Notes under the pieces: generated by a model
Told to the model about the DNA's origin: nothing
Database searches by the model: none
What the model saw: the letters and a program-made list of their open reading frames with translations, nothing else
Assembly (NCBI GenBank): GCA_007695175.1
Contig: REEH01000143.1
Coordinates: forward strand, 69,152 to 133,151
Length of the DNA: 64,000 bases
Source: Spirochaetaceae bacterium
Lineage (GTDB): Bacteria > Spirochaetota > Spirochaetia > DSM-27196 > Alkalispirochaetaceae
Direction: 5' to 3'
Shown: positions 1 through 64,000 of the stretch, one piece after another
Position numbering within the stretch: the stretch's first letter is position 1
Layout of the letters: the number at the start of each line of letters is the position of its first letter
Translations under genes and position numbers: made by a program

Positions 1-249
1 CGCGAATTCGCCGAGGAGTTCGGCGTAACGGTCAGTGTAGCGGAGGAACTCGGGAGCGTACCCTTCGAACACGCCGGTACCAGATACATGCTGGTAGGCT
101 ACCGGGTGGAGATTCCCCCGGTGCCGCTGGAGCTGAGAGAGCATGTTGAGGCGGGGTGGTTTCTGCCCGGGGAGGTCCTTCAGCTCGATCTGGCCGATTC
201 GGATCGCTCCCTGGTTCAACATATCCTGCCTGCCTGCCCTGACCAGTGA
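1..249 (+). CDS. NUDIX hydrolase, C-terminal fragment (5' end lies outside the window)
   Basis: Frame-1 translation REFAEEFGVTVSVAEELGSVPFEHAGTRYMLVGYRVEIPP... carries the Nudix-box core REx2EExGU (REFAEEFGV). Stop TGA at 247-249. Confidence 0.55.
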   Translation, partial: REFAEEFGVTVSVAEELGSVPFEHAGTRYMLVGYRVEIPPVPLELREHVEAGWFLPGEVLQLDLADSDRSLVQHILPACPDQ

Positions 250-1037
250 TTCCCCTGCGTGAGGAGATTCCCTCTCCATCCCTTCCGGAACTCTTTCGGG
301 CGGGCGTCGTCCTGAGAAGTCAGAAAACGGGTCATCCCTCGGGATTCTCCATAAGTGCCGCCGCCTCTCTTGCACCGCGGGAGGCTCGCCTGGGTGTGCG
401 CCTCTTTTCCGCTCACCTGGGTGTCCCGCCGGACTCGTTGAGAACGCTGCGGCAGGTCCACGGTACGGGCATCCTGCGGCGTAGTCGTGATGAAGACGGT
501 GCCGCCGGTCCACCGGTCGGGGACGCACACTGGACCACCGACCCGGATGTGGTGCTCCTGGTGTACGTTGCTGATTGCTGCCCGGTCGTTCTCGCGGATC
601 CCGCTACCGGGATATACGGTGTCGCTCACGCGGGGTGGCGCGGTACTCTGGGAGGGATTGTGCCGACTCTGTGGAAACGGCTGATCGAGGGAGGAGCGAG
701 GCAGGAGAGTATCCGTGGATGGATAGGGCCGTGCGCCGGCCCGGACCGGTATGAGGTCGGTTCCGAGGTGGCCACACGCTTTCTCCCCGGACACCCAGGG
801 GCGGTACGGGATCATCCCTCAGGAGAGGGGCGATACCTGCTTGATATACGGTCCGTCCTCAGGAGTCAGCTCAGATCGTGCGGAATGGCGGAGGCTACGC
901 TTTCCGTATCAGAGGCGGATACGATCGGAGATCACCGGTATCACTCGCATCGCAGGGACGGGGTCAGGGCGGGCCGCATGCCGGCTTACGTGATGCGTCG
1001 TGATCATCGCAGCCGCGATCATCGCAATGGACGATGA
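246..1037 (+). CDS. pgeF: Peptidoglycan editing factor PgeF (YfiH/DUF152, laccase-domain family)
   Basis: 263-aa ORF with family motifs QVHG, ADCCPV, HAGWRG and YHSHRRDG. GTG start overlaps the upstream stop (GTGA). Confidence 0.72.
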   Translation: MIPLREEIPSPSLPELFRAGVVLRSQKTGHPSGFSISAAASLAPREARLGVRLFSAHLGVPPDSLRTLRQVHGTGILRRSRDEDGAAGPPVGDAHWTTDPDVVLLVYVADCCPVVLADPATGIYGVAHAGWRGTLGGIVPTLWKRLIEGGARQESIRGWIGPCAGPDRYEVGSEVATRFLPGHPGAVRDHPSGEGRYLLDIRSVLRSQLRSCGMAEATLSVSEADTIGDHRYHSHRRDGVRAGRMPAYVMRRDHRSRDHRNGR

Positions 1038-1101
1038 GACTCCAGTTTTGTACCTTTGGCTCTCCCGCAACCAGCAAGTATTGAATGGGAGGAGTACTAT
1101 C

Positions 1102-1665
1102 ATGGCAGAGATTATTCAGGAGATTCAGGACCGACGCGCCCGACGGGGTTACCGGGAGGCGCCGGTGGACCGGGCGACGCTCGGGCGGATATTCACCGCC
1201 GCTACCATGGCTCCCAGCTGCAGCAACAAGCAGCCCTGGCGTTTTCTCCTGTGCGACAAGGAAGAAGCCCTGGCAAAAGCACGGCACGCTCTCAACGGAG
1301 GCAACTACTGGGCCAAAGTTGCTCCCGTGCTCGTGGTTGTCACGACCAGGGATGAACTGGACTGCCAACTGGAGGACGACCGGAATTACGCCCAGTTTGA
1401 TACGGGCATGTCCGTGATGGCGCTCATGCTCCAGGCCACGAGAGAGGGGCTGTACGCTCATCCCATGGCGGGCTTTGATCCGGCCAGAATCAGGGAATCC
1501 TTCCATATCGAACCGGAGACGCGGGTCATCACGATTATCGCCATTGGCCACCCCGGGGATGGGGCCAACCTGAATGAGAAACACGCCGAGTCGGAGCGTT
1601 CCGCCCGGCAGCGACGGCCCCTGGAAGAGGTGATCCAGTGGAATCACTGGGCGCCCCTCTCCTGA
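1102..1665 (+). CDS. Nitroreductase family protein
   Basis: Internal ATG at 1102 preceded by GGGAGGAG. MAEIIQEIQDRRARRGYREAPVDRATLGRIFTAATMAPSCSNKQPWRFLL is a typical nitroreductase N-terminus; the longer ORF upstream (from 1000) overlaps pgeF. Confidence 0.7.
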   Translation: MAEIIQEIQDRRARRGYREAPVDRATLGRIFTAATMAPSCSNKQPWRFLLCDKEEALAKARHALNGGNYWAKVAPVLVVVTTRDELDCQLEDDRNYAQFDTGMSVMALMLQATREGLYAHPMAGFDPARIRESFHIEPETRVITIIAIGHPGDGANLNEKHAESERSARQRRPLEEVIQWNHWAPLS

Positions 1666-1689
1666 AAAGGCGATAACCCGCGGCCGGTG

Positions 1690-2844
1690 CTACCCCTGAT
1701 CCCCGTCGTATCCCAGTTTGAGGCGGCGGGCGATTGCACGGGAGTACTCGGCCAGCCCCGCGTGGTCCTCCAGGCGCGTATGTTCCCACGCCGCAAGGCA
1801 GTTCAGCTCCTCGTCGCAACCGTCGCTCAGGGCGTGGGCGAGCAGGATGGCGTCGTCTACGGCTTTGGCGGTACCGGATCCGATGTGAGGGCGTATGAGG
1901 CTGGCGGAATCCCCGATGAGCACGACCCTTCCAAAGACCAGTCGTGGTATAAGCAGATCATCGATCGTCTGCATGAACGGCTCCGGCGTGGCGTGGACCA
2001 CCTCCGCGAAGGGTGCGCAGAGATCTTCCGACGCAGTGCGTCGTATGCGCTCCAGCGTTGACTCCGGCATCATACCGCGGGGCAGAGTAGCACGATGGAC
2101 CGCTCCGGCCGTATCGGTGAGTACCTTCTGCAACTCCGGTTTGTCCGGAATACTTTCGTACCAGACCCAGTTTATGCGGCGCCGGCCCTCCTGGATCGAC
2201 CCATCCTCACCGGGGACTTCATAGAGGAGTATGTGCGTCCGCTTGCCACCGTGGGAGCAGAGGCTGTCCTGGAAACGGCGTACCGTGTCGATCGAAAGAT
2301 CCTGCTCCGACACCATGCCGCGCCAGGCCACGTAACCCGCATACTTTGGTTCTATTCCCGGCACGAGAAGGCGGCGTGTAAGGGATCCCACACCATCGGC
2401 GGCGACAACGACGGTCGAGGCCGTCGTAGTACCGTCGCTCAGCTCCACCTCTCCGGAAGCTCCCCAATCGAGGATATCGCTCATCGCCACTCCGCGTTCA
2501 ATGCTGTCCGGCCCGACGACCTTTTCCAGCTCCCGGAGAAGAATGTCCCAGGAGGTATAAGCGGAGGCAGTCTCAGGCATCGTCAGAACGGACCCATCCT
2601 CCCGGAAGATCTTGCGGCTGCGGGCGGGTACGCCGACAACCCCGGTTATACCGATCCCGCGCCCGCGGAGGTACTCCATCATCCGGGGTTGAACCACCAC
2701 TCCGCCCCCCGTGCGTGATGGGGATCCTGAACGCTCTATAATACGCACCGCCCAGCCGTTTGCCTTCAGGGCCGCCGCGGCGACGAGACCCGCGTAGGAG
2801 GCGCCGATGATCAGAGCCGACGACGTGTCCGATGATTGGTACAT
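1690..2844 (-). CDS. FAD-dependent monooxygenase (UbiH/salicylate hydroxylase-like)
   Basis: 384 aa. N-terminal dinucleotide-binding fold ALIIGASYAGLVAAAAL. Later GDSA(S)LIRPHIGSG FAD-contact motif. Confidence 0.7.
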   Translation of the reverse strand: MYQSSDTSSALIIGASYAGLVAAAALKANGWAVRIIERSGSPSRTGGGVVVQPRMMEYLRGRGIGITGVVGVPARSRKIFREDGSVLTMPETASAYTSWDILLRELEKVVGPDSIERGVAMSDILDWGASGEVELSDGTTTASTVVVAADGVGSLTRRLLVPGIEPKYAGYVAWRGMVSEQDLSIDTVRRFQDSLCSHGGKRTHILLYEVPGEDGSIQEGRRRINWVWYESIPDKPELQKVLTDTAGAVHRATLPRGMMPESTLERIRRTASEDLCAPFAEVVHATPEPFMQTIDDLLIPRLVFGRVVLIGDSASLIRPHIGSGTAKAVDDAILLAHALSDGCDEELNCLAAWEHTRLEDHAGLAEYSRAIARRLKLGYDGDQG

Positions 2845-2891
2845 GCGGAAAGGATACGAAATTCATTACCATTCCGGAAAGGCGTGATACG

Positions 2892-3239
2892 ATGCACGGC
2901 ATGATTCCTCAGATTATCGGAACAAAGAAATCGGCCGCCTATCGCGCGTGTCTCCGGTACTGTCGGGAGCGCGGTATCGCCGTGCAGGAGCGCAACCCCG
3001 ATGAGAAACCCCTCTCCCCGGGGGAACTGGACCGTCTTGCTGCACTGTGCGGCGGGTACGAAGAGCTGCTTGACCGGGAGGGAAGCTCCTTCAGGAAACG
3101 CGGTCTTGCATGGATGGATTTTGATCCGCGCGAGGAGATTCTTCAGGACCCATCACTCCTGCGACGCCCCATAGTCCGTACCGACCGGGGAGCGGCGGTG
3201 GAGCCGGAGGGAAAGAGGCTGGAAGAGCTCCTGTCATGA
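2892..3239 (+). CDS. ArsC/Spx/YffB-family thioredoxin-fold protein
   Basis: MHGMIPQIIGTKKSAAYRACLRYCRERGI... resembles the ArsC/Spx N-terminus. ATG 2892 follows GGAAAGG; the upstream part of the ORF overlaps the divergent monooxygenase. Confidence 0.5.
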   Translation: MHGMIPQIIGTKKSAAYRACLRYCRERGIAVQERNPDEKPLSPGELDRLAALCGGYEELLDREGSSFRKRGLAWMDFDPREEILQDPSLLRRPIVRTDRGAAVEPEGKRLEELLS

Positions 3240-3298
3240 GTGAATGGCGGTGTCTCTGCATTCCCGCGATTGCCCGGAGCGATCTGTACTGGTAGTAT

Positions 3299-3571
3299 AT
3301 GGGGGTGACAGAACTGGAGAAGTATCGCGCTTCCATCGACAATCTTGATGCCGCCCTGGTGCATGTCCTGGCGGAGCGTTTCCGCGTAACCCATGAGGTG
3401 GGTCTGCTGAAGCAGCGGGAGGGAATCCCTCCGGCGGACCCGGAAAGGGAGAGGGATCAACTGAACCGGCTGAAGGAGATCGCCCTCGGCGCCGGTCTGG
3501 ATCCCGCCGTGGTGGAGGCTGTCTTCCCCCTGATCATGGCGGAGGTGCGGCGTCGCCACTCCTCGCTGTGA
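3299..3571 (+). CDS. Chorismate mutase (AroQ class)
   Basis: 90 aa; R-x-x-ID-x-LD-x-ALV-x-LLAER...VG-x-LK, the typical AroQ helix-bundle pattern. Confidence 0.7.
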   Translation: MGVTELEKYRASIDNLDAALVHVLAERFRVTHEVGLLKQREGIPPADPERERDQLNRLKEIALGAGLDPAVVEAVFPLIMAEVRRRHSSL

Positions 3572-3599
3572 GAGATCCTGACCGGACGATAACCCGCTC

Positions 3600-4571
3600 T
3601 CAATCACCCTCCCACGTGCCCAGCATGCGCTGCCGGATCTCGTCCCTGAGGGCGACGATCATTTCCTGGATTTCCGAATCCGGTTCAAGGCCACGCGCGG
3701 CCGCGTCGGAGGGGGTGATGACCGAGGCCTTCATCTGGAGCCCCTCCTCCCGAAAACGAATTTCCACTTTCCCGAGGTACTTTGAGTATTCGTTGGCCTG
3801 GACAAAGAGCGTATCGTGATGCACCTCACCGTGGAGAAGCAGATCGTGAGAGTGCCCGTCCACGAAGAGATCGATCCCGGAGACCTCTTTCACGATGTCG
3901 GTGGAGGGGTAATTGCGTCCGAAACCCACGTGGCCCAGGGCAACGACGAGATCCACCTCTTCCTCCCGCAGTTCCGCCACCGCGGTGTGCGCCGCATCGA
4001 CCATATCATCAAAAACCAGGCCCTCAATGTTGCGAGGGTGCGTGGTCTGGTAGGTATCGGGCGTGGCAAGACCAAAAATCCCGACTCTGTAGTCGCCCAC
4101 CCGGCGGATCACCCAGGGTCGAAAAAGGCGTTCATTCTCCTTGTAGACGTTGGCCGCCACCAGATCAAACTCCATCAGGTTCTCAAGCTCCAGCAGGTGC
4201 GGGTACCCGAAGTTGAAATCATGGTTGCCCGGGACCATCACGTCGTACCCGGCGGCGTTCATCGTTTCCACCACGCTTCTGCCCTGCAGCTGGTTGGCGA
4301 TCGGGCGTCCGTGAAGCGTATCGCCCGCATCCAGTACCAGTACGTTCCCGTATCGGGCGCGATAATCCTCCACCAGCGTTTTGATCGTGGGCATCCCGAG
4401 CAGACCCTCCGCAACTTCAATCCGCCCGTGAATGTCATTGGTATGGAGAATGATCAGATCCGGTGTATCCGATGTGTCCGCAAACAGGAGGGACGGGGCG
4501 ATGAGCGCCAGGGCGATCATCAGCAGGCGCAGGCACGTCGTGCCCCCGGTCCGTTCTTTTGTCCTCTTCAT
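3600..4571 (-). CDS. Secreted metallophosphoesterase (5'-nucleotidase/UshA N-terminal domain family)
   Basis: Start at MKRTKERTGGTTCLRLLMIALALIAPSLLFA (signal peptide) after a GGAGGAGG RBS. Motifs ILHTNDIHGR, GDTLHG, GNHDF/GNHEF-like, GHSH. Confidence 0.65.
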   Translation of the reverse strand: MKRTKERTGGTTCLRLLMIALALIAPSLLFADTSDTPDLIILHTNDIHGRIEVAEGLLGMPTIKTLVEDYRARYGNVLVLDAGDTLHGRPIANQLQGRSVVETMNAAGYDVMVPGNHDFNFGYPHLLELENLMEFDLVAANVYKENERLFRPWVIRRVGDYRVGIFGLATPDTYQTTHPRNIEGLVFDDMVDAAHTAVAELREEEVDLVVALGHVGFGRNYPSTDIVKEVSGIDLFVDGHSHDLLLHGEVHHDTLFVQANEYSKYLGKVEIRFREEGLQMKASVITPSDAAARGLEPDSEIQEMIVALRDEIRQRMLGTWEGD

Positions 4572-4625
4572 TTGATCCTCCTCCTGATCCTTAATTGCTG
4601 ATTTCAATGTATCAAACCTGGCGCG

Positions 4626-4681
4626 CCCCGGCCACCCGGCCCCGGCCACCCGGCCCCGGCCACCCGGCCCCCGCCACCCGG
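4626..4681. repeat. Tandem repeat, 4 x 14 bp (CCCCGGCCACCCGG; 4th copy has one substitution) in a divergent intergenic region
   Basis: Read directly: copies at 4626-4639, 4640-4653, 4654-4667, 4668-4681, between the metallophosphoesterase start (4571, minus) and the histidine kinase start (4742, plus). Confidence 0.85.
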
Positions 4682-4741
4682 CCCTGGTGATGTTGCGCCC
4701 CTCCCTCAGGGGTAGTACTATCCATGCGGAAAGAGGAAACA

Positions 4742-6535
4742 ATGAGCCGCCTATTCGATAGTGTAAAGACCAGGCTGACTCTGACGGTGGCCCTCATCGT
4801 TCTTTTCTACACGGCTCTGCTCCTCGCGCTGACCTACGGGCTGATGCGGGAGATGGCGGAGCGTAACTCCGCGGAGCTCGCCGATACGGTGCTGGAGGAA
4901 GCGGATACGCACATAACCCGGTTTTTCCGCAATATGGAGGAGGTGGCCTACTCCCTGGCCCGGTACTCCACGGTATACGACAAGGACATTCCCCGCCTGC
5001 GGGAGCTGATTCTGACCAACGTCTGGGCTCGGCGCAGCTACATGCGCGCCTTGTATCTCGGCACGGAGAACGGAAACATGTACGAGTGGGGGTACGGCGA
5101 GGGTTTCGTGGATAACGCACCCGTCTTTGCTCCCGGGTATGATCCGCGGGTGCGCCCCTGGTACCGGGATGCGCTCGCCGCCGACGGGTTCGCCGTGACC
5201 GATCCGTACCTCTACGCGAGTATCGACGACTACGGAATAACCTGCGTCCTGCCCGTTTATCACCCCGAGTCCGGAGAGCGGGTGGGCGTGCTGGGGCTGG
5301 ATATCATGCTGGACGCGCTCCAGAACCTGGTGGAGGAGTTTGAGATCAGCATGGGCGGCAAGGTGCTGCTGGTCGATCGCTCGGGCAGCCCGATCGTGGA
5401 CCAGTTTTCCTCCACCGCCGGGGGTGAATTGCGGGCGTCGATACGGGAGGTGAGCGGGCAGGAACTCCCGGGCCGCTTCATGGCCGATTCGGGAGGAGTC
5501 CCCCATTTCTTCTCCTACAAGAAGAATCCCGTCACGGACTGGATGATCTTCGTGGGGCTTCCCCTGCCGGAAATCATGGCTTCCACCTATGCCGGAATCA
5601 GACTCAGCGTGGCGCTCTATTTCTTTCTGATGATACTCCTGCTCATAACGCTGGAGTGGTCCGTCGGGCGGATGGTAATCGAACCGGTGGAGAAGATGGT
5701 TCAGACGATCGACCGGATGAGATCCGGGGAGGGAAGTGCCCGGATAGACATCGCGAGAAATGATGAGTTCGGACTGCTGGCGCGGAGCTTCAATGGGCTT
5801 GCCGACAGAGTCCAGGAGTATGCCCGGGACATGGAGAGGCAAGTCCAGGAGCGGACGGACCGTCTGCAGATTCTGCAGCAGGAAAACCTCCGTCTGCGCA
5901 TCATCGAGGAAAAGGAACGCATTTACGGATACCTGCACGACTCCCTTGGCTCCCGATTGACCAATATTTTCATCTCCAACAACGTGGCCCGATCGGCCGC
6001 CACGGTGGACGGCGGGGTGTTAAAAGACATGCAGGACCGCATCGAGGAAAACGCCCAGGCCGGACTGGACGACCTCAAGGAGATTCTCTCCAGCAGCATG
6101 GAGATCGACCGGAGAATGATCGATTTCTCCATCGTGCTGGAGTTGCAGGTCCGGAGACGCCTGGAGCTGAAAGCGATCGGGTTTTCCTACGACGGCAGGG
6201 TTGCGGAGTTGAATTTCCTGCCCCGCGGGATGGCGGTGGAAGTGGAAAAAGTCCTGCAGGAGCTCGTCACGAATGTGCTCAAACATGCGGATGCGCGGCA
6301 GGTGAACCTCACCACCGATCTCACCGGGGAGCGACTGCACCTGGTATTTCGCGACGACGGCCGCGGGTTCGATCCTCGGTCCCTGCCCGTCGGATGCTTT
6401 GGATTGCGGGGAATCCGGCAGCGTCTGGAGCGGCGGGGCGGCTCGCTGAACATCACCTCCACTCCCGGGGAGAGAACGGAGGTTGTGATCGACCTTCCCC
6501 TGGTGGAATGTGAATCGGGAGACCGGGGTGAGTAA
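4742..6535 (+). CDS. Sensor histidine kinase: TM - Cache-like periplasmic domain - TM - HAMP - HisKA_3 - HATPase_c
   Basis: AGAGGA RBS 5 nt before ATG 4742. Two hydrophobic segments flank a ~250-aa extracytoplasmic domain. H-box YGYLHDSLGSRLT (HisKA_3, NarX/DegS type). C-terminal ATPase G-boxes (DDGRGF, GLRGIRQR). Confidence 0.8.
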   Translation: MSRLFDSVKTRLTLTVALIVLFYTALLLALTYGLMREMAERNSAELADTVLEEADTHITRFFRNMEEVAYSLARYSTVYDKDIPRLRELILTNVWARRSYMRALYLGTENGNMYEWGYGEGFVDNAPVFAPGYDPRVRPWYRDALAADGFAVTDPYLYASIDDYGITCVLPVYHPESGERVGVLGLDIMLDALQNLVEEFEISMGGKVLLVDRSGSPIVDQFSSTAGGELRASIREVSGQELPGRFMADSGGVPHFFSYKKNPVTDWMIFVGLPLPEIMASTYAGIRLSVALYFFLMILLLITLEWSVGRMVIEPVEKMVQTIDRMRSGEGSARIDIARNDEFGLLARSFNGLADRVQEYARDMERQVQERTDRLQILQQENLRLRIIEEKERIYGYLHDSLGSRLTNIFISNNVARSAATVDGGVLKDMQDRIEENAQAGLDDLKEILSSSMEIDRRMIDFSIVLELQVRRRLELKAIGFSYDGRVAELNFLPRGMAVEVEKVLQELVTNVLKHADARQVNLTTDLTGERLHLVFRDDGRGFDPRSLPVGCFGLRGIRQRLERRGGSLNITSTPGERTEVVIDLPLVECESGDRGE

Positions 6536-7175
6536 AATCCGGGTGGCGATCTGCGAGGACGTGCGGGAAGTACGGGAGGGGTTTCGGTATCTGCTGAACC
6601 TGGACCCGGAAATACAGGTACTCGGTGCGTACAGCGACGCGGAATCGCTGCTGGAAGCCCTGGAGACGGTGATCCTTGAACCGGATATCATTCTCATGGA
6701 TATCGGTCTGCCCGGTATGAGCGGGATCGAGGCGACGGGCATCATCAAAGAACGCTTTCCCCGGATGGAAGTACTGATTCTGACGATCTTTGAGGAAGAG
6801 CGGAAAATTATCGACGCTATCGAACGAGGTGCCGCGGGGTACGTGATGAAGAACACCCGGCCCGGGGATCTTGTGGCGCAAATCAAGGAGCTCAATGCCG
6901 GGGGGTCGCCCATCAGTCCGGGGGTGGCGCGCAAACTCTTCGCTGAGCTGCGACGGGAGCGGTCTCATTCCTCCGGTACCGAATACCATCTTACCGCTCG
7001 GGAACATGAGGTGGTGCATGCCATCGTGGAAGGGCTCACATACCGGGAGATAGCGGACCGGTACGGCATTGCCGGATCGACGGTCAAGAAGCATATCCTC
7101 AACATCTACAAAAAACTTGATGTGCGCTCCAAGGTTGAGTTCATGAAGAAGGTGATGAACTCGGACCTGATATAA
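6510..7175 (+). CDS. Response regulator, NarL/FixJ family (REC + LuxR-type HTH)
   Basis: REC motifs ICEDV...D54-like DIILMDIGLPGMSG. C-terminal HTH LTAREHEVVHAIVEGLTYREIADRYGIAGSTVKKHILNIYKKL. Overlaps the kinase stop; a GTG start at 6528 after GGAG is an alternative. Confidence 0.85.
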   Translation: MNRETGVSKIRVAICEDVREVREGFRYLLNLDPEIQVLGAYSDAESLLEALETVILEPDIILMDIGLPGMSGIEATGIIKERFPRMEVLILTIFEEERKIIDAIERGAAGYVMKNTRPGDLVAQIKELNAGGSPISPGVARKLFAELRRERSHSSGTEYHLTAREHEVVHAIVEGLTYREIADRYGIAGSTVKKHILNIYKKLDVRSKVEFMKKVMNSDLI

Positions 7176-7194
7176 CACTCCTCTTTCCCTATCC

Positions 7195-7212
7195 ATACAC
7201 CAAATGGTGTAT
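7195..7212. promoter_or_regulatory. 7-2-7 inverted repeat ATACACCA-AA-TGGTGTAT, a candidate NarL-family regulator site
   Basis: Perfect palindrome immediately after the regulator stop and ~135 bp upstream of the symporter start. No T-tract follows, so it is not a terminator. Confidence 0.3.
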
Positions 7213-7313
7213 ATTCCCCGTCGCACCGGCCCTTAAAAGCCCAAAAATGAAGAAAAGATACACCCTTGGGGGCATATACGGGAGAGAAAAAGGGCCTGAG
7301 AATACTGTATCTA

Positions 7314-7323
7314 AATCTAGATT
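7314..7323. promoter_or_regulatory. 10-bp perfect palindrome AATCTAGATT flanked by TGTA...TACA, just upstream of the symporter RBS
   Basis: Read directly; lies ~20 bp before ACAGGAGGG-N7-ATG(7345). Confidence 0.2.
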
Positions 7324-7344
7324 CAGGTACAGGAGGGTCGTATA

Positions 7345-8628
7345 ATGAGTGAAGGGAAAAAGGGCGCGCTGGACTGGTACTTCAAGTCCAACCTGCTCAT
7401 GCGCATTCTGATAGGTCTCATTCTGGGAGCGATTGTAGGGCTCCTGGCGGGCGATTCCATAATGTGGGTCGCGCCGTTCGGGACGCTTTTCGTTAGGTTG
7501 CTGCAGATGATCGTCATGCCGGTTATCTTCGCAACTCTGGTGATGGGTTCCGCCAGCATCAGCCCGGCGGAACTGGGTAAAGTGGGTGTGAAGATCGTTC
7601 TCTTCTACCTTTTTACTTCGGCTCTTGCCGTGGCGATCGGCCTCGGTATGGCCAATATCTTTCGACCCGGTTCCGGGCTCGGCCTGACCGGCGCGGACGG
7701 CGTGGCGGGACGGGCGCTGCAGCAGCCGGCGCTTCGGGACACGTTGCTCAATATCGTGCCCACCAACCCCTTTGGAGCACTCGCGAGTGGCGCGGTTCTG
7801 CCGGTGATTTTCTTCGCGATTCTCTTTGGTATCGGTATCTCCTACCTCAAGATCAGCAGTGACGAACGCATCCGGAAGGCCGGAGAGACGCTCTTCGTGA
7901 TCTTTGACGGTGCCGCCGAGGTCATGTACATCATGGTTCGCTGGGTACTGCAGTATGCTCCCATCGGTGTGTTTGCTCTTCTGGCGGTTGTTTTCGCCCA
8001 GCAGGGTGCCGCTGCGGCGGGTCCTCTGGGAATCGTCATTGTAGCAGTGTACCTGGGACTTATCCTGCACGTGGTGGTGGTCTACGGCGGAATCCTGAAG
8101 ATCAACGGTCTGAGCTTCGTGAAGTTTATCAAGGGCTCCCGGGAGGCTATGCTCACCGCTTTTGTTACACGCAGTTCCGGTGGTACGCTTCCGGTGACCA
8201 TGCGCAACGCTGAAGGAAACCTCGGGGTAAGCCGCAAGGTGCACTCCTTTACGCTGCCCCTGGGTGCAACGATCAACATGGATGGCACGGCGATCTACCT
8301 CGGCGTGTGTGCGCTCTTCATCGGTTACGCTATCGGGATGCCTCTCGGTTTCGGCCAGCAGATCACGATCATCCTGACGGCGGTACTCGCTTCAATCGGC
8401 ACGGCGGGCGTGCCCGGTGCGGGGGCGATCATGCTGCTTATGGTGCTTCAGTCGGTGGGTCTCCCCATCGAGGACGGCTCCGCAGTGGCCGCCGCGTACG
8501 CGATGATCCTCGGTATCGATGCGATCCTCGACATGGGACGTACCTGTGCCAACGTGACCGGTGACCTGACCGGTACCTCAATCGTCGCCAAGAGCGAGAA
8601 CGAACTGGATCTCTCCTGCTGGAGCTGA
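7345..8628 (+). CDS. Dicarboxylate/amino acid:cation symporter (DAACS family, GltP/GltT-like)
   Basis: 427 aa, ~8 TM plus re-entrant loops. Typical DAACS N-terminus ([17 protein letters not shown]) and conserved C-terminal core ([28 protein letters not shown]). Confidence 0.85.
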
Positions 8629-8646
8629 ACAGCCTGAGCTGAATCC

Positions 8647-8676
8647 GGGCCCGGATGCCACCTGGTGTCCGGGCCC
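8647..8676. terminator. GC-rich hairpin (9-bp stem GGGCCCGGA/TCCGGGCCC, 12-nt loop) between convergent genes; likely bidirectional terminator
   Basis: Read directly downstream of the symporter stop. Followed by AATCTTT on the plus strand. Confidence 0.45.
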
Positions 8677-8727
8677 AATCTTTGCGCGGTCAGTCCGGAG
8701 CCCGGCCCATGGGGGAGCCCGGCCGGA

Positions 8728-9105
8728 CTACTCCTTCCGGAGGGCACTCAGGAAGGAGGGCAGACTCTTTTTCAGCACGTTGGTGAAGGTGTAGGATCCG
8801 CCGATGGTGTCGATCCGCAGGGACGCGAGGAAGAAGCCCTTCCTGTGTTCCGTGTGACGGATTTCCTCCCGCTTGATTCCAACCAGGCGTGGATCCGCCA
8901 TTGTAGGCTTGGACAGCAGGAGCAGACGGTGCTCGGTGAGCAGAATATACCAGCGGGCTCCCTCGCGGATCCCCGAGGTTATGGCGATCAGCGTTTCGTC
9001 CCGCTCGAGGCATTCCGGGAGACGCTTTATCTCCCGGCGGTAGCCAAACTCGTTTTCCAGGCCCAGCACCCGAAGGCGGGCCCGTATTTCTTTCATCGTC
9101 GCCAT
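8728..9105 (-). CDS. Hypothetical protein, bacterial PH/GRAM-like domain
   Basis: MATMKEIRARLRVLGLENEFGYRREIKRLPECLERDETLIAITSG...WYILLTEHRLLLLSKP fits the bPH-domain pattern. Start chosen at the ATG within the longer ORF. Confidence 0.4.
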   Translation of the reverse strand: MATMKEIRARLRVLGLENEFGYRREIKRLPECLERDETLIAITSGIREGARWYILLTEHRLLLLSKPTMADPRLVGIKREEIRHTEHRKGFFLASLRIDTIGGSYTFTNVLKKSLPSFLSALRKE

Positions 9106-9192
9106 GGTAGTATCGCTACCGTACGGACTTTGTCGGGGCCTCGTCAATAGAGGTGGAATCGATCAGCGGAGATCGGCACGGAGGGTGAACGG

Positions 9193-9990
9193 ATGGATCG
9201 TCCCTTGATTCTGATCGGCGGGGGCGTGGGCCCCATGGCGGGTGTGGAGCTGCACCGCCGGATAATCGAGAATACCCGGACAAACGGCACGGACCAGGAT
9301 CACCTGGAGGTACTCCACCTGTCCCGGTCGCACCTGGTGGGTGACCGGACGGACTTTCTCGCTGGTATTGATGTGCCTGATCCGGCGGCGGGGATGGCGC
9401 GGGTTTTCCGCATGGCAGCGGGAGTACTGCAAAGCGAGGATCGTCGTGCCCTTGCGGGAGTACCCTGTAATACCTTTCACGCCCCGAGAATATTCAACCC
9501 CTTTGTCGAGGAAATCGGGAAGCTGGGTTTGCCCCTTCGGGTGGTGAACATGATCGACGAGACGAAAGAATGCGTATTCCGGGAGTTTCCCCGCAGCCGT
9601 CGCGTGGGACTGCTCTCCACCACGGGAACACGGGCTACCGGGGTGTATCGGGATGCACTGCTTGAATCGGAGATGGAGCTGGTCCAGATTCCGGAGTCGG
9701 AGCAACCCTTTCTGCATGAAGCGATCTACAATCTCACCTGGGGGCTCAAAGCGGTCTCACCACCGGATGCGCGCGCCCTGGAGCGCGTTGAGCGCTATGC
9801 CGTGATGCTCGCGGAATCGGGGGCGGAAGTGATCATTCTCGGTTGTACGGAGCTTCCTCTCGCATTGGCGGCGCCGGACTTCCGGGGTATTCCCCTGCTT
9901 GATCCCCTGACCGTTCTTGCACGAGCATTGGTACGCGCCACGGCACCGGAGAAGCTGCTCCCGACGGGCGAAGGAGAGATGCAACGGTAA
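9193..9990 (+). CDS. Aspartate/glutamate racemase family protein
   Basis: LILIGGGVGPMAG near the N-terminus and IILGCTELP near the C-terminus (the two catalytic Cys-region motifs of Asp/Glu/hydantoin racemases). Confidence 0.7.
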   Translation: MDRPLILIGGGVGPMAGVELHRRIIENTRTNGTDQDHLEVLHLSRSHLVGDRTDFLAGIDVPDPAAGMARVFRMAAGVLQSEDRRALAGVPCNTFHAPRIFNPFVEEIGKLGLPLRVVNMIDETKECVFREFPRSRRVGLLSTTGTRATGVYRDALLESEMELVQIPESEQPFLHEAIYNLTWGLKAVSPPDARALERVERYAVMLAESGAEVIILGCTELPLALAAPDFRGIPLLDPLTVLARALVRATAPEKLLPTGEGEMQR

Positions 9991-10861
9991 CCATCAGCAG
10001 CGCACCCGCGATGGCGGTGATGCCAAGGGCTCCTCTCAACGACACCGCTTCATCCAGCAGAAAAAATCCGAACAGAGCTGCCGCCGCCGGTTCGGCGAGC
10101 GAAACGGTGCCGGCCATGGCACCACCCACGCTGCGAAGACCCCGGGAAAAGAGGACGTAGGCGAGACCGGTCGCCACCACCCCCAGGTAGAGAACGGTTC
10201 CGACTCCATGGGCGGAATGGAGCCAGTCCAGCGGGCGAAGAATGAGCACCGGTGCAACCACCAGGGACGCCAGGAGGAAGAGGCGGCCCATGACCATCTC
10301 CGGTGGATGATCCTGAACGAGCCTCCGGATTACGATCGTCTGTGCCGCGTACGCGCCGGCCGCAAGCAGCGCGAGTCCGATACCGGCGCGGTCCATGGTG
10401 ACTTGAACGCCCGCCACATCCCCGCCACCCGCCAGCAGTATGACTCCGACGATGGAAATTGCCGTGGCGGGGAACCAGACCGGCCGCAATTTTTCCCTGA
10501 GGAAGACCGACGCGAGTAATCCCGCGAAGACGGGGGTGGTGCCGATCGTCGTTACCGTCGCCACCACGACGCCGGTCTGCCGCACCGCGGAAAAGAACGC
10601 GAACTGAAAGATCACGACGAAAAGAGTACCCGCCGGAAGGAGCGTGCGTGACCAGGGAAGGGTCGATCGCTGCCGCATCCGGTACGCCCGTGCGCTGATC
10701 AGAGCGCCCCCGATGATGATCCGGAGCGCCCCCACCGCGATCGGATCAATACCGGCGGGACCGAGGGTCTGTACCGTTCCGGTAGTACCCCAGATCAGTG
10801 ACGTGAGAAGAATCAGAAGTATACCCTGTGCCTCCGTCTGCCGATACCGAAGCTCGTTCAT
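9833..10861 (-). CDS. DMT superfamily transporter (EamA-like, 10 TM)
   Basis: Start at MNELRYRQTEAQGILLILLTSLIWGTTG... Two EamA-like halves. The 3' end overlaps the convergent racemase gene by ~158 bp. Confidence 0.7.
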   Translation of the reverse strand: MNELRYRQTEAQGILLILLTSLIWGTTGTVQTLGPAGIDPIAVGALRIIIGGALISARAYRMRQRSTLPWSRTLLPAGTLFVVIFQFAFFSAVRQTGVVVATVTTIGTTPVFAGLLASVFLREKLRPVWFPATAISIVGVILLAGGGDVAGVQVTMDRAGIGLALLAAGAYAAQTIVIRRLVQDHPPEMVMGRLFLLASLVVAPVLILRPLDWLHSAHGVGTVLYLGVVATGLAYVLFSRGLRSVGGAMAGTVSLAEPAAAALFGFFLLDEAVSLRGALGITAIAGALLMVTVASLLRPSGAASPVPWRVPMLVQERSGDQAGEYPGSPAPPMREEAPYNRE

Positions 10862-10953
10862 CCCGCGGGATTGTACAGGGAATCCGGCCGCGGGGGAATC
10901 TTTCGGTTGTTCCCCACCGGGAGCCGTGGTACCCTTGAAAACGGGAGTTGCCA

Positions 10954-11937
10954 ATGGCCTTGAACGGAGGGAGTACTCGACGGGATTTTCTGAAGCGCGC
11001 CGGCGTGGCGGCGGTCGGGATGGGCCTTGCCCTGACTCATCCCCTGGTTGCCCGGGACGCCTTCGTCGGTGAGGAGGGGCGGCCGGATCCGGGGAGCATG
11101 CCCTGCCGGCCGCTGGGCCGAACGGGTGCAAAGGTCGCTCTTTTCAGCCTTGGCGGGGAAGCGACGGTGCAGAACCGGCAGCGTCGACGGGATGCGACGG
11201 CGATCATCAATCGGGCCCTCGATCTCGGCGTCAACTATATCGATACATCCCCCACCTACGGCGGTGGAGGCAGTGAATCCAACATCGGGGATGTTCTCCA
11301 GGATCGTCGGGAGGAGGTCTTTCTCGCTACAAAGACGCACAGTCGCACCTACGACGGGACCATGCGCCTGGTGGAAGAGTCCCTGAAGCGTCTGAGGACG
11401 GACAGGATTGATCTCTATCAGATTCATAACGTGCGGCTGCCCTCGGATCTCGCGACCGCTCTCGGTCCCGGGGGCGCCCTGAAGGCGCTGGAGGAACTCC
11501 GGTCCGCCGGAGTTATCCGCTTTACGGGAATCACGGGCCATCGCGACCCGGATGTTCTCCTGCGAGGTATCAGGGAGTACCCCTTTGACTCTCTTCTCAT
11601 GACACTCAACGCGGCGGACATACACGAACGCCCCTTCCAGAAGGAGCTGCTCCGGGAGGCGGTGCGCCGTGAGATGGGCGTGATCGCGATGAAGGTTACC
11701 GCGGTGGGTCGGATCTTCCGCGAGGGAGGAATAACCTCGATGGAGGAAGCCCTGGGATACACCCTCTCCTTCCCCGTGAGTACGGCGATCGTTGGTGTCT
11801 CCAATTTGCGGGAGCTGGAGCAGAATGTCCAGGTGGCCCGTCGCTTCACACCCTACGCGGAGGCTGAAAAGGCGAGGATCGAGAGTCTGACCCTCCCTTA
11901 TGCGGCGGAGGGCAACTTTTTCAAGCACCACTGGTAG
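10954..11937 (+). CDS. Aldo/keto reductase with twin-arginine (TAT) signal peptide
   Basis: MALNGGSTRRDFLKRAGVAAVGMGLALTHPLVA, then AKR motifs (NYIDTSPTYGGGGSE, DLYQIHN). ATG 10954 after GGGAG. Confidence 0.8.
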   Translation: MALNGGSTRRDFLKRAGVAAVGMGLALTHPLVARDAFVGEEGRPDPGSMPCRPLGRTGAKVALFSLGGEATVQNRQRRRDATAIINRALDLGVNYIDTSPTYGGGGSESNIGDVLQDRREEVFLATKTHSRTYDGTMRLVEESLKRLRTDRIDLYQIHNVRLPSDLATALGPGGALKALEELRSAGVIRFTGITGHRDPDVLLRGIREYPFDSLLMTLNAADIHERPFQKELLREAVRREMGVIAMKVTAVGRIFREGGITSMEEALGYTLSFPVSTAIVGVSNLRELEQNVQVARRFTPYAEAEKARIESLTLPYAAEGNFFKHHW

Positions 11938-11962
11938 GAACGGATGGTGCGGGAGGTGAAAC

Positions 11963-13054
11963 ATGGCGATCTCGAGACGGGGGTTTTTGAAGAGCGCGGC
12001 CCTTGCGGGCGGAGCCCTGCTGTTCCAGAGTCACTCGTCCCGCGAGCAGGATCCCGATTCAGTCACCGGTGCGACCCCGTCCGAGGGTGCAGCGCGGGTG
12101 TCGGGAGAGTGGGTGCCGGCTTACCGCACGCTTGAGGAAGAGGGACGCTTTTCGGACAGGATTGACGAAGCCTGGGAGCACCTTGGCCGTTGCGATCTCT
12201 GTCCGCGCCAGTGCGGAGTCAATCGCCTGCAGGGCGGTCGCGGTCTGTGCCGCGCCCCGTCCAGGGTGGTGGTCTACTCCGCCCAGCCCCATTTCGGGGA
12301 GGAGATCCCCCTTGTAGGGCGGGGCGGGTCCGGTACGATCTTTTTCTCAAACTGCAACCTGCGCTGCGTATTCTGCCAGAACTGGCCCATCGCCCATGAG
12401 GGGCGGGGCCGGGAGATCAGCGACGCGGAACTGGCGGATCTCATGCTGGCGCTCCAGCGCCTGGGGTGCCACAATATCAATGTGGTAACACCGACCCACG
12501 TAATGCCCCACATACTCAAGGCGACGCGCCTGGCGATGCTCCAGGGTCTGAATCTCCCCCTGTGCTACAATACCGGCGGTTACGAGCGGCCGGAGATCGT
12601 GAAGCTCCTGGACGGCATTGTTGATATCTACCTGCCTGATATCAAGATGATGAACGGCTGGGAGGCCCGGCAGTACCTGGGAAGCGCCGAGGATTACCCG
12701 GAAATGGCCATGGGCTCCGTCCGGGAAATGCATCGGCAGGTGGGGGAGCTGCAGAAGGACAGTGCCGGTATCGCCCGGCGCGGAGTTATGATCCGCCACC
12801 TGGTGATGCCCAACGGAATCGCCGGCACGGCGGATTTTGTCCGGTGGGTTGCCTCAGAGCTGACTACCTCCACGTACGTCAATATCATGGCCCAGTACCG
12901 CGTGGAGCACCGGGCGTTCGAGTATCCACCGATTGCGAGGTCCATAACGTCCCGGGAGTTCGTGGAGGCGATGCAGCTCGCCCGGGAAGCCGGACTTACC
13001 AACCTGGATGAGCGATCGGTCATGCAGTACCAGGTGCATCGCAGTCGCGTCTGA
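11963..13054 (+). CDS. Radical SAM enzyme, PflA-like (AmmeMemoRadiSam-type architecture) with TAT-like N-terminus
   Basis: MAISRRGFLKSAALAGGALLF. N-terminal CDLCPRQC. GSGTIFFSNCNLRCVFCQNW (CxxxCxxC). GGGAGG RBS 5 nt before the ATG. Confidence 0.75.
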   Translation: MAISRRGFLKSAALAGGALLFQSHSSREQDPDSVTGATPSEGAARVSGEWVPAYRTLEEEGRFSDRIDEAWEHLGRCDLCPRQCGVNRLQGGRGLCRAPSRVVVYSAQPHFGEEIPLVGRGGSGTIFFSNCNLRCVFCQNWPIAHEGRGREISDAELADLMLALQRLGCHNINVVTPTHVMPHILKATRLAMLQGLNLPLCYNTGGYERPEIVKLLDGIVDIYLPDIKMMNGWEARQYLGSAEDYPEMAMGSVREMHRQVGELQKDSAGIARRGVMIRHLVMPNGIAGTADFVRWVASELTTSTYVNIMAQYRVEHRAFEYPPIARSITSREFVEAMQLAREAGLTNLDERSVMQYQVHRSRV

Positions 13055-14218
13055 TCAGCTCCACCGTCCGGGTATCGCCCCGTTGCAGCGTGAGCAGTGC
13101 CCATCCCGTATGTTGATCTCCTCGATTACGAAACCGAGACGCTTGATCGCGGTGGCTCCGCAGGAGGGGCAATAGGTGTTTTCTCCCTCGTGCCCCGTGA
13201 CACGGGCGACATACACGTAGTTGAGGCCCGCCTCCCGGGCCGCATCACGGGCACGATCGATCGTCGCCACCGGTGTGGGCGGGAGGTTGCTCAGCTTGTA
13301 GAGCGGGTAGAAGCGGGCCAGGTGAAGCGGCACGTCCGGACCGAGTTCGTCGTGGATCCACCGGCACATGCGGCGTATCATCGCGGTGTCGTCGTTCATG
13401 GTCGGGATCAGAAGATTGGTGATTTCCAGGTGAACACCGTTCTTTCCGAGCACTTTCAACGTATCCAGGACCGGTTGCAGCTCGCCCCCGCAGAGATTCC
13501 GGTAAAACTCCGGATCGAAGCTCTTCAAGTCCACATTCACCGCGTCCAGATTGTCCATCACCGCCGTGAGCGGCTCCCTGTTGATGTAGCCGCTGGTATG
13601 CAGAAGATTGTGCAGTCCGGCGCGGCGGGCACGTACACTCGTTTCCTGTACGTACTCCCAGAACGCTACCGGTTCACCAAAGGCATAGCTTACCGACTGG
13701 ACACCGGTGCTGCGCGCATGCTCCACCACATCCCGGGGCGGGAGGTGGTACGTATGGACCTCCTCCGGAGAAACAAGCGCCATATCCCAGACCTCACAGA
13801 AGGAGCACGACAGGGGGCAGCCGGCGGTGGAGATGGAGAGGGCCCGGGAACCGGGCAGAAAGTGGAAGAACGGCTTCCGTTCCACCGGATCCGACTGAAC
13901 GAGCGCGGGATTGCCGTAGGAGAGGGTATACCCGGTGCCGTTCTGGTTTGTCCGGACGCGGCAGCTTCCGCGTTCACCCGGCCCGATGCGGCACTCCCGC
14001 GGGCAGAGCAGGCACTGCACACCCTTGCGGGAGAGAGAACGGAACCACGGTGAGGGGTGTTTGCCCGTTACGCCCCGCGCCGTGGTCTGGGCATGCGTCG
14101 TGTGCAGGAGCCCCGGCGCTCCCAGGAGACCCGAAAGGCAGAGTGCCCCCGCACCGAATGCGCCGGCTTTCAGTATTGCCCGCCGTTGAAGATCGATCCC
14201 TTCTTTTCCCTTTTTCAT
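13055..14218 (-). CDS. Radical SAM enzyme, PflA-like paralog with TAT-like N-terminus and C-terminal CxxC...CxxC
   Basis: Start at MKKGKEGIDLQRRAILKAGAFGAGALCLSG (ATG 14218, ATGA overlap with the upstream stop). CLLCPRECRIG. AGCPLSCSFCEVWD. C-terminal CPSCG...CSRCNG. The listed N-terminal ORF extension overlaps the upstream gene in another frame. Confidence 0.75.
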   Translation of the reverse strand: MKKGKEGIDLQRRAILKAGAFGAGALCLSGLLGAPGLLHTTHAQTTARGVTGKHPSPWFRSLSRKGVQCLLCPRECRIGPGERGSCRVRTNQNGTGYTLSYGNPALVQSDPVERKPFFHFLPGSRALSISTAGCPLSCSFCEVWDMALVSPEEVHTYHLPPRDVVEHARSTGVQSVSYAFGEPVAFWEYVQETSVRARRAGLHNLLHTSGYINREPLTAVMDNLDAVNVDLKSFDPEFYRNLCGGELQPVLDTLKVLGKNGVHLEITNLLIPTMNDDTAMIRRMCRWIHDELGPDVPLHLARFYPLYKLSNLPPTPVATIDRARDAAREAGLNYVYVARVTGHEGENTYCPSCGATAIKRLGFVIEEINIRDGHCSRCNGAIPGRWS

Positions 14219-16638
14219 GGCCCGCTTCCTTTCTCCGATATCCTCAGTATACCATGGGATACGGCGTTTCCCGTAGCGGCGAGCATGCAGCACGCCACGA
14301 TTCCCAGCACGGGAGCCACCGCGAGTCCCGCAAGAAGCGATCCGAGACACGCCCCGAAAAGCTCCATGCCATATACGATTCCGGTCGTGCCCTCGGCGTT
14401 GCCCCTGATCCGGTGGTAGCAGGCCGTCGTGAGGGGGAAGTCGAAGCCGTTCAGAAATCCTGCCGAGAACGTGAGGGTGAAGAAGAAGCCCAGGAGAATC
14501 ATTGGTCTTTCGATCGTTGCGATAGGGGGGAGAGCGAGCCCGATAAGAAGCGCCCAGACCGCGATGATCAGCTGCACCCGACGGAGAACGAGGCGGCTTC
14601 CGGGATCCGGAACGAAGCGCCGGGCCGCCGTCGCGCCGAGAGCCAGCCCCACCATGAAGGCCGCTACGATCAGCCCGATCATCTCGTAGACGTATCCGTA
14701 AAAACTCTGGAAGGCGAAAAGAAGCGCGATCTGCAGCGCCATCGTGGAAAGGCCGGTGGTGAAAACCGCCACGAGAACGGCATACCGGTCGCTGCGCTTT
14801 CCGTCGCGTCGCTTGTCGCGCCCCCGGAGCAGGACCGCCGTGAGGAGAGCCAGGAGGATCGGCGGAATGATCCACCAGGGGCGGATACGGAGGATCCACG
14901 TAATCACTCTCCCCGGGGAATCCCGGGTCAGAGTACTCCAGTACGCCAGGGTATGCACGTATCCGATCGGTCGGAAGTCGGAATTGATAAAGTAACCTTC
15001 ATTGATCGGAGGCAGATCCTTCTCCATGCTTTCCTGCTCCGGTATGGTGGGAACCAGGAGCGGCACGGGCTCCGGCCCGTCCATGTGGGCCGATGGTGTC
15101 CGCCCGTGATTGCGAAGAATCCAGCCGAGCCGTCGGAGCGGGTCCTCCTCCAGGAGGAGCTGGAACTGGAATGGCGAGAAGGTGCTCTCCCGGATGCCCC
15201 GTTCGAGATAGCGCATTTGCAGGATCGATGGATCGGCGGTGGTTATCCCCGCACTTCCGGCGGCCACGAAGGTCAGGTGGCGCTGCCCCAGGGGCAGCAC
15301 GTGGTCAAAGACTCGTTTCAGGGTGTGATAGATGGTAGCGTTGCGGTTTGCCAGAGCGCGTCCACGCAGATCGGCGGCGGAGCCGACGCCGATCACCAGA
15401 ACGCCCCGCTCCTGGAGGCGCCGTGCCGCTTCCCGAAAAAACTCCTCCGTGTAGTAGCGGTTCAACACCGCCGTGAAGGGATCGGGTGTATCAATGATGA
15501 TGATGTCGTAGAGCTCCGCCTCGGAATCCGCACCGCCCCCTCCCGACTTGATAAAGAGGCGCCCGTCGCCATGGAGAAGACGCACCTCCCGCCGGTCCAG
15601 GGGTTCCGTCCTTGATCGGGGCAGGTGCTGTCGCGCCACCCTGGTCAGTACCGGATCGAGCTCAAGGTAATCCACCCGTTCCACCGGATGGGTCAGGATT
15701 TCGCGCAGAATGCCCCGCAGACCGCCTCCTACAAGCAGAATCCGTCGCGGCCGGGGATGCTGCGTCAGGGCCAGGTGCGCTGCGGTGATCGCCTCCTGTT
15801 CCTCCAGTTCCACCTCACCGGCGGAGAAAACCAGGTTGCCGCTCTGGAAGAAACTGTACTGGCCCTCCCGATGCGCGACGGAAACCGTTCCGTAGCGCGA
15901 CTGGTGGACCGCGAGGAGCTGGTGTTCCGGGCTGAAATACTTCCATTGCTGCTGGTGCGCCCACCCGTCGAAGGTGTCCAGAAAGGGGAGGGAGAGAATC
16001 AGGGTGGCGATCACGATCCAGAGCGGAATACGGCCGGTACGGGATGCCACGGTGAGCGAGGCCAGGGCCATCACGATACCTGCCAGAACCACCGCATGAA
16101 AGGAAGAGATGCGGTTCACCAGGAGGAGGGAGAAGAGCACCCCCCCCAGTGCGTTGCCCAGGGCCTCGGTGACGTAGGTCTTTCCCGCGCCGCCCTCGTT
16201 TTCCAGACCGTCCCGGAGCCGCCACGCCCGGGCGAGCAGAACAAAGAGCATTCCCAGGAGCACCCCGACCGGTGCGGTTACCAGGAAAACGGAGAGCGTC
16301 ATATCCGGTATGGAGAGATACGCTCCCGGCTGAACGGAGAAGAATGAGCGCAGTATCCGCACGAGGAAGAGCGTTACCGGCAGCAGTATCGGCAGGATCG
16401 TGCCGGTGAGCGCTATTGCCGGAGCGGGAGACGTGTCTCCGGTGAACCGGCTCGCCACGTATCCGGCCCCCACGCTGCCCAGACCGACCCACACCATCCA
16501 CGCTCCGAGAATGATTCCCATGGAGAGCTCGTTGCCGTGAAAGACGATCAGCAGTTCCCGCAGGAGTACGATCTGCCCGATCTGACCCACGATACCCAGG
16601 GAAAGTACGAGTGCCGGTGTAGCATGTGTCCTCTTCAT
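14215..16638 (-). CDS. Fused MFS-like membrane domain / spermidine synthase-like (aminopropyltransferase fold) protein
   Basis: 807 aa. N- and C-terminal polytopic membrane regions flank a SpeE-like core (ILLVGGGLRGILREI...YLELDP...DIIIIDTPDP...GVLVIG). Confidence 0.7.
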   Translation of the reverse strand: MKRTHATPALVLSLGIVGQIGQIVLLRELLIVFHGNELSMGIILGAWMVWVGLGSVGAGYVASRFTGDTSPAPAIALTGTILPILLPVTLFLVRILRSFFSVQPGAYLSIPDMTLSVFLVTAPVGVLLGMLFVLLARAWRLRDGLENEGGAGKTYVTEALGNALGGVLFSLLLVNRISSFHAVVLAGIVMALASLTVASRTGRIPLWIVIATLILSLPFLDTFDGWAHQQQWKYFSPEHQLLAVHQSRYGTVSVAHREGQYSFFQSGNLVFSAGEVELEEQEAITAAHLALTQHPRPRRILLVGGGLRGILREILTHPVERVDYLELDPVLTRVARQHLPRSRTEPLDRREVRLLHGDGRLFIKSGGGGADSEAELYDIIIIDTPDPFTAVLNRYYTEEFFREAARRLQERGVLVIGVGSAADLRGRALANRNATIYHTLKRVFDHVLPLGQRHLTFVAAGSAGITTADPSILQMRYLERGIRESTFSPFQFQLLLEEDPLRRLGWILRNHGRTPSAHMDGPEPVPLLVPTIPEQESMEKDLPPINEGYFINSDFRPIGYVHTLAYWSTLTRDSPGRVITWILRIRPWWIIPPILLALLTAVLLRGRDKRRDGKRSDRYAVLVAVFTTGLSTMALQIALLFAFQSFYGYVYEMIGLIVAAFMVGLALGATAARRFVPDPGSRLVLRRVQLIIAVWALLIGLALPPIATIERPMILLGFFFTLTFSAGFLNGFDFPLTTACYHRIRGNAEGTTGIVYGMELFGACLGSLLAGLAVAPVLGIVACCMLAATGNAVSHGILRISEKGSGP

Positions 16639-16723
16639 GCGTCCGTGGAACCGCCTCCACCCCCCACTGTAACGCTCCCGGTTTTTCCGGTCAATGCTCG
16701 GTACGACAGCTGCGACGGCGGTG

Positions 16724-16743
16724 GCCGCGGCCGCAGCCGCGGC
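16724..16743. other. Perfect GC hairpin GCCGCGGC-CGCA-GCCGCGGC abutting the mnhD-1 stop codon
   Basis: Read directly. No U-tract on either strand, so not called a terminator. Confidence 0.3.
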
Positions 16744-18276
16744 TTATCCGAAGACGACGAGCTGCAGGTAGATCATCTCCGTAAAGAAAAGCACCACGAT
16801 GTAGAGGAGTTCGTAGTTCAGATTACGGAAGAAAAAGCGCGTATCGAGACGGGAAAGAATTGACAGCCGGCGATACAGGGGACGGGCAAATACCAGGGCA
16901 CTCCCCATAACGGCCAGATCTATCAGGAAAGCAATGCCGGGCCGGCTGAGCGGGTAGGGGAAGGCAAGGTAATAGATCGCAAACATGGCAAGAAAGGTGA
17001 GGTAGAAGAGGTTGTTCTCCTTCTTCCGGACGATGCGATATCGGAACTTGAAGAACGCCCCCAGCACCAGAAACATCGAGAAGTAAACAACCAGGCGATA
17101 ACCCCCGAAGGACCCGACGAACTGGTACTTCAGTGCGTACGTCAGGGCGGGAAAGAATCCGGTGGTGAACAGAACGCCCAGACCACATATGGTGAGAGCT
17201 TTCCAGCTTCCCGCAACGCGCAGGTCGTCCTGGCGGGACTCGTCGTAGTCGAACTGGTCGTAGAGGAGGAAGAGGAGGCACTTGTACAGACCGTGAACGA
17301 CGATGTACGTAAAGGCTACCTCGTACATGCGGTAGGAGAGCATCAGCCCGATAAAACCGATCGTGAAGACCGTGGTTCCCGCGATGACGCGTTTGAGATG
17401 GGGCTCGAAGAAGAGAAAGAGTGCCGGCAAGAGCATGGTCGTCACCGAGAGAATACGCAGAAAATCGAAGATCCCCGTAAACCCCAGCAGGTCCGCCGGT
17501 ACAAGAACGAGGTAGTAGAGCCCGTAAATACCTGTGAAGATCGTAAAGGCCGAAAGAAATGCGGAGATGAGGGAGTTGGTGGCGGTATGGCACGTGCTGA
17601 CCCAGCTTGAGACGGGGAAAAACGCACCTTTCACAAAGAATGCGGTGCTGAACAGCAGCAGCACCAGGTGCAGGTTGTATTCACTGAAGGTCATTATCTG
17701 ATCCACGAAGGAGAACCCGAAGTAGGAACCGGAGGCGTAGAGCAGGATCACACCACCGAGGAAAAGCGCCGAACTTGAAGCGCCGATGATCATGTACTTG
17801 ATTGAGGCGTAATACTTGCCCTTGATACCGATCAGGACGTAGGCAGCCATGATCATTACCTCGTAGAAGACGTAGAAAGTAAAGACGTCGCCCGTGACCA
17901 GAAGCCCACTGCAGCCGGCCAGGTAAAAGAGGAGGATCATGCGGACGTACTGCGTCTTGAAGAGGTGAAGGCGGAAAAGGGTAAAGAGAAGCGGTGTCAG
18001 GTAAGCCGCGAGGAAGTAGGTTTTGTGGGCATCAAAGGCAAATACTATTGAGTAGTCCCATTCGGAAATGGCTGTTACAAAGACACCCTCGTAACCGATG
18101 AAGGATGCGATAATCACTGCCCCCGAGGCCAACTGGGCCAGGACTACCGCTACGATGACGGCCGAGGAGATGTCACGGCGCAGAAGGTACTTGGCGGTGA
18201 GGATAAACACATTCCCCAGGAGCGGGAGAACGGGGAAGAAGAGGAGCAGTGTCCGCACCAGGTATTCAGCGTTCAT
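16744..18276 (-). CDS. mnhD: Mrp/Mbh antiporter subunit D (NuoN/MbhH-like proton-translocating subunit), cluster 1
   Basis: 510 aa, ~14 TM, complex-I subunit 2/4/5 family pattern. Confidence 0.8.
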   Translation of the reverse strand: MNAEYLVRTLLLFFPVLPLLGNVFILTAKYLLRRDISSAVIVAVVLAQLASGAVIIASFIGYEGVFVTAISEWDYSIVFAFDAHKTYFLAAYLTPLLFTLFRLHLFKTQYVRMILLFYLAGCSGLLVTGDVFTFYVFYEVMIMAAYVLIGIKGKYYASIKYMIIGASSSALFLGGVILLYASGSYFGFSFVDQIMTFSEYNLHLVLLLFSTAFFVKGAFFPVSSWVSTCHTATNSLISAFLSAFTIFTGIYGLYYLVLVPADLLGFTGIFDFLRILSVTTMLLPALFLFFEPHLKRVIAGTTVFTIGFIGLMLSYRMYEVAFTYIVVHGLYKCLLFLLYDQFDYDESRQDDLRVAGSWKALTICGLGVLFTTGFFPALTYALKYQFVGSFGGYRLVVYFSMFLVLGAFFKFRYRIVRKKENNLFYLTFLAMFAIYYLAFPYPLSRPGIAFLIDLAVMGSALVFARPLYRRLSILSRLDTRFFFRNLNYELLYIVVLFFTEMIYLQLVVFG

Positions 18277-18577
18277 GTATCTCCGATATCTCTATCGTCC
18301 CGTGGTGTTGAAAATACTTCACGACAAAGGCGAGGGCGAGCGCGTTGAAGCAGACCCCTATTACGATCGCCGTAAGCATCAGGGCCTGCGGTACGGGATC
18401 CACGAATGTGGACTCCGGCACGCTGAGAATCGGAGCGGCGGCATGCGCCTGGAACCCGGTGGTGAGAAAAGACATCACCACGATACCCTGAACGACCGTG
18501 AGGCTCATGATTTTCCTGATCAGGTTGTCACAGACCACCAGCCCGTAGAGACCGACAAAGAGAATCAGCAGCGTCAT
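18266..18577 (-). CDS. mnhC: Mrp antiporter subunit C (NuoK-like), cluster 1
   Basis: 103 aa, 3 TM, MrpC-like; overlaps mnhD by 11 nt. Confidence 0.8.
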   Translation of the reverse strand: MTLLILFVGLYGLVVCDNLIRKIMSLTVVQGIVVMSFLTTGFQAHAAAPILSVPESTFVDPVPQALMLTAIVIGVCFNALALAFVVKYFQHHGTIEISEIHER

Positions 18578-18861
18578 GAGGTGCTCCGGATATACTTCAT
18601 ACCGAAGACGGTGAGGATCACCACGTTCACCTCCAGGAAAGTATCAAAAATCCGCGGTCCCAGGTACACCACCGCCACCATGTTCTCAATGTTCATGTGT
18701 TCCGCCAGCCCCCGGAAATCGGGAACGACCTGGCTGAAAACGAGATCGATTCCCCGCATGTAGGTCGCCACGTACACCAGCGATCCCAGCAGTATCACCG
18801 CCACGAGGGAATCAAAGATGACCTTGCGTCGTTTTTTCCTGTCAGTCCCGGTATGGTTCAT
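18574..18861 (-). CDS. Mrp subunit B-like small membrane protein (MbhF-like), cluster 1
   Basis: NMVAVVYLGPRIFDTFLEVNVVILTV matches the MrpB signature (NVV-x-IL-x-x-R-x-FDT-x-GE). 4-nt overlap with mnhC. Confidence 0.6.
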   Translation of the reverse strand: MNHTGTDRKKRRKVIFDSLVAVILLGSLVYVATYMRGIDLVFSQVVPDFRGLAEHMNIENMVAVVYLGPRIFDTFLEVNVVILTVFGMKYIRSTS

Positions 18862-19273
18862 CGCCTTTCCATTCTATCAGGGATCGGTAGATCAGGATCA
18901 GGGACCCCGAAACCTCGCTGTAGATAGCGAGGTTGAGGAGCCAATAGAAGACGTTTGAGAACATGGGGCTTCTCGTGGTGACCCCGTAGAGACCGGAGAA
19001 AAAGAAGTCCGTCAGGAAAAACCCGACGATGAGCGCGGTAAAGAGAAAGATAATGCCCAGGAACTCGATCTTCATATAGAAGGAGTTCTCAAAAATACGG
19101 CGACTGAAGACCATTTCCACCACGATTACCACCGTTCCGAAGACAACCCCCGCCTGGAAGCCGCCGCCGGGGAAGTTTGCTCCGTAGGAAGTCAGGTAGA
19201 ACCCGAACATCGCTATGAAAGGAAAGAGCATTCCCACGGTGTTTTTCAGTATGGCCGATTCACGAAGATCCAT
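18842..19273 (-). CDS. MnhB-domain membrane protein (MbhE-like, GGGFQGG motif), cluster 1
   Basis: 143 aa with FPGGGFQAGVVFG. In cluster 2 this region is fused with the MrpB-signature region in one gene. Confidence 0.65.
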   Translation of the reverse strand: MDLRESAILKNTVGMLFPFIAMFGFYLTSYGANFPGGGFQAGVVFGTVVIVVEMVFSRRIFENSFYMKIEFLGIIFLFTALIVGFFLTDFFFSGLYGVTTRSPMFSNVFYWLLNLAIYSEVSGSLILIYRSLIEWKGDEPYRD

Positions 19274-19629
19274 TACTTCCGTACCTCGTACTCCGCACCG
19301 ATGTAGATCGGGCAGGGAAAGGCCATCAGCGTACCCACCTCCGGTTGCGTCAGATCAATACCGTCCCGTCTGAGAGCGGCGTTCAGGGAGAATATGGTCT
19401 CCCGGTCAGGAACGACCGAGATTATCGTTTTGTTGAAAAGGATATCCTGCCCGAAGAGCGCGGTGACCTCGCTGAGAATTGGTGCGGTCTCGGTCGCCAC
19501 GTTTTCCACACCCTCACCGTCCAGGACGGAGGTGTCGAAAAGTCCCAGTTCCACCAGGGTCGATACAACGGGTTTCGCGTAGGCCTCGCTTTTCAGGATG
19601 ATGATCACCACATGCATGGAGTTGTCCAT
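19273..19629 (-). CDS. Hypothetical P-II-like (GlnB-fold) protein embedded in Mrp cluster 1
   Basis: MHVVIIILKSEAYAKPVVSTLVELGLFDTSVLDGEGV has the beta-alpha-beta spacing of P-II/SbtB-like proteins. Start uncertain (ATG 19629 or 19617). 1-nt overlap with the downstream MnhB start. Confidence 0.4.
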   Translation of the reverse strand: MDNSMHVVIIILKSEAYAKPVVSTLVELGLFDTSVLDGEGVENVATETAPILSEVTALFGQDILFNKTIISVVPDRETIFSLNAALRRDGIDLTQPEVGTLMAFPCPIYIGAEYEVRK

Positions 19630-19636
19630 CGTTGTA

Positions 19637-20095
19637 CTAATCCTCCCGGGGCTCTTCAAATGCACTGATCAGATCCCGCACCGCCTGGGGATCGCGCTTG
19701 AGGAAGACCTCCTCCGCATCGGGTCGCGAGAGGAATCGGGAAAGGCGGGCCATCAGGCTGAGGTACGTGCGGGACATCGAGTCCGGTACGATGATGCAGA
19801 GTACCGTATGGGCCGTTTCCCCCCGGCGATATCGTACGGACTTTGACAGGAGACCGACGCTGATACAGATTTCCGGGATCTCCGACGTGCGGGTATGTAC
19901 GAGAAAGAAACCGTTCCCCAGGTTCACCTCTTTCTTCCGGCTGAAAGCGGTGATATCGCTGTATATGCGCTCGTGAAAGCTTTCCGGTTCCTCCGGCAGG
20001 GCAGCGGCAATGAGTATACGCAGAATCTCCTCCCGACGGTCCGTCTCTACCGGTATTATTCTATCCGCCGGAATGTATTCCAAAAGGCTTTTCAT
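19637..20095 (-). CDS. PTS EIIA type-2 domain protein (Fru/Ntr class) embedded in Mrp cluster 1
   Basis: 152 aa. GNGFFLVHTRTSEI places a His at the position of the phosphorylatable His of EIIA-2 domains. AAGGAGA RBS. ATGA overlap with the upstream DUF4040 stop. Confidence 0.65.
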   Translation of the reverse strand: MKSLLEYIPADRIIPVETDRREEILRILIAAALPEEPESFHERIYSDITAFSRKKEVNLGNGFFLVHTRTSEIPEICISVGLLSKSVRYRRGETAHTVLCIIVPDSMSRTYLSLMARLSRFLSRPDAEEVFLKRDPQAVRDLISAFEEPRED

Positions 20096-20346
20096 TGATC
20101 ATTCTCCTTGCTGGTTTTCCGAATTGCTACCAGAAAAACGATTGTGGTGAGGCCCGTTCCCAGAGCCGCCTCGGTAATCGCCACGTCCGGTGCGTTGAGT
20201 ACAAAGTAGTTCAGAGCGAGAAACATGCTGAAAACGCTTAGCCCAAGCAGCGACATGATTATGCTGCGGGAGAAGACGACCACCACGGTGGCGGCAAGCA
20301 GAAAAACATGAAGCAGCTGGTCGAGCGTAAGGGGTAACTGGAGCAT
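20092..20346 (-). CDS. DUF4040-like small membrane protein (MnhB N-terminal domain, MbhD-like), cluster 1
   Basis: 84 aa from the internal ATG of ORF 20092..20694; 3 TM; the listed upstream part of that ORF overlaps mnhG in another frame. Confidence 0.55.
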   Translation of the reverse strand: MLQLPLTLDQLLHVFLLAATVVVVFSRSIIMSLLGLSVFSMFLALNYFVLNAPDVAITEAALGTGLTTIVFLVAIRKTSKENDQ

Positions 20347-20348
20347 CA

Positions 20349-20639
20349 CTACTGTCCCGCCCGATATTGACGGTACTTGATATAGGACAGGCCGAGAATA
20401 TGAGCGATCAGCGGTGAGGTTATTATGGTAATCGCCGCGAGTACGATGACCTTGATGATAAAACCGATACCATCCACCAGGAGAAGCAACCCCAGGAATA
20501 CCGTCAGGGACCCGGTGGCTCCACACTTGGTGCCGGCGTGAAAACGGGTAAGAGTATCGGGGAGAATGATCATTCCCAGGTTTCCCCAGAAGACGATGAA
20601 GAGACCAAGTGAAGCGAGAACGTACCCTATAATAGTCAT
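20349..20639 (-). CDS. mnhG: Mrp antiporter subunit G, cluster 1
   Basis: 96 aa; LTRFHAGTKCGATGSLTV matches the MrpG RxHAxTKxxTxG signature. Confidence 0.8.
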   Translation of the reverse strand: MTIIGYVLASLGLFIVFWGNLGMIILPDTLTRFHAGTKCGATGSLTVFLGLLLLVDGIGFIIKVIVLAAITIITSPLIAHILGLSYIKYRQYRAGQ

Positions 20640-20902
20640 AACGATACCATTTCCTCCGAGCGGTCCGGTCCGACGAGACGTACATAGGCGACAATCTCCG
20701 TGAAGGAGAGCAGCGCGTAAATCATCGCGACATCCATGTAGAAAACGTGATTGTAATGAACGGCGTAGAACGCCATCAGAAGCGTGACGTGGGCTGACAC
20801 CATATTAAGAGCAAGCAGTCTATCGTAGAGATTTGGGCCGATGATGAGGCGCACGATACTCATGGCGGTGAGGGCGTAGGTAACGTAAATAAGCACTATC
20901 AT
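20636..20902 (-). CDS. mnhF: Mrp antiporter subunit F, cluster 1
   Basis: 88 aa, 3 TM; N-terminus IGPNLYDRLLALN... is MrpF-like. Confidence 0.7.
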   Translation of the reverse strand: MIVLIYVTYALTAMSIVRLIIGPNLYDRLLALNMVSAHVTLLMAFYAVHYNHVFYMDVAMIYALLSFTEIVAYVRLVGPDRSEEMVSL

Positions 20903-21444
20903 CCGAAGATCCTTTCCAGAATATCCTCGATGAGGAAGGTGATCATGCGGGATGCTCTCTTGCTGTGCCGCGTTTCCACGTTGAACCAGTGCACGTATAT
21001 GGTGCTGCCTTCCATCCAGAGCGAAAGGGTTCCCGGCACGATTGATATGGTATTGCAGAGAACGGCGCGCCCGAAGGGGGAGCGCAGGCGCGTCCGTATC
21101 TTGACTATGCCCGGACGATAGTCTCCGGTAAGCATGCGTCGGACGATATCGATGATGGCGATGTAGCTGAGATAGAGGATGACCGCCACGTATATGATAA
21201 CCAGATCGAGACGGAGAAAGATCCGTGCCGTAGGACGCAGGTGCTGCTCGTAAAAGAGTCCAAAGGAGTACAATGCGGAGGCGAAGGAAAGCACCACCGC
21301 CACGGAGAGGGAGAGGGGATTAAGATCCTGCGCCATCAGGATCCAGAAGATGAAACACAGCAGGAAAACGGTGAGAATGCGCATAATGATGAGCCGCTTT
21401 TCCTTTTCCCGTTGCTGGGCTATCGGTGCGATGGTGTTTCTCAT
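20899..21444 (-). CDS. mnhE: Mrp antiporter subunit E, cluster 1
   Basis: 181 aa; N-terminal TM pair plus ISIVPGTLSL (MrpE TLTPGT-like). First gene of the cluster. Confidence 0.75.
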   Translation of the reverse strand: MRNTIAPIAQQREKEKRLIIMRILTVFLLCFIFWILMAQDLNPLSLSVAVVLSFASALYSFGLFYEQHLRPTARIFLRLDLVIIYVAVILYLSYIAIIDIVRRMLTGDYRPGIVKIRTRLRSPFGRAVLCNTISIVPGTLSLWMEGSTIYVHWFNVETRHSKRASRMITFLIEDILERIFG

Positions 21445-21526
21445 TACGTACTCACTCAGCTATATCTTTATACCATGTTCCCTGCCGCATTGACAGACCT
21501 CCCGGTCGTCGGGAGATACTTATACC

Positions 21527-21973
21527 ATGCTGTTTACGGAACTGGACGAATCGCTGGTGGCGATAAATCTTCCCGCCAGGACACGGGACGAGGTGATAGA
21601 TCAGCTTCTCGGTATGCTGGACAGGACCGGAAAAGTAAGGGACCTCGATCTTGCCCGGACGGACATTGAGCGCAGCGAGCAGTTGATGGCATTCGGTATG
21701 CAGCACGGGATCGCGATTCCCCACGCCAAGACGGAGGCGGTGGAAGAACTGCTGGCTTGTTTTGCCGTTACCGAAAACCCGGTGGATTTCTCCGGCATTG
21801 ACGGCACACCGAGCCGGATATTCATCATGACGCTCTCACCGCCCGACCAGATTGGTCCCCATATCCGCTTCCTCAGCGAGATCGGTCGCCTTCTGAAGAA
21901 CCGGAAGGTGCGCAAGGCGATACTTGGCGCCGAGACTCCGGAACAGCTGCTGCGGATAATCAAGGGCCGGTGA
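21527..21973 (+). CDS. ptsN: PTS EIIA(Ntr)-like protein (PtsN family)
   Basis: 148 aa; HGIAIPHAKT with the canonical phospho-His context of EIIA-2; sits between the two Mrp clusters. Confidence 0.8.
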   Translation: MLFTELDESLVAINLPARTRDEVIDQLLGMLDRTGKVRDLDLARTDIERSEQLMAFGMQHGIAIPHAKTEAVEELLACFAVTENPVDFSGIDGTPSRIFIMTLSPPDQIGPHIRFLSEIGRLLKNRKVRKAILGAETPEQLLRIIKGR

Positions 21974-21975
21974 CG

Positions 21976-23454
21976 CTACCGGGGCCAGAGCAGACCCGCC
22001 GTCACCGCGAGAACCAGCAGGAAGAGCAGTACCTGAGCCTGGGGACCAAGGTTGTGGAGAGTCCGGGCTCCTCGGCGGAGACGGGTGCCCGGAGCGTGTG
22101 CTTTCCCGGGAAAGGGCTTTGCGCGGGTGTCCGTCGCGTGGACGCCTCCCGCGCCTGTCCCCGCCCGTCCCACCGTCGTCGCCGGTCTGGTGAGACGTTT
22201 TTTCAGGACCATCCATAGTAGAGCCGAAGCGGCGAGCGGAAGCAGCGCCGAAAGGAGCGATGAGGGCGTGAAGAATGCGCGGCGGGGAACACCGGGAACC
22301 GCGTGGGGAAAGAGACCGATAAGAACCGTGATACCCGCCACAAGTACGAGGGGGACCATGGAGGGAGCGCGGGTTTTCGACGGATCGGAACTGGGAGGAT
22401 TGGCCCTGTTGAAAAACAGGAGGTGGGTGAACTTGATGAAGGATAGCCCGGTTCCGACCGATGCGGCGTACAGAAGGTATGTGACCAGCGGTTGAGCCTG
22501 GGATGCTTCCTTGAGAAGGTACTTGCTCGCGTAGCCGCTCGTAAAAGGCACGCCGGAAATCGCCGCGGCCCCTATGATACCGCACAGGAGAAGAAGTGGA
22601 CGTCGCGATCCGAGACCGCCCATCCTCGTCAGGTCCTCATGACCCCGGTGATGTACCGCCTGCGCAGCCACCAGCAGGAGCAGAGCCTTGTAGAGCGTGT
22701 GTGTTACCAGATGAAACATCCCGGCCGTAGCAGCCATTGCGGAAAACCCCGCGGCGAGACCGATGCCGGCAACCATGTATCCCACCTGGCTCACGATGTG
22801 GTAACTGAGCAACTTGCGTGCCTCATGCTGCAGCAGAGCGAGAATCACCGCCCCTACCGCTGTACCCGCGCCCAGCCAGGCGAGCACCGGAAATCCCGCC
22901 GGGGAGATCCATATCAGCTGCGCCGCCGTCAGGACGCCCACCTTGGTGGTGTAGACGGAAAGGAGCGGCGTGATTGAGAGCTCGACCGAGGGATATGCTT
23001 GGGTAAGCCAGAAGTGGACCGGCATCGTCGCCGTCTTTATGAGGATCGCCGCTACCATGAAGGGTTGCGCCGAGGGCACAAGAATCCCCGTCACCAGGGA
23101 CCCAGTCTCGCCAAAGTGCAGGAGGGCGGCGAAGAAGAAGAAGACTCCGCCCGTTACCTGGATGACCAGGTACCTCAGAGAGATCCGGCGACCCCGGGCT
23201 GTTCCCGTGCCGCGTATGAGGATGAATGCGGAAAAGGCGAGTACCTCCCACGCTACAAGCAGCGTCATGATATCCCGTGCGAGGATCGCGAGAACCCCGG
23301 CGGCGACGTGAACCGCCGCGGGAAAGGCGTACCGTCCCTCCTTCTGCCGGAGGATATTGAGGAATAGAATCACCCCGAGGAAGAGAAAGACAAGAAAAGC
23401 GGAGAAGTATATGCCCTCCGGTATGGCGAGTGCGAAGGGAAAGAGCGTGTTCAC
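21976..23454 (-). CDS. Second MnhD/NuoL-family proton-translocating subunit, cluster 2
   Basis: 492 aa from GTG 23454 (GTGA overlap with the upstream stop). ~14 TM. The 400-aa N-terminal extension in the ORF track overlaps the upstream mnhD in another frame and is rejected. Confidence 0.65.
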   Translation of the reverse strand: MNTLFPFALAIPEGIYFSAFLVFLFLGVILFLNILRQKEGRYAFPAAVHVAAGVLAILARDIMTLLVAWEVLAFSAFILIRGTGTARGRRISLRYLVIQVTGGVFFFFAALLHFGETGSLVTGILVPSAQPFMVAAILIKTATMPVHFWLTQAYPSVELSITPLLSVYTTKVGVLTAAQLIWISPAGFPVLAWLGAGTAVGAVILALLQHEARKLLSYHIVSQVGYMVAGIGLAAGFSAMAATAGMFHLVTHTLYKALLLLVAAQAVHHRGHEDLTRMGGLGSRRPLLLLCGIIGAAAISGVPFTSGYASKYLLKEASQAQPLVTYLLYAASVGTGLSFIKFTHLLFFNRANPPSSDPSKTRAPSMVPLVLVAGITVLIGLFPHAVPGVPRRAFFTPSSLLSALLPLAASALLWMVLKKRLTRPATTVGRAGTGAGGVHATDTRAKPFPGKAHAPGTRLRRGARTLHNLGPQAQVLLFLLVLAVTAGLLWPR

Positions 23455-24968
23455 CGGCCCCTCCCGATGAGAGCGGGCCCGACGAAATCCGCCTGGTCGA
23501 CAAGCCCCTCCGCCGCTCTCAGGAGGAGGGACCGCACCTGCACGTCCCGGGTACCCGCCATTACGGCAGCAACCGCAAGAGCAAGGACAACAGCTGTCTG
23601 CAGGCGGGGTCGCAACGAGAGCGGATGTGGCGCCGGGAAAGAATCCGGTGGATCGCGCCGTGTAGCGATGAGAAAGAAGCGTCCGTAGTAGACGAGGGAA
23701 ATGACCGTACCCGCCCCGATCACGAGGACCGGAAGAAGGGCCTGCTGCGCCATGGCTACAAACCACTTGGATGCGAAGCCGCCCGTTGGAGGTATGCCGA
23801 TGATGGCCAGGGCGGCGAGAGAGAAGGCAATGATGCTGCCCGGTGCACGCCAGGCAATTCCGCCGAGATCCATAATCCTGGAGGACCGGGAAAGGTGTAT
23901 GAGGCGGTGTCCCGACCAGAACAGGGCGCTCTTCATCAAGGTGTGCATGCCGGTATGAAAGAGAGCGGCCGCGACCGCGTACACGGCGGCGCTCCCCCCG
24001 ATCCGTCCCGCCGCGGCGACGCCGAGCAGAATATACCCGACGTGAGCGATACTGGAAAACGCGAGCATCCGCACGAGGTTCCTCTCGATCATCGCCATCG
24101 AGTGACCTGTCAGAATGTTGACCATCCCCATGACGAGGAGTATGGAGTACACCCCCGGCAGCACAACCGGGGCCTGCAGGGGAAACCAGAGGAGACGCAG
24201 CAGCGCGTAGACATGGATTTTCAGACCGAAGGCGGAAAGGATTGCCGCCACGGTGGTGCCCGCGGCGTGATACGTCCGGGGCTGCCAGAAGTGCATCGGC
24301 ACCAGGCCAATCTTGATACCAAAGGAAACGATTATGGCAGCGGTTGCCATTCCGTGCAGGTGTGCGGGCAGGTCCGGGGCCGCCTGCGCAACAAGGGGCA
24401 TGGCGACGGTACCGGTGGCGACGTACAGAACGAGGACGGCGAAGAGCAGCAAGGCACCGCTTATCGTGGCCGCCATCAGGGCCACAAATCCGGCTACGGC
24501 ACTGCCGGGATGGCGCTTGCGTGCGATCAGCCCGATCGAGCAGACCGTCGCGAGCTCCACGAAGATAAACAGGTTGAAAAGATCCGCCGTGACGGTTATC
24601 CCCGACAGGGCCGCAAAGAAAAGGGCGATCAGCGCCGCCGATTTCCTCGCCCACTCGGAGCGATCCCCGCTCTCGATCCGGACAAGCGCCGAAGCAAGAT
24701 GGCCGATAGCCAGGAGCAGCAGAAAGAACGCGGAGAAACTATCTACCATCAACGAGATTCCGACCGGAGCGATCCACTCACCAACGGAATAGAGAAGGGC
24801 CGGGCCGGTCATGCCCCGGTACGCCGCGGCCACCAGCGTGGTGCTGTGAGCGGTTGCCACCAGCAGTGCCGCAGTGGACTTGAACGCCGGTCTGACCGTA
24901 TCCACCAGGGAGATGAGAAAGGCCCCGGCAACAGGTATCACCACAACCAGAACGGGGAGATGATTCAC
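23451..24968 (-). CDS. mnhD: Mrp antiporter subunit D (NuoM/N-like), cluster 2
   Basis: 505 aa polytopic; complex-I antiporter-like subunit pattern incl. GLVPMHFW... and HAG. Confidence 0.8.
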   Translation of the reverse strand: MNHLPVLVVVIPVAGAFLISLVDTVRPAFKSTAALLVATAHSTTLVAAAYRGMTGPALLYSVGEWIAPVGISLMVDSFSAFFLLLLAIGHLASALVRIESGDRSEWARKSAALIALFFAALSGITVTADLFNLFIFVELATVCSIGLIARKRHPGSAVAGFVALMAATISGALLLFAVLVLYVATGTVAMPLVAQAAPDLPAHLHGMATAAIIVSFGIKIGLVPMHFWQPRTYHAAGTTVAAILSAFGLKIHVYALLRLLWFPLQAPVVLPGVYSILLVMGMVNILTGHSMAMIERNLVRMLAFSSIAHVGYILLGVAAAGRIGGSAAVYAVAAALFHTGMHTLMKSALFWSGHRLIHLSRSSRIMDLGGIAWRAPGSIIAFSLAALAIIGIPPTGGFASKWFVAMAQQALLPVLVIGAGTVISLVYYGRFFLIATRRDPPDSFPAPHPLSLRPRLQTAVVLALAVAAVMAGTRDVQVRSLLLRAAEGLVDQADFVGPALIGRGR

Positions 24969-25315
24969 GAATCCTCCCTGGTGGCAATGAACAACCGGGC
25001 GATATCAGTTGTCCCGTAGTGACGATAAACGGCGACTGTCAGGGCAAGGGCAATCGCCAGAATGCCGGCTCCGATCACGATCGCTGTAAGAGCCAGCGCA
25101 TGGGGGAGCGGATCCACGAATCGGAGCGCCTCAAAACCTGCGATAGGAGCCGCTCCGCCGGGAACATAAGCGGCCGCCACAAGGGCCATCACAAAGGAAG
25201 AATCCATGATGCTGATGGAGATACAGATTTTGATCATATCCCGCTGGGTGAGCATGCCGTACAGGCCGATGGCGAAGACACCCGCGGCGGTCAGGTACGC
25301 AGCGGTCTGCATCAT
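24965..25315 (-). CDS. mnhC: Mrp antiporter subunit C, cluster 2
   Basis: 116 aa, 3 TM, NuoK/MrpC-like. Confidence 0.8.
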   Translation of the reverse strand: MMQTAAYLTAAGVFAIGLYGMLTQRDMIKICISISIMDSSFVMALVAAAYVPGGAAPIAGFEALRFVDPLPHALALTAIVIGAGILAIALALTVAVYRHYGTTDIARLFIATREDS

Positions 25316-26067
25316 CGGCGCTTCTCCGGAACGTTCTCCGCTTCGTGTCCCGCCAGGTGCACATAGATCGAACTGAGACCGGCGGCGACCTTCATACCGA
25401 CGAGAAGATTGAGCAGGGGAATTACCCCGCCCGAAGCCAGCGTACCCGCCGTGCCCCGGGGAAAGCCCGCCGCAACGTTGGCAAGGTACGCGGAACCCTG
25501 GAAAATCCCCACGAACCCGATTCCTACCAGGCCGATAGCCGCTCCGTACTCGGACAGGGCAAGAATCCTGTGCGGAATCACCTCTTCTCCGAAACGGTCT
25601 CCAAAAGCGACGTGGATCAGTATCACCAGGACGGCGAGACTGACACCGCCCTGGAAACCTCCGCCCGGCGACAGGTGTCCGTGAAAGATCACGAAGAGCG
25701 GAAAGATGAAAAAGAGCGGCAACAGCGCGGAGAGCTGCCGCCGTGATAGGAGACCCATCGTGCGGTTGGAGGGGGAACCGGGTTTTCCGAGAATGGCCGC
25801 CGCTACCGCCACGGACGCGAAGATCACCGTCGCCTCACCGAGCGTGTCGAAGGCCCGGTAATCCATGAGAATCGCCGTGACAACGTTGATGCTGCCTGTT
25901 TCGGCCACGCTCCGGGCGGTGTAGGGTTCCTCCATCTGTGTCGGTATCGTTTGTGCTCGGTGACGGCCCGCGTCCAGGAGAAGCACGACGAAACCGAGGG
26001 AGAGGAGCAGGCACAGAAAACCCGCGGTGAGGCGCGTCAGAAACACCCGGATCACCGGGCTCTCCAT
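25312..26067 (-). CDS. mnhB: Mrp antiporter subunit B (fused MrpB-signature + GGGFQGG domains), cluster 2
   Basis: NVVTAILMDYRAFDTLGEATVIF and LSPGGGFQGGV in one 251-aa protein. Confidence 0.8.
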   Translation of the reverse strand: MESPVIRVFLTRLTAGFLCLLLSLGFVVLLLDAGRHRAQTIPTQMEEPYTARSVAETGSINVVTAILMDYRAFDTLGEATVIFASVAVAAAILGKPGSPSNRTMGLLSRRQLSALLPLFFIFPLFVIFHGHLSPGGGFQGGVSLAVLVILIHVAFGDRFGEEVIPHRILALSEYGAAIGLVGIGFVGIFQGSAYLANVAAGFPRGTAGTLASGGVIPLLNLLVGMKVAAGLSSIYVHLAGHEAENVPEKRR

Positions 26068-26309
26068 GTTCGCTTGCGCGTTTTGCTTATGGCGGTAACG
26101 AAGAGCGCCGTCATAAGACCGGCGCCGATTACCGCTTCCGCCATCGCTACGTCGACGGCCTGGAGAAAGGTGAACTTGACGGTAGTAAGAACGCTGAAGA
26201 CGGAAAGAATGATCACTGCGTTCAGATGACCCCGCACATGGATTGCCGCGAAAGCGCTGACCAGGATTGCGGCGAGTATGAGATAGAACGCGATATCAAG
26301 TGCCATCAT
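26052..26309 (-). CDS. DUF4040-like small membrane protein (MnhB N-terminal domain), cluster 2
   Basis: 85 aa, 3 TM; paralog of 20092..20346. Confidence 0.6.
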   Translation of the reverse strand: MMALDIAFYLILAAILVSAFAAIHVRGHLNAVIILSVFSVLTTVKFTFLQAVDVAMAEAVIGAGLMTALFVTAISKTRKRTWRAR

Positions 26310-26676
26310 CGTCCTGTGATCCCGTATCCTGCAGAGTGTCTACCGCTTCGCCGTACTCATCAACCACAAGGTGACGGCGCGCGCGCTCGATGCGATAGGA
26401 CGCCCGGGCGATGGCCTGTGTTGAAATCGGGTTGGTCACCATCAGGAAGACGGCCACGATGATCATGCGCAGTGCCGTGACGTAGTCAGGGGCACGCATG
26501 GCCGAGCCGAGCATGAGCAGACCCGCACCGATTGTAAGTCCCTTGGTGCCGGCATGGAGGCGTGTATAGGCGTCGGGAAAACGCATGATACCCAGAGTCA
26601 TTGCCACGGCAAAGAGCGTCCCCGTAACGAGAAAGAGCGTGCTGATACCGGAAAGGAGGGCCGGAAGCTGTATCAT
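26296..26676 (-). CDS. mnhG: Mrp antiporter subunit G, cluster 2
   Basis: YTRLHAGTKGLTIGAGL signature. Confidence 0.8.
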   Translation of the reverse strand: MIQLPALLSGISTLFLVTGTLFAVAMTLGIMRFPDAYTRLHAGTKGLTIGAGLLMLGSAMRAPDYVTALRMIIVAVFLMVTNPISTQAIARASYRIERARRHLVVDEYGEAVDTLQDTGSQDDDGT

Positions 26677-26933
26677 GAGTCTTCGGAGCCTCCCTGCTCC
26701 AGATACTTGCTGATGATCATCAGATCCGCGAAGAGCAGCAGGGAATAGACCATGGCGATATCAATAAAGATGGTACGCTCAAACACCAGGCTCAGAAGAA
26801 CGAGAATCACCGTCATGAGCACCCCGATTGCGTCCGCGGCGGCTATCCTGTCGAGGAGGGTGGGGCCACGTAATACACGCACGAGGCAGATAGCGCTGAA
26901 GGCGGTCAGAAGAGCAACAAGGGCGTTTATCAT
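26673..26933 (-). CDS. mnhF: Mrp antiporter subunit F, cluster 2
   Basis: 86 aa, 3 TM; LRGPTLLDRIAAADAIGV is MrpF-like. Confidence 0.7.
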   Translation of the reverse strand: MINALVALLTAFSAICLVRVLRGPTLLDRIAAADAIGVLMTVILVLLSLVFERTIFIDIAMVYSLLLFADLMIISKYLEQGGSEDS

Positions 26934-27445
26934 CCCGAGATTCTCCGGACCCAGGGACGCATGCCGCTGGTGATTTGTCCGTCTATGTCCCGGGCTTCAT
27001 AATCGGAAACGTCCATCCAGTGTATGTACAGGGTATCGGAAGCGGGATCGTAGTCCATTGTGAGCGTGCCGGGAGTGAGCGTTATCAGGTTTGCGAGTAT
27101 CGTCGTGGCCCCGATCGTCGGGAGTCCCCCCGTTGTCTTCACGATTCCCGGCCAGAAGGAAACGCCCGGGGTGAACGCGAAGCGCGCGATGGCGATGCCG
27201 GAAAGGAAAATCTTTCCGAGAAAGAGAGGCAGGAAGACCAGCGTGTATACGATCCGGCCGGGATGGAACCGTTTGCGACCCTGTGGCTCATGTCCCGGCA
27301 GCCACCTGCCCTGAATGCTCCGGCGGAAGAGGATCATAGCAACCAGGATCACCATCCCCCCGAGCAGCGCCGAGAGCGGGTCCGCTGACCCGGCAAAGAC
27401 GATCCATGCCCCGAAGAGAGCGATCGCGTACGTGGCGATTCCCAT
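26930..27445 (-). CDS. mnhE: Mrp antiporter subunit E, cluster 2
   Basis: 171 aa from the internal ATG 27445; NLITLTPGTLTMD matches the MrpE signature. The upstream part of ORF 26930..28009 overlaps acs and is rejected. Confidence 0.75.
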   Translation of the reverse strand: MGIATYAIALFGAWIVFAGSADPLSALLGGMVILVAMILFRRSIQGRWLPGHEPQGRKRFHPGRIVYTLVFLPLFLGKIFLSGIAIARFAFTPGVSFWPGIVKTTGGLPTIGATTILANLITLTPGTLTMDYDPASDTLYIHWMDVSDYEARDIDGQITSGMRPWVRRISG

Positions 27446-27528
27446 AGGGCGCAATAATACCCCGGAGTTTTTACTCGGCGCAACAAGAGGAGGCGTTGGG
27501 TCCTTTTTCTCTCCTCGTGCCCCCCCTG

Positions 27529-29514
27529 TCAGTCGAAGCAGCCGTGCAGGGTCACGCACTCGTCCGGGAGTGCCATTCGTGCTTCTATCAGTTTCTCCAC
27601 TACCGCCGGGTCCGCCAGAGTGCTCACGTCTCCCAGGGAATCCATCTGCCGTTCGCCGATTTTGCGCAGGATCCTGCGCATGATTTTGCCGGACCGTGTC
27701 TTGGGCAACCCCGGCGCGATCAGGATGTGGTCCGGTGTGGCGATCGGACCGATCCGGTGGCGTACCTCTCCCCGGAGCTCGCCCACAAGTTCCGCGTCGG
27801 GTTCCCAGCCCTCGGCGAGAACAACGTACGCGAAAATCCCCTGTCCCTTGATCTCGTGGGGGAACCCCACCACCGCCGCTTCGGCGCAGGCGGGATGGTT
27901 CACCAGGGCTGACTCCACCTCGGCGGTGCCCATGCGATGCCCGCTTACGTTGATGACGTCGTCCACGCGGCCGGTGATCCAGTAATACCCGTCCTCGTCG
28001 CGGCGGCATCCGTCCCCGGTGAAGTAATAGCCTTTGAACGGAGTGAGGTACGTCTGGAGGAACCGGGGATGATCGTCCTGGATCGTGCGGGCCATGCTCG
28101 GCCAGGGCCGACGGATCGCCAGAAGTCCCGATACGCCGTTGCCGGGAATCTCCCGGCCCTGATCATCCAGAACGACCGGCTCGATACCAAAGAAGGGCAG
28201 CGTAGCCGATCCCGGTTTGGTGGGGGTGACCGCCGGCAAAGGCGTGATCATGATTCCACCCGTTTCGGTCTGCCACCAGGTGTCGACGATGGCGCACCGT
28301 TTCTCTCCCACCACGGTGTAGTACCACTCCCACGTATCGGGATTGATCGGTTCTCCTACCGTTCCGAGCAGCCTGAGGCTGGAGCGGTCGTACCGGGTGA
28401 CCCAGTCGGAGCCCTCCCGGGCGACCGCCCGCAGCGCCGTGGGGGCGGTGTAGAACTGCGTGATTCGGTGTCGCTCCACCATATCCCAGTAGCGCCCCGC
28501 GTCGGGGTAGACCGGGGTCGATTCAAACATCACCGTGGTGGCGCCGTTCGCCAGGGGTCCGTATACCACGTAACTGTGCCCGGTGATCCATCCTACGTCG
28601 GCCACGCATGCGTAGATGTCCCCCTCCTGGTAGTCAAAGACGTACCGGTGGGTGAGGGAGGTGTACAGCAGATACCCCCCGGTGGTGTGAGCTATCCCCT
28701 TGGGTTTGCCCGTGCTGCCCGAGGTGTAGAGCAGAAAGAGGGTATCCTCCGCGTCCATCGGCTCGGCGGGACAGTAGGGCTTCTGGTTCTTCATCATCTC
28801 CTCCAGGTCCACGTCCCGGGGCGGGAAAAAGGGAACGGTGGCACCGGTGCGGCGCGTGATGAAGACGTTTCGCACCGTGGGACAAGCCATCACCGCCTCG
28901 TCTACCGTCCTTTTCAGGGGGATCGTCTTTCCGCCCCGGAGACCCTGGTCCGCCGTTATTACCGCTACCGCCTGCGCATCCTGGATGCGATCCCGCAGCG
29001 CCTCCGCGCTGAAGCCGGCAAAAACGACCGTGTGTACCGCACCGATTCGTGCGCACGCGAGCATTGCATACGCCGCCTCGGGGACCATGGGCAGGTAGAT
29101 CGCCACGCGATCTCCTTTCCGTACACCGTAGCGGAGCAGCACGTTTGCCATGCGGCACACCTCTCTCTGCAGCTCCCGGTACGTAATATGCCGGACCAGC
29201 GCTGGATCATCTCCCTCCCAGAGAATCGCCGTCTGACTGCCCCGGGTTGCTACGTGACGGTCCACGCAGTTGTAGGCAGCGTTGAGACGCCCTCCGAGGA
29301 ACCATGAAATCGTACCATCGGAGAAGTCGTTGTCCATCACCGTGTGAAAGTCTTTTTCCCAGGTGAGGCGGTCGCGGGCCTGGTCCGCCCAGAACGCCTC
29401 CGGATTCTCTACACTCGCCCGGTAGAGTTTCTCGTATGACTCGCGATCGGTAACGTGAGGATCAGTGCCTGGGGGTGCTGAATAGACCGGATCGTAGATG
29501 GGGGAATCGGACAT
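27529..29514 (-). CDS. acs: Acetyl-CoA synthetase (AMP-forming acetate--CoA ligase)
   Basis: 661 aa; canonical Acs N-terminus ([20 protein letters not shown]). AMP-binding [12 protein letters not shown]-terminal [25 protein letters not shown]. Confidence 0.9.
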
Positions 29515-29625
29515 GGTACCTCCTGAAGCAGCGTTGTGGCCGGCACTTCCGGTGGTTCGCTCTGGTGAGATGCGGGGCCGACCCGGTCAGTATGAAGTAG
29601 GTTATAAAAACAGTCAAGAAATGGC

Positions 29626-29657
29626 GTGTGCACACCCTCCGGGAGCACACCCTCCGG
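29626..29657. promoter_or_regulatory. 10-bp palindrome GTGTGCACAC overlapping two direct repeats CACACCCTCCGG (3-bp spacer) in the acs/NMO divergent intergenic region
   Basis: Read directly at 29626-29635 (palindrome), 29631-29642 and 29646-29657 (repeats). Confidence 0.3.
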
Positions 29658-29780
29658 CTCCGCAAATCGGCCGTTGACCGGGAAAGTAAAGGTCTCTATG
29701 ATGAATACAGGTGCTCAGCAGAGAGTGAATCCGTGGCGGTGGAGCGACGGAGCGATGAATTGCGTACCGAAGGAGCTATC

Positions 29781-31268
29781 ATGAATCACCCCCGGATTAT
29801 ACAGGGAGGAATGGGCGCGGGAGTCTCGGACTGGCGGCTGGCCGGGGCGGTGTCCCGACAGGGGGCGATGGGCGTCGTTTCCGGAACGGCCCTGGATACG
29901 ATTCTGGCGCGGCGCCTGCAGCAGGGCGATCCCGGCGGGTATATGCGCCACGGCATCGACGCGTTTCCGGACAAGGCGGTGGCGTCGCGAGTCCTGGACC
30001 GCTATTTCCGCAGCGAGGGGACGCCGGACACGCACCGTTTCAAGCCGACCCCCATGGGTACCCTCGTGGAAACAACCGGTTCGGAAGGCACCCTTTCCGC
30101 TGAACTCCAGGAGCTGCTGGTGCTGGCCAACTTCGTGGAAATATTTCTGGCAAAAGAGGGACACTCCGGTGTAGTGGGCATCAATTACCTGGAGAAGATC
30201 CAGCTCCCGAATCCCGCCTCAATCTACGGGGCGATGCTTGCCGGTGTCGACTACGTACTCATGGGCGCTGGAATACCTCTGGAGATTCCCGGTCTCCTTG
30301 ACCGGTACGCCCGGGGGGAGAGCGGTTCCATAACCCTGACCGTGGCGGATGTCCCCCGGGAGGAGTCGATAAAACTTGTGTTTGACCCCGCCACTGTTCT
30401 GGCCTCGCCACCAGCGGTGTTGAAACGTCCCGCCTTTCTGGCGATTGTATCGTCCAACGTCCTGGCGAAGACGATGGTTACCCGGGCAAGCGGAACGGTG
30501 GACGGTATCATCGTGGAGGACCACACCGCCGGCGGGCACAACGCACCACCCCGGGGCACTCTTGTCCTCTCGGAGGAGGGGGAGCCCCTTTTCGGAACCA
30601 AGGACGAGGTGGACGCGGCCCGAATGTCGGAGCTCAATATACCCTTCTGGCTGGCCGGTTCAAGAAGTGACGCCGGGGCGGTGGAGATCTCCCGTCGTAC
30701 GGGAGCTCAGGGAGTACAAGTGGGAACGCTCTTTGCGTTCTGTCGGGAATCGGCGTTTCTCCCGGAACTGAAGAGACGGTTTCTCCATCTCGTGGAGGCG
30801 GGCAGGATGCGCATCTTTACACACCCGGAAGCCTCTCCCACGGGGTACCCGATAAAAATCGCCCGCCTGGAAGGCACTGTCGGGGACGACGAGGAGTTTG
30901 CCCGGCGCCCCCGGGTGTGCAACGTGGGACTGTTGCGACACATCTACCGCAAAGGTGAAAACGTGGGCGAGAAGAACGGGACCGCCTCCGTGCGCCTGGG
31001 GTACCGCTGTCCCGCGGAACCGATCGAAGCCTACGTGCGCAAGGGTGGGGCGGAAGCAGAAGCGCTCAACGCGCGCTGTCTGTGTAACAGTCTTCTTGCC
31101 GCGGTGGGACTCGCCATGGAATACGCCGGGGGATATCTGGAGAAGCCCCTCCTCGTACCGGGGGAGTACCTGGAATCGCTGCGGGAACTGATCAGGAAGG
31201 TCGGCCTTGATTACACCGCGGCGGACGTAATCCGCTTCCTCGGGGTTGCGGAGACGGATCCGGCGTAG
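29781..31268 (+). CDS. NMO-family FMN oxidoreductase (nitronate monooxygenase / 2-nitropropane dioxygenase-like), long form
   Basis: AGGAG RBS then ATG 29781. MNHPRIIQGGMGAGVS (NMO N-terminal motif) with a ~150-aa C-terminal extension. The ORF portion upstream of 29781 lacks an RBS. Confidence 0.7.
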   Translation: MNHPRIIQGGMGAGVSDWRLAGAVSRQGAMGVVSGTALDTILARRLQQGDPGGYMRHGIDAFPDKAVASRVLDRYFRSEGTPDTHRFKPTPMGTLVETTGSEGTLSAELQELLVLANFVEIFLAKEGHSGVVGINYLEKIQLPNPASIYGAMLAGVDYVLMGAGIPLEIPGLLDRYARGESGSITLTVADVPREESIKLVFDPATVLASPPAVLKRPAFLAIVSSNVLAKTMVTRASGTVDGIIVEDHTAGGHNAPPRGTLVLSEEGEPLFGTKDEVDAARMSELNIPFWLAGSRSDAGAVEISRRTGAQGVQVGTLFAFCRESAFLPELKRRFLHLVEAGRMRIFTHPEASPTGYPIKIARLEGTVGDDEEFARRPRVCNVGLLRHIYRKGENVGEKNGTASVRLGYRCPAEPIEAYVRKGGAEAEALNARCLCNSLLAAVGLAMEYAGGYLEKPLLVPGEYLESLRELIRKVGLDYTAADVIRFLGVAETDPA

Positions 31269-31295
31269 GAACCGGACCCGTCGATAGCTAACAGA

Positions 31296-31778
31296 TCAGG
31301 GAAGAACCTCTTCCGCCACCTCATTGGCCAGATCGTCAATCTTGTCATGGGAGTCCATATCCTTCAGACGCAACGCCCGGGAGACCACTTTATCGGCCTT
31401 GCGTACTTTCAGGGTATGGTTGATCTTTCGCATGAGCTGCTCGTAAATGCCGTATCCCACCACCAGGTTGACGATGGATTTTCCCTCAAGGTTGTCCAGC
31501 GCATTCAAAAAGGCACGTACCGCTGGGCAGAGCGAGCTGGCCCAGACGGGTCCGACGATCACCAGTATCTCCGCATCCTCCACGGGCGGTAGAGCGGCGA
31601 GTTTTGAGGGCCGTCGGAGGACGGACATGAGAACACCGGTCAGCGCTGAAAGAGGAACCACCGTTTTCAGTCCATGAATCTCGGCGGTATGCCCGCGCCT
31701 GGTGAAAGCATCTCGTACACCCTTGGCGAGTTGCTCATTCCTGCCGGTGATACTGTAGTACACAACCAGAGTTTTCAT
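31296..31778 (-). CDS. Flavodoxin-family protein, copy 1
   Basis: MKTLVVYYSITGRNEQLAKGV... (flavodoxin-like FMN-binding loop T/SGN); GGGAGAAG RBS. Confidence 0.6.
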   Translation of the reverse strand: MKTLVVYYSITGRNEQLAKGVRDAFTRRGHTAEIHGLKTVVPLSALTGVLMSVLRRPSKLAALPPVEDAEILVIVGPVWASSLCPAVRAFLNALDNLEGKSIVNLVVGYGIYEQLMRKINHTLKVRKADKVVSRALRLKDMDSHDKIDDLANEVAEEVLP

Positions 31779-31799
31779 TCTTCTTCTTCTCCCTGTCCG

Positions 31800-31989
31800 T
31801 TCTGTGTTCGTCAGCGGGCCGGTACCGGATCATCCGTATCTGAACAAACATGGAAAACACCATCGGACCGCGTACGCCGATCACCGCATCGAAGACAGTA
31901 GATCCAGGTTCGCCACCGACACCGCCCGTACAGGAGGGATTGTACATGATAATCAGCTCACGGAGAACGCCGGCAAGAAACTTTTTCAA
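31800..31989 (-). pseudogene. Degenerate remnant of the C-terminus of a membrane-protein paralog (compare 32645..33658)
   Basis: LIIMYNPSCTGGVGGEPGSTVFDAVIGVRGPMVF aligns with LIIMYTSPFMGGAGGKLGTTAFGAVIGIRGLIVI, the C-terminus of the 337-aa membrane protein. No complete gene present. Confidence 0.3.
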
Positions 31990-32033
31990 GCTGTTTCAGA
32001 GCTGTGCTACGAGGTGAGTTGCGAAAAAAAAAC

Positions 32034-32063
32034 GCGGCGTCCGGGACGCCGCGCTGAAAAACC
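32034..32063 (-). terminator. Intrinsic terminator: 9-bp GC stem (CGCGGCGTC/GACGCCGCG, loop CGG) followed by U9 in the minus sense
   Basis: Read directly: A9 at 32034-32042, then the perfect hairpin 32043-32063. Lies ~50 nt downstream of flavodoxin copy 2's stop. Confidence 0.65.
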
Positions 32064-32112
32064 GGTATCGTCTCCGGTATCATGAGAGGGTCGAACGAGG
32101 AAGCGACGCCGA

Positions 32113-32598
32113 TCAGGCAAGGATCCTCTTCACCATCCCTTCCGCGTACTCGCTCATCTTCTCCGGGTTGTCGACGTCCCGCAGCCGCAGAGCGTCGGAA
32201 ACGATCAGACCGGAATTGTGCGTTTTGATCTTATGGTTGATATCCCGGACGACGTTCTCGTGCGGATTGAAGCCCGCCACGATATTGAGCACCTTGCGTC
32301 CGCCCAGGTCGGGTAGCGTTCCCAGAAACGCGCGGATCGCGGGACACATCGCGCTTGCCCAGACGGGTCCCACCAGTACGAGCAGATCCCCATCCTTGAT
32401 GACCGGGGGGTCGACGAGCCGTGCCGGCATCTTGAAGACGGACATGAGGACGGTCGGGATTACCGATGCGTTCGGATGGGTTGTTTTCAGCTGGTTCAGT
32501 TCCGCCGCATGGCCCTTGTCTTCCAGTGCACGCGCTATCGCCCGGGCTAACCGTCCGTTATTGCCGGTGCGCGAAAAATAGACAACATTTGTTTTCAC
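32113..32598 (-). CDS. Flavodoxin-family protein, copy 2
   Basis: MKTNVVYFSRTGNNGRLARAIA...; paralog (~45% identity by eye) of 31296..31778. GTG start after AGGAGAAG. Confidence 0.6.
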   Translation of the reverse strand: MKTNVVYFSRTGNNGRLARAIARALEDKGHAAELNQLKTTHPNASVIPTVLMSVFKMPARLVDPPVIKDGDLLVLVGPVWASAMCPAIRAFLGTLPDLGGRKVLNIVAGFNPHENVVRDINHKIKTHNSGLIVSDALRLRDVDNPEKMSEYAEGMVKRILA

Positions 32599-32644
32599 GA
32601 TTCTTCTCCTGCGTAAAGATGGACTCTGTTAACGGAGCCGGTAC

Positions 32645-33658
32645 TCAGCTCTCCGGGACCGCATCGTCCGGATCCCGTAGTCCCAGAAGTCGTTGAACAC
32701 GCGCGCCGATTACGATCAGCCCGCGGATACCGATCACCGCGCCGAACGCGGTTGTTCCTAACTTGCCACCGGCACCACCCATAAAGGGAGAAGTATACAT
32801 GATGATAAGCGCGCATAGAAGTCCCGCGAGAACCATCCAGTACGCCTTCTCAAAGCGGTTGGTACCGCTCATACCGGCGTAGGTCGCAGAGGTGACACCA
32901 ATCGCCAGCAGTGCTCCCGATTCAACGCCGTGGAGCGAGGGTAATAACACACCCGCCGCGAGCGCGACGATCGCCGACGCAAGTACCGGACCTTGACCGA
33001 ACCAGACGCTGATGACGAACGTGAGTACCGCACCGAAGATGCAGTACATCACCAGGAGCCGGCCCACATCCCATCCTGGTACGGGACTGCTCAACAATGG
33101 ACTGCCTGTGATCAACGCCGCGAAGACAGCCCCGGCAAAGGCTATTGTCCCGAGTTTTCCGCCAAAGCCGTTGAAGACGTGTTTCCCCAGGACAAATACC
33201 ACACCGGCGATTACACCGGCAAGCATGAGGCCCGGCCAGTCAAGCAACGCCGATGAAGACATACCGACAAAGGCGCCGCAGTACGCCGGTACGGCATACG
33301 GTTTGACCAGTACAGCGGCGAATACGCCCACCAGTCCGGACGCGATAACCGCACCGTGGCCAAGATCAATGCTGATCCAATAGGTAACTGTCGCACCGAG
33401 AAAAACCGACGATACGATCAGGATATCCGTCGGTAAATCCCAGCGCTGTTCCACTGAGTCGGCCGCGTAGGCAAACTTCCACTCGCGGACCCCCTCGTAG
33501 GTAAGCCCGAGGACCCAGATCGCCAGAATGGCGGTAACCACGATCGAAAGACTGCTTGCCTGGTACAAGCCTGTTCCGTACACAGCGTAGGTAAACGCCG
33601 CGAGAATCAGAAATCCAACGATCGATGCAATCCTCCGATGAGATGCTAGATGTTTCAT
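32645..33658 (-). CDS. Hypothetical polytopic membrane protein (Gly-rich, ~10 TM)
   Basis: 337 aa; hydrophobic segments throughout; no motif I can assign to a named family. Confidence 0.5.
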   Translation of the reverse strand: MKHLASHRRIASIVGFLILAAFTYAVYGTGLYQASSLSIVVTAILAIWVLGLTYEGVREWKFAYAADSVEQRWDLPTDILIVSSVFLGATVTYWISIDLGHGAVIASGLVGVFAAVLVKPYAVPAYCGAFVGMSSSALLDWPGLMLAGVIAGVVFVLGKHVFNGFGGKLGTIAFAGAVFAALITGSPLLSSPVPGWDVGRLLVMYCIFGAVLTFVISVWFGQGPVLASAIVALAAGVLLPSLHGVESGALLAIGVTSATYAGMSGTNRFEKAYWMVLAGLLCALIIMYTSPFMGGAGGKLGTTAFGAVIGIRGLIVIGARVQRLLGLRDPDDAVPES

Positions 33659-33710
33659 TTCTTCTAATACTCCTCTTCATACGTATTTCCCGGTCCTCTC
33701 AACCCGACGA

Positions 33711-34319
33711 TCAATCGTTCCCGCGGATCGCGGATTCCCAGTCCGAAAGCAGCTCCCGCGCCAGGCGGCGCGACCCGACATCGGTGATGTCTCCCAGAAC
33801 GTCGCACAGTTCCCGACGTGATACCCGGAACATCCGCCGGGGATCGGGCGGTTCCCCCGCGTTCCATCGACGATCGACCCGGAGGTCGTAATCGGCTTCA
33901 AAGCACATCAGGTCCACCAGGAGATCGGGAAGCTCTCCCAGGGGCGGCGTATCGACGTGCGCCATATTCAGTTGGAACTGAAGGACAGTCCCATGCCCCG
34001 GTTCCGATTCCAGTTGATAGCCTCCACCGGTCTGCTCGACCGTCTGGAGCAGAAACGGAATTCCCAGGCCAACCCGCCGGCCGGGATGCTTGCCCGGTTC
34101 CGTGTAAAACGGGTCCAGGGCGGCGACACGCACCGCCTCATCCATTCCTCGCCCGTTATCCCGGATCATGATATCGAGCACCACGTCGCGCTCATCGATC
34201 ACGAACTCCACGACGCTCGCGCCGGCTTCCACGCTGTTCTGGACGAGGTCCAGAACCATATCTCCTATCGACCAGTGCATCGCGCTGTTGTGCCTCGAAC
34301 GAAAAACCCCGGAGAGCAT
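33711..34319 (-). CDS. GHKL/HATPase_c-like ATP-binding protein, co-oriented directly downstream of fdhA
   Basis: DLVQNSVEAGA (N-box), DNGRGMD (G1), GLGIPF (G2-like); ~90-aa C-terminal region of unknown nature. Confidence 0.5.
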   Translation of the reverse strand: MLSGVFRSRHNSAMHWSIGDMVLDLVQNSVEAGASVVEFVIDERDVVLDIMIRDNGRGMDEAVRVAALDPFYTEPGKHPGRRVGLGIPFLLQTVEQTGGGYQLESEPGHGTVLQFQLNMAHVDTPPLGELPDLLVDLMCFEADYDLRVDRRWNAGEPPDPRRMFRVSRRELCDVLGDITDVGSRRLARELLSDWESAIRGND

Positions 34320-34350
34320 TCTCTCCGGGGTATCCGCACAGTTGGCTTTC

Positions 34351-37230
34351 TCAACTCGCGACGGCGACTTTCTTCTTCGCCGCCGGGTTGGTCACCTTGA
34401 CGGCGCACACCTTCAGTTCCGGAATCTTGGCGGTCGGGTCCAGGTTCTCGTCCTGCGTGAGCAGGTTTGCCGCCGCTTCCCGGAAGTGGAAGGGGATGAA
34501 CACCATTCCCCGCTGAACGGTTGTGCCCACCCGTGCCGCCGCGCGGATCGAACCGCGCCGGCTCTCCACGACGACCGGTTTGCCGTCGGCGATGCCCATT
34601 TCCGCTGCGTCGTCCTCGTGGATCTCCACGTACGCTTTTGGCTGCTTCCAGTGCAGGACTTCCGTCCTCCGGCTCATCGTACCGGTGTGGTAGTGGTAGA
34701 GCATGCGCCCCGTTCCCAGGTAGAAGGGGTACTCCTCGTCGGGCATTTCCGCGGGACCCTTGGGCGTGACTGGGGTGAAGGCACCCTTGCCGCGCTTGAA
34801 CTGGCCCACGTGCAGGATCGGCGTACCCGGGTGGTTTTTATCCGGGCAGGGCCAGTTGAGTCCGTCACCGGGCAGACGCTCGTGGACGATACCGCCGTAG
34901 ATCGGCGATACCAGGGAGATTTCCTCCGCCACGTCGGCGGAGTCCCTGAAGTCCCAGCGGGTGTCGGTGTGACCCAGGATTTTTGCTACCCGCTTTCCGA
35001 TCTCGCTCACGATCCGCCAGTCCTCGCGGGCTTCGCCGGGAGCGGCAACGACCTGTCTGGAGAGCTGAACGCGTCGTTCCGTATTGGTGAAGGTTCCAAC
35101 CTTTTCCAGGGCCGCCCTGGCCGGAAGCACCACATGGGCCAGCTGGGCAGTTTCGGTGAGGAAGATATCCGCCACCACCAGGAAGGGGAGCGTCCGCAGG
35201 GAATGCTCCACGTGGGTGATGTTGGGGTCCGAGATCATGGGATTCTCACCCATGATGAACATCGCCTTGATATCGCCCGATTCAGCGGCACGCATCATCT
35301 CGACGATCGTCAGGCCCGGTTTGTTGGGGATCGTTGCGCCTCCCCACTTCTTCTCCACCGTCGTCCGCAGAGCATCGTCCGTTACCGCCTGGTACCCGGG
35401 AAGCACGTTTGGAAGCGCGCCCAGGTCACACGCGCCCTGGACATTGCCCTGACCGCGCAGAGGGTTCACACCGGAAGATTCCTTACCGATCATTCCGCAC
35501 ATCATCGCCAGGTTGGCCAGGGTGAGGACCAGTTCCGTCCCGTTGCTGCGCTGGGTTATTCCCATGGAGTAGAGGATCGTGGAACGACCGCGGCCCTCAC
35601 CGTATTTCGATACGCCCTCCTGCCTGATGCCGCCGGCATAGATCCGGGCGGCCCGGCGGATGTCCTCGGCGTCCACGCCGGCCACGCGAGCCGCTTCCTC
35701 GACGGTAACGTCCTCCAGACCGGAGGCAAAGAGTTCGAAGCCCTCGGTGCGCGTCTTGATAAATTCCTCGTCCGCCAGTTTCTCGTCCCGTATAACGCGC
35801 ATCATGCCCTGGAAGACCCATATGTCCGTACCGGACTTTGCCTGCAGGTGAATCGTCGCCTTTCGGGCGAGCGGTATGCGGCGGGGATCCACGACGATGA
35901 GGCTGGCGCCCTTCCTGAGCGCCCGCGTTACCTCGTACCCGATGACCGGGTGCGCCTCGGAGGTGTTGCTGCCCGTGATGAAGATACAGTCCGCGTGCCG
36001 CACCTCGCCGATGCTGTTGGTCATGGCGCCGCTGCCGAAGGCCTTCGCCAGGCCCGCTACCGTGCTGGCGTGGCAGAGTCGGGCGCAGTGGTCAACGTTG
36101 TTGGTACCGAACTCGGAGCGCATCAGTTTCTGGAACGTGTAGTTGTCCTCGTTGCTGCACCGTGCCGAGGCGAGACCGCCCACTGAATCGGGGCCGTTTT
36201 CCTTGACCGTTTTTGCGAGTCGATCCGCCACCACGTCCAGTGCCTGGTCCCAGCTCACGGGAACGAAGTTGTCCCGTGCGTCCTTGACCTTCAGGGGGCT
36301 GTCGCCGGGGAGCTCCCACGCTTCCCTGGTAATACCCAGCTCAAAGGCGAGATCCTTGCGGATCAGGGGCATGTCCAGGCGATCGGGCTTGGCGATGTAG
36401 TCCCAGCCATATCGTCCCTTGGTGCAGAGGAAAACCCCGTTTGCCGGGGCTTCCGGGAAACCGTTGACGGAGACGATCTCGGTCTTGCTCTTTCCCTGCG
36501 CGTCCAGGACCTGCCGGGTGCGGTATTCCATCTGACAGCCCACACCACAGTAGGTGCAGACGCTCCGGACCTTACCCAGCTCCCACTCCCGGCCCTTGCG
36601 GAGCCGGGATTTCGTCATGAGCGCCGCCGTGGGGCAGACTTCCACACAGCTCCCGCAGAAGACACAGGGTGACTCCTCCATGGGCCGGTCGAAAGCGGTG
36701 GCGATATGCGATTCAAAGCCGCGGTCCGCGTACTCCAGTGCATCCGCACCGACCACCTCGCTGCAGGCGCGTACACAGCGGCCGCAGAGGATGCAGTACT
36801 TGTGATCCCGCAGGAATGCCGGGTTGTCATCCTGGAAGAGCGTCCGACCCAGCTCAAAGTGCATGCTCGTCTCTTTCAGGTCGTACCGGTAGGCCAGTTC
36901 CTGGAGCTCGCACGCACCGGCCTTGTCACATGTGACGCAGTCCAGGGGATGGTCGGAGATAAACCCGTCCAGGGTTATCTTGCGGTGATTCTCGATCTCC
37001 TCGGTGACGGTAACCACTTCCATTCCGTCCCGGGCTTCCAGCGTACAGGAAGTCTGCATGCCCTGTATGCCGGAGACCTCCACCATGCAGAGGCGACAGC
37101 CTCCCGAGGGTGTGAGCTCCGGATGGGCGCACAGGCGCGGGATATCGATTCCCGCTTCGAGAGCGGCGTCCAGAATCGTATTGCCCTGAGCCGTCTCGAG
37201 CTCACGACCGTCTATCTTCAGGCGTACCAT
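34351..37230 (-). CDS. fdhA: Formate dehydrogenase alpha subunit, NAD-linked FdsA/NuoG-like type (2Fe-2S + 4Fe-4S + molybdopterin domains); Cys, not Sec
   Basis: 959 aa. N-terminal CAHPELTPSGGCRLCMVEV (2Fe-2S), Cx2Cx2Cx3CP ferredoxin motifs, CTYCGVGC. Mo-ligand region VDHCARLCH has Cys. AGGAGG RBS; TAATG overlap with the upstream gene. Confidence 0.85.
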   Translation of the reverse strand: MVRLKIDGRELETAQGNTILDAALEAGIDIPRLCAHPELTPSGGCRLCMVEVSGIQGMQTSCTLEARDGMEVVTVTEEIENHRKITLDGFISDHPLDCVTCDKAGACELQELAYRYDLKETSMHFELGRTLFQDDNPAFLRDHKYCILCGRCVRACSEVVGADALEYADRGFESHIATAFDRPMEESPCVFCGSCVEVCPTAALMTKSRLRKGREWELGKVRSVCTYCGVGCQMEYRTRQVLDAQGKSKTEIVSVNGFPEAPANGVFLCTKGRYGWDYIAKPDRLDMPLIRKDLAFELGITREAWELPGDSPLKVKDARDNFVPVSWDQALDVVADRLAKTVKENGPDSVGGLASARCSNEDNYTFQKLMRSEFGTNNVDHCARLCHASTVAGLAKAFGSGAMTNSIGEVRHADCIFITGSNTSEAHPVIGYEVTRALRKGASLIVVDPRRIPLARKATIHLQAKSGTDIWVFQGMMRVIRDEKLADEEFIKTRTEGFELFASGLEDVTVEEAARVAGVDAEDIRRAARIYAGGIRQEGVSKYGEGRGRSTILYSMGITQRSNGTELVLTLANLAMMCGMIGKESSGVNPLRGQGNVQGACDLGALPNVLPGYQAVTDDALRTTVEKKWGGATIPNKPGLTIVEMMRAAESGDIKAMFIMGENPMISDPNITHVEHSLRTLPFLVVADIFLTETAQLAHVVLPARAALEKVGTFTNTERRVQLSRQVVAAPGEAREDWRIVSEIGKRVAKILGHTDTRWDFRDSADVAEEISLVSPIYGGIVHERLPGDGLNWPCPDKNHPGTPILHVGQFKRGKGAFTPVTPKGPAEMPDEEYPFYLGTGRMLYHYHTGTMSRRTEVLHWKQPKAYVEIHEDDAAEMGIADGKPVVVESRRGSIRAAARVGTTVQRGMVFIPFHFREAAANLLTQDENLDPTAKIPELKVCAVKVTNPAAKKKVAVAS

Positions 37231-38807
37231 TATTGAGCCTCCTTAATGATGTACTCATCGCTAAAGTGCTTGATGGAGGAGAGCACCGGGTTCGGAGCTG
37301 TATTCCCGAGGCCGCAGAGTGAGCTCGATTTCATCCAGTGCCCTATTTCGGCGATTTTATCCAGGTCCTCCTGCGTTCCTTCTCCGTCCACAAACTTCTG
37401 AACGAGGCGCTTCAACTGGCGACCACCCACCCGACAGGGTACGCACTTGCCGCAGCTCTCTTCCACGGTGAATCCCAGGTAGAAGTTGGCTACCCCTGCC
37501 ATGGAATCGTCCTCGTCCATTACGATCATACCGCCGGAGCCCATCATCGATCCCAGCGCCGTAAGGGACTCGTAATCGATCGGGCTGTCCAGATAATCCG
37601 CGGTGATCATTCCACCGGAGGGTCCACCGGTCTGAACCGCTTTGAACTTTTTGCCCTTGGGAATACCGCCTCCGATATTGAAGATGATATCCCGCAGGGT
37701 GATGCCCATGGGTACTTCGATCAGGCCGGAGTTGTTGATTTTTCCGGTGAGCGCGAAAACTTTCGTTCCCTTGGACGTCTCGGAACCGATCGAGGCAAAC
37801 CAGTCTCCCCCGCGTGTCATGATCACGGGGATATTGGCCAGAGTCTCCACGTTGTTGATTACCGTGGGCTTACCCCAGAGTCCCTTCACGGCGGGGTAGG
37901 GTGGACGCTGGTTGGGCATACCGCGACGGCCCTCCACGGACATGAGAAGCGCCGTCTCCTCGCCGCACACGAATGCACCGGCGCCGAGGCGGATCTCGAT
38001 CTCGAAGTTGAAGCCGCTTCCAAAGATGTCCTCACCCAGGAGTCCCCGTTCGGTGGCCTCCATTATGGCGTGCTGCAGCCGCTTGATCGCCAGGGGATAC
38101 TCCGCACGGATGTAGATGTAGCCCTTGGAAGCACCCACCGTACAGCCTGCGATCGCCATCGCTTCCAGGATGGAGTGGGGATCACCCTCGAGAATGCTGC
38201 GATCCATATAGGCGCCGGGGTCTCCCTCGTCGGCGTTGCACACGATATATTTCTGCGTGGCCTTTGTGTCCTTCGTGAAAGCCCATTTTCGGGCCGTAGG
38301 ATACCCCGCTCCGCCGCGTCCCCGGAGACCCGATTTCTCGAGTTCCCTGATAACGCCATCAGGTTTGAGGTCAAAAAGCGCCTTGGCAAGTCCCTCGTAC
38401 CCGCTGCGGGCGATATACTCTTCAATATTTTCCGGATCGATGAAGCCGCAGTTGCGCAGAACGATCCTGACCTGTTTCTGGTAGAAGGAGATCTGGTCCG
38501 TCGTTTCCACCACGGCGGCCTTTTCCTTGTACTGGAGTCTGTCTATGGGGCGTCCCTTGTTAAGGTGCTCCTCCACGATCTCGTCCGCGTCGCGCGGTAC
38601 TACCTGGACGTAGAATGATTCGTCCGGGAGAACTTTAACGATCGGGCCCTGCTCACAGAAACCGAAACAGCCGGTCTTTACGACCTGCACCTGGTCCTCA
38701 AGTTTCTTCTCGCTCACCCCGGCCTGAATGCGCTTGTAGATCTCGTCGGCTTTGCTCGATTCACAAGCCGTGCCCCCGCAAATGAGGCAGTATGTTGAAT
38801 ATGCCAT
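37230..38807 (-). CDS. NuoF-family flavoprotein subunit (FdsB-like; NAD(H)/FMN/4Fe-4S)
   Basis: NuoF signatures: GRGGAGYPT, FKAVQTGGPSGG, CGKCVPCR. N-terminal thioredoxin-like CLICGGTAC. ATG 38807 with GGGAGG at 6-nt spacing. Confidence 0.85.
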   Translation of the reverse strand: MAYSTYCLICGGTACESSKADEIYKRIQAGVSEKKLEDQVQVVKTGCFGFCEQGPIVKVLPDESFYVQVVPRDADEIVEEHLNKGRPIDRLQYKEKAAVVETTDQISFYQKQVRIVLRNCGFIDPENIEEYIARSGYEGLAKALFDLKPDGVIRELEKSGLRGRGGAGYPTARKWAFTKDTKATQKYIVCNADEGDPGAYMDRSILEGDPHSILEAMAIAGCTVGASKGYIYIRAEYPLAIKRLQHAIMEATERGLLGEDIFGSGFNFEIEIRLGAGAFVCGEETALLMSVEGRRGMPNQRPPYPAVKGLWGKPTVINNVETLANIPVIMTRGGDWFASIGSETSKGTKVFALTGKINNSGLIEVPMGITLRDIIFNIGGGIPKGKKFKAVQTGGPSGGMITADYLDSPIDYESLTALGSMMGSGGMIVMDEDDSMAGVANFYLGFTVEESCGKCVPCRVGGRQLKRLVQKFVDGEGTQEDLDKIAEIGHWMKSSSLCGLGNTAPNPVLSSIKHFSDEYIIKEAQ

Positions 38808-39202
38808 CACTGACCTCCCTGGATGTCGGCGGCGGGGCGGTCGACGATGTGTCCGTCCAGCAGGCGCCCTTCCTTGAGATGAACCTGCACGATTTCCCGT
38901 GCTACGGCATCGTCCACCCGGCCGTAGATAACGGTGGGCATGCCCTCTTTGTGTACTTCCACGATGGGTTCCATGCTCTCCAGACCCATGCTGCCGGTCT
39001 GGCGCACAGGTATATCCGTGAGGTTCTGCTCTTCCAGCGCTTCCACGAGCGCCGCCAATGTCTTTTTTGCACCTGCTGCGATTCCGCTCGTACCCATGGA
39101 TACGACCAGCCGGGTCGAGCTGCCGCCGGACTCGCGCAGTCCCATCTCAAACTGTTTCTTGTCCCGAACTTTTCTCAGTTCGTCCAGTGTCATCCTGGGC
39201 AT
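38807..39202 (-). CDS. Thioredoxin-like ferredoxin-fold protein lacking Cys ligands (NuoE-C-terminal-like)
   Basis: 131 aa, no cysteine at all; position and size match the extra 2Fe-2S module of bifurcating enzymes, but ligands are absent. Confidence 0.4.
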   Translation of the reverse strand: MPRMTLDELRKVRDKKQFEMGLRESGGSSTRLVVSMGTSGIAAGAKKTLAALVEALEEQNLTDIPVRQTGSMGLESMEPIVEVHKEGMPTVIYGRVDDAVAREIVQVHLKEGRLLDGHIVDRPAADIQGGQ

Positions 39203-39684
39203 TACGCACCCTCCTGGTAATTATCCAACATCTCCTGCACCTTCTCAGGAGTCAACTTGCCGTACAGGTCCTCATCAACGAGCACCGCCGGAGCGAGACC
39301 GCAGCAACCAACGCAGCGCACTTCCAGCAGCGAAAACTGCTTGTCCTCGGTTACCTCGTTGACGCCTACCTTCAGCGTCGTGGAGAGTTCCTCCGTCAGT
39401 GCCGGCGCTCCTTTGAGGTAACAGGCGGTTCCCATGCAGACCGCGATCCGGTGCTTGCCCGGAGGCGTAAGGTTGAAGAAGTTGTAGAACGTTGCCACGC
39501 CGTAGATCTGCGCAAGGGACAGGTCCGCCAAGCGGGCCACCTCGTCGACAACCGGTTCCGGGAGATACTTGTAATGCTGCTGCACCCGGTGCAATATCAT
39601 TATGAGATTGCCCGGTCGATGTTTCCATTCCAGTATGAACTCGCAGAGCTCATCCGGAAGGGTCGTTCGTGTTTCAACTGCCAT
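39202..39684 (-). CDS. NuoE-family 2Fe-2S subunit (FdsG-like)
   Basis: CMGTACYLKG...CVGCCGLAP (NuoE four-Cys pattern); AAGGAG RBS; first gene of the operon. Confidence 0.8.
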   Translation of the reverse strand: MAVETRTTLPDELCEFILEWKHRPGNLIMILHRVQQHYKYLPEPVVDEVARLADLSLAQIYGVATFYNFFNLTPPGKHRIAVCMGTACYLKGAPALTEELSTTLKVGVNEVTEDKQFSLLEVRCVGCCGLAPAVLVDEDLYGKLTPEKVQEMLDNYQEGA

Positions 39685-39939
39685 GGCTTGCTCCTTTCAG
39701 TGTGTCTTTATAGTGATTGAATTCACAAGAAATTGTCAATAGATTTTTATAGTCTAGGCGTCGGAACTAATAAAATCCGATTGTGTTTTTTTAGGACCAG
39801 TCGGAAGGTTAGAAGCGCCATTCGTGGCATAAATTATACGGTACTTCCGGTGATGCCGCAACCGAAAAAAACGACCACTCCGCTCATCTACTTTACATGC
39901 CTCATGGCACGGGTGTTATACTCCGCCTGGAGTAACCTG

Positions 39940-41136
39940 ATGAAACCTCACACATCCCTGTCTCCCGAATCGGCTCTGGAGCGTATCACCTCTGATCTGG
40001 AGCCCTTGCCGGTGGAAGATGTCCCCCTGTCGGAGTGCCTGCATCGCGTTCTGGCGCAGCCTCTCCCGGCTCGGCTCGAGGATCCGCGGTTCGACAAGTC
40101 CGCCGTGGACGGAATCGGCCTGCGCCGGGAGGATTCCTCCCCGGAATTCGTCCTTGTGGGGGAGATCGCGGCCGGTGACAGCGGTGACTACACCCTCGAG
40201 CCGGGCCAGGCGGTACGAATCATGACGGGAGCTCGCGTGCCGCCGGAGGTGGGACGGGTTATCAAATTCGAGAATTGTCGGATCGAGGGAAACCGGGCGC
40301 GGATCATCGAGCCGGAACGCATCACGAACATCGCTCGCCGAGGGGAGTGTATCCGGGCCGGCGAGCCGCTGCTTTCCCCGCGCCGGCTCACTCCTCCTGA
40401 TGTGGGCGTCCTCGCCTCACAGGGGTATTCGCGCATCCCCGTCCGCGCCGTACCGCGAGTGGCCGTCATCGCCACGGGTGACGAAATCCACCCTGCCGGC
40501 AAGGACCTGCCCGTAGCCGGGATTTATGACAGCAACAGCTTTCAACTCAGTGCGTTTGCCCGGGACGCCCACGCGTCCGTTTCCAACCTGGGTATAGTCG
40601 GGGACGATCTCGACCGGATACGCGACACCCTGGCGGGAGCGGCGGCGGAGCACGATGTGGTTATCCTCTCCGGCGGTGTCTCCATGGGAGACCTTGATTT
40701 CGTGCCGGAAGCTCTGGCGGCGATCGGAGCTGAAACGGTTTTCCACGGCCTGGCCATGAAGCCGGGACGGCCGACGCTGTATGCCCTCTTGAAGCAGGGA
40801 CGGAGGACAACGCGTTTCTTCGGACTTCCCGGCAATCCGGTCTCCACGGCCGTGCAGTTTGAGATTCTTGTCCGGCCGACCCTGGAGGCGCTCGGCGGGG
40901 CACCGGCCGCGCCGCGGGAAGCGTGGCTGCCGCTGGCGGATGATTTCATTCGTCGTAACAGCGATCGCTTTGAGTTTCTGCCGGGGATCGTGCATGAGGG
41001 CGCGGTGGCACGGCTTCCCTACACCGGATCGGGGCATATTACCGTCCTGGCGGAAGCGACTCTCTTTTTTCGCGTTGATCGGGGGGTCTCCAATCTGCAA
41101 GCGGGAAGCGAAGTATATGTTCGATTCATTCGGTAG
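39940..41136 (+). CDS. moeA: Molybdopterin molybdotransferase MoeA
   Basis: MoeA motifs GPGQAVRIMTGA and LPGNPVS; start at MKPHTSL (ATG 39940). The listed upstream ORF extension crosses the promoter region. Confidence 0.85.
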   Translation: MKPHTSLSPESALERITSDLEPLPVEDVPLSECLHRVLAQPLPARLEDPRFDKSAVDGIGLRREDSSPEFVLVGEIAAGDSGDYTLEPGQAVRIMTGARVPPEVGRVIKFENCRIEGNRARIIEPERITNIARRGECIRAGEPLLSPRRLTPPDVGVLASQGYSRIPVRAVPRVAVIATGDEIHPAGKDLPVAGIYDSNSFQLSAFARDAHASVSNLGIVGDDLDRIRDTLAGAAAEHDVVILSGGVSMGDLDFVPEALAAIGAETVFHGLAMKPGRPTLYALLKQGRRTTRFFGLPGNPVSTAVQFEILVRPTLEALGGAPAAPREAWLPLADDFIRRNSDRFEFLPGIVHEGAVARLPYTGSGHITVLAEATLFFRVDRGVSNLQAGSEVYVRFIR

Positions 41137-41917
41137 ACGCATCGACTATCTGAGGATTTCCATAACGGATCGCTGCAATCTTCGCTGTACCTACTGCATG
41201 CCCTGCGGCCACTTCCGCCCGCTCGTGCCGCAGCGCATTCTGACGCTGGAAGAGATTCTGGACACGGTGGTTGCCGCGGCTGATCTGGGGATACGGAAGA
41301 TTCGCCTCACCGGGGGAGAACCGCTCGTGCGGCGTGGCGTGGTGGAGCTCGTCCGGTCCATTTCCGCCGTTCCGGGAATCGAGACGGTGGGCATCACCAC
41401 CAACGGGATTCTTCTCGCCCGTTTCGCCCGGGACCTCAAGGAGGCGGGACTCAAGGCGCTCAACGTTTCCCTGGATACGCTCGACCCGGAGCGGTTCCGG
41501 GAAGTGACGCAACGGGGCAGGGTAGAGAGTGTGATCGCGGGAATAGTGGCCGCCCGGGAGGCGGGAATCGAACGGATCAAGGTGAACACCGTGGTGGGGC
41601 CGGAGACGTCGGAGCATGATCTGGCGGCGATCCGCGCTTTCTGCCGGCGGCACGGACTCATACACCAGCGCATCGCCCTCTACAGCCTTGAATCGGACAA
41701 GCATGACAACCACGAATGCGACCGGCCCCTTCCCTGTGAGGAATGCAATCGGATCCGACTTCTCTCCACGGGACTGTTGAAACCGTGCCTGCACTCAAAC
41801 GAGGAGGTGCAACTGGATCTGGCGAATCCGGCGGAGAGCCTGCGTCGCACGGTGGCGCTCAAACCGGAGCGGGGCACGGTCTGTACCAATCGCTCCATGA
41901 TCGAGATCGGAGGATAA
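41117..41917 (+). CDS. moaA: GTP 3',8-cyclase MoaA (short form)
   Basis: RISITDRCNLRCTYCMP (CxxxCxxC), LTGGEPL, C-terminal cluster CEECNRIRL...C; 20-nt overlap with moeA. Confidence 0.85.
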   Translation: MFDSFGRRIDYLRISITDRCNLRCTYCMPCGHFRPLVPQRILTLEEILDTVVAAADLGIRKIRLTGGEPLVRRGVVELVRSISAVPGIETVGITTNGILLARFARDLKEAGLKALNVSLDTLDPERFREVTQRGRVESVIAGIVAAREAGIERIKVNTVVGPETSEHDLAAIRAFCRRHGLIHQRIALYSLESDKHDNHECDRPLPCEECNRIRLLSTGLLKPCLHSNEEVQLDLANPAESLRRTVALKPERGTVCTNRSMIEIGG

Positions 41918-41918
41918 G

Positions 41919-42377
41919 ATGGGGGATGAAGTGCTTTCCCACGTGGATGATTCCGGTAAGGCGCGGATGGTGGATGTCTCCGGGAAGCCCTCCGTGAGAC
42001 GGACCGCCGTTGCCCGGGGATTCATTTCCCTCGCCGCTGAAACGGTGGCGCTGGTGCGGGAGAACGGCATCCGCAAAGGTGACGTCCTTACGGTCGCGAA
42101 GCTGGCCGGTATAACGGGTGCGAAGCATACGGCTCTTCTCATTCCGCTCTGTCACCAGATCGGGATCGAGTTTGTTGACGTGCAGATGACCCTTCTGGAG
42201 GAGGGTGTCGCCATTGAGGCGACGGCGCGGTGCACCGATAAGACCGGCATTGAGATGGAGGCCCTGACGGCGGTCTCCGTGGCGGCTCTTACCGTTTACG
42301 ACATGTGCAAGGCCGTGGACAAGCAAATGCGCATCGGGCCGGTGGAACTGGTCCGGAAGACCAAGGAAACGGTCTGA
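41919..42377 (+). CDS. moaC: Cyclic pyranopterin monophosphate synthase MoaC
   Basis: SHVDDSGKARMVDVSGK...LIPLCHQI...YDMCKAVD, canonical MoaC. Confidence 0.9.
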   Translation: MGDEVLSHVDDSGKARMVDVSGKPSVRRTAVARGFISLAAETVALVRENGIRKGDVLTVAKLAGITGAKHTALLIPLCHQIGIEFVDVQMTLLEEGVAIEATARCTDKTGIEMEALTAVSVAALTVYDMCKAVDKQMRIGPVELVRKTKETV

Positions 42378-42838
42378 TGAAGACAATTTCCCTGGTGGGA
42401 TATTCGGACAGCGGCAAGACAACCGTTGCTTCCGCGATTATTGCTGAAGCGACTCGCCGGGGGCTGCGGACCGCAGCCGTCAAGGTGGGTCACCCTGCCG
42501 CGGAAGGCGGCCCGGAGGGAGCGGCGGGTAGGAAAACGCGTGATACCGACCGGCTTCTTCAGGCCGGTGCGGATCCGGTTGCCTTCCGGACGCCCGGGGG
42601 CTGGCAGGTGCAGGTTCACGATCCCGCGCCCCAATCCATGGAGATCCCCCGGTGGCTCCAGGCGATGATGGAGGATGTTGACCTGCTCGTTGTCGAGGGC
42701 CGGCGTATCGCCGGGGCCTTCGTGGTTCAGACCGTTGGTCATGACGGCCGCCGAAAGGTGGAGGATTTTGATCTGCTCATCGAAAACGCGCCGGCGGAAC
42801 CGTTGCCGCCGGAATTACTGGAAGTGATAGGAGGATAA
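42377..42838 (+). CDS. mobB: Molybdopterin-guanine dinucleotide biosynthesis adapter MobB
   Basis: MKTISLVGYSDSGKTT P-loop; TGATG overlap with moaC. Confidence 0.75.
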   Translation: MKTISLVGYSDSGKTTVASAIIAEATRRGLRTAAVKVGHPAAEGGPEGAAGRKTRDTDRLLQAGADPVAFRTPGGWQVQVHDPAPQSMEIPRWLQAMMEDVDLLVVEGRRIAGAFVVQTVGHDGRRKVEDFDLLIENAPAEPLPPELLEVIGG

Positions 42839-42841
42839 GGA

Positions 42842-43042
42842 ATGCGGAATTCAAATCAGCAGCATCGGATAAGTGAACGAAAGGTGGAGCTCAAGGTAGG
42901 AGGATCGCCGGTCGAACTCAACGGGTTCGTGCAGGATCTCTTCCAGGAAGTACTGGTGGGACTGGTGCGCAGCCTGGGGACGGAGGACCCCTCCAAGCGA
43001 ATCGAAGTCCTGATCGACGCCGAACCGCGGGACGTGCGGTAA
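42842..43042 (+). CDS. Small hypothetical protein (66 aa) inside the Moco operon
   Basis: GGAGGATAAGGAATG strong RBS; TAATG coupling to moaD; no recognisable motif. Confidence 0.35.
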   Translation: MRNSNQQHRISERKVELKVGGSPVELNGFVQDLFQEVLVGLVRSLGTEDPSKRIEVLIDAEPRDVR

Positions 43043-43281
43043 TGTCGGTCGCGGTACGTTATTTCGGACCGCTCCTGGATGTAACCGGTCGGGAGGGAGA
43101 GTCGATTGAACTGGAATTGCCCGCCACGGTAGCGCGTATCGAGGAAGAAATTCTCCGGGTTCATCCGGAACTCCGCCAACGGGAGTTTCGTATCGCCGTG
43201 GACGAAACGTTCCGTGAACGCGATGAGGTCGTGGAAGGTGCGCGAGAGGTTGCTCTTCTGCCGGCGTTCTCCGGCGGGTGA
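43042..43281 (+). CDS. moaD: Molybdopterin synthase sulfur-carrier subunit MoaD
   Basis: 79 aa ending in ...FSGG (C-terminal Gly-Gly). Confidence 0.65.
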   Translation: MSVAVRYFGPLLDVTGREGESIELELPATVARIEEEILRVHPELRQREFRIAVDETFRERDEVVEGAREVALLPAFSGG

Positions 43282-43739
43282 GGAGACTCGGTATGAAAAC
43301 TCTCTTTGATGCGACCGAGGTATTCCTTGAAGGTCCGATACCGCCGGAACTGGCCGGGGAATTCCAGGAGCGCTTCCGGGCGGATCATTCCGTCGGTGCT
43401 CATCTCGTTTTCCTCGGACAGGTGCGGGCCGATGAAATCGCTTCCGGCACCGTGACGGGGATCGAGTATTCCGCTCACGAGACGATGGCCCGCACGGCTT
43501 TTGCCGATCTTGTGGAACGGGTTACCTCCGGAAGCGATATCGCGGGCCTCGCGATCCGGCACAGTCTCGGATACGTACCGGCGGGGGGGGCGTCACTCCT
43601 GATTGCCGTTGCCACCGGTCATCGGGAACAAGCCTACGCCCTGTCCCGGGAGCTGCTTGAGGCGATCAAGAGGGAAGTGCCCATTTACGGCAGGGAGATA
43701 ACGAACGGGGATCGTTCGCAGTGGAAGGTCAACCGCTAG
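43278..43739 (+). CDS. moaE: Molybdopterin synthase catalytic subunit MoaE
   Basis: LVFLGQVR...GIEYSAHETMA...ATGHR, MoaE-like. Confidence 0.8.
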   Translation: MRRLGMKTLFDATEVFLEGPIPPELAGEFQERFRADHSVGAHLVFLGQVRADEIASGTVTGIEYSAHETMARTAFADLVERVTSGSDIAGLAIRHSLGYVPAGGASLLIAVATGHREQAYALSRELLEAIKREVPIYGREITNGDRSQWKVNR

Positions 43740-44268
43740 CCGACCTGGGGCGGAATGCTTCTATCACCGCCGGATCGGTCCGCAGCTGAGGACCGCCGAT
43801 GAGCTCAATGGCGTAGGGAACGGCGGGAAAGACTGCCCGCAGGCAGTCCGCTATCGCCGAGGGATTGCCCGGCAGGTTGATCACCAGGGTCCTGCCGCGA
43901 ATCCCGGCGGTCTGTCGTGAGAGGATGGCCGTGGGGACCGATTCCAGTGAAACAGCCCGCATCAACTCACCGAATCCGGGAAGCATCCTGGCGCAGGAGA
44001 GTTCCGTCGCCTCCGGGGTCACATCCCGTGGAGCGGGGCCGGTGCCCCCGGTGGTAATGACCAGGGCGCACTCCTCCCGATCGCAGAGCTCTTCAAGAAC
44101 TCCGCGGATGGCGGGGATCTCGTCCGGCACGACCCGGGCAACTGCCCTCCAGGGGGGTGACAAGGCCTCGCGAAGCCACTTCTCCACGGCAGGGCCGCCA
44201 CGATCAACATATTCCCCGCGGCTCGCACGGTCCGAGACCGTTATTATTCCTATCGGTACGTCCCTCAT
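43729..44268 (-). CDS. mogA: Molybdopterin adenylyltransferase MogA/MoaB family
   Basis: IGIITVSDRAS...VITTGGTGPAPRDVTPEA...INLPGNPSA; ATG 44268 gives the ~179-aa typical size. Confidence 0.7.
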   Translation of the reverse strand: MRDVPIGIITVSDRASRGEYVDRGGPAVEKWLREALSPPWRAVARVVPDEIPAIRGVLEELCDREECALVITTGGTGPAPRDVTPEATELSCARMLPGFGELMRAVSLESVPTAILSRQTAGIRGRTLVINLPGNPSAIADCLRAVFPAVPYAIELIGGPQLRTDPAVIEAFRPRSASG

Positions 44269-44369
44269 GAATCGAGTATGCCGGTTACCGGGCGACTGGT
44301 CCAGTAACGGCTCGCCGGAGGGCCCACCGCTTGTGGGAGACACCCCGATCCCGGTATTCTCCGTTCATC

Positions 44370-45161
44370 ATGAGTTTCCAGCTGCTCCAGGACGTAGAGA
44401 TTATTCGGGTTACGGCGGAGGACGCCGTTACCGAACAGGACGTGGTGGTACCGGAATATGCCCTGCATCTCACCGTGAACGGAGAGGAACTGGCCACGCT
44501 GATGTGTTTCCCTGAAGCCCTGCGGGAGCTGATAACGGGATTTCTCATCGCCGAGGGGCTGGTCCGGGACCTGACGATGATCCGGTCGATCCGCATAGAC
44601 GAGGAACGGGGGGAAGCGTCCGTCACCCTCTCCGGCGAAGCGGAGCTACCCCTGCGTCTGTACGGCAATCGTACGATTCAGGCGGGATGCGGCAGTCCGC
44701 CCCTTTTTCCCCGCACTCTGGAGTCGATTCGCGCCCGCGTGCTTCCCGAAGGTCCCCCCGTCGCGGTTTCCGTTATCATGGATTCCATGCGGGCGTTTCA
44801 GGGGCAGTCCGGCTTGTACGGCCGCACCGGAGGAGTTCACAGCGCAGCCATGGTCCACCGCGGGAAGATTGTGATCTTCCGGGATGATGTGGGACGCCAC
44901 AACGCGGTGGACAAGGTGGCGGGAGAAGCGGCGATGAAGGGGGTGCCCCGGGATGAATGCGTACTCCTCTCCTCGGGGCGCATCTCCTCGGACCTGGTGA
45001 CCAAGGCAGCGGTTCACGGAATCCCGGTGGTGGCTTCCCGTTCCGCTCCGACGGGGCGCGCCGTTGAGATAGCGCGCATGCTGAAACTGGGTCTGGCCGG
45101 GTTTGTCCGGGGAAAACGGATGAACATCTACGCCGGCGCGGAGAGGTTCGTGCTGCCGTGA
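44370..45161 (+). CDS. fdhD: Formate dehydrogenase accessory sulfurtransferase FdhD
   Basis: RDDVGRHNAVDKVAG and the catalytic Cys-region; ATG 44370. Confidence 0.85.
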   Translation: MSFQLLQDVEIIRVTAEDAVTEQDVVVPEYALHLTVNGEELATLMCFPEALRELITGFLIAEGLVRDLTMIRSIRIDEERGEASVTLSGEAELPLRLYGNRTIQAGCGSPPLFPRTLESIRARVLPEGPPVAVSVIMDSMRAFQGQSGLYGRTGGVHSAAMVHRGKIVIFRDDVGRHNAVDKVAGEAAMKGVPRDECVLLSSGRISSDLVTKAAVHGIPVVASRSAPTGRAVEIARMLKLGLAGFVRGKRMNIYAGAERFVLP

Positions 45162-45766
45162 TCCCGCCGGTAAGCGCCGCCATCGTTGCGGGCGGCGCCA
45201 GTTCACGTATGGGTTCTCCCAAGGGATTGCTCGAGTACGACGGGAAGCCCTTTCTCACGCGCATCCTGGACGTACTGGAAACGCTCAGTGAGGATCTGAT
45301 CTGCGTCACGTGCAGACCGGAGGAATATGACTTTGAGAAGCAGCGCCTGCGCTTTGTTCCCGATTATGGTGGTGAACCCCGGGGGCCGCTCTCGGGCATC
45401 ATGGGTGCACTTTCCGCGGCGCGGCACCCCCTCTGTATTGTCGTGGCGGTGGATATGCCTTTTCTTAACGGCCGCGTCCTGGGGTACCTGGCGGAACAGG
45501 CGGAGGGAGTTGACGCGGTCCTGCCCGTGATCGAGGGGGATCGTCTGGAGTGTCTCCATGCGGTGTACCGGGATACCTGTCTCCCCCACGGTGAGGAAGC
45601 CCTTCTTCAGGGACGTCTCCGCGTGTCCCGGTTTCTATCGGATCTGAAGGTTAAGCGCGTGACGGCGGCGGACCTGGGGATGATCGGGGAGGGCACGGGG
45701 AGTTTTGAGAACATCAATACCCCGGAGCAGTGGATCTCCGCCCTGCGGGGGACGGGGCCCGGCTGA
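45158..45766 (+). CDS. mobA: Molybdenum cofactor guanylyltransferase MobA
   Basis: AAIVAGGASSRMG-x-PKGLL and GPLSGI, canonical MobA; overlaps fdhD stop. Confidence 0.8.
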   Translation: MIPPVSAAIVAGGASSRMGSPKGLLEYDGKPFLTRILDVLETLSEDLICVTCRPEEYDFEKQRLRFVPDYGGEPRGPLSGIMGALSAARHPLCIVVAVDMPFLNGRVLGYLAEQAEGVDAVLPVIEGDRLECLHAVYRDTCLPHGEEALLQGRLRVSRFLSDLKVKRVTAADLGMIGEGTGSFENINTPEQWISALRGTGPG

Positions 45767-45861
45767 AAAAACCCGCGCAAAGCGGCGTCACGCATGGCAA
45801 CAACAGGGTGGAAAGTGTTACACTGCCGGAAGTTGGAACTCATCGAGACAAGGGGTCTTTC

Positions 45862-47250
45862 ATGAAACGGATACGCAGGGGAGCTCTTCGGTTCTCGCTT
45901 CTGGTGATGACAGCTCTCGCGGTGCTCGCGTGCGGCGATCGCGGAGCCGCCGATCCTGGTGATGCCGCAGCCTTTCGCGAAGCCTTCCTGGCGGGCCGCC
46001 TCTCCTGGACGGAGGTGGAAGAACGGGCGGCTCGGGAGGGGGAGGTTGAGTTTTACCACTGGGGCGGAAGCGAGGCTCTCAACAGCTGGATGGAGACCTC
46101 GGCGCGGCCTGATATTGAACGGTACGATATCCGCCTGAATCTGCGCCGGTCCGATACCCGGGACGTGGTGGACCTGATTCTCGCCGATATGGCCACGGGG
46201 CGTGGTCCCGGTGAGGGTACCGTTGATATGGTGTGGATCAACGGTGAGAACTTTCGCACCCTGAAGGACAACGATGCACTGTTTGGTTCTTTTGCGGCGC
46301 TCCTCCCCAATTCACGGTACTTTGCCCTTGATCCCGATGATCCCGCCTCAAGCGTCAATCTCTTTGATTTCGGTACGCCCACGGAACTGATGGAGATGCC
46401 CTGGGCTGCGTTTCAGTACACCTTCCGGATCGATACGGAACGGGTCCGGCCGGAGGACGTCCCCCGTACCTTTGCACAGCTTGAAGAATGGATGCGAGCC
46501 AATCCGGGCCGCTTCGCCTACGTGGCGCCGCCTCATTACATTGGAACAACCTTTGTGCAGACCCTCATGTACGAGAAGAATCCCGACGGCACACGATACG
46601 AGCCGTTTCTCCAGGATCCCGCCGATCTCGGCCGCGGCGAGTTTATCCGGCTCGTGAAACCGGCCTTTGAGTATCTGCGTCGCCTGGAACCATACCTTCT
46701 CGGCGGAGGCGGAACCGAGGGCCGGCGCGGCAGTCCCGTCTATCCCGCGACGGCGGGAGCGCTCCAGTCCCGCTTCGTGGGGGGGGAAGTGGATTTCGAC
46801 ATGGAGTTTGGAGTCTTCGACGTGGATCGGGACATCCGCTCCGGGGTATACCCCGAAAGCGTCCGGAATATCATCTTCCCCGAGTCGGGCATGATCACGG
46901 ACAAGAGTTTCCTCGCAATTCCCTGGAATGCCCCGAATCCCGCCGCCGCCCTTGTTGCGGTAAACGCTCTCTCATCTCCTGCAAGCCATCTTTCGAAGCT
47001 GGCGGACATCGGATACGCACCGGGACTCGATCTGCCCCTTCTTGATCCGGAGGACCAGGAGTCCTTCCGGCAGGCGGCGCCGGACCTGCACGGCGTGACG
47101 GCGGAGGAGCTGGCAAAGCACGAAGCGCCCAACGTGAATGCCCGTTTCGTGGATGTTATCGACGCGATCTGGATGACCTACGTGGCGGAGCGCTCCGAAC
47201 GCGAGTTTGAGGAAATCGTGGCCGATGCCTGGGACAGCGTTGTCCGGTAG
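45862..47250 (+). CDS. ABC transporter substrate-binding lipoprotein (family-1 solute-binding protein, 462 aa)
   Basis: Signal/lipobox LLVMTALAVLAC; large bilobed SBP; no specific substrate motif recognised. Confidence 0.65.
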   Translation: MKRIRRGALRFSLLVMTALAVLACGDRGAADPGDAAAFREAFLAGRLSWTEVEERAAREGEVEFYHWGGSEALNSWMETSARPDIERYDIRLNLRRSDTRDVVDLILADMATGRGPGEGTVDMVWINGENFRTLKDNDALFGSFAALLPNSRYFALDPDDPASSVNLFDFGTPTELMEMPWAAFQYTFRIDTERVRPEDVPRTFAQLEEWMRANPGRFAYVAPPHYIGTTFVQTLMYEKNPDGTRYEPFLQDPADLGRGEFIRLVKPAFEYLRRLEPYLLGGGGTEGRRGSPVYPATAGALQSRFVGGEVDFDMEFGVFDVDRDIRSGVYPESVRNIIFPESGMITDKSFLAIPWNAPNPAAALVAVNALSSPASHLSKLADIGYAPGLDLPLLDPEDQESFRQAAPDLHGVTAEELAKHEAPNVNARFVDVIDAIWMTYVAERSEREFEEIVADAWDSVVR

Positions 47251-47251
47251 G

Positions 47252-48145
47252 ATGTCCAGGAATTTTTTCCGTGACCGTCGTGTGGTGATCTTCCTCGGCC
47301 TCGCCCCCGCGGTGGGGACGCTCCTCTTCCTTTTCGTGGGTCCTTTGCTGGTTGCCCTGGTCCAGAGCCTCGGCCATGCGCCGATCTACCGGGTGCACCG
47401 CTTTCCGACCCTCGAGTTCCATCGACAGGTGTTGTTCTCGACGCGTTTCCGGATAGCGGCGGTGGTCACTCTCTACTACGCCCTGGTGCCGACGTTCCTT
47501 GCGACTCTTCTCGGGGTAGCACTGGCGGTAACCTTCTCGCGCCGCGTTCGGGGCAAACGCTTCCTCAGTTTCTTCTTCCGTCTGCCCCTGGTCGTGCCGT
47601 ACCTGGTGGGTGCCGCCATGGTGGTGGCGCTTTTCGCCAACGGCGGGCTGATCGCACGGTTGTTGTATGCGGCGGGCCTGATTGAGTCCACGGGACAGTT
47701 CCCCCGGATTCTGTTCAGCGCCGGCGGGTGGGGTATCATGCTGGTGTACCTCTTCAAGCAGGTGCCCTTTACCTTCATCATCGTCACCGCCGTACTCTCC
47801 GGCGTGGGCCCGGAATATGAGGAGGCGGCGCGCACTCTGGGAGCCTCCCGCATGCAGGCGTTCCGGTTTGTTCTGCTCCCCAGGATCATGCCCGGCGTCG
47901 TCACATCCTCACTGCTGGTCTTTGCGTTCAATTTCCAGTCCTACGAGATCCCCTACCTGCTGGGGGCTACCTTTCCTGCCACGCTTCCCGTGGAGGCGCT
48001 GCGGCGTTTCAACGTGCCCGACCTGACGCGCCGGCCGGAGGCGATGGCCTACGTTGTTGCCATTACGGTGATCTCCGGTATCGTGCTGTTTGCCTACCTG
48101 CGCCTGTACCGGAGGTGGGAGCGGTCACGGGGAGGTGTAGGGTGA
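47252..48145 (+). CDS. ABC transporter permease (binding-protein-dependent transport inner membrane component)
   Basis: 6 TM; EAA-like loop EEAARTLGASRMQAFRFVLLP. Confidence 0.8.
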   Translation: MSRNFFRDRRVVIFLGLAPAVGTLLFLFVGPLLVALVQSLGHAPIYRVHRFPTLEFHRQVLFSTRFRIAAVVTLYYALVPTFLATLLGVALAVTFSRRVRGKRFLSFFFRLPLVVPYLVGAAMVVALFANGGLIARLLYAAGLIESTGQFPRILFSAGGWGIMLVYLFKQVPFTFIIVTAVLSGVGPEYEEAARTLGASRMQAFRFVLLPRIMPGVVTSSLLVFAFNFQSYEIPYLLGATFPATLPVEALRRFNVPDLTRRPEAMAYVVAITVISGIVLFAYLRLYRRWERSRGGVG

Positions 48146-49005
48146 GGCGAGTATCCGTAACGGGACGGCTCTTTCTGGTGGTCATGCTTCTGGCGTTCGC
48201 CTTTCCCTTCCTGCCGCTTCTGGTCGCCTCCTTCTCATTCCGCTGGCACTGGCCCGCTCTGCTGCCCACGCAGTGGCTCTGGGACGCCCGGGAGACGACT
48301 CCCTTTCCCGTGGGGTGGGATTATCTCTTTTCTCCGATATCCGGCCTGGGTCCCGCATTTCTGAATACCGTGGTAATCGGGGTGGTGACGGCGCTCCTCG
48401 CGGTTGTCCTGAGTCTGCCCGCCGCCCGTGTGCTCGCACGATACACCTTCCGCGGCAAGGGAGTCGTGGAGTTTTTTCTGCTGGTTCCGGTCATCGTCCC
48501 GCAGATAGCGGTGGGCATGGGAATGCTGCTGCTCTTTATGCGTATCGGTATCGCCCGCACCTACGTGGGAATCATCCTCGCACACCTGGTGCCGGCCATA
48601 CCCTACGCGGTGCGGATTCTCACCTCGGTCTTCCAGAATCTCGACCCGCGCTACGAGGAGCAGGCCCGTACTCTCGGCTCGGGATGGCTGAGTACGTTTC
48701 GCCGGATCGTGCTGCCCATGGTGCTGCCCGGCGTCACCACGGCGTTCCTTTTCAGTTTTCTCATCAGTGCCAATATCTTTCTCCTGACCTTCCTCATTTC
48801 CGGTGGTCGCCTTCAGACGCTGCCCACCATGCTCTTTTCCCATATCGAGTCCGGGGCACCTCTGGACGCCACCACGGCGGGCCTGGTCCTGATCGTTTCC
48901 GTTCCGGGTCTGGTCTTTCTCATGATTTCCGACTGGCTTACCGGGGACCACGCGGCCCTGGGACGCACTTCCTTCGGATCCCGGTCAAAAAAGGAACGGC
49001 CATGA
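48142..49005 (+). CDS. ABC transporter permease
   Basis: GTG start (GTGA overlap, GGAGG RBS); EEQARTLGSGWLSTFRRIVLP EAA loop. Confidence 0.8.
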   Translation: MRRVSVTGRLFLVVMLLAFAFPFLPLLVASFSFRWHWPALLPTQWLWDARETTPFPVGWDYLFSPISGLGPAFLNTVVIGVVTALLAVVLSLPAARVLARYTFRGKGVVEFFLLVPVIVPQIAVGMGMLLLFMRIGIARTYVGIILAHLVPAIPYAVRILTSVFQNLDPRYEEQARTLGSGWLSTFRRIVLPMVLPGVTTAFLFSFLISANIFLLTFLISGGRLQTLPTMLFSHIESGAPLDATTAGLVLIVSVPGLVFLMISDWLTGDHAALGRTSFGSRSKKERP

Positions 49006-50105
49006 CCGATATAACACTGCACGGTGTCTCCAAGACCTACGACATGGATCCAGTCGTCCGGGATCTCACGCTTCACGTGCCGGCGGGGACGATGTTCGGG
49101 CTTCTTGGACCGAGCGGATGCGGCAAGACAACGATACTGAGAATGATAGCCGGCCTGCTGGAACCCGATTGTGGCGATATCGCCTTTGATGGCGTCTCCG
49201 TGCTGTCGGTGCCTACGGAACGGCGCCGGATCGGGATGGTTTTCCAGCAGCACGTGCTCTTTCCGCATATGACCGTTGAGGAAAACGTTGGTTTCGGGTT
49301 GCGCATGCAGGGCGTGAAGCTGAGGCAGGCACGGCCCCGGATCGATGAGGTGCTGGAGCTTGTACAGCTGGGAGGGTACAACCGGCGCTTCCCCGGGCAG
49401 CTCTCCGGAGGGCAGCAGCAACGGGTTGCCCTCGCCCGTGCAGTCGTAACCGATCCGGTGGTACTGCTCCTGGACGAACCGCTTTCCAACCTTGATGCGC
49501 GCCTGAGGGACGACATGCGCGTGTTGATCCGGGATGTGCAGCGCCGCCTGGGTATCACCACGATATTCGTCACGCATGACCAGGCGGAGGCGATCGAGCT
49601 CTCGGACCGGATGGTGGTGCTATTCGAGGGCGAGGCGGCGCAGGAAGGGCCGCCGGAAGAGGTATTTGAGCGGCCGGTCAGCAGCCGGGTCGCGCGCTTT
49701 CTCGGTTCCACCAATCTTATTCCCGTGCAGGTTCCGGTATACCCTGAGGAAGGGTGGGTGGATGCGCCTTTCGGCAGGGTTGCCGTATGCTGCGGCGGAT
49801 ACGCCGGGGGATCGGTGCCCCGGGAGCTTCTGCTTTCCGTCCGTTGCGAGCACATATCCCTGCACGGGGAGGACTCTCCGGGAACGGTCGGATCGGACGG
49901 GATCAACACCTTCCACGGACGTGTGCTGGATTCCGTTTTCAAGGGGGGTCTGATCTTCTACCGGGTGGACCTGGAGGGCTTTCCCGTGGACGTGATCGAT
50001 CGGTCCGACCGCCAGTTTGTTCCGGGTGCCCGCGTCGTCGTCCAGTTACCCGAGCAGCACCTCTGGGTGATGCCTGCTGTGGAGTATGATGGCGGCCCCG
50101 TATAG
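49002..50105 (+). CDS. ABC transporter ATP-binding protein with C-terminal TOBE-like domain (PotA/FbpC/MalK type)
   Basis: Walker A GPSGCGKTT, signature LSGGQQQRVALARA, Walker B LLLDEP, H-loop; ATGA overlap. Confidence 0.85.
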   Translation: MTDITLHGVSKTYDMDPVVRDLTLHVPAGTMFGLLGPSGCGKTTILRMIAGLLEPDCGDIAFDGVSVLSVPTERRRIGMVFQQHVLFPHMTVEENVGFGLRMQGVKLRQARPRIDEVLELVQLGGYNRRFPGQLSGGQQQRVALARAVVTDPVVLLLDEPLSNLDARLRDDMRVLIRDVQRRLGITTIFVTHDQAEAIELSDRMVVLFEGEAAQEGPPEEVFERPVSSRVARFLGSTNLIPVQVPVYPEEGWVDAPFGRVAVCCGGYAGGSVPRELLLSVRCEHISLHGEDSPGTVGSDGINTFHGRVLDSVFKGGLIFYRVDLEGFPVDVIDRSDRQFVPGARVVVQLPEQHLWVMPAVEYDGGPV

Positions 50106-50166
50106 GGTTGCTTGGTATAGGGCGGCTCCGGCATTAGGCGCCCCTGTACAAGAACGCCGGGCCCTC

Positions 50167-50811
50167 CTATGCTCCCAGGTGCCTGGCGGCCCACGCTACG
50201 CGCTGTATGGTGCTTATCAGTCCCGCGGCCGCCGCCACGATCGCGACCTCAACGACAAAACCGGGAACCCCCAGAAGCAGGCCGTACACCAGAATCGTCT
50301 CGGTCCCTTCGATAAGACCATGGGGCATTTCCACGGAAGTCTCATACGCACGGGCCGCGCCGGCGGCTTCGGCTTCGGCCGCGCCGGAGGAGCGGCGCTT
50401 CTCCAGGAGCGCCGAGAGATAGCTCCAGGAAGCGATGTTCATATAGAAGGCCGACATCATGAGAAGAATCGCCGTCGTGACAGCTGGTTCCGACCGGGCG
50501 TACACTATCCCGAGAGGGATCAGGGCGTAGACCAGGACGTCGCTCATCATATCCACGTACCCTCCGAAGTCACAGGCTTCTCCCCGGGCACGGGCAACCT
50601 CTCCGTCCAGGCCGTCGGCGAACCGGTTGGCCAGCCAGAACAGGAGGGCCGGCAGGGGCATACCCGCGGCCGCGCTGAAAGCGGCGCCGAGACCCATTGC
50701 CAGGGCCGCCAGCGTGATCGGCATCGGGCCGACGCGGCGGCCCAGCCAGCGTGCAAATCCGCCCACAAGCCGGTGCTTGACCCTGCGCATCGCCAAATCA
50801 ACCATGATCAC
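50167..50811 (-). CDS. CDP-alcohol phosphatidyltransferase family protein
   Basis: DGLDGEVARARGEACDFGGYVDMMSD = D-G-x2-A-R-x8-G-x3-D-x3-D motif. Confidence 0.7.
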   Translation of the reverse strand: MIMVDLAMRRVKHRLVGGFARWLGRRVGPMPITLAALAMGLGAAFSAAAGMPLPALLFWLANRFADGLDGEVARARGEACDFGGYVDMMSDVLVYALIPLGIVYARSEPAVTTAILLMMSAFYMNIASWSYLSALLEKRRSSGAAEAEAAGAARAYETSVEMPHGLIEGTETILVYGLLLGVPGFVVEVAIVAAAAGLISTIQRVAWAARHLGA

Positions 50812-50885
50812 TCCTATACAAATGCGGTAGTACTTGCATCAACCATAACCGACCGGTACGGTACCGTTACCAGTATCGCGGGCTT

Positions 50886-51440
50886 ATGAAAAAACTCGAC
50901 CGGTATCTCTCTCGCGCTTGGGCCGAGGGCAAACTGAAACAGATCGCTCCATTTCTTCCGCCCTCGGGCCGGATGCTGGACATCGGGTCCGGCCGGGGGA
51001 CAATCACCGGAATTCTTCGCCGGCGGGGGTACGGGGTAACGCCCCTGGACATCCGCGACCGCAGCATCGATTCCGATCTCAGACCCCTTCTCTACGACGG
51101 GGAAGCGATACCCTTTCCGGACGATTCCTTTGATTGCGCCCTGTTGCTCACGGTGCTGCATCATACCCCCGATCCCGTAGCGGTCCTGCGTGAGGCGGCT
51201 CGCGTGGCGCCTCAGCTTATCATCATCGAGGACGTCTTTTCCAATTCCCTGCAGAAACAGCTGACCTTTTTTACCGACAGTCTCTTCAATTGTGAGTTCC
51301 GCGGGCATCCGCACTCCAACAGGAGGGACGGGGAATGGCGGCGCGTCTTTGAACAGCTGGAGCTGACCCTTGCGGAGGAGCAATCTCGGAGAGTACTCCT
51401 CTTCTATCGGCAACAGGCGTACAACGTTCTCCGGAAGTAA
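50886..51440 (+). CDS. Class I SAM-dependent methyltransferase
   Basis: MLDIGSGRGTITGIL (motif I). Confidence 0.65.
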   Translation: MKKLDRYLSRAWAEGKLKQIAPFLPPSGRMLDIGSGRGTITGILRRRGYGVTPLDIRDRSIDSDLRPLLYDGEAIPFPDDSFDCALLLTVLHHTPDPVAVLREAARVAPQLIIIEDVFSNSLQKQLTFFTDSLFNCEFRGHPHSNRRDGEWRRVFEQLELTLAEEQSRRVLLFYRQQAYNVLRK

Positions 51441-51489
51441 TGGTACGCCTTCTCCGGCAGGAAAAGCACCCCGAATCCGTTCGCTGATC

Positions 51490-51521
51490 GAAAAAAAGTC
51501 CCCGACAGAACGTGTCGGGGA
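51490..51521 (-). terminator. Intrinsic terminator: 10-bp stem GTCCCCGACA/TGTCGGGGAC, loop GAACG, U7 in the minus sense
   Basis: Read directly ~45 nt downstream of the rhodanese-DedA stop. Confidence 0.6.
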
Positions 51522-51564
51522 CCGAAAGATCAGGATTTCTCCTTTCACCGCGTTCGGGACAGCC

Positions 51565-53253
51565 TTAATCGAGGACGTCCGCCACGCCCGCTTTCTTTTT
51601 AAGAAGCTTGGGCAGGAAGGAGAGCCCCACCAGGATTATGGCGCCGATCGCGAAATAGATCATGATCGTTCCCAGATCCGCACCGGAGGCGGCTGCTCCG
51701 GCAATGAATACATACGCCATCGTTCCGGGCAGCATAAAGAGCCACGAGAGAAGAGCGAATGTTACGAAAGGTATCTTCGTAAGCCCGTAGACGTAGTTCT
51801 GCACGTTGAAGGGAAAAAGAGGTACAAAGCGCGTGATCATGAGCATGCGCCACCCGTTGCGCTCCACGCCGTCGTCGATCTTCTTCAGCTTGGGGTTCTT
51901 GGCCACCAGGTTTTCCGCAAAGCCCCTGAAGGCGTACCGGCCCAGGAGAAAAGCCAGGGAGGCACCGATGGTGGACCCGATCGAAGCCCAGATAGTACCG
52001 AAGATGGGGCCAAAGACGATGCCCGCGACGATTCCGAAGGGACCTCCCGGGAGGAAGAATACGCAGGCGGCGATGAAGAGCAGCATGTAAACAACCGGAC
52101 CCAGCAGGCCGAAGCCCTCAATCCACATCTGCAGTTCGTTGATCCTGCTCATACTGATCAGGCTGAAGAGGTTGAAGAACCACATCAGGAAGATGGCGTA
52201 CACCACGAGCAGAAGGATGTCCACCTTCATGAGTCTGCTGGTTTTTCCCTGCTTGATCGTCTTGAAGTGGATCGCTCCTATGAAGAGGATTCCCACGATG
52301 AAGACTCCGCTCACGATATAGAGGAAGTACGCCGTGACGGGGCGATCCCGATGGTAACTCCACTCGATCCAGGATCCATCGTAGTTGCTGACGTTGGGAT
52401 ACCCCAGCATATCCGCCAGGACGGTGGTGGTCATGGCGGAGCGGACTCCGGACTGGCAGTAGGCGATAATCTCCTTGTCGGGAGTGATGCCGGCTGCCTC
52501 GTAGAGCGCCCGCAGCTCCGCGGCGGGTCTGATGCCGCCGTCGGTGAAGTTTTCCGTGAAGTTCACATGAATGGCGCCGGGTATATGTCCCTTGCGGAAC
52601 GCCCCGTCATACTGGGCGATTCCCCACCACTCCTCGGGAGTGCGCGTATCCAGAATGATCACGTTGGGATCCTTCCGGGCCCGGTCCAGGTCTTCCAGGC
52701 GAGCCAGGCGGGACTCGTCGATCGCGCGGGCCGGGCGGTAGGTCACGGGGGTGACTGTGGGAGCGTCCGTGCTGGTGGGCAGGCCCGCCGCGCTCCAGGC
52801 GGGGAAGAAACCGTCCAGGACGTGAACCTTGTCCCGGTCGTGGCCGTACATCGTGATGAGCCAGGCAAAGCGGAAGGAATCGTGGCCGCTGCTGTGGGTA
52901 TAGACGATCACCCGGGTGTCCGTGTCGATTCCCAGGTTTCCCAGAAGCTCGTGAATCTTCTGGGGGTTGCCGCGCATACCGCGGTAATCGTACTCACCGC
53001 TCGAGGCGCCGTACATCGGACGCCATACGTTGACCGCGCCGGGAATGTGGCCCGCCTCGTACTGGGCCGCCTGACGGACATCCACGAAGACGACGTTGTC
53101 CTCGGTCTGCATGAGGTGATGTGCCCGGGCCGGGCTGATCAGTACGTTCGATTCCACGTACTCCTGATATTTGGGCTCTATCTCAACTCCAGAGACGGCA
53201 GCCACCGAGACTGCCGTCATTACGACGAAGAAAACGAAAAGCGACCGTTTCAT
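51565..53253 (-). CDS. Fusion protein: signal peptide + tandem rhodanese domains + DedA/TVP38 (VTT) membrane domain
   Basis: Start MKRSLFVFFVVMTAVSVAAVSG after AGGAGG. Rhodanese 2 has the catalytic CQSGVRS. The C-terminal ~230 aa are polytopic with a DedA-like G-x3-G/LPGGP pattern (FLPGGPFGIVAGIVFGP). Confidence 0.7.
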   Translation of the reverse strand: MKRSLFVFFVVMTAVSVAAVSGVEIEPKYQEYVESNVLISPARAHHLMQTEDNVVFVDVRQAAQYEAGHIPGAVNVWRPMYGASSGEYDYRGMRGNPQKIHELLGNLGIDTDTRVIVYTHSSGHDSFRFAWLITMYGHDRDKVHVLDGFFPAWSAAGLPTSTDAPTVTPVTYRPARAIDESRLARLEDLDRARKDPNVIILDTRTPEEWWGIAQYDGAFRKGHIPGAIHVNFTENFTDGGIRPAAELRALYEAAGITPDKEIIAYCQSGVRSAMTTTVLADMLGYPNVSNYDGSWIEWSYHRDRPVTAYFLYIVSGVFIVGILFIGAIHFKTIKQGKTSRLMKVDILLLVVYAIFLMWFFNLFSLISMSRINELQMWIEGFGLLGPVVYMLLFIAACVFFLPGGPFGIVAGIVFGPIFGTIWASIGSTIGASLAFLLGRYAFRGFAENLVAKNPKLKKIDDGVERNGWRMLMITRFVPLFPFNVQNYVYGLTKIPFVTFALLSWLFMLPGTMAYVFIAGAAASGADLGTIMIYFAIGAIILVGLSFLPKLLKKKAGVADVLD

Positions 53254-53284
53254 GTAAGGTCCTCCTGATATGGTCTTAAAGGAA

Positions 53285-53309
53285 CGCCCGATGCTTTTGC
53301 TATCGGGCG
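53285..53309. other. Palindromic hairpin (8-bp stem CGCCCGAT/ATCGGGCG, 9-nt loop) between the HdrB-like and rhodanese-DedA genes
   Basis: Read directly; followed by UUCCUUUAAG in the minus sense. Confidence 0.3.
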
Positions 53310-53319
53310 ACACCGGGTG

Positions 53320-54087
53320 TCAAGCCAGAACTTTCTCGATGCTTTTCTTGGCCTTCCTGCGGTTTTTCCAGGATTCGACCGTCGATCCTGCTCCGGGGAA
53401 GGGCGTTTTTGAGGTCCATGGACCACCAAATACAAGGTCAAGGATGTGCAGCGACTGCTTGCCTCCCATCATCATGGACATGCGGCAAGCCGCGCAGTAG
53501 GTGACCATGTAGTCCGATTGCACCTCGCTGGTGCGGTTTTTCATTATCCGCTGAGCAAGATCAGGATTGGCGGGCAGCACCATTCCGCCAAAACCACAAC
53601 AGAGCGTTGTCATTTTGGTGTGCGCCGGTTCCTCGTACTTGTATCCCAGCTCGTCCATGATCCAGCGGATTCCCTCGTGGATATCCGGGCGATACCGGGT
53701 TGAGCAGGAGTCATGAATGGCAAAGGTGATGTCGCTATCCTTACCGATACCCCTGACCTCCTCCGGAAGGCCGATCTCGGGAAGAATCGTCCAGAGGGAC
53801 CGCACCTTCTGCTTGGGGCTGTACTCGGAGAGCGTGAGGAAACAGGACTGACACGCCACGATCACCTCTTCCGCGTCAAGCCGGTCGATCTCGGACTGTA
53901 CACCGGCGTACCGCTTCTTGAACTGGTCAATCTGCCCGAGAGCCTTGGTGGGTTTGCCGCAGCACTTGAGAATCGCTCCCGTTCCCGGCAGGTGGTTCTG
54001 CAGGTGCACCAGGGTCTTCTGTACAGCCATGGGATTGTATGAGGGCAGACTGCATCCCGGAAAGAAAACTCGTTTCGTGGTACTCAT
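53320..54087 (-). CDS. CCG-domain Fe-S protein (HdrB/GlpC-like)
   Basis: Two Cys-rich CCG repeats: PGCSLPSY...LKCCGKP and DSCSTRY...LCCGFGG. Confidence 0.7.
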   Translation of the reverse strand: MSTTKRVFFPGCSLPSYNPMAVQKTLVHLQNHLPGTGAILKCCGKPTKALGQIDQFKKRYAGVQSEIDRLDAEEVIVACQSCFLTLSEYSPKQKVRSLWTILPEIGLPEEVRGIGKDSDITFAIHDSCSTRYRPDIHEGIRWIMDELGYKYEEPAHTKMTTLCCGFGGMVLPANPDLAQRIMKNRTSEVQSDYMVTYCAACRMSMMMGGKQSLHILDLVFGGPWTSKTPFPGAGSTVESWKNRRKAKKSIEKVLA

Positions 54088-55898
54088 TTCCCACCTCCTG
54101 TGGGGGCTGTCGGCTGGTTGGTGCCGTTCCTGGCCGGGCGGGACGTATTGAAGAGGCGGGAAAAGCTCAGCAGCTGGTGCATGTCGATCACCTTGTGACC
54201 TTTCATCGGAGACTTGCCCCCGTTATTCATTACCATCTCCTTGCGCATGTTCATGAACGCATCCTGGAGTTTGAAATCCTTGGGACATACCAGCGTACAG
54301 GTACCGCACATGTTGCAGGAGTACGGAACGACCGGATCGACCTCGCCGGCGATAAGGGCATCCTTGAAGTATTTCTTGGGGCAATCCGGGGAGAACTCTT
54401 GGAGCATGAGACATTCCTTGACGCAGAGGCGGCATTCGCACTGGAGACAGCGCGACGCCTCCTCCACAGCCTGCTCCTCCGAGAAACCGAGATCAACCTC
54501 GGTGAAACTCCGCATGCGGGTGGCGATATCAAGCTTGCGCGTGTTGACGCGCTCCGGGTTTGTATCATCCGCGGGTATGGACGTTTCCAGATTAGTACGG
54601 TAGCCCCGTTCGTGGTCGCGCTGGATGCGCATGTCCTTGAGGTTCAGGTACCGGTGGAGCGATTCCGCCGCGATACGGCCTTCCGCCATAGCCTCAACCG
54701 CCATGAGGGAGATGCCCGTTCCGTCTCCGCAGGCAAACACTTTGCGGATGTTGGTCTGGAGTGTTTTCTCGTCCACGACAAAGCGTCCGCCGCGACCGAC
54801 CTCCACGGAGGTTGCAAAATCGCTGTCCACGCCCTGGCCGATCGCGAAAATCACCATATCCGTCTCTACGATCTCCTGGCAGCCCTCGTCGTAGGCGGGA
54901 TTGAAGCGCCCCTTGGGGTCAAAGACCTGGATACACTTCTTGAGGATGATCTGTTCAACCTTGTCGTCGCCCTTGATCGCTTCAGTTCCCCAGCTGTTGT
55001 GGAGGATCACGCCTTCCTCAAGCGCTTCCCGGACTTCCCAGTCGTGGGCGAACATCTCCTTGATATCTTTCTCAAGACAGACCAGGTGCACTTTTTCCGC
55101 ACCCAGCCGGACGGCGGTCCGGGCGGAGTCGAGCGCCACGTTTCCACCACCTATCACGGTGATCCGTTTGCCGAATCCCTTGTAGGTGCCGGTGAGACTG
55201 ACTTCCCGCAGGAAATCGACCGCCTGGATCGCTCCGGGCAGATCCTTGCCGTTTACCGGAAGCTTGAACCCTTTGTGGGCGCCTATAGCGATTACCACGC
55301 CATCGTAGGTGTCGACGATTTCCTGGAAAGGGATATCCTTGCCCACTTCAGTGGCCAGTTTGATCTTGATTCCCATACGGTGGAGCAAGCTGTATTCCGC
55401 ATTGATAATTTCCCGGGGGAGCCGATAGGAGGGGATCCCCACGTAAAGCATGCCCCCCACGACGGGGTGTTTCTCGTAAACTGTTACGCTGTAACCCTGG
55501 CGGCGTAAATCAAGCGCTGCCTGAGCACCGGCGGGACCGGAGCCGATGACGGCGATTTTTTCCGGGCGGTCCGGCTCCCGGGTTACGTCCCAGTCAAATT
55601 CATCGTCATAATTGTCCGCCGCAAAGCGCTTGAGGGAAGCGATGGACATGGCGTTGCCAACCTCGTTGCGCTTGCAGTGTTCCTCACAGGGGTGAGCACA
55701 AACTCTCCCCAGGGATTTAGGCAGAAAGAGTTTCTGCCGGATTGTCTGTATCGCTTCCTTGTACTTGCCTTCCGCAATGAGGTTTACGTACCCCTTGACG
55801 TCCGTGTGCATGGGACACGCCGTGTGACAGTACGGGGGCGCATCACCCATACAATCCTCAATGACCGGAAGCATCTCCCTGACTGTATCAGCCTTCAT
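54084..55898 (-). CDS. FAD/NAD(P)-dependent oxidoreductase, GltD-like (glutamate synthase small-subunit fold) with C-terminal 2x[4Fe-4S] ferredoxin domain
   Basis: N-terminal Cys cluster, VIGSGPAGAQAA and VIGGGNVALD Rossmann motifs, C-terminal CLQCECRLCVKEC...CNMCGTCTLVCP. ATG 55898 after GGAGG (the ORF-track start is a TTG 12 nt upstream). Confidence 0.75.
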   Translation of the reverse strand: MKADTVREMLPVIEDCMGDAPPYCHTACPMHTDVKGYVNLIAEGKYKEAIQTIRQKLFLPKSLGRVCAHPCEEHCKRNEVGNAMSIASLKRFAADNYDDEFDWDVTREPDRPEKIAVIGSGPAGAQAALDLRRQGYSVTVYEKHPVVGGMLYVGIPSYRLPREIINAEYSLLHRMGIKIKLATEVGKDIPFQEIVDTYDGVVIAIGAHKGFKLPVNGKDLPGAIQAVDFLREVSLTGTYKGFGKRITVIGGGNVALDSARTAVRLGAEKVHLVCLEKDIKEMFAHDWEVREALEEGVILHNSWGTEAIKGDDKVEQIILKKCIQVFDPKGRFNPAYDEGCQEIVETDMVIFAIGQGVDSDFATSVEVGRGGRFVVDEKTLQTNIRKVFACGDGTGISLMAVEAMAEGRIAAESLHRYLNLKDMRIQRDHERGYRTNLETSIPADDTNPERVNTRKLDIATRMRSFTEVDLGFSEEQAVEEASRCLQCECRLCVKECLMLQEFSPDCPKKYFKDALIAGEVDPVVPYSCNMCGTCTLVCPKDFKLQDAFMNMRKEMVMNNGGKSPMKGHKVIDMHQLLSFSRLFNTSRPARNGTNQPTAPTGGGK

Positions 55899-56172
55899 GA
55901 AAACCTCCAAAAATATTCTGTCCCTCGGGACGTTACCGACCGGTACGTGCCGAAGTATGTCTTCTACGAAGCGCGGTGCATAAACGCGGTGAAAAATCCA
56001 ACTCGATATCGCTTCGTATTATGTGATTATCGTAACTTAAAATACGACTCGGGTCAATTATAACGCGGAAAAATCATGACGATTCGTACAATCGAGCGAT
56101 ATAGAAGGATATTTCTTTCGTAATTTGTCCGGTTATCTTATCATGAGTTGTTTATTAATAGAATTCAATCAC

Positions 56173-56209
56173 ATAAACGCGGACCGGAAGAGTCCTTTCG
56201 GAGTCCGCG
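56173..56209 (-). terminator. Candidate terminator after the OMP-like gene: 7-8-bp stem CGCGGAC/GUCCGCG with internal UCC-GAAA-GGA, then UUUAU
   Basis: Read directly in the minus sense, just below the stop at 56216; long loop and short U-run make it weak. Confidence 0.35.
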
Positions 56210-56215
56210 GCGGCA

Positions 56216-57526
56216 CTAGTAGAGGTAGCGGAATCCCAGTGCGAGGGTGGCCGACTCCGCACGGCCCCAGCCGTATACGCTGGTATCATCTCCGGCCTGG
56301 ACCGACACGAAGGCGAGCATGTGGAATCCCTGGAAAACGTTCCACGCTACGCCGCCGGTTATCTCGGCGGATGCATCGATCGGGGACACCAGGCCGCGAC
56401 CGATCACCTGCACCGTCCGACCCGCCCCCCATACCAGCTCCGGGTGCAGTTGCACCGCGTATCCGGCTTCAGGATTCCGGAGGTCGTTCCAGGCGCCGGC
56501 GGGGGTAATCAGCGCTTCCAGCCGCGCCGCCAGGGTATGGTCCCGGCCGATCGGGAAGAGATAAAACGCGCCGAGGCTGAGCAGGGAGTAGTCTTCCAGC
56601 ACGTGTCCAATGCGCCCGCGGCCGGGTGGGGGACCATCCTCCGGCAGATGCAGGGCAGCGGCACCGTAGAGATCCGCCCCGAGGCTTCCCTGCAGCGCGA
56701 TCGCGGTACGGTGCACCCCGGCGGAACCGTCATAGAGCCAGGAGGGTTCCACCGTGAGAGGGCCCGCGGAACTGTGCAGGCGCAATCCCGCTCGGGAGTC
56801 CGCCGCCGGCGCTACCGCGGTCGCCCCGTTGCCGGTGGTGCCGGTGGAGGGGCTGCCGTCCGGATCGTCCGGGTAGTCCTGGGCGGCATTCGCTGTCCCG
56901 CCCAGGCTCAGTTCGGGCAGGGGCGGCAAGGCGACCGCCTCCAGATACCCCAGCGCACCAACGGGGAAATACAGCGCGAGAAGCCACGTCGTCTCATCCC
57001 GCACATCCTCGGACCGGGTGAAGTCCGCGGTGCTCCGCCCGTCGGCGCCAAAGATCAGGTCCGCCGCGTTGAAAAGGGACCCCAATCCCCAACTGAGACG
57101 ATCCCTCCCGGTGGTGACGCGCATCGAGTATTCTTCGGTCAGGGGGAAACGGAACCGGATGCTCGCCCGGGGGACTTCAAGGAATGCCGGGGAGGACGCG
57201 CCGGAGGAGTCCTCCAGCAGCGTCAGGCGCAGCTGGAGCCGGGACTGGACGTTTCGGTCTCCGGCGGAGCGAAAGTCCACCGTTCCCCGGGTCAGACCGG
57301 TGAGACCCAGTTCCTCACCGGTCCAGACCGTAGCGGCGAAACTCTCGATCTCCGTCTGGACGCGCGTCTCCGCGCCGAGAACTCCCGCCCCGCCAAGGAG
57401 CAGTACCATTGCCGCCGCGGTCGTCGCGCCTCTCAAGGCGCCACGCACGACGCCACGGCCGGCCCCACGGCCGGCGCCACGCCCCGTCTCGAACGATGCC
57501 CGCTTCCTCTGCTCCAGCGTTACCAT
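56216..57526 (-). CDS. Putative outer-membrane beta-barrel protein with Arg/Gly-rich N-terminal region
   Basis: Ends ...LALGFRYLY (aromatic C-terminus typical of OMPs); alternating beta-strand-like pattern; N-terminus MVTLEQRKRASFETGRGAGRGAGRGVVRGALRG before the hydrophobic MVLLLGGAGVLGA. ATG 57526 overlaps the upstream gene by 7 nt. Confidence 0.5.
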   Translation of the reverse strand: MVTLEQRKRASFETGRGAGRGAGRGVVRGALRGATTAAAMVLLLGGAGVLGAETRVQTEIESFAATVWTGEELGLTGLTRGTVDFRSAGDRNVQSRLQLRLTLLEDSSGASSPAFLEVPRASIRFRFPLTEEYSMRVTTGRDRLSWGLGSLFNAADLIFGADGRSTADFTRSEDVRDETTWLLALYFPVGALGYLEAVALPPLPELSLGGTANAAQDYPDDPDGSPSTGTTGNGATAVAPAADSRAGLRLHSSAGPLTVEPSWLYDGSAGVHRTAIALQGSLGADLYGAAALHLPEDGPPPGRGRIGHVLEDYSLLSLGAFYLFPIGRDHTLAARLEALITPAGAWNDLRNPEAGYAVQLHPELVWGAGRTVQVIGRGLVSPIDASAEITGGVAWNVFQGFHMLAFVSVQAGDDTSVYGWGRAESATLALGFRYLY

Positions 57527-58317
57527 GTCAGCGCATCCAGGGAGAAGATATTCCGGGGCAGGCTTACCCCGAGGCGTGCGGACTCGATAATCATTTCGGT
57601 ACCGCTGGAGCGGCGAGTCTCGTCCACGACTCGCATGCGCGACGGAAAGTGGTATCCGTCCCGGCGCATCGTCTCGAGAACGTGGACAGTTTTGAGCAGC
57701 CGTCCGCTCCGGGCAAACTGCTCCGCCCGACGCAGAACAAACTCCTCCCGGTCGACCCAGTAAACCTGGCGGGGGTAGGCTACGCTGGTGGTACGCGCCA
57801 CCAGCTCCACCTTGTACGAGGGATATCCGTCGACCTCATCCTCACCGATCAGGGTGAACCGGTAGTCTGACGCGAGACCCCGTCCGCCGGTCATGTCCTC
57901 GTAGGAGATGTCCGATCCGAGCAGGTTGTCCCGCAGGGCGGCGCCCTGGAGCCTGATTGTTTCGCGCGCGTCCGGGTAATAGAGGTAGAGGCTGTCGTCA
58001 CGACGCAGCACCCGCTGCCCCTCCTCCGCACGGGAGGTGAACTCTACCAGGAAGCGGTCCGCTCCCTCGCTGTGAGCGATGTAGGTACTGGAGCGGTCGC
58101 CGAAACGATCGCTGATTACCAGGCGCCCCTCGATGATCGCCGTTGAGTGCGTCTGGTTCGCCTCCATGCGCTCGATGATTTCATCGGCGGTGAGCGCCTC
58201 CGCCCGGGGGGGTGTCGCGAACAGGAAGCTCGCCGGAAGCAGCCATGCAGATATCAGTATACGCATACCGGCGCGGGTAATATTTCGACCGATTCGTTTC
58301 TTCTCAGAATTATGCAT
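57520..58317 (-). CDS. LolA-like periplasmic protein (outer-membrane lipoprotein-sorting protein family)
   Basis: Signal peptide MRILISAWLLPASFLFA; ~230-aa soluble domain of the LolA-like family usually found next to MacB/FtsX-type ABC permeases. Confidence 0.6.
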   Translation of the reverse strand: MHNSEKKRIGRNITRAGMRILISAWLLPASFLFATPPRAEALTADEIIERMEANQTHSTAIIEGRLVISDRFGDRSSTYIAHSEGADRFLVEFTSRAEEGQRVLRRDDSLYLYYPDARETIRLQGAALRDNLLGSDISYEDMTGGRGLASDYRFTLIGEDEVDGYPSYKVELVARTTSVAYPRQVYWVDREEFVLRRAEQFARSGRLLKTVHVLETMRRDGYHFPSRMRVVDETRRSSGTEMIIESARLGVSLPRNIFSLDALTW

Positions 58318-58368
58318 CTTTAACCTGTCCTTTCGCTTTCCGTTTTAAGCATCACCGCATCGGCGGGA

Positions 58369-59598
58369 TCACTCCGCCCGCAGCGCCTCCACCGGCCGCA
58401 GCTTTGCCGCCCGTCGCGCCGAGGGGTAGGTGGATACCATTGCCACGGCCAGGCCGAAGAAGAACACCAGCACGGTGGATCGCACATTCAGCACGGGGTA
58501 GAGCACGCTGGAGAGATCCATCTCCACCATATCCATGGCGGAACCGAAGTCGATGCCGATCCTGGAGAGTGGAATCGTAATCGCCACGCCGATCACCACT
58601 CCGACAAAGGATCCGATCGCCCCGAGGTACGCGGACTCCAGGAAGAAGAGGCGCACCAGCTCCCCACCGTGCATCCCCATCGCCGCGAGGGTACCGATCT
58701 CCCGGGTCCGCTCGTGGATGATCATCATGGTGGTGCTGATGATCACCGTGCTGGCCAGCAGGAAGAAGATCAGTGCGACGATGTTGTACACGACGCCGGC
58801 TGTCCGCAGGTAGGAGTACCCACCGCTGATCCGCGTCCAGGGAACGACGCTGAGCTCCGTCCTCCCTGATTCTTCAAGGAACGACCGCACACCATCGGCG
58901 AACTCCACGGTGTCACCACCGACACTCTTCAAGAGAATCTCGCTCGCCGCACCGTCCATCCGCATGTACCGGTCCGCGTTCTCGATCGGAAGGATATACC
59001 CGCTGCTGTTGAGCTGCGGTACGGGGAAGTCAGCCAGGCCTACCACGTCCAGGGTGAACGCGTTGGACCCGCGCCGGCGGGTCTGGATCAGAAACGTGAC
59101 GATATCCCCCGTTCCGATGTCCAGATCCGAGGCCAGACCGCGTCCGAGGATCGCCTCGTTGGTCCCGGATCGTGGAAGGCGCCCCGCCGCGATGACTCGC
59201 TCGAGATCCTGGTATTCCTGCTCCCGTTCCAGATCGAGGCCCAGCCCCAGAGTAGCAAACTGCTGTTCACCCCGGAACGCTGCTCCGAGAACGCGAATGC
59301 GGGGACTCACCGTTCTCACCTCAGGGTGCGCGCGGAGCCGGTCCACCAGGTCCCGGTAGTCCCCCACCACGTACTGAACGGGATTCAGGTACTCGTACCG
59401 GTCAAATTCGGCGTGGCGCAGGCGCACTTCCCCGGCGTCCCAGTCCCAGGAGTTGGTCTGGATGTTCGTTTTAATCCCCTCAAAGAGGGAAAAGAAGATG
59501 GTGATCGAAGTGGCCGCTACCGCCAGGGCAAGGATCGAGAGCAGACTGCGTCGCTTGTTTCTGAATATGTTCCGCAAAGCGATTCCTGACAGTCTCAT
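58369..59598 (-). CDS. ABC transporter permease, FtsX/MacB-like (4 TM + large periplasmic domain), copy 1
   Basis: MRLSGIALRNIFRNKRRSLLSILALAVAATSITIF...; C-terminal FtsX domain; ATGA overlap with the upstream stop. Confidence 0.8.
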   Translation of the reverse strand: MRLSGIALRNIFRNKRRSLLSILALAVAATSITIFFSLFEGIKTNIQTNSWDWDAGEVRLRHAEFDRYEYLNPVQYVVGDYRDLVDRLRAHPEVRTVSPRIRVLGAAFRGEQQFATLGLGLDLEREQEYQDLERVIAAGRLPRSGTNEAILGRGLASDLDIGTGDIVTFLIQTRRRGSNAFTLDVVGLADFPVPQLNSSGYILPIENADRYMRMDGAASEILLKSVGGDTVEFADGVRSFLEESGRTELSVVPWTRISGGYSYLRTAGVVYNIVALIFFLLASTVIISTTMMIIHERTREIGTLAAMGMHGGELVRLFFLESAYLGAIGSFVGVVIGVAITIPLSRIGIDFGSAMDMVEMDLSSVLYPVLNVRSTVLVFFFGLAVAMVSTYPSARRAAKLRPVEALRAE

Positions 59599-60866
59599 AC
59601 ATGCCTCAGACAATCGGTAACGCTCTTCTTGAGAATCCGCCGGGTGGGAAAGATCGCCACCACCCCGGCGACCAGGACGGCGAAAACCGTGGCGCTCACC
59701 ATCGTTCCATAATTCCATACGCCGTACAGAACGCTGTCAAAGCGGTAGCCCGCAAAATCGATCTCCGACATGAGCCTGGAGTAATCGACTCCGTAGGTGA
59801 CCAGCAGCCCCGTGAAGACGCTGCCCAGAGCAAGACCGCCGATCGCGCCGAGAACGCCGATTCCCGCCGCTTCCAGGGAGAAGAGCAGGCGGATCTCCCT
59901 GTTATGAAGACCCAGGGACCGCAGCATCCCGATCTCCCGTTCGCGCTCAAGGACCGACATGAGCATCGTGTTGGAGACCCCCACGATCGCGATAATCGCC
60001 AGGAGAAAGAGCAGCAGGTTGGTAAACCCCTCCTCCATCTCCATCATCTCCGTGAACTCCTCGGTCATATCCGCGTAGGAAAGGGCAACGACAGGGCCGG
60101 CGCCGACCGCTTCGAGAACCCGCCGCGCCGGGGCAGGGTCCGCCGTGCCCGGTATCGCTTCCGGAAGCTTCAGGTGAATCGAGGTAACCGCCCCCTTCAT
60201 CTCCAGGTAGAGATCCGCCACGTCCAGCGGCAGGTGTACCTTGTTGCGGTCCACGTAGGGATTGGGAGACTCGTAGATTCCTGCCACCTCCAGTTCCAGG
60301 AACTGCCGGTACCCGTCGCGAGTCCGGGTGGTGACGCTCACGGGATACCCCACCTCCGCACCGAGCTGCTCCGCGAGCCACCGCCCCAGGACGATCTCCT
60401 CCCGGCCCGATTCCAGCCAGCGGCCCTCCACGATCGCCTCCCGCAGACGGAAAACCCGGGAATCAAGCTCCGGGTCCAGACCGGCAAAAACCATCGGAAC
60501 AGACCCATCCTCGGGGAAGGGATCGTAGTGCACGATCAGGTCTCCCCGGAACGTCGTGCGCGGAGCCGCGGGTATACCGGCCTCCTCGAGTACCCGCAGA
60601 AGCGCCTCCGGGTCCTCCACGAGACGGTCCAGGAGGTACCGGTGCCGCTCATCCCAGTATTCCGGCGCGGTAATCGCGGCGTTGCCGATCTCGAAATCCA
60701 CCAGGTTCCGGTCGATTTCGCTGATGAAACCCACCAGGATCGAGTCCATGCTCGTATAGATCGAGATACCTACCGCCATGGCGAGGGCGGTAACAACCGT
60801 CCGACGTCTGTGACGAGTCAGGTTCCTGAAGGCCAGGACGAAGAAGAATCGCGCTCGTCGTACCAT
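59595..60866 (-). CDS. ABC transporter permease, FtsX/MacB-like, copy 2
   Basis: MVRRARFFFVLAFRNLTRHRRRTVVTALAMAVGISIY...; TGATG overlap with the ATPase stop. Confidence 0.8.
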   Translation of the reverse strand: MVRRARFFFVLAFRNLTRHRRRTVVTALAMAVGISIYTSMDSILVGFISEIDRNLVDFEIGNAAITAPEYWDERHRYLLDRLVEDPEALLRVLEEAGIPAAPRTTFRGDLIVHYDPFPEDGSVPMVFAGLDPELDSRVFRLREAIVEGRWLESGREEIVLGRWLAEQLGAEVGYPVSVTTRTRDGYRQFLELEVAGIYESPNPYVDRNKVHLPLDVADLYLEMKGAVTSIHLKLPEAIPGTADPAPARRVLEAVGAGPVVALSYADMTEEFTEMMEMEEGFTNLLLFLLAIIAIVGVSNTMLMSVLEREREIGMLRSLGLHNREIRLLFSLEAAGIGVLGAIGGLALGSVFTGLLVTYGVDYSRLMSEIDFAGYRFDSVLYGVWNYGTMVSATVFAVLVAGVVAIFPTRRILKKSVTDCLRHV

Positions 60867-61549
60867 CACACGCTCCGTTTCTCGTCGCTCTCGATCTCTC
60901 CGTCGTGCAGCCGGCAGAGGCGCCCGGCGTAGTCCATCACCATCGGATCGTGGGTTGAGAAGACAAAGGTGGTTCCCCGGTCATGGTTGATGCGCTTCAT
61001 GAGCTTCAGAAGAGCCTCGCCTGTTCCGGAGTCGAGATTAGCCGTGGGCTCGTCGGCGAGCACGATCAGGGGTTCCTTGATAAGAGCCCGGGCGACGGCC
61101 ACCCGTTGCTGCTGACCACCGGAGAGTTTGGACGGCCGCCGGTTCTCCATTCCTTCCAGTCCGACTTCGTGGAGCAGGGTCATTGTCCGTTCACGGATCT
61201 CTCCCCGGGGCAGTTCAAGCATCTCCAGGACGATCGCTACGTTCTCGTAGGCCGAAAGTACCGGGATGAGGTTGAAACTCTGAAAGACAAAACCGATCTT
61301 GTGGCGCCGGATCTCCACCAGCTCCTTTGCCTTTCGCCGCGCGAGTTCTTCACCATCGATCGAGATTTCTCCGCCGTCGATACTGTCGATGCACCCGATC
61401 AGGTTGAGCAGGGTAGTCTTTCCAGATCCCGATGGACCTGCTATGGAGAGAAACTCGCCCCGCTCGATTTCCATGGAGACACCCCGCAGAGCGTGCACCT
61501 TGATGTCCCCGTCGATGTAGTCTTTCTTCACGTCCTTGATCGTGATCAT
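60866..61549 (-). CDS. ABC transporter ATP-binding protein (LolD/MacB-ATPase/YtrE-like)
   Basis: Walker A GPSGSGKTT, LSGGQQQRVAVARAL, Walker B VLADEP, H-loop FSTHD. Confidence 0.85.
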   Translation of the reverse strand: MITIKDVKKDYIDGDIKVHALRGVSMEIERGEFLSIAGPSGSGKTTLLNLIGCIDSIDGGEISIDGEELARRKAKELVEIRRHKIGFVFQSFNLIPVLSAYENVAIVLEMLELPRGEIRERTMTLLHEVGLEGMENRRPSKLSGGQQQRVAVARALIKEPLIVLADEPTANLDSGTGEALLKLMKRINHDRGTTFVFSTHDPMVMDYAGRLCRLHDGEIESDEKRSV

Positions 61550-62700
61550 CGAGCGTTCTCCTCCCCACCGGCGGGACTGTCGCCGGTCGGACCTCGCTGG
61601 TCGTCCTCCCGATTCTGCATCGCCGCAAGCTTGTTCTGCAGCGCTACCAGTCCCACCGGGTGTCCCAGGTTCATCTGCTCCGCCGCGGAGGATGGTACCA
61701 GGACAACCGAGCCTTTGCTCTGACGCAGCGCGTCGTAGACCATGTTCATCGCCCGCAGCTGAAACGCCTGGGGGTTGTCCCGATAGTACTCGTCGGCGCG
61801 GCGCATCTTTTCCGCCAGCTGGATCTCCGTGTCGCCGAGAATGATCCGCGCCCGGTGCTCCCGGTCCGCCTGGGCGTGGCGGCTCATGGCGTCCTCCAGT
61901 TCCCCGGGAATCACGATGTCCGTAAACTCCACCGACAGAACGGTGATACCCCAGGGATTGGTCTTTGCGTCGAGAATCTTCTGCAGCTTCGCCCCCACCT
62001 GGTCGCGTTCGCTCAGGAGCTCCTCCAGATTATGCGAACCGATCGCCTCACGCAGGGCGGTCTGGGCGGAAAGCGTCACCGCCTCGAGGAAATCCTGCAC
62101 CTCCAGGACCGCCTTCTGGGCGTCCCAGATCATCCAGAAACAGATAGCATCCACGTGGACGGGAACGTTGTCCCGGCTCAGGGTGCGTTCCGCGCTGAAG
62201 TCGGTCACGCGAATACGCGTATCCACCCGGGCGGCAATGCGGTCGATGAAGGGGGGGAGCAGGAAGAGACCCGCCCCACGCACCCTGTGGAAGCGCCCCA
62301 GGCGCAGGATGACTGCCCGGTCCCAGTGGAGGAGCAGGTTCACCATCGCCGCCGGGAGAAGCGAAAGTGCGGGTACGGCGTACAGGATGGCCCGATCGGA
62401 CCCGCTCACGCTGTAAAGGACTGCCCAGCTCGCCATAAGCGCGATCACCAGCATCCCCCAGGTGGGAAGGGCAACCAGGAGGAGCGCCCCCAGGATCACC
62501 GCGTAAACGACTCCCTGAAACTCCTCGCCGGAGAGCGCGAAACCTGAAAGGTGCATCGCCCCGAACGCACCGGCACACACCACCGCCAGAAGCAGAAAGG
62601 AAAAAGTGGAAAACCGGAAGTCCCGCGGGATCACCCGGCGGGGAACGTTTTTTATCCGCGACACCCGGGGGTTGCGAAAGAGTCCCTGTAAACCCGTCAT
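61546..62700 (-). CDS. SPFH/band-7 (stomatin-prohibitin) family membrane protein
   Basis: Start MTGLQGLFRN... (ATG 62700). N-terminal TM segments. SPFH core ...VDAICFWMIWDAQKAV...LREAIGSHNLEELLSERDQVG... Coiled C-terminus. ATGA overlap with the ABC ATPase start. Confidence 0.75.
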   Translation of the reverse strand: MTGLQGLFRNPRVSRIKNVPRRVIPRDFRFSTFSFLLLAVVCAGAFGAMHLSGFALSGEEFQGVVYAVILGALLLVALPTWGMLVIALMASWAVLYSVSGSDRAILYAVPALSLLPAAMVNLLLHWDRAVILRLGRFHRVRGAGLFLLPPFIDRIAARVDTRIRVTDFSAERTLSRDNVPVHVDAICFWMIWDAQKAVLEVQDFLEAVTLSAQTALREAIGSHNLEELLSERDQVGAKLQKILDAKTNPWGITVLSVEFTDIVIPGELEDAMSRHAQADREHRARIILGDTEIQLAEKMRRADEYYRDNPQAFQLRAMNMVYDALRQSKGSVVLVPSSAAEQMNLGHPVGLVALQNKLAAMQNREDDQRGPTGDSPAGGEENAR

Positions 62701-62713
62701 AAAGACCTCCTGA

Positions 62714-63100
62714 TCATTCTCGCTCTCCCATTTCCCGGAGCTGGGCGATAATCTCCTCCAGGGAAAACCCGTAGGAACCGGCCTGGACGAGGGTCGACCG
62801 GCATAGCTCGGAGAGAATACGCTCCCGTTCCACCTCGGAAAATGAAATCTCCCGATCCGAGATGAACGTGCCGGTACCCTGCTGGGTGTTGACGATGCCC
62901 CGGATCTCCAGCTGGTTGTACGCCTTCGCCACTGTGTTGGGGTTGATCTGCAAGTCCACCGCAAGGCTTCGCACCGTAGGCAGCTGGTCGCCGGCGGCCA
63001 GGCGATCGCCGGCGATCGCCATCTCCACCTGGAGAATTATCTGCTTGTAATAGGGTATCCCGCTGTTGTTGTCGATTGTAAACCGGATTTCCCGCGCCAC
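62714..63100 (-). CDS. GntR-family transcriptional regulator, short YtrA-like subfamily
   Basis: 128 aa; N-terminal wHTH AAGDQLPTVRSLAVDLQINPNTVAKAYNQLEIRGIV; short C-terminal domain typical of YtrA. GTG start after GAGGAA. Confidence 0.8.
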   Translation of the reverse strand: MAREIRFTIDNNSGIPYYKQIILQVEMAIAGDRLAAGDQLPTVRSLAVDLQINPNTVAKAYNQLEIRGIVNTQQGTGTFISDREISFSEVERERILSELCRSTLVQAGSYGFSLEEIIAQLREMGERE

Positions 63101-63112
63101 GTCCTGTTCCTC

Positions 63113-63148
63113 TGTACTATTGTACTACATAAACAGTACAATAGTACA
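63113..63148. promoter_or_regulatory. Perfect inverted repeat TGTACTATTGTACT-N8-AGTACAATAGTACA (four GTAC cores), candidate operator of the YtrA-like repressor
   Basis: Read directly, 13 nt upstream of the gntR start. Overlaps a plausible -10 (TACTAT) with TTGCGT ~15 nt further upstream (minus sense). Confidence 0.55.
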
Positions 63149-63178
63149 GGAAAACTTTTTTACGCAATGGGTGCAGCG

Positions 63179-63934
63179 CTACAACTCAGCCACGATACAG
63201 AGGAGAAAAGAATCGTCTTCATCGAAAGGACTGCCCTCGTACCCGCCGTAGGTCCTGATACCGGTGAAGCCCGCCGCCCGAGCGGCCGCAACCAGCTCGT
63301 CCCGACGCAGCGTGAGGAGCGGCGTCGTGGCACTGACCGACTCCTCTCCCTCCCGTTCCAGTTCAACGTGAAAGACCGTCGTCCCCGGCGTACTCGAAGG
63401 CCGGTATTCGCGCCGCATGGTAATACCCGTCCGCTCCACGGGCGGTAACGGACGGGCTCTCTCCTCTCCACCCTCCGGGGGTGCAAACCGGGCGAAGTTG
63501 ATCACCTGAACAACCAGCCTGCCCGTTCCCGACGATCCGGGGGAGGCCAGCACTCGAGCCGCTTCCCGGAAAAAGATATCAACCGCTCCGCGATCGCTCA
63601 GGTGGGGCAGGGAGTTTCCGATGCAGAACATGCCGCCCCAGGGAATGGAAACGGCAGCGGTTATGGCCGGGATATCCTCCAGGGAACCAACCAGAAAGCG
63701 ACCATCCCGTCCGCAGCATCGGGCACGAGCGATCATCGCCTGGTCGGCATCGAATCCGACAACCGACATGCCCCGGGAGGCGAGTGCGGCTGTGTAATTA
63801 CCGGTTCCGCAGGCGGCATCGACGATAACCCCCGACACACCGCCAAAGGTTTCCTCCAGGAAATCGACGGTTTCATTTTCCGCCGGAAACAGCGTGTCGT
63901 AATACTGGGCCAGAATACTGTAGAAACTGCTCAT
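63179..63934 (-). CDS. Class I SAM-dependent methyltransferase
   Basis: VIVDAACGTGNYTAALA (motif I), VGFDADQAM (motif II-like). Confidence 0.7.
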   Translation of the reverse strand: MSSFYSILAQYYDTLFPAENETVDFLEETFGGVSGVIVDAACGTGNYTAALASRGMSVVGFDADQAMIARARCCGRDGRFLVGSLEDIPAITAAVSIPWGGMFCIGNSLPHLSDRGAVDIFFREAARVLASPGSSGTGRLVVQVINFARFAPPEGGEERARPLPPVERTGITMRREYRPSSTPGTTVFHVELEREGEESVSATTPLLTLRRDELVAAARAAGFTGIRTYGGYEGSPFDEDDSFLLCIVAEL

Positions 63935-64000
63935 ATCGCTCCGTCCCGTATTTCATCATAGCACGTTTGCCCATACGGTTCGGAAGGAAAAACGGGAGAA

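Follow-up and report, generated by a model that had tools for sequence, protein, structure and literature searches.

What is a run of four GC-rich 14-bp units doing between the start of a secreted phosphoesterase gene and the start of a sensor kinase gene that is transcribed away from it? The locus belongs to a Spirochaetaceae bacterium and was analysed within a stretch of 64,000 nucleotides, the whole of which is called the window here. The initial annotation took the repeat for a slipped-strand phase-variation switch acting on both divergent genes and offered an array of regulator-binding sites as a second option. Overall, we find that the array is real, that the phase-switch reading is weak, and that a binding-site array in the form of an amplified promoter box fits best.

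Positions 4626-4681 of the window read as three copies of CCCCGGCCACCCGG followed by CCCCCGCCACCCGG, which carries a G to C substitution at 4672. Tandem Repeats Finder reported the array with a period of 14 and 97% matches (Table 1). Its score of 113 was the highest of the 28 rows returned for the 64-kb window, the runner-up scoring 61, and a separate repeat search found the same register. The four tandem copies with one substitution in the last, as first described, are therefore borne out by the sequence and by both searches. The distances initially given are off by no more than one base, since the array is 54 nt from the phosphoesterase ATG (at 4571 of the minus strand) and 60 nt from that of the kinase (at 4742), and it was correctly placed in the divergent promoter region. 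The unit is built internally as 6+2+6, CCCGGC-CA-CCCGGC, which accounts for a gapped period-8 reading in the Tandem Repeats Finder output and makes slippage possible in steps of 6, 8 or 14 nt. When the 14-mer was sought in the 64-kb window at up to two mismatches, three other scattered sites were found against a chance expectation of 2.5, and no further tandem copies. With the other sites scattered and at chance level, the four adjacent copies represent a local tandem event rather than a dispersed element. A search of 4300-5000 against Rfam gave a single lncRNA match at chance level (E = 0.47). Neither the additional copies of a dispersed repeat, sought in these 64 kb of the genome, nor the Rfam family of an RNA element was thus found. 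A second GC-rich tandem repeat, GGCGCCACGCCC in four copies at 80% identity, is present at 57437-57484 of the window; it overlaps long ORFs on both strands and is probably coding.

Table 1. Positions of the features discussed, by locus
Feature	Locus	Positions	Strand	Remarks
Secreted metallophosphoesterase / 5'-nucleotidase-like gene	window	3600..4571	-	323 aa, N-terminal catalytic domain only; Pfam Metallophos 2.6e-14
Region of the phosphoesterase cassette	window	3600-4741		
Shine-Dalgarno AGGAGGAGGA of the phosphoesterase gene	window	4576..4585	-	sequence read
Predicted extended -10, phosphoesterase promoter	window	4606..4614	-	TGaTACATT; predicted start near 4599
Tandem array, 14-bp unit CCCCGGCCACCCGG	window	4625..4684	.	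4.3 copies
Array units	window	4626-4639, 4640-4653, 4654-4667, 4668-4681		last one with G to C at 4672
Proximal box, GGTGGCCG on the phosphoesterase coding strand	window	4629..4636	-	TGGCCG hexamer (4634-4629) at the predicted -35 position, 17 nt from the -10
Predicted kinase-operon promoter	window	4693..4721	+	TTGCGC-N17-TACTAT: -35 4693-4698, -10 4716-4721, start near 4728
Sensor histidine kinase, dCache_1-HAMP-HisKA_3-HATPase_c	window	4742..6535	+	domain matches
NarL/MctR-like response regulator (receiver + GerE helix-turn-helix)	window	6528..7175	+	domain matches
DctA/GltP-type symporter	window	7345-8628		downstream of the response regulator
Region corresponding to the cassette	L010	1042-2500		
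Region corresponding to the cassette	L020	2173-2500		
Region corresponding to the cassette	L022	3-511		
14-bp unit in metagenome contig	L005	109-167		4.1 copies
14-bp unit in metagenome contig	L006	5-63		4.1 copies
14-bp unit in metagenome contig	L007	1405-1443		2.8 copies
14-bp unit in metagenome contig	L004	1595-1623		2.1 copies

The genes on either side had been correctly identified, one as a Metallophos/5'-nucleotidase-like protein with a signal-peptide-like N-terminus and the other as a dCache-HAMP-HisKA_3-HATPase kinase. The N-terminus of the phosphoesterase aligns with those of its homologues, and the matches of the protein to NCBIfam models of the UshA/Nt5e type fall below the cut-offs of those models; its sequence is like that of the N-terminal, catalytic half of UshA/5'-nucleotidase-type enzymes. 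Among the GTDB species representatives there is one relative only, a soda-lake sediment MAG labelled Spirochaeta sp. (L003), with kinase and phosphoesterase identities of 72% and 68%. Other relatives are annotated as Spirochaetaceae or Alkalispirochaeta. Three species besides that of the window share the divergent arrangement of phosphoesterase and kinase, namely L003, L019 (the same species as L015-L017; kinase 73%, phosphoesterase 76%) and L023 (phosphoesterase 74%). Three more species, L010, L020 and L022, have the kinase without the phosphoesterase. More distant phosphoesterase homologues (L024-L032, 63-68% identity) occur in other gene contexts without an upstream box, L025-L032 being from AT-rich genomes, and were set aside as uninformative.

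A sigma-70 consensus scan of 4400-4900 returned no promoter at threshold, so both promoters were inferred from conservation across species instead. On the kinase side, TTGYGY-N17/18-TACTAT is kept upstream of the orthologous gene in the window, L010, L019, L003, L022 and L023. On the phosphoesterase side, every one of the four species that have the divergent arrangement (window, L019, L003 and L023) has kept TTTGnTACAYT, containing the extended -10 TGnTACAYT, at 34, 26, 68 and 6 nt from the ATG. The phosphoesterase promoter predicted from this conservation is TGGCCG-N17-TGaTACATT, at 4634-4606 on the minus strand. Its hexamer TGGCCG agrees with TTGACA at three of six positions and would count as a poor -35 in E. 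coli. The possibility that TGGCCG and what follows form a sigma-54 (-24/-12) promoter was rejected by eye, the GC element at -12 being absent and not conserved.

The predicted 17-nt spacers, that of the phosphoesterase at 4612-4628 and that of the kinase at 4699-4715, both fall outside the array. The array itself extends from about -27 to -85 relative to the predicted phosphoesterase start and from about -47 to -102 relative to the predicted kinase start. On this predicted architecture it is located between two divergent core promoters and inside neither -35/-10 spacer. Two further features of these promoters were observed in passing. An inverted repeat, CCCCT-N5-AGGGG, is found at 4698-4712 of the window, within the predicted kinase spacer, and its right arm runs on as AGGGGTA; it is not conserved in the spacers of the relatives, L010 having the palindrome CTGGTACCAG there. 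In L023, the public call for the phosphoesterase (P0123, 334 aa) places the start ATG inside the 17-bp repeat (L023 1685-1747), while alignment with homologues puts the true start 21 codons downstream, 6 nt after the predicted -10. The L023 phosphoesterase mRNA may thus be leaderless.

A short box precedes the -10 element of the phosphoesterase promoter in each of the four species compared. It reads YGRYCACC on the plus strand and GGTG(G/A)(C/T)C(G/A) on the phosphoesterase coding strand, or more fully YGRYCACC(N)CCGG and CCGG(N)GGTGRYCR, and the 14-bp unit of the array consists of this box together with CCGG and CC. GGTAATCG is a designed mutant form of the proximal box GGTGGCCG. From the box to the -10 the distance is 17, 18, 17 and 17 nt in the four species with the divergent arrangement; from the box to the kinase -35 it is 64, 34, 49 and 40 nt, and the rest of the intergenic DNA varies as well. 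The pattern GGTGRYC-N14-18-TGNTANNNT has a single match in the 64-kb window, at this site (0.12 expected), and among 32 fetched loci it matches the orthologous phosphoesterase promoters only. In the relatives that lack the phosphoesterase (L010, L020 and L022) the box was sought and is absent, two of them, L010 and L022, retaining the kinase promoter. The fixed spacing to the -10, together with the absence of the box where the phosphoesterase is missing, assigns the box to the phosphoesterase promoter, at its predicted -35 position, and from these alignments we infer a role as a -35 or as an activator box.

The phosphoesterase gene, its promoter and the box appear to travel together. All are present in the window, L019, L003 and L023. 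L010 has a MatE gene upstream of the kinase instead, and in L020 and L022 the cassette is absent and a chorismate mutase gene is directly upstream, the kinase gene of L020 beginning 4 nt past it. The kinase promoters of L022 and L023 are nearly identical, yet L023 alone of the two has the cassette. By this pattern of presence, absence and replacement across species, the phosphoesterase is a cassette, gained or lost at a place that has the chorismate mutase gene on one side and the kinase promoter on the other.

The number of boxes differs between the four lineages. L019 has one copy and L023 has 2.7 near-identical copies of a 17-bp unit; L003 has three degenerate copies (CGGCCACCACCGG, CGGTCACCTCCGG and CGGTCACGGG) spaced 17 and 20 bp, and the window has four copies of the 14-bp unit. 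The box is thus multi-copy in three of the four, and its orientation is identical in every copy of all four species. Counts of GRYCAC exceed those in mononucleotide shuffles, with P of about 0.002 in both the window and L003 and of 0.013 in L023. As the periods differ between lineages, the box has been amplified independently at least twice. The L003 copies have a core, CGGYCAC, common to all three, and the sequences between them have diverged; the retention of this core in old copies hints at constraint beyond the proximal copy. A conserved core, a fixed position relative to the core promoter and several copies in the same orientation in more than one species are what characterise a direct-repeat box array, and all were found here. 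The periods of 14 bp, 17 bp, and 17 then 20 bp show no regular helical phasing of the boxes, and this lack of common phasing and the single copy in L019 argue against constraint on the extra copies.

Public samples of the same species are limited to two, SRR7901803 and SRR7901806 (Logan assemblies), in which the kinase is identical to that of the window and the phosphoesterase differs by one residue. An exact-protein look-up of the window phosphoesterase returned no record; the one-residue variant (P0121) was recovered by homology search. A search of JGI metagenomes with the kinase found no relatives. Both junctions of the array were recovered in the two independent assemblies. In SRR7901803, the contigs that contain the left and right junctions (L008 and L002) end exactly 30 nt into a perfectly periodic tract. 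This is how a k=31 graph ends when it meets a tandem loop. The array can thus not be put down to a single faulty assembly, and a perfect repeat of at least 45 nt is implied for that strain; the number of whole units is unreadable from such contigs, which break inside the array. The contigs of SRR7901806 break elsewhere, at 4684 (start of L001) and 4594 (start of L009), and not 30 nt into the repeat, which could reflect mixed variants or low coverage.

The left junction in SRR7901803 is the same as in the window. At the right junction, L002 continues from CCACCCGG with CCCCGGC and TCTGGTG, and the window continues from CCACCCGG with CCCCCGCCACCCGGC and CCTGGTG. The two differ by an 8-nt indel (hexamer plus CA) and two substitutions, all within the last ~24 nt of the array. 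By comparison, the flanks of L002 show 8 SNPs in ~2,570 bases (~99.7% identical to the window), and L001 shows 5 differences in ~4 kb. Conspecific strains thus diverge more in the array than in its flanks, and the array evolves faster than its surroundings. This variation within the species comes from one conspecific strain and one variant, a sub-unit step of 8 nt rather than a change by whole units.

On balance, we give about an even chance to the reading in which the -35 or activator box of the phosphoesterase promoter was amplified in tandem and the resulting copies have some part in regulation. The amplification of this short, conserved box would be specific to the lineage, and its most likely source would be replication slippage or unequal recombination between the CCGG/GGCC microrepeats of the box itself. 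The proximal unit would provide the -35 or an activator contact for the extended -10 promoter of the phosphoesterase, and the three further units would be additional sites for a box-recognising transcription factor or for sigma region 4. Since each unit is the same as the next, a whole unit gained or lost restores both the geometry of the proximal box and -10 and the right-hand junction, leaving both core promoters intact. Such a change would alter how many boxes there are and how far apart the divergent promoters stand. With the core promoters unaffected by unit number, any effect would be graded, like that of a rheostat, rather than on/off. The array is thus probably a modest promoter variant of the tuning type and not a classical on/off switch. 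The promoter function, a binding factor and an effect of copy number are what we infer from the sequence comparison. Several findings count against an amplified functional box. The sigma-70 scan was negative at its threshold, and TGGCCG is a poor match to TTGACA; the likely operator of the neighbouring response regulator, described below, is unlike the box; the spacings of 14, 17 and 17/20 bp are helically inconsistent, which is unusual for cooperative binding by one factor; L019 manages with one copy, so the extra copies are not required; and the comparison covers four species.

The irregular spacings and the single copy of L019 also suit a neutral origin, in which a sequence prone to slippage may have thrown off extra copies of no consequence. 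In its full form, this explanation holds that a slippage-prone GC-rich box has left extra copies in unconstrained DNA between the promoters, with no regulatory effect, and we regard it as possible though not probable. It agrees with a unit that is itself a repeated hexamer and with the sub-unit step seen between strains. It also agrees with the behaviour of the same 14-bp unit elsewhere: a scan of JGI metagenomes for two copies of it found four unrelated contigs only, with the unit expanded to 2-4 copies (Table 1), and so the GC-rich unit expands readily in other contexts, with no family defined. In two of these contigs, L005 and L006, the array stands just past the stop codon of an ORF ending in AEFAFHALVHNLFKAIGTGHLTPTTC, the C-terminus of which looks transposase-like by eye; the two share ~65 bp beyond the repeat and then diverge, which would fit the end of a mobile element. 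The array is also like the intergenic VNTRs used in strain typing, which have units of 10-20 bp in few copies and differ between close strains. Such VNTRs are usually treated as neutral, whereas the array described here is built from a phylogenetically conserved promoter box. The three old copies of L003, which hold the 7-nt core while their spacers have diverged, suggest constraint beyond the proximal copy, and the multi-copy state of three lineages and the invariant orientation also speak against neutrality.

The amplified-box reading has also to be set against the switch first proposed, in which frequent and reversible changes in unit number would flip the phosphoesterase, the kinase operon or both through promoter geometry. 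In its favour, the repeat is located in the divergent promoter region, conspecific strains are less alike in the array than in its flanks, and the contig breaks in SRR7901806 could mean heterogeneity within the sample. There are precedents, nadA (PMC2791445) and sabA (PMC4081817), for repeats that precede a core promoter and are able to modulate expression. The proposed mechanism, in which 14-bp steps re-phase the -35 against the -10, is not supported here, as for both genes the conserved predicted pair is found at the edge of the array or beyond it and its spacer is unaffected by whole-unit changes. Contingency loci use tracts of 1-7 nt, and a 14-bp unit at four copies should slip far less often. 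In Haemophilus influenzae, TA repeats stand in the shared spacer of the overlapping divergent promoters of hifA and hifB, and the number of units sets promoter strength. The array resembles that repeat in its position between two divergently transcribed genes, and differs from it in that the hif repeat is between the -35 and -10 of both promoters while both predicted spacers here are outside the repeat. On the predicted architecture, a spacer switch of the hifA/B type is excluded. Whereas promoter-spacer switches of the hifA/B or opc type have a tract within the spacer and a hypermutable unit of ~1-7 nt, the tract here is outside the spacers and its unit is 14 bp in 4.3 copies. No whole-unit variant was seen among contigs that break inside the array, and a free-living sediment spirochaete has no obvious need for stochastic switching of a nucleotidase. 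Of the phase-variation claim, what stands is some instability, seen at the right end in a conspecific strain; the classical, highly mutable short tract does not, and we consider such a switch improbable.

A third candidate source of control is the neighbouring two-component system, which is the sole regulator encoded at the locus; no cognate regulator of the box was identified. If the array were made up of binding sites for the NarL/MctR-like regulator, it would serve autoregulation of the kinase operon as well as divergent control of the phosphoesterase. Regulators of the GerE type, such as NarL and MalT, are able to use direct repeats. The region downstream suggests a different binding site for this one. 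A perfect palindrome, TACACCAAATGGTGTA, is found at 7196-7211, between the response regulator and the DctA/GltP-type transporter gene, with a second, related element, TACACCCTTGGGGGCA, at 7259-7274. Both elements are conserved in five species (window, L010, L020, L019 and L003) and, judging by sequence, are probably the operator through which the NarL/MctR-like regulator controls the transporter. The palindrome is absent from the region between phosphoesterase and kinase. The box has the CACC core in common with the putative half-site TACACC and nothing more of the likely operator, so the neighbouring response regulator is not a good candidate for binding it. The operator form TACACC-N4-GGTGTA, kept in five species, has an invariant TA that is missing from the box; moreover, species without the phosphoesterase retain the two-component system and not the box, and it is from the phosphoesterase -10, rather than from the kinase -35, that the box keeps a set distance. 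This explanation is very unlikely. Scarcely credible is a role for non-B DNA, in which the G-rich minus strand would form one or two G-quadruplexes and the C-rich strand an i-motif, and these structures would affect divergent transcription. The 64-kb window has only six canonical G4 motifs, of which that on the minus strand of 4626-4684 is the longest, and 4620-4690 holds nine G3+ tracts where at least four with loops of 1-7 nt suffice. Against such a role, the duplex is very GC-rich and stable, the hairpin or cruciform potential of the single strands is no better than that of shuffles (z = 0.2 and 1.25 for hairpin energies), and G4 motifs are missing from both strands of the three orthologous intergenic regions (L019, L003 and L023), which makes the G4 potential a by-product of amplification.

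The comparative data thus favour the second option of the initial annotation, a repeated array of regulator-binding sites, in the form of an amplified, predicted -35 or activator box. Direct-repeat activator boxes that replace or overlap the -35 are familiar as the Pho boxes of PhoB, the MalT boxes and the half-sites of AraC/XylS regulators. As in those systems, the box here is asymmetric and in one orientation, with a proximal copy at the predicted -35 and further copies upstream, and the predicted promoter has a good extended -10 and a poor -35. The target, a secreted phosphoesterase/nucleotidase, is also a typical kind of Pho-regulon gene. Unlike those boxes, the sequence here is not known to fit any of their consensus sequences, and its period of 14 bp (17-20 bp in relatives) departs from the 10-11 or 21 bp at which successive sites face the same side of the helix. 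Unlike anciently maintained activator sites, the copies are identical and recently amplified. GGYCACC is similar to the repeat units of actinobacterial PhoP, and CTGTCG occurs in L023; a Pho-box reading is no more than a possible lead, and its periodicity is a misfit.

Repeats that modulate promoters from a distal position provide the other comparison. The TAAA tract of Neisseria meningitidis nadA lies upstream of the -35 (PMC2791445), and the T-tract of Helicobacter pylori sabA adjoins the -35 and acts as a rheostat (PMC4081817). Like these tracts, the array is upstream of the core promoter and not in the spacer, and changes in its length would shift distal spacing or number and give graded expression. 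In the nadA and sabA tracts, units of 1-4 nt are repeated many times and switching has been measured to be frequent, in contrast to four copies of 14 bp, and the tracts have known binding proteins, namely NadR, IHF and the RNA polymerase alpha subunit (PMC2791445, PMC4081817). Distal-repeat modulators such as nadA and sabA, together with multi-box activator promoters, are the closest known counterparts of the array.

A bolder form of the amplified-box reading can be put forward tentatively, although we hold it to be rather unlikely. The conserved box would travel with a secreted-nucleotidase cassette that is gained and lost, would be amplified independently in several lineages, and would offer in its copy number an evolvable, slippage-driven dial of expression, possibly one that couples the cassette to the divergent two-component operon. 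If true, this would represent contingency-style tuning of a promoter in free-living sediment bacteria rather than in pathogens. If the extra boxes are neutral, the array is merely a marker for strain typing, and in either case the repeat should not carry an annotation as a promoter-spacer phase switch. If they are functional, the lineages would constitute a natural series of one, about three and four copies with periods that differ by lineage. They would show promoter-element duplication tuning expression outside the pathogens in which repeat-mediated regulation has mostly been studied, and the box would add a new cis-element to those of haloalkaliphilic spirochaetes, one recognised by an uncharacterised regulator.

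Follow-up and report, generated by a model that had tools for sequence, protein, structure and literature searches.

The analyzed window, 64,000 nucleotides of a Spirochaetaceae contig, contains two intact genes for PflA-like radical SAM proteins, here termed RS1 and RS2, which are convergent and whose stop codons abut with zero spacing (TGA at 13052-13054, then TCA at 13055-13057; Table 1). Both this arrangement and the relationship to PflA had been described in the first-pass annotation and were confirmed, the open reading frames being placed as proposed, PF04055 matching both products, and PflA being the nearest structure. The gene located 25 nt upstream of RS1, on the same strand, encodes an aldo/keto reductase which, as also claimed earlier, carries a canonical Tat signal (STRRDFLK; the TIGR01409 cutoff is 16.7 bits). 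It was found next to the radical SAM genes in Spirochaetaceae loci only and is a lineage-specific accessory outside the conserved core. On the other side, RS2 overlaps the gene of a membrane protein (SPE-like), which the earlier description had omitted, as it had the link to exported Memo+AMMECR1 systems. Genes for AMMECR1 or Memo were found neither by a Pfam scan of the ∼47 ORFs of the window nor by tblastn (best E>1).

Table 1. Genes and sequence features of the RS1/RS2 region (positions within the window).
Feature	Position	Strand	Basis or remark
Aldo/keto reductase	10954..11937	+	PF00248; TIGR01409 28.9-32.2 bits
RS1, PflX-like radical SAM, 363 aa	11963..13054	+	PF04055
RS1 Tat signal, aa 1-24 (MAISRRGFLK + SAALAGGALLF + QSH)	11963..12034	+	TIGR01409
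RS1 N-terminal Cys motif CDLCPRQC (C77, C80, C84)	12191..12214	+	invariant, 120 homologs
RS1 radical SAM motif CNLRCVFC (C131, C135, C138)	12353..12376	+	invariant, 120 homologs
RS2, TIGR04337-type radical SAM, 387 aa	13055..14218	-	TIGR04337 335.5 bits; PF04055
RS2 radical SAM motif CPLSCSFC (C134, C138, C141)	13796..13819	-	invariant, 120 homologs
RS2 N-terminal CLLCPREC (C69, C72, C76)	13991..14014	-	invariant, 120 homologs
RS2 N-terminal region, aa 1-43	14090..14218	-	RR, uncharged stretch, then THA|Q
SPE-like membrane protein, 807 aa	14215..16638	-	PF01564; NF037959 47.9 bits
SpeE-like domain + conserved extension, aa 223-587	14878..15972	-	K+R bias, motifs

RS1 begins with MAISRRGFLKSAALAGGALLF, and 5 nt separate its ATG from the end of a strong Shine-Dalgarno sequence, GGGAGGTG. 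Its N-terminus passes TIGR01409 (21.2-25.1 bits) and, in the AF2 model (overall pLDDT 88.5), forms a helix (residues 5-25) followed by a disordered linker to approximately aa 46 (pLDDT<50 at 25-46) and then by the core. The best fold match was PflA (TM 0.70-0.73, 12-13% identity); a sequence relative of RS1 was not found in the PDB. Beside the two Cys motifs, C96 is likewise invariant in the 120 homologs. With 22.4 bits against a cutoff of 220, RS1 is not a member of TIGR04337 (AmmeMemoRadiSam) but a remote PflX-like relative outside that family. RS2, which begins with MKKGKEGIDLQRRAILKAGAFGAGALCLSGLLGAPGLL and is identical to the NCBI MAG protein P0121, is clearly a member by the same HMM; PflA is its nearest solved relative by sequence (E=1e-10), the PflA cluster motif aligning with CPLSCSFC, and CLLCPREC is a putative auxiliary cluster site. 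Thus, of the AmmeMemoRadiSam-type layout previously ascribed to both proteins, the Cys motifs apply to both and family membership to RS2 only. The view that this is not a canonical AmmeMemoRadiSam system was supported.

The Tat-like pattern noticed earlier at both N-termini is recognized by Tat HMMs in RS1 but not in RS2. The RR of RS2 (aa 12-13; nt 14180-14185) is followed by a 21-residue uncharged stretch with one Cys, then THA|Q, and this N-terminus (QRRAILK) was matched by neither TIGR01409 nor PF10518; the latter scored mostly sub-threshold on the RS2-family N-termini tested. The Tat character of this particular protein therefore rests on its RR motif and on its family. In view of the 21 residues of this uncharged region, and of sub-threshold matches of family members to Rieske Tat-anchor models, the segment is possibly an uncleaved Tat signal-anchor.

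Were the true starts located downstream, the RR segments would merely be translated 5′ leader or chance occurrences, and some database homologs indeed begin at an internal Met and lack the segment. Such an artefact is very improbable. The Shine-Dalgarno sequence of RS1 is at the right spacing, and RS2 is translationally coupled to the preceding SPE-like gene, whose TGA shares the sequence ATGA with the RS2 start codon. Moreover, many phyla have kept the protein sequence of the segment (50-80% identity), together with the architecture of motif, h-region, and cleavage site. RR, KR, or RK followed by a hydrophobic stretch was present in 110/120 RS1 and 116/120 RS2 homologs (58-80% identity), and those without it (10 and 4, respectively) look N-terminally truncated. 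As a stricter form of the motif matched only 16/590 control ORFs from the same loci, these N-termini are not due to chance.

In homologs of both proteins, lipobox or AxA sites often trail the hydrophobic region. A Cys follows the h-region in 68/120 RS1 homologs, although a Lys at position -2 makes the "lipobox" atypical in 28 of these 68; Thioalkalivibrio paradoxus has a canonical one (ILAAC), and the window RS1 has no Cys at this position. Among the 120 members of the RS2 family, 56 have AxA-like and 33 lipobox-like sites, and 115 carry a Cys in the h-region. Signals, anchors, or fusions to extracytoplasmic modules were found in 24 of the 25 nearest relatives of RS2 in a set of 50%-identity representatives, and a rough NJ tree with 129 representatives requires only five changes to account for the exported state. 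Alternatively, RS1 and RS2 may remain cytoplasmic, the RR-hydrophobic segment mediating membrane association or chaperone binding with no translocation, and the SpeE-like domain of the membrane protein being cytoplasmic too. To our knowledge, all characterized radical SAM enzymes are cytoplasmic, and no exported one, nor any radical SAM substrate of Tat, was described in the literature searched. The failure of Tat HMMs on the window RS2, the short h-region of RS1 (∼11 residues), and the RK in place of RR in Bacillota fit such a location as well. It also counts against export that TIGR01409 at E<=0.01 matched just 22/120 full-length RS1 homologs and that the signals or anchors of a few distant relatives of RS1 are of a non-RR kind, which an exported FeS protein would hardly be expected to use. 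We nevertheless regard a cytoplasmic location as quite unlikely: many homologs have lipobox or AxA sites past the h-region, and the charges lie N-terminal to the hydrophobic segment, which by the positive-inside rule would place the C-terminal domain outside.

The SPE-like protein argues in the same direction. It comprises seven TM helices, a domain of SpeE fold, and six to seven further TM helices (13-14 in total); it is matched by PF01564 and by NF037959, "fused MFS/spermidine synthase" (cutoff 40 bits). The AF2 model (pLDDT 88.2, pTM 0.88) places seven TM helices ahead of the soluble domain, which superimposes on SpeE structures with a TM of ∼0.7. GGGLRG replaces the GGGDGG signature, as in every homolog seen; the D-x-P-D-P motif of the protein is kept. 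By the positive-inside rule, applied with a simple hydropathy predictor, the SpeE-like domain is predicted to reside on the non-cytoplasmic side: K+R bias is 19.5 on "inside" versus 5.5 on "outside" loops, and the N- and C-terminal halves independently agree on this topology in 33/33 homologs. The bias was unanimous in 69/69 proteins (33/33 module homologs and 36/36 from Memo-type loci), contrary to what a cytoplasmic SpeE-like domain would predict. A candidate glycyl-radical motif of the SPE-like protein, RPIGY, varies among homologs, 4/38 having Ala in place of the Gly.

RS1 and RS2 were adjacent in 47 of 58 loci with room for a partner and convergent in 44, and in 29 of 63 related loci RS2 adjoins the gene of the SPE-like protein, the third conserved member of the module. 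Further conserved neighbors were not found around the module loci. The trio recurs and is present in the cultured Thioalkalivibrio paradoxus ARh1. Its presence in this genus, which is aerobic or microaerophilic, counts against export, as such a setting would be hostile to exposed clusters. So does the origin of many module genomes from soda lakes, SAM being unstable at alkaline pH.

In sister clades, the radical SAM domain is encoded beside Memo+AMMECR1 fusions that bear signal peptides, together with an SPE-like protein. Of 51 sister loci of >=7 kb, 34 contained the SPE-like gene, 29 Memo/AMMECR1, and 23 both. RR-hydrophobic N-termini occur in 63/77 RS2-like proteins of sister loci, whereas 36/37 Memo+AMMECR1 fusions start with a Sec-like signal peptide, which in some cases includes a lipobox; this is the Tat/Sec split expected of an exported FeS protein and its non-FeS partner. 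Moreover, the radical SAM domain is fused to one TM plus FMN_bind; to TM, FMN_bind, and NapH/NosR-like Fer4_5; to DsbD_2 with or without FMN_bind and Fer4_5; to TM plus CBM_11; and to TM plus a beta-propeller. The ApbE motif Dxx[ST]GAT is kept in 5/5 of the FMN_bind domains concerned, and in the NapH-like fusions a single TM lies between the last CX3CP loop and the radical SAM domain, which places this domain outside. Neither the partner signal peptides nor the single-TM fusions (FMN_bind with its ApbE motif, CBM_11, beta-propeller) are expected of cytoplasmic enzymes. Real export is thus favored over a cytoplasmic chaperone handle, given the lipobox and AxA sites of homologs, the signal peptides of the sister-clade partners, the fusions to extracytoplasmic modules, and the partner domain predicted to face outward.

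Export might also follow the chemistry. RS1 and RS2 could act in the cytoplasm, which provides SAM and reductant, their target being the enzyme itself or a partner or small molecule bound to it. The Tat pathway would then export the folded complex or product, and the exported protein would be a carrier, scaffold, or single-turnover activator instead of a multiple-turnover periplasmic enzyme. This would solve a problem of supply: neither SAM nor the reductant is known to exist outside the cytoplasm, and neither the window nor 49 module loci were found to encode a source of SAM or of low-potential electrons. In addition, Tat carries folded, cofactor-loaded proteins and pre-assembled complexes, and activases of the PflA type, which RS1 resembles by fold and RS2 by sequence, can act stoichiometrically. 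Still, we consider this sequence of events unlikely. Each partner has an exit route of its own, a Sec-type signal in the case of Memo+AMMECR1 and insertion into the membrane in that of the SPE-like domain, and the fusions to NapH/NosR-like or DsbD_2 modules and to FMN_bind with its ApbE motif make sense only if the radical SAM domain receives electrons outside. Flavinylation of FMN_bind-type domains generally takes place outside the cytoplasm, and FMN_bind/NapH-like modules are described as extracytosolic electron-transfer devices with a modular supply to extracytosolic enzymes (PMC8238504).

The explanation we hold to be probable, with some reservation, is that the three proteins form a membrane-associated machine on the external side of the cytoplasmic membrane, a variant of a much larger exported AmmeMemoRadiSam system. 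The structure of the genes, their motifs, conservation, and linkage, and the domain fusions were observed; export, topology, and physical association of the proteins are inferred. RS1 and RS2 would acquire [4Fe-4S] clusters in the cytoplasm, at the CxxxCxxC and the N-terminal CxxCxxxC sites, and be exported folded by Tat. Outside, they would stay membrane-held, in most lineages because they are lipid-anchored or keep their signal as an uncleaved anchor; in the spirochaete of the window they may instead be freed by signal peptidase I. There they would work with the outward SpeE-like domain (a SAM- or dcSAM-binding fold). In the larger form, a Tat-type radical SAM protein, a Sec-secreted Memo+AMMECR1 fusion, and an SPE-like protein are encoded together; in the window module, RS1, the second Tat-type protein, would stand in for Memo+AMMECR1. 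More speculatively, the SPE-like protein might supply or recycle the adenosyl cofactor or present a membrane-embedded substrate, or else the folded enzyme might take its bound SAM along during export; either periplasmic or transmembrane carriers might deliver the electrons, as in the sister clades with NapH/NosR-FMN or DsbD_2 fusions. PflA itself is physiologically reduced by flavodoxin (FMN). If true, this would be a widespread, previously undescribed radical SAM system operating outside the cytoplasmic membrane.

Compared with AmmeMemoRadiSam systems, RS2 has the N-terminal CxxCxxxC, the CxxxCxxC, and the C-terminal Cys pairs of the family, and close relatives such as P0365 adjoin Memo+AMMECR1. 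In the window, however, the PflX-like RS1 occupies the partner position, both radical SAM proteins have predicted export signals, and the polytopic SPE-like protein is a conserved extra component, whereas the canonical protein is short, without a signal, and presumed cytoplasmic. For the canonical system, RNA base modification has been proposed (PMC2034487), which an exported clade could not perform. PflA and other glycyl-radical activases share a GGE-type motif, aligning as FGE in RS2, but lack the additional N-terminal Cys motif and export signals; every activase HMM scored far below its cutoff on RS1 and RS2, and a Pfam scan of the window found no glycyl radical enzyme. The fused MFS/spermidine synthase (NF037959) and the long membrane-bound SpeE (PRK03612) share PF01564, the fold, and the catalytic-loop motif D-x-P-D-P with the SPE-like protein, whose domain is instead inserted between TM blocks and predicted to face outward, whose altered glycine signature is accompanied by equivalog SpeE HMM scores far below cutoff, and whose gene is tied to those of exported radical SAM and Memo/AMMECR1 proteins.

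Cofactor-containing redox proteins exported by Tat include hydrogenase small subunits, molybdoenzymes, Rieske proteins, and the NADP-bound glucose-fructose oxidoreductase, to which the neighboring aldo/keto reductase is a parallel. The module proteins resemble them in the RRxFLK-type N-terminus ahead of a cofactor-containing domain and, like known Tat substrates, show lipoprotein, cleaved, and signal-anchor variants; the difference lies in the passenger, here a radical SAM enzyme. Finally, the sister-clade fusions share FMN_bind, NapH-like Fer4_5, and DsbD_2 with ApbE-flavinylated systems, in whose description radical SAM partners are not mentioned (Meheust et al, 2021; PMC8238504), whereas the window module contains none of their electron-transfer genes.

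The two convergent radical SAM (rSAM) ORFs of the first-pass annotation, RS1 and RS2, were present as described, and their stop codons abut exactly, with zero spacer. Together with the gene of a polytopic membrane protein containing a SpeE-like domain (SPE-like), they form the module considered here. RS1 is preceded by a strong ribosome-binding site (GGGAGGTG), the 3′ end of which lies 5 nt from the ATG, and the start codon of RS2 shares ATGA with the stop codon of the SPE-like gene. The window matches a Spirochaetaceae MAG, and counterparts 100% identical to RS1, RS2, and SPE-like are found among NCBI MAG proteins.

Table. Features of the window and of one related locus (L087)
Feature	Position	Strand	Description
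Asp/Glu racemase-family gene	9193-9990	+	Best NCBIfam match cysteate racemase CuyB, 132.9 bits (below the cutoff of 190)
EamA/DMT transporter gene	9833-10858	-	Divergent from AKR
AKR	10954-11937	+	Aldo/keto reductase (PF00248)
RS1	11963-13054	+	363 aa; CDLCPRQC, CNLRCVFC; N-terminus MAISRRGFLKSAALAGGALLFQSH
RS1/RS2 3′ ends	13052-13057		No room for a terminator
RS2	13055-14218	-	387 aa; CLLCPREC, CPLSCSFC; N-terminus MKKGKEGIDLQRRAILKAGAFGAGALCLSGLLGAPGLLHTTHAQ
RS2 signal	14090-14218	-	Conserved hydrophobic core
SPE-like	14215-16638	-	807 aa; PF01564, NF037959 'fused MFS/spermidine synthase'; upstream of RS2
Antiporter cluster	16744-21444	-	Mrp/Mnh-type multisubunit cation/proton antiporter; listed as immediately downstream of the SPE-like gene
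Antiporter cluster	23451-26933	-	Mrp/Mnh-type, as above
~160-aa ORF	31296-31778	-	MKT.VVY.S.TG.N...
~160-aa ORF	32113-32598	-	Paralog of the preceding ORF
337-aa ORF	32645-33658	-	Hydrophobic N-terminus
NuoE-like/NuoF-like/molybdopterin formate-dehydrogenase-like trio	34351-39684	-	Without signal
Molybdenum-cofactor genes	39733-45766		MoeA, MoaC, MoaE, MogA-like, FdhD, MobA
Rhodanese-VTT/DedA fusion and neighbors	51565-53313, 53320-55910	-	Two rhodanese domains fused to a VTT/DedA membrane domain; HdrD-like CCG protein, Pyr_redox_2/Fer4_20 oxidoreductase
436-aa ORF	56216-57526	-	No Pfam match; GRGAGRGAGRG-type repeat close to N-terminus; upstream of LolA-like gene
LolA-like gene	57520-58317		
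71-aa ORF (L087)	6799-7014	+	Cys-rich; before P0362
226-aa ORF (L087)	8193-8873	+	Secreted, unassigned family; after P0362

The antiporter clusters were recognized by Proton_antipo_M and MnhB/MbhE matches and small hydrophobic subunits, which fits an alkaliphilic or halophilic host. The two ~160-aa ORFs and the 337-aa ORF gave no Pfam match at E≤1e-4.

Both RS1 (47.7 bits) and RS2 (71.5 bits) are members of PF04055 (cutoff 29.5), and the CxxxCxxC motif does not vary among the 120 homologs of either protein. Both share the AmmeMemoRadiSam-type motif layout that had been attributed to them, but only RS2 is a member of TIGR04337 (335.5 bits; cutoff 220 bits), a model that all 120 RS2 homologs match. 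RS1 (22.4 bits) is not a member, and in BLAST it shares 20–33% identity with those long TIGR04337-like representatives that were compared. Their proposed PflA-like character was borne out: PflA is the nearest solved structure for both, at the sequence level for RS2 (E=1e-10) and by fold only for RS1 (TM 0.70–0.73 at 12–13% identity; AF2 model, pLDDT 88.5), for which a PDB sequence search returned no relative. JGI labels relatives of RS1 'putative pyruvate formate lyase activating enzyme'. Unlike the glycyl-radical-enzyme activases of the PflA family, however, RS2 and RS1 scored only 66.1 and 16.8 against TIGR02493 (cutoff 231.75) and are not members, and a scan of the window revealed no glycyl radical enzyme partner. 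In agreement with the first-pass annotation, neither AMMECR1 nor Memo was found in the 64-kb window, either by Pfam scan (∼47 ORFs) or by tblastn (best E>1).

Scanning one genome per GTDB species yielded at least 581 relatives of RS1 from Spirochaetota, Planctomycetota, Bacillota, Desulfobacterota, Verrucomicrobiota, Gammaproteobacteria, Gemmatimonadota, Acidobacteriota, and others, many of them originating from soda-lake sediments. Where RS1 identity was at least 56%, RS2 adjoined RS1 in 47 of the 58 loci with room, convergently in 44, and the SPE-like gene also lay beside RS2 in 29; the trio is present in the cultured Thioalkalivibrio paradoxus ARh1 (CP007029.1, about 2,696,431–2,701,082) as well. 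The convergent stops are separated by a median of 25 nt (≤5 nt or overlapping in 14/44). As neither the window nor the 44 related loci have room for a terminator between the two genes, the RS1 and RS2 transcripts must overlap or run into each other. Certain distant RS1 relatives have no RS2 and follow immediately after an SPE-like gene. All-against-all clustering of ORFs (≥90 aa, ≤5 kb away) from 49 module loci gave no further conserved partner in more than four loci; a substrate peptide, ApbE, a ferredoxin, and a SAM transporter were rejected as additional components because no conserved ORF of ≥90 aa emerged. No SAM or electron source is encoded in the window or in these 49 loci. The AKR, whose predicted Tat signal is clear (TIGR01409, 28.9–32.2 bits; cutoff 16.7), adjoins the module only in Spirochaetaceae loci and was therefore regarded as accessory, not as a core component. 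Certain DMT proteins carry SAM as transport substrate, and RS2 of Desulfonatronospira likewise has an EamA gene as its neighbor; the EamA/DMT protein was dropped as the module's SAM transporter because the pairing is not conserved across module loci.

Alignment of orthologs demonstrated that the RR N-termini noticed in the first-pass annotation are genuine and conserved. Among the best 120 of the thousands of homologs of each protein (58–80% identity, full-length coverage), RR, KR, or RK followed by hydrophobic residues was present in 110 for RS1 and 116 for RS2; those without the motif begin at an internal Met. A stricter version of the motif occurred in 16 of 590 ORFs of the same loci and in 4 of 120 SPE-like proteins. 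That the RR segments are an artefact of start-codon choice is barely conceivable. The consensus of the RS1 family is MxxTRRxF[IL]K, followed by ∼11–15 uncharged residues and, in 68/120 homologs, by a Cys with A/G/S at position −1 (65/68) and Leu at −3 (48/68); Lys, atypical for a lipobox, is frequent at −2. Beyond this site, a variable low-complexity linker leads to WxPAY. RS1 of the window has a weak SHS↓S site without Cys, and its T. paradoxus ortholog (MPVTRRTFLKRMAVAGGAGILAAC) a canonical lipobox. The RS2-family consensus is RRxFLKAGAxGxCALCLAG, with c-regions that are AxA-like in 56 and lipobox-like in 33 of the 120 homologs (THA↓Q in the window). At the family level, RS1 and RS2 thus both exhibit the RR n-region, h-region, and signal peptidase I/II site of Tat substrates. 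RK variants occur among Bacillota homologs, and non-RR anchors are present in a few distant relatives of RS1. In the AF2 model of RS1, a helix (5–25) and a disordered stretch (25–46) precede the confident core (from ∼residue 50), a predicted layout that fits a signal plus tether.

RS1 of the window (21.2–25.1 bits) and of T. paradoxus (25.7 bits) exceeded the TIGR01409 cutoff of 16.7. The N-terminus of the window's RS2 matched neither TIGR01409 nor PF10518; of 10 RS2-family N-termini compared with PF10518, one scored above cutoff and six sub-threshold, and several had sub-threshold matches to Rieske Tat signal-anchor models. Owing to these mixed HMM results, the Tat assignment of RS2 is made only at the family and motif level, and its N-terminus may possibly be an uncleaved Tat-dependent anchor. 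On full-length proteins, TIGR01409 matched 22/120 RS1 homologs, with no RS2 protein listed; counting by curated HMMs was dropped because such short-signal models are too insensitive here, and the motif analysis with its control was adopted instead. One RS1 homolog is already named 'twin-arginine translocation signal domain-containing protein' by the NCBI pipeline, so the feature is machine-visible but undiscussed. Although the h-region of a signal peptide does not normally keep its sequence, that of RS2 does (homologs P0121–P0240): 115 of 116 homologs have one or more Cys in it, and 61 have CxxC. The h-region of RS2 in the window contains a single Cys (GAGALCLSG).

SPE-like belongs to NF037959 at the subfamily level (47.9; cutoff 40) and to PF01564 at the domain level, but falls short of the SpeE equivalogs (PRK03612, 164 vs 472; TIGR00417, 79 vs 249.55). 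Hydropathy indicated seven TM helices, a 365-residue domain, and six further TM helices, and the AF2 model (pLDDT 88.2, pTM 0.88) agrees, with seven helices, a SpeE fold, and six to seven helices; the soluble domain superimposes on SpeE crystal structures with a TM of ∼0.7. In 33 homologs, the loops opposite the SpeE-like domain contain on average 19.5 Lys+Arg versus 5.5 in those on its own side (the loop following TM8 reads RDKRRDGKRSDR), and the N- and C-terminal halves independently agree on this bias in 33/33. The positive-inside rule therefore predicts an outward orientation of the SpeE-like domain. Whereas SpeE has the dcSAM-selective signature GGGDGG, all aligned SPE-like homologs have GGGLRG, with D-x-P-D-P retained. 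Structural work on SpeE identified the lost Asp as the residue excluding the SAM carboxylate, which is why the ligand of SPE-like may be SAM rather than dcSAM. A glycyl-radical target in SPE-like (FINSDF[RK]P[IV][GA]Y, RVxG[FWY]-like; RPIGY) was rejected because 4 of 38 homologs have Ala instead of the Gly.

An exhaustive profile-free search retrieved 8255 relatives of RS2. Among the 25 50%-identity representatives nearest to RS2, 24 have at their N-terminus an RR signal, a hydrophobic stretch, or a fusion ("exported-type"); farther away, the short canonical form (MKEALFY...) predominates. In a rough NJ tree with 129 representatives, only five changes are needed to account for the exported-type state, and the clade of RS2 is exported-type throughout. 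The fusions place before the rSAM domain one TM and FMN_bind (P0384, P0385), TM, FMN_bind, and a NapH/NosR-like Fer4_5 membrane module (P0380, P0372), DsbD_2, FMN_bind, and Fer4_5 (P0376), DsbD_2 (P0369, P0378), TM and CBM_11 (P0375), or TM and a beta-propeller (P0364). Canonical Memo+AMMECR1+rSAM fusions were found as well. All five FMN_bind domains of the fusions retain Dxx[ST]GAT, the motif for flavinylation by ApbE; FMN_bind with Dxx[ST]GA[ST], or ApbE, is absent from the window and confined to sister-clade fusions. The NapH-like fusions have a Lys/Arg-rich last CX3CP loop, which is followed by one TM and the rSAM domain; because we take this loop to be cytoplasmic, by analogy with NapH, we infer that this order puts the rSAM domain on the FMN_bind side of the membrane. 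At one locus (L091), the same parts are split over two adjoining genes. FMN_bind/NapH-like and DsbD modules have been described as modular extracytosolic electron-transfer devices with mostly unknown client reactions, and radical SAM goes unmentioned there (Meheust et al., PMC8238504). That catalysis comes first and export only afterwards is unlikely, as it fits poorly with fusions to electron relays facing the outside. Flavodoxin, which contains FMN, is the reductant of PflA, and the FMN_bind fusions are thus a plausible answer to the reductant problem in the sister clades. Two TIGR04337-like RS2 relatives, P0411 and P0448, contain inteins inside the rSAM domain (Intein_splicing, LAGLIDADG_3 matches). 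P0362, a Tat-type relative (locus L087), has neither SPE-like nor Memo/AMMECR1 neighbors and adjoins an Mla lipid-transport operon.

The gene of another Tat-type relative, P0365 (46% identical to RS2), is flanked by a Memo+AMMECR1 fusion gene, the product of which starts with a signal peptide (MRRGAVVLLVLLAGVPAIAQ), and by a convergent SPE-like gene. L089 is one of the sister loci with AMMECR1- and Memo-family neighbors. Scanning metagenomes from P0365-like relatives gave 80 loci, in which 63/77 rSAM proteins had RR plus hydrophobic N-termini. Among the 51 loci of ≥7 kb, 34 contained an SPE-like gene, 29 Memo/AMMECR1 (nearly always as a single fused gene), and 23 both. A Sec-like hydrophobic signal peptide was found on 36/37 Memo+AMMECR1 proteins, several with a lipobox, and the charge bias of the SPE-like proteins pointed outward in 36/36 (6.2 vs 19.9). 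Were the whole system exported, just this division would be expected, with a Tat-type signal on the FeS protein and a Sec-type one on its non-FeS partner. The locus in the window is a variant with RS1 in place of Memo+AMMECR1. The need for SAM, a low-potential electron, and oxygen-free iron-sulfur clusters is the reason why radical SAM enzymes are regarded as strictly cytoplasmic; for RS1 and RS2, such a location is nevertheless very unlikely, being contradicted by the signal peptides on the partners, the cleavage and lipidation sites, the fusions, and the charge bias.

Judged from sequence, RS1 and RS2 probably receive their clusters in the cytoplasm, are exported folded by Tat, and would work on the outside of the membrane together with the SpeE-like domain, itself predicted to face outward. 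SPE-like might conduct or recycle the adenosyl cofactor, or SAM might leave bound to the enzyme and be used catalytically or once; electrons could stem from general periplasmic low-potential carriers. Against this reading, the module also occurs in genomes of Thioalkalivibrio, an aerobic or microaerophilic genus. Possible, if rather doubtful, is a more specific version of extracytoplasmic rSAM chemistry on an envelope or external substrate, in which the exported pair would dock on the SpeE-like domain and the 13–14-TM body would be a conduit that brings SAM across or takes out 5′-deoxyadenosine and methionine. In sister clades, electrons would then arrive via flavinylated NapH/NosR- or DsbD-type relays, and elsewhere an rSAM protein with secreted Memo+AMMECR1 would replace the rSAM pair. 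Were this so, the module would amount to an autonomous SAM-dependent machine outside the cytoplasm, and RNA modification would not be the ancestral AmmeMemoRadiSam function.

Radical SAM enzymes are among the largest enzyme superfamilies. If a large and phylogenetically broad clade of them is equipped for export, the strictly cytoplasmic view would no longer stand, and the question would arise of how SAM and electrons are delivered to the periplasm. For AmmeMemoRadiSam, which has homologs among the disease-associated proteins of humans (AMMECR1 and MEMO1), the first contextual handles would be the conserved membrane partner with its SpeE-like domain, the location of one clade outside the cytoplasm, and the electron-supply modules by fusion. 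As the module is present in cultured T. paradoxus, these predictions can be tested directly. The searchable literature described no Tat-signal or exported radical SAM enzyme, no functional characterization of AmmeMemoRadiSam, and no link of AMMECR1/Memo to SpeE-like proteins. The sole functional proposal found for AmmeMemoRadiSam, RNA base modification (Balaji and Aravind 2007, PMC2034487), is inapplicable to a clade that is exported. Compared with that system, RS2 matches the family HMM, but AMMECR1/Memo neighbors are missing from the window and no such genes were found in the 49 module loci. We rate the module as belonging to a known but itself uncharacterized kind, of which it is a variant not previously described.

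Follow-up and report, generated by a model that had tools for sequence, protein, structure and literature searches.

A fused MFS/SpeE-fold protein and its radical-SAM partner are chance neighbours of an Mrp operon in a spirochaete

Introduction

Ten Mrp-type genes, a gene for a fused membrane/SpeE-fold protein and a radical-SAM gene follow one another on the minus strand of a Spirochaetaceae bacterium, and the question raised by this locus is whether they constitute one system or two. The region covers positions 13055-21444 of the window, the whole 64,000-nt stretch of DNA that was analysed (GCA_007695175.1, contig REEH01000143.1, positions 69,152-133,151). A first-pass annotation had described it as one translationally coupled array; its genes, with correct coordinates for all minus-strand ORFs, the gap of 105 bp with its GC hairpin, and the overlap at ATGA were borne out, while the absence of a promoter and the single coupled array were not. 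In this spirochaete the Mrp genes and the fusion/radical-SAM genes are separate units and neighbours by chance, and the whole is best read as two independent units juxtaposed by a lineage-specific rearrangement (probability about 0.7).

16744-21444, minus strand: unit A, ten-gene Mbh-type Mrp operon (Pfam/NCBIfam, fold; conserved as a unit)
14215-16638, minus strand: unit B gene 1, the fusion gene (807 aa), MFS with a SpeE-fold insert in the central loop
13055-14218, minus strand: unit B gene 2, radical-SAM gene (387 aa), AmmeMemoRadiSam family (TIGR04337, PF04055)
11963-13054, plus strand: rSAM2, second radical-SAM gene (363 aa), convergent with unit B gene 2 (PF04055, TIGR01409)

The Mrp operon

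Unit A is a self-contained operon for an Mrp cation/proton antiporter of the Mbh type, and genes for EIIA-like and P-II-like regulators lie within it. MNHE, MrpF, MnhG, MbhD, EIIA_2, MnhB, MrpC and MrpD are backed by Pfam/NCBIfam, and the fold predicted for the 118-aa product resembles P-II (AF2 pLDDT 71; Foldseek match to SbtB 7egk_B, E 1e-4). The genes are tightly packed: neighbours overlap by up to 20 nt or stand at most 7 nt apart.

20899-21444, minus strand: MnhE (Pfam/NCBIfam)
20636-20902, minus strand: MrpF (Pfam/NCBIfam)
20349-20639, minus strand: MnhG (Pfam/NCBIfam)
20092-20346, minus strand: MbhD (Pfam/NCBIfam)
19637-20095, minus strand: EIIA_2 (Pfam/NCBIfam)
19273-19629, minus strand: P-II-like, 118 aa (AF2 and Foldseek fold match)
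18842-19273, minus strand: MnhB (Pfam/NCBIfam)
18574-18861, minus strand: 95-aa gene
18266-18577, minus strand: MrpC (Pfam/NCBIfam)
16744-18276, minus strand: MrpD (Pfam/NCBIfam), stop at 16744-16746

The gap between the units

Coupling along the array ends at the 105-bp gap (16639-16743) between the mrpD stop and the fusion gene, where two elements were located.

16724-16743, minus strand: perfect GC hairpin abutting the mrpD stop (8-bp stem, 4-nt loop, without U tract)
16666-16694, minus strand: promoter-like TTGACC-N17-TACAGT, 27 nt before the fusion-gene ATG

The second of these, in a gap earlier said to hold no promoter-like stretch, is the single match in the 64-kb window, is matched in 0 of 100 shuffles, and recurs with identical hexamers and spacing in loci L091-93 and in L017, a locus without Mrp. 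A promoter-like sequence thus belongs to unit B itself. The hairpin was not found in the closest relative (L091), and folding of the gap region is no stronger than that of shuffled sequence (z -1.35). Transcription may nevertheless read through from mrpD into unit B, since the 105-bp gap holds no canonical terminator and the closest relative (L091-93) keeps the Mrp/fusion adjacency with a gap of 49 bp.

Gene neighbourhoods of the two units

Seventeen Mrp/EIIA proteins of the window were compared by tblastn with 95 SpeE-fusion loci. Mrp genes lie upstream only in L091-93, one lineage with a common protein 72% identical to the 807-aa protein. Among loci with 3 kb or more of upstream sequence, they were not found at 13 of the 15 of the close subfamily, the two with Mrp being of one lineage, nor at any of the 36 distant ones. 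Two sister spirochaete MAGs (GCA_003557615.1 and GCA_007130865.1) carry both units, the ten-gene Mrp cluster (Mrp-2) and the SpeE trio, on different contigs with unrelated flanks, and elsewhere the Mrp-2 cluster is kept as a unit followed 3' by unrelated genes (L096-L100), terminating at mrpD in three other lineages (L096-L098).

These distributions run against the Mrp coupling proposed at first, and against a model in which the Mrp/Mbh module, the SpeE-fold fusion and the radical-SAM enzyme share an operon and assemble into a single complex, with SAM-consuming enzymes standing in for the hydrogenase module and energetically coupled to ion translocation. Such a complex would suit the shared strand, the short gap without a canonical terminator and the adjacency persisting in the closest relative; it is already largely refuted by the gene-neighbourhood data and disfavoured by the conserved promoter-like element in the gap, and hardly any likelihood is left to it. 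Peripheral modules of Mbh and complex I are moreover cytoplasmic, whereas the SpeE-like domain and both of its partners are predicted to lie on the outer face. Unit B is thus very probably an independent conserved module that is not Mrp-coupled.

The co-occurrence of fused MFS/SpeE and radical-SAM genes across genomes, on the other hand, is strong. At all 19 close loci where the downstream sequence runs to 400 bp or more, a radical-SAM gene comes next on the same strand; where it runs to 2.6 kb or more, the convergent rSAM2 is present in 9 of 11. The fusion-gene TGA overlaps the radical-SAM ATG (ATGA, 14215-14218), and the same stop/start overlap occurs in Thioalkalivibrio paradoxus, Dehalococcoidales, Firmicutes and spirochaetes. 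Since the pair is real, strongly conserved and translationally coupled, the earlier picture of a SAM-using module at the membrane, with radical chemistry, describes it fairly; that part of the original interpretation is supported, and Mrp coupling, aminopropyl transfer and the lack of any described system are not. Through this widespread, uncharacterised gene pair, SAM-dependent enzymes appear to be placed on the membrane's outer side.

Architecture of the fusion protein

The fusion passes the NF037959 'fused MFS/spermidine synthase' model (47.9, cut-off 40) with both MFS and SpeE parts present. In the membrane it forms the 6+6 repeat of an MFS transporter (12 helices), into which a helical hairpin of two extra helices is inserted.

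16054-16620, minus strand: MFS N-half, TM1-6 (residues 7-195)
15934-16041, minus strand: extra TM7 (residues 200-235, an AF2 helix), leaving the membrane toward the SpeE-like domain
15259-15921, minus strand: SpeE-fold (Rossmann) domain (residues 240-460), predicted extracytoplasmic
15712-15729, minus strand: GGGLRG (residues 304-309) in place of GGGDGG (alignment to solved SpeE structures)
15478-15492, minus strand: D383-T-P-D386-P, counterpart of the SpeE catalytic DSSDP
14893-15231, minus strand: helical subdomain (residues 470-582) with invariant N552 and D554 (AF2 secondary structure, conservation)
14815-14880, minus strand: extra TM8 (residues 587-608), then a strongly basic loop, RGRDKRRDGKRSDR
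14236-14799, minus strand: MFS C-half, TM9-14 (residues 614-801)

Lys and Arg residues average 24.0 on the N-terminal side and 5.8 on the SpeE side in 23 homologues. Because of the positive-inside rule, the MFS topology and the predicted export of the partners, the SpeE-like domain is placed, with fair confidence, outside the cytoplasm.

Cofactor and catalytic residues of the SpeE-like domain

The SpeE fold retains the adenosyl-binding Glu and Asp residues (E326, D328 and D358, invariant) and the catalytic D383-T-P-D386-P, of which D383 and D386 are kept in 19 of 19 close-subfamily sequences, the window protein included. D383 is Asn in 46 of the 67 distant relatives. R308, N393, R394, Y396 and T397 are invariant around the pocket in the close subfamily. 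The residues that distinguish dcSAM, by gripping its aminopropyl amine and shutting out SAM, are replaced: the Asp of GGGDGG (position 307) is never Asp or Glu in 86 relatives, which read GGG(L/V/I/M/T)x, with Leu307 in the window protein, and the dcSAM-holding Gln is Phe in all 86 (here Phe271). The role of this Asp in spermidine synthase is documented, D103I abolishing activity and creating a SAM methyltransferase activity (PMC3725402).

Aminopropyl transfer, as first proposed, is therefore an unlikely activity for a domain that reads GGGLRG. The database annotation goes further and would have the 807-aa protein be a membrane-anchored polyamine aminopropyltransferase with a cytoplasmic catalytic domain and unrelated radical-SAM neighbours. 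This is very improbable: the equivalog scores are far under the cut-offs (TIGR00417, 79 against 249.55; PRK00811, 101.4 against 260; PRK03612, 164 against 472), the Asp lost here is the one whose substitution inactivates genuine spermidine synthases (PMC3725402), charge bias puts the domain outside the cytoplasm, and the radical-SAM partner, always present, is tied to it by translational coupling.

The radical-SAM partners

The 387-aa enzyme matches TIGR04337 with 335.5 bits (cut-off 220; profile positions 3-333 of 349) and also PF04055, so that the locus does not lack a described relative, as had been supposed. Its nearest solved structure is the pyruvate formate-lyase activating enzyme 3c8f (E 1e-10).

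14168-14188, minus strand: QRRAILK
13991-14014, minus strand: CLLCPREC
13796-13819, minus strand: CPLSCSFC (CX3CX2C)
13085-13171, minus strand: C-terminal CxxC...CxxC
11972-11992, plus strand: rSAM2 Tat signal SRRGFLK
12191-12214, plus strand: rSAM2 CDLCPRQC
12353-12376, plus strand: rSAM2 CNLRCVFC

QRRAILK is followed by a hydrophobic stretch, and then by THA-Q; TIGR01409 scores no match on this N-terminus, so the Tat assignment of this enzyme is a putative one, made from the motif and from how widely it is conserved. The RR motif is found in 39 of 53 partner enzymes, most others having KR/RK or Sec-like N-termini; several homologues show a lipobox after the signal, and in Nitrospirota relatives (L004-6) the partners carry no signal. 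The second enzyme, rSAM2, matches PF04055 and, with 21.2 to 24.4 bits (cut-off 16.7), TIGR01409, and belongs to a large family whose members are at least 60% identical even between phyla.

A proposed working of unit B

Our best guess is that unit B, made up of the MFS/SpeE-fold protein, the coupled Tat-type radical-SAM enzyme and the convergent Tat-signal rSAM2, is an extracytoplasmic SAM-dependent modification system. Briefly, both radical-SAM enzymes would fold with their Fe-S clusters and then be exported or anchored through Tat; the SpeE-like domain, on the same outer face, would bind the adenosyl part of SAM, not dcSAM; the MFS part would carry SAM, or a substrate, across the membrane; and together they would modify an envelope or extracytoplasmic substrate, moving a group of SAM to a nucleophile and adding radical chemistry. 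This specific export-and-transfer mechanism is put forward tentatively; to our knowledge, no supply of SAM or of a low-potential reductant is known outside the cytoplasm.

The SpeE-like domain might instead be no transferase at all, serving as a ligand-binding domain of the MFS that either delivers exported SAM to the radical-SAM enzymes or takes 5'-deoxyadenosine and methionine back up; the chemistry would then fall wholly to those enzymes, with Memo/AMMECR1 where present. The invariant adenosyl-binding residues, the Asn so often found at the catalytic Asp position in distant relatives, the SAM supply that exported radical-SAM enzymes would need and a membrane part that is a true MFS transporter would all fit; the close subfamily, however, retains D383, D386 and the invariant pocket residues and so resembles a catalytic site, and we know of no SAM-exporting MFS. 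This alternative is accordingly considered unlikely, and the modification system is preferred.

Comparison with known systems

Unit A resembles Mbh/Mrp modules (Pyrococcus Mbh; bacterial Mrp) in its order E-F-G-MbhD-...-MnhB-...-C-D and single antiporter-like subunit; it differs in having no hydrogenase or other peripheral module and in the EIIA-like and P-II-like genes inside; nor is its association with the SpeE/radical-SAM pair, the candidate peripheral part, a conserved one.

Compared with SpeE aminopropyltransferases (Thermus 1uir, P. horikoshii 2e5w, human 2o06; membrane-anchored PRK03612), the domain has Leu and Phe for Asp and Gln, interrupts a 12-TM MFS protein at its central loop, via two extra helices, and is predicted to be extracytoplasmic. 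Plant putrescine N-methyltransferase, likewise with a hydrophobic residue at the key Asp position, is SAM-dependent and evolved from spermidine synthase, the Asp change switching the cofactor from dcSAM to SAM (PMC3725402). That enzyme is soluble and cytosolic, without membrane part or radical-SAM partner, and the likeness offers a precedent for a cofactor switch only, not a relationship. The 387-aa enzyme shares the radical-SAM core and CX3CX2C with 3c8f; it differs in the extra N-terminal CxLCPxxC, the C-terminal CxxC...CxxC, the putative Tat-type signal at the N-terminus and the lack of a glycyl-radical enzyme nearby.

The closest system is AmmeMemoRadiSam (TIGR04335/TIGR04336/TIGR04337), of whose radical-SAM family the 387-aa enzyme is a clear member. 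The AMMECR1-Memo-radical-SAM neighbourhood was first noted by Balaji and Aravind in 2007, with a proposed role in RNA modification (PMC2034487). Distant relatives of the 807-aa protein adjoin complete sets, including Memo-AMMECR1 fusions with signal peptides, and loci of this distant subfamily also hold Tat-signal DUF362 and DsbD_2. Memo gene contexts were reportedly extended by Burroughs et al. in JBC in 2019. With a Memo-AMMECR1 fusion as tblastn query, about 35 distant loci matched, and neither Memo (PF01875/TIGR04336) nor AMMECR1 (PF01871/TIGR04335) was found in the 64-kb window or in close-subfamily loci L001-L003 and L007-L024; in Pfam lists, AMMECR1 is absent within 10 kb at L007, L008, L009 and L094. 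Unit B has a second, PflX-like radical-SAM enzyme instead of Memo/AMMECR1, its constant partner is the MFS/SpeE-fold fusion, and Tat-type or Sec signals head the soluble components, at odds with the role in RNA modification put forward in 2007. Unit B is probably a reduced form of an AmmeMemoRadiSam-type system that is exported.

Conservation of the Fusion Gene and Its Radical-SAM Partners

The 807-aa protein (14215-16638, minus strand), in which an MFS transporter is fused to a SpeE-fold domain, has the same sequence as TVR68375.1, annotated as "spermine synthase" in a Spirochaetaceae MAG, and belongs to a family (2,854 representative clusters, E <= 1e-30) that is routinely labelled spermidine or spermine synthase. 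Relatives were collected as 95 loci from species-representative genomes, exact-sequence look-ups, and a metagenome scan queried with an alignment of 23 homologues, a single-protein scan of representative genomes having yielded 6 loci only. All 95 were searched with 17 Mrp/EIIA proteins of the window and with its other neighbour genes. A close subfamily (at least 41% identity) and a distant one (27-34%) are referred to below.

A constant feature of the close subfamily is an AmmeMemoRadiSam-type radical-SAM gene, found next and on the same strand in 19/19 loci with at least 400 bp downstream, its start usually overlapping the stop of the fusion gene. The pairing proposed in the first-pass annotation is thus kept in every informative close locus, and its ATGA overlap in the window was confirmed. 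Carriers of the pair include Thioalkalivibrio paradoxus, Dehalococcoidales, Firmicutes, candidate division CSSED10-310, and spirochaetes, among others. In the window the partner is a 387-aa enzyme (13055-14218, minus strand) scoring 335.5 bits with TIGR04337 against a cut-off of 220. A second, convergent radical-SAM gene (rSAM2; 11963-13054, plus strand) accompanies the pair in 9 of the 11 close loci with enough downstream sequence; its twin-arginine signal passes TIGR01409, and no curated NCBIfam family matches it above cut-off.

The rSAM2 family is very large. Its members from Spirochaetota, Chloroflexota, Planctomycetota, Bacillota, and Desulfobacterota are at least 60% identical, and the usual name is "putative pyruvate formate lyase activating enzyme". 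The gene 25 nt upstream of rSAM2 (10948-11937, plus strand) encodes a Tat-signal aldo/keto reductase (TIGR01409 28.9 bits); its link to the module was rejected, the gene being beside the module in none of the other loci searched. In L094/L095 (1587-9701) and upstream in L001, the trio of fusion and two radical-SAM genes sits beside genes for a polyprenyl synthase, a UbiA prenyltransferase, a CDP-alcohol phosphatidyltransferase, a methyltransferase, and an MFS protein, which look like a lipid-synthesis set. An isoprenoid-lipid link was also set aside, this association being confined to one spirochaete lineage.

Relationship to the Mrp Cluster

The first-pass annotation had read the trio's upstream neighbour, a 10-gene Mbh-type Mrp cluster (Mrp-2), as one coupled array with the fusion and radical-SAM genes. 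The minus-strand ORFs of 13055-21444 are present as it listed them, with family assignments backed by Pfam and NCBIfam; neighbouring ORFs of Mrp-2 overlap by up to 20 nt or stand at most 7 nt apart.

Genes of the Mrp-2 cluster
20899-21444, minus strand: MnhE (Pfam/NCBIfam)
20636-20902, minus strand: MrpF (Pfam/NCBIfam)
20349-20639, minus strand: MnhG (Pfam/NCBIfam)
20092-20346, minus strand: MbhD (Pfam/NCBIfam)
19637-20095, minus strand: PTS EIIA_2 domain protein (Pfam/NCBIfam)
19273-19629, minus strand: 118-aa protein, no family match, P-II-like by fold
18842-19273, minus strand: MnhB (Pfam/NCBIfam)
18574-18861, minus strand: 95-aa membrane protein
18266-18577, minus strand: MrpC (Pfam/NCBIfam)
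16744-18276, minus strand: MrpD (Pfam/NCBIfam)

Among the 95 loci, Mrp genes occur only in L091-93, which share one fusion protein (72% identity to that of the window) and keep the full gene order of the array with a gap of 49 bp. They are absent from 13/15 close-subfamily loci and 36/36 distant loci with at least 3 kb upstream. Conversely, the Mrp-2 cluster, traced via its 118-aa protein, is conserved in three further lineages, where a histidine kinase, an NAD-binding protein, or a convergent rhodanese follows it. Two sister spirochaete MAGs encode both units on separate contigs: Mrp-2 on PWNX01000100 and the trio on PWNX01000002 in GCA_003557615.1, and SLRR01000157 and SLRR01000191, respectively, in GCA_007130865.1.

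The 105-nt gap between mrpD and the fusion gene was confirmed, as was the 8-bp GC hairpin at 16724-16743. The gap had been described as free of promoter-like sequence, but it contains TTGACC-17 nt-TACAGT (16666-16694; 27 nt upstream of the ATG), the single match in the 64-kb window (0/100 shuffles). An element with identical hexamers and spacing occurs in L091-93, its -35 overlapping the mrpD stop, and in L017, where the homologue is 50% identical and another gene lies upstream; apart from a weaker version in L003, a sigma-70-like motif ahead of the fusion gene was seen only in these loci and the window. Transcription may also read through from mrpD into the fusion gene. A terminator or regulatory RNA role for the hairpin was rejected on the lack of a U tract, a folding z of -1.35, and its absence from L091.

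Because Mrp genes are limited to L091-93, the units lie on separate contigs in sister MAGs, other genes follow Mrp-2 elsewhere, and the promoter-like element recurs, we conclude from these comparisons that the adjacency probably reflects recent synteny. An Mrp-coupled complex would, if real, be a new kind of ion-coupled enzyme complex; the neighbourhood data count against it and indicate accidental synteny.

Within Mrp-2, two soluble regulator-type genes, for the EIIA_2 protein and the 118-aa protein, lie between MbhD and MnhB (19273-20095, minus strand), which suggests that the antiporter is under nucleotide- or phosphorylation-sensing control. The 118-aa protein has a P-II-like fold (AF2 pLDDT 71; best Foldseek matches SbtB, CPII, and GlnK; 7egk_B E 1e-4), and its family is narrow: 13 clusters share at least 65% identity, and the gene always lies in this 10-gene cluster. 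G+C is lower at 16-22 kb, and a foreign origin of the cluster was considered and ruled out because GC3 (0.72-0.74) equals that of neighbouring genes and the drop is confined to GC1 and GC2, as expected for membrane proteins. Upstream of mnhE, a PtsN-like EIIA gene on the opposite strand (21527-21973, plus strand) separates Mrp-2 from a second Mrp cluster (21976 to about 27400, minus strand), which contains two MrpD-like genes and is preceded by acetyl-CoA synthetase. Since acetyl-CoA synthetase directly abuts Mrp-2 in sister MAGs (L096, L099), the second cluster looks like an insertion in the window lineage.

Architecture and Topology of the 807-aa Protein

The AF2 model of the fusion protein (pLDDT 83.9, pTM 0.84) comprises four segments, the SpeE-like domain being borne by the hairpin of helices 7 and 8.

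Segments of the 807-aa protein (AF2)
Residues 7-235: seven N-terminal helices
Residues 240-460: Rossmann domain
Residues 470-582: helical subdomain
Residues 587-801: seven C-terminal helices

With hhalign, helices 1-6 and 9-14 align as homologous direct repeats (probability 98.9%, E 1e-17). The membrane part is therefore a 6+6 MFS whose central loop has helices 7-8 inserted as a hairpin, an arrangement that was preferred to a 7+7 inverted-repeat transporter fold. Both termini and the central loop of MFS proteins are cytoplasmic, so the inserted hairpin would place the SpeE-like domain outside. The charge bias agrees, with a K/R mean over 23 homologues of 24.0 on the N-terminal side vs 5.8 on the SpeE side, and so do the exported-type partners. 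The sequence that follows helix 8 is RGRDKRRDGKRSDR.

An RR motif is present in 39/53 adjacent radical-SAM enzymes, most others having KR/RK or Sec-like N-termini. Several of the signals end in a lipobox, which points to Tat-exported lipoproteins. Such lipoboxes (LAGVSGC, LAGILGC, ILAAC) are found in L009 (12436-13611 and 13614-14666), L008 (12432-13607), and L007 (13594-14652), in radical-SAM enzymes of Firmicutes, Dehalococcoidales, and Thioalkalivibrio homologues. TIGR01409 does not score the N-terminus of the window's 387-aa enzyme, and the Tat call there is therefore based on QRRAILK. Only the Nitrospirota partners have no N-terminal extension; in this group the system may be cytoplasm-facing, or else the topology of the fusion protein may differ. 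These signal-less enzymes belong to L004-L006 (Thermodesulfovibrionales); a Memo-AMMECR1 gene follows the radical-SAM gene in L004 and L006, and L005 ends about 230 bp past it. Overall, the presence of signal-bearing radical-SAM enzymes as constant partners suggests a system that works in the cell envelope.

The SpeE-like Active Site

The family name implies aminopropyl transfer, which the first-pass annotation also proposed. In aminopropyltransferases, dcSAM is held at its aminopropyl amine by the Asp of GGGDGG and a conserved Gln, the same Asp being presumed to repel the SAM carboxylate; D103I in Datura SPDS1 abolished spermidine synthase activity and gave SAM-dependent methyl transfer, and D101I in the T. 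maritima enzyme lowered kcat about 2000-fold (PMC3725402). When the 807-aa protein is aligned to solved SpeE structures, GGGLRG falls on GGGDGG and Phe271 on the Gln. Position 307 is never Asp/Glu in 86 relatives; close-subfamily members have L there, distant ones V/I/L/T. The adenosyl-binding and catalytic residues are kept, namely E326 (ribose), D358 (adenine), and the catalytic loop D383-x-P-D386-P. Invariant positions are E326, D328, D358, D378, N393, R394, Y396, T397, N552, and D554, together with G35, E37, and Q644 in the membrane part.

The SpeE core thus retains its catalytic Asp and adenosyl pocket, but use of dcSAM is unlikely because the Asp and Gln that hold the aminopropyl amine are replaced by Leu and Phe. 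All aminopropyltransferase equivalog scores are far under cut-off, while the protein passes NF037959 "fused MFS/spermidine synthase", and the topology is unfavourable as well; together these argue against the annotated function. Since the family lacks the residues that define the activity, polyamine metabolism has probably been wrongly inferred in many genomes. Judged by the residues retained, the ligand is most likely SAM, whose carboxylate R308 or R394 might contact, and in the close subfamily the Asp pair suggests methyl or aminocarboxypropyl transfer to a nucleophile. Alternatively, the domain may merely bind SAM or 5'-deoxyadenosine in the service of the radical-SAM enzymes; D383 is Asn in 46/67 distant relatives, which favours binding only, and Asp in 19/19 close sequences.

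A Putative Envelope Module and Its Relation to Known Systems

In the distant subfamily a radical-SAM gene is also nearby, in variable arrangement, and the loci further carry signal-peptide Memo-AMMECR1 fusions, Tat-signal DUF362, DsbD_2 membrane proteins, and DUF169. Because these genes are combined there, the 807-aa family is a recurrent partner of the AmmeMemoRadiSam system; the 64-kb window holds the radical-SAM member only, with neither Memo nor AMMECR1. Examples are L064 (12219-16169), L044 (8911-16180), and L039 (7302-9980), where the fusion relative is flanked by assorted genes: signal-peptide Memo-AMMECR1, Tat-signal radical-SAM, and one or two Tat-signal DUF362, or DsbD_2 with DUF169. 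The N-termini of some distant radical-SAM partners resemble Sec rather than Tat signals, an oddity for an Fe-S enzyme.

The best-supported reading of the trio is an envelope-located, SAM-dependent modification module. Both radical-SAM enzymes would be exported folded by Tat, the SpeE-like domain would face the same compartment, and the MFS part would carry SAM or substrate across. More broadly, many phyla may perform extracytoplasmic radical-SAM chemistry in which an MFS protein with an outward SpeE-like SAM-binding domain supplies or uses SAM for Tat-exported enzymes and, elsewhere, exported Memo/AMMECR1; this proposal is tentative, with a probability of roughly 0.3. The main weakness of the envelope-module reading is that neither SAM nor a suitable reductant is known to occur outside the cytoplasm. 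In distant loci, the neighbouring DsbD_2 and Tat-signal DUF362 genes give a hint of an electron route; nothing like it was found in the window.

Such SAM-dependent and radical-SAM chemistry beyond the cytoplasm would be unexpected, and the module would at the same time correct the widespread "spermidine synthase" annotation. We know of no biochemical function established for Memo and AMMECR1, which are conserved up to humans, and the proposed module, if true, would give the Memo/AMMECR1/radical-SAM system its first cellular location and functional context. An envelope location of the signal-bearing Memo/AMMECR1 versions is not consistent with the older RNA-modification proposal. A cultured carrier of the module is Thioalkalivibrio paradoxus ARh 1, in which the locus is at 2.696-2.700 Mb of CP007029.

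Literature searches, incomplete in coverage, returned no account of a constant partnership with the MFS/SpeE-fold fusion, of signal peptides on all soluble components, or of the reduced two-radical-SAM variant; they gave nothing functional on AmmeMemoRadiSam, nothing on the MFS/spermidine synthase fusion, and no Tat-exported radical-SAM enzyme, the HXS system exporting a matured effector rather than the enzyme. Both families are named, and the AmmeMemoRadiSam neighbourhood has been known since 2007, its function not being known (PMC2034487). Among enzymes of solved structure, the nearest relative of the 387-aa protein is PFL activase.
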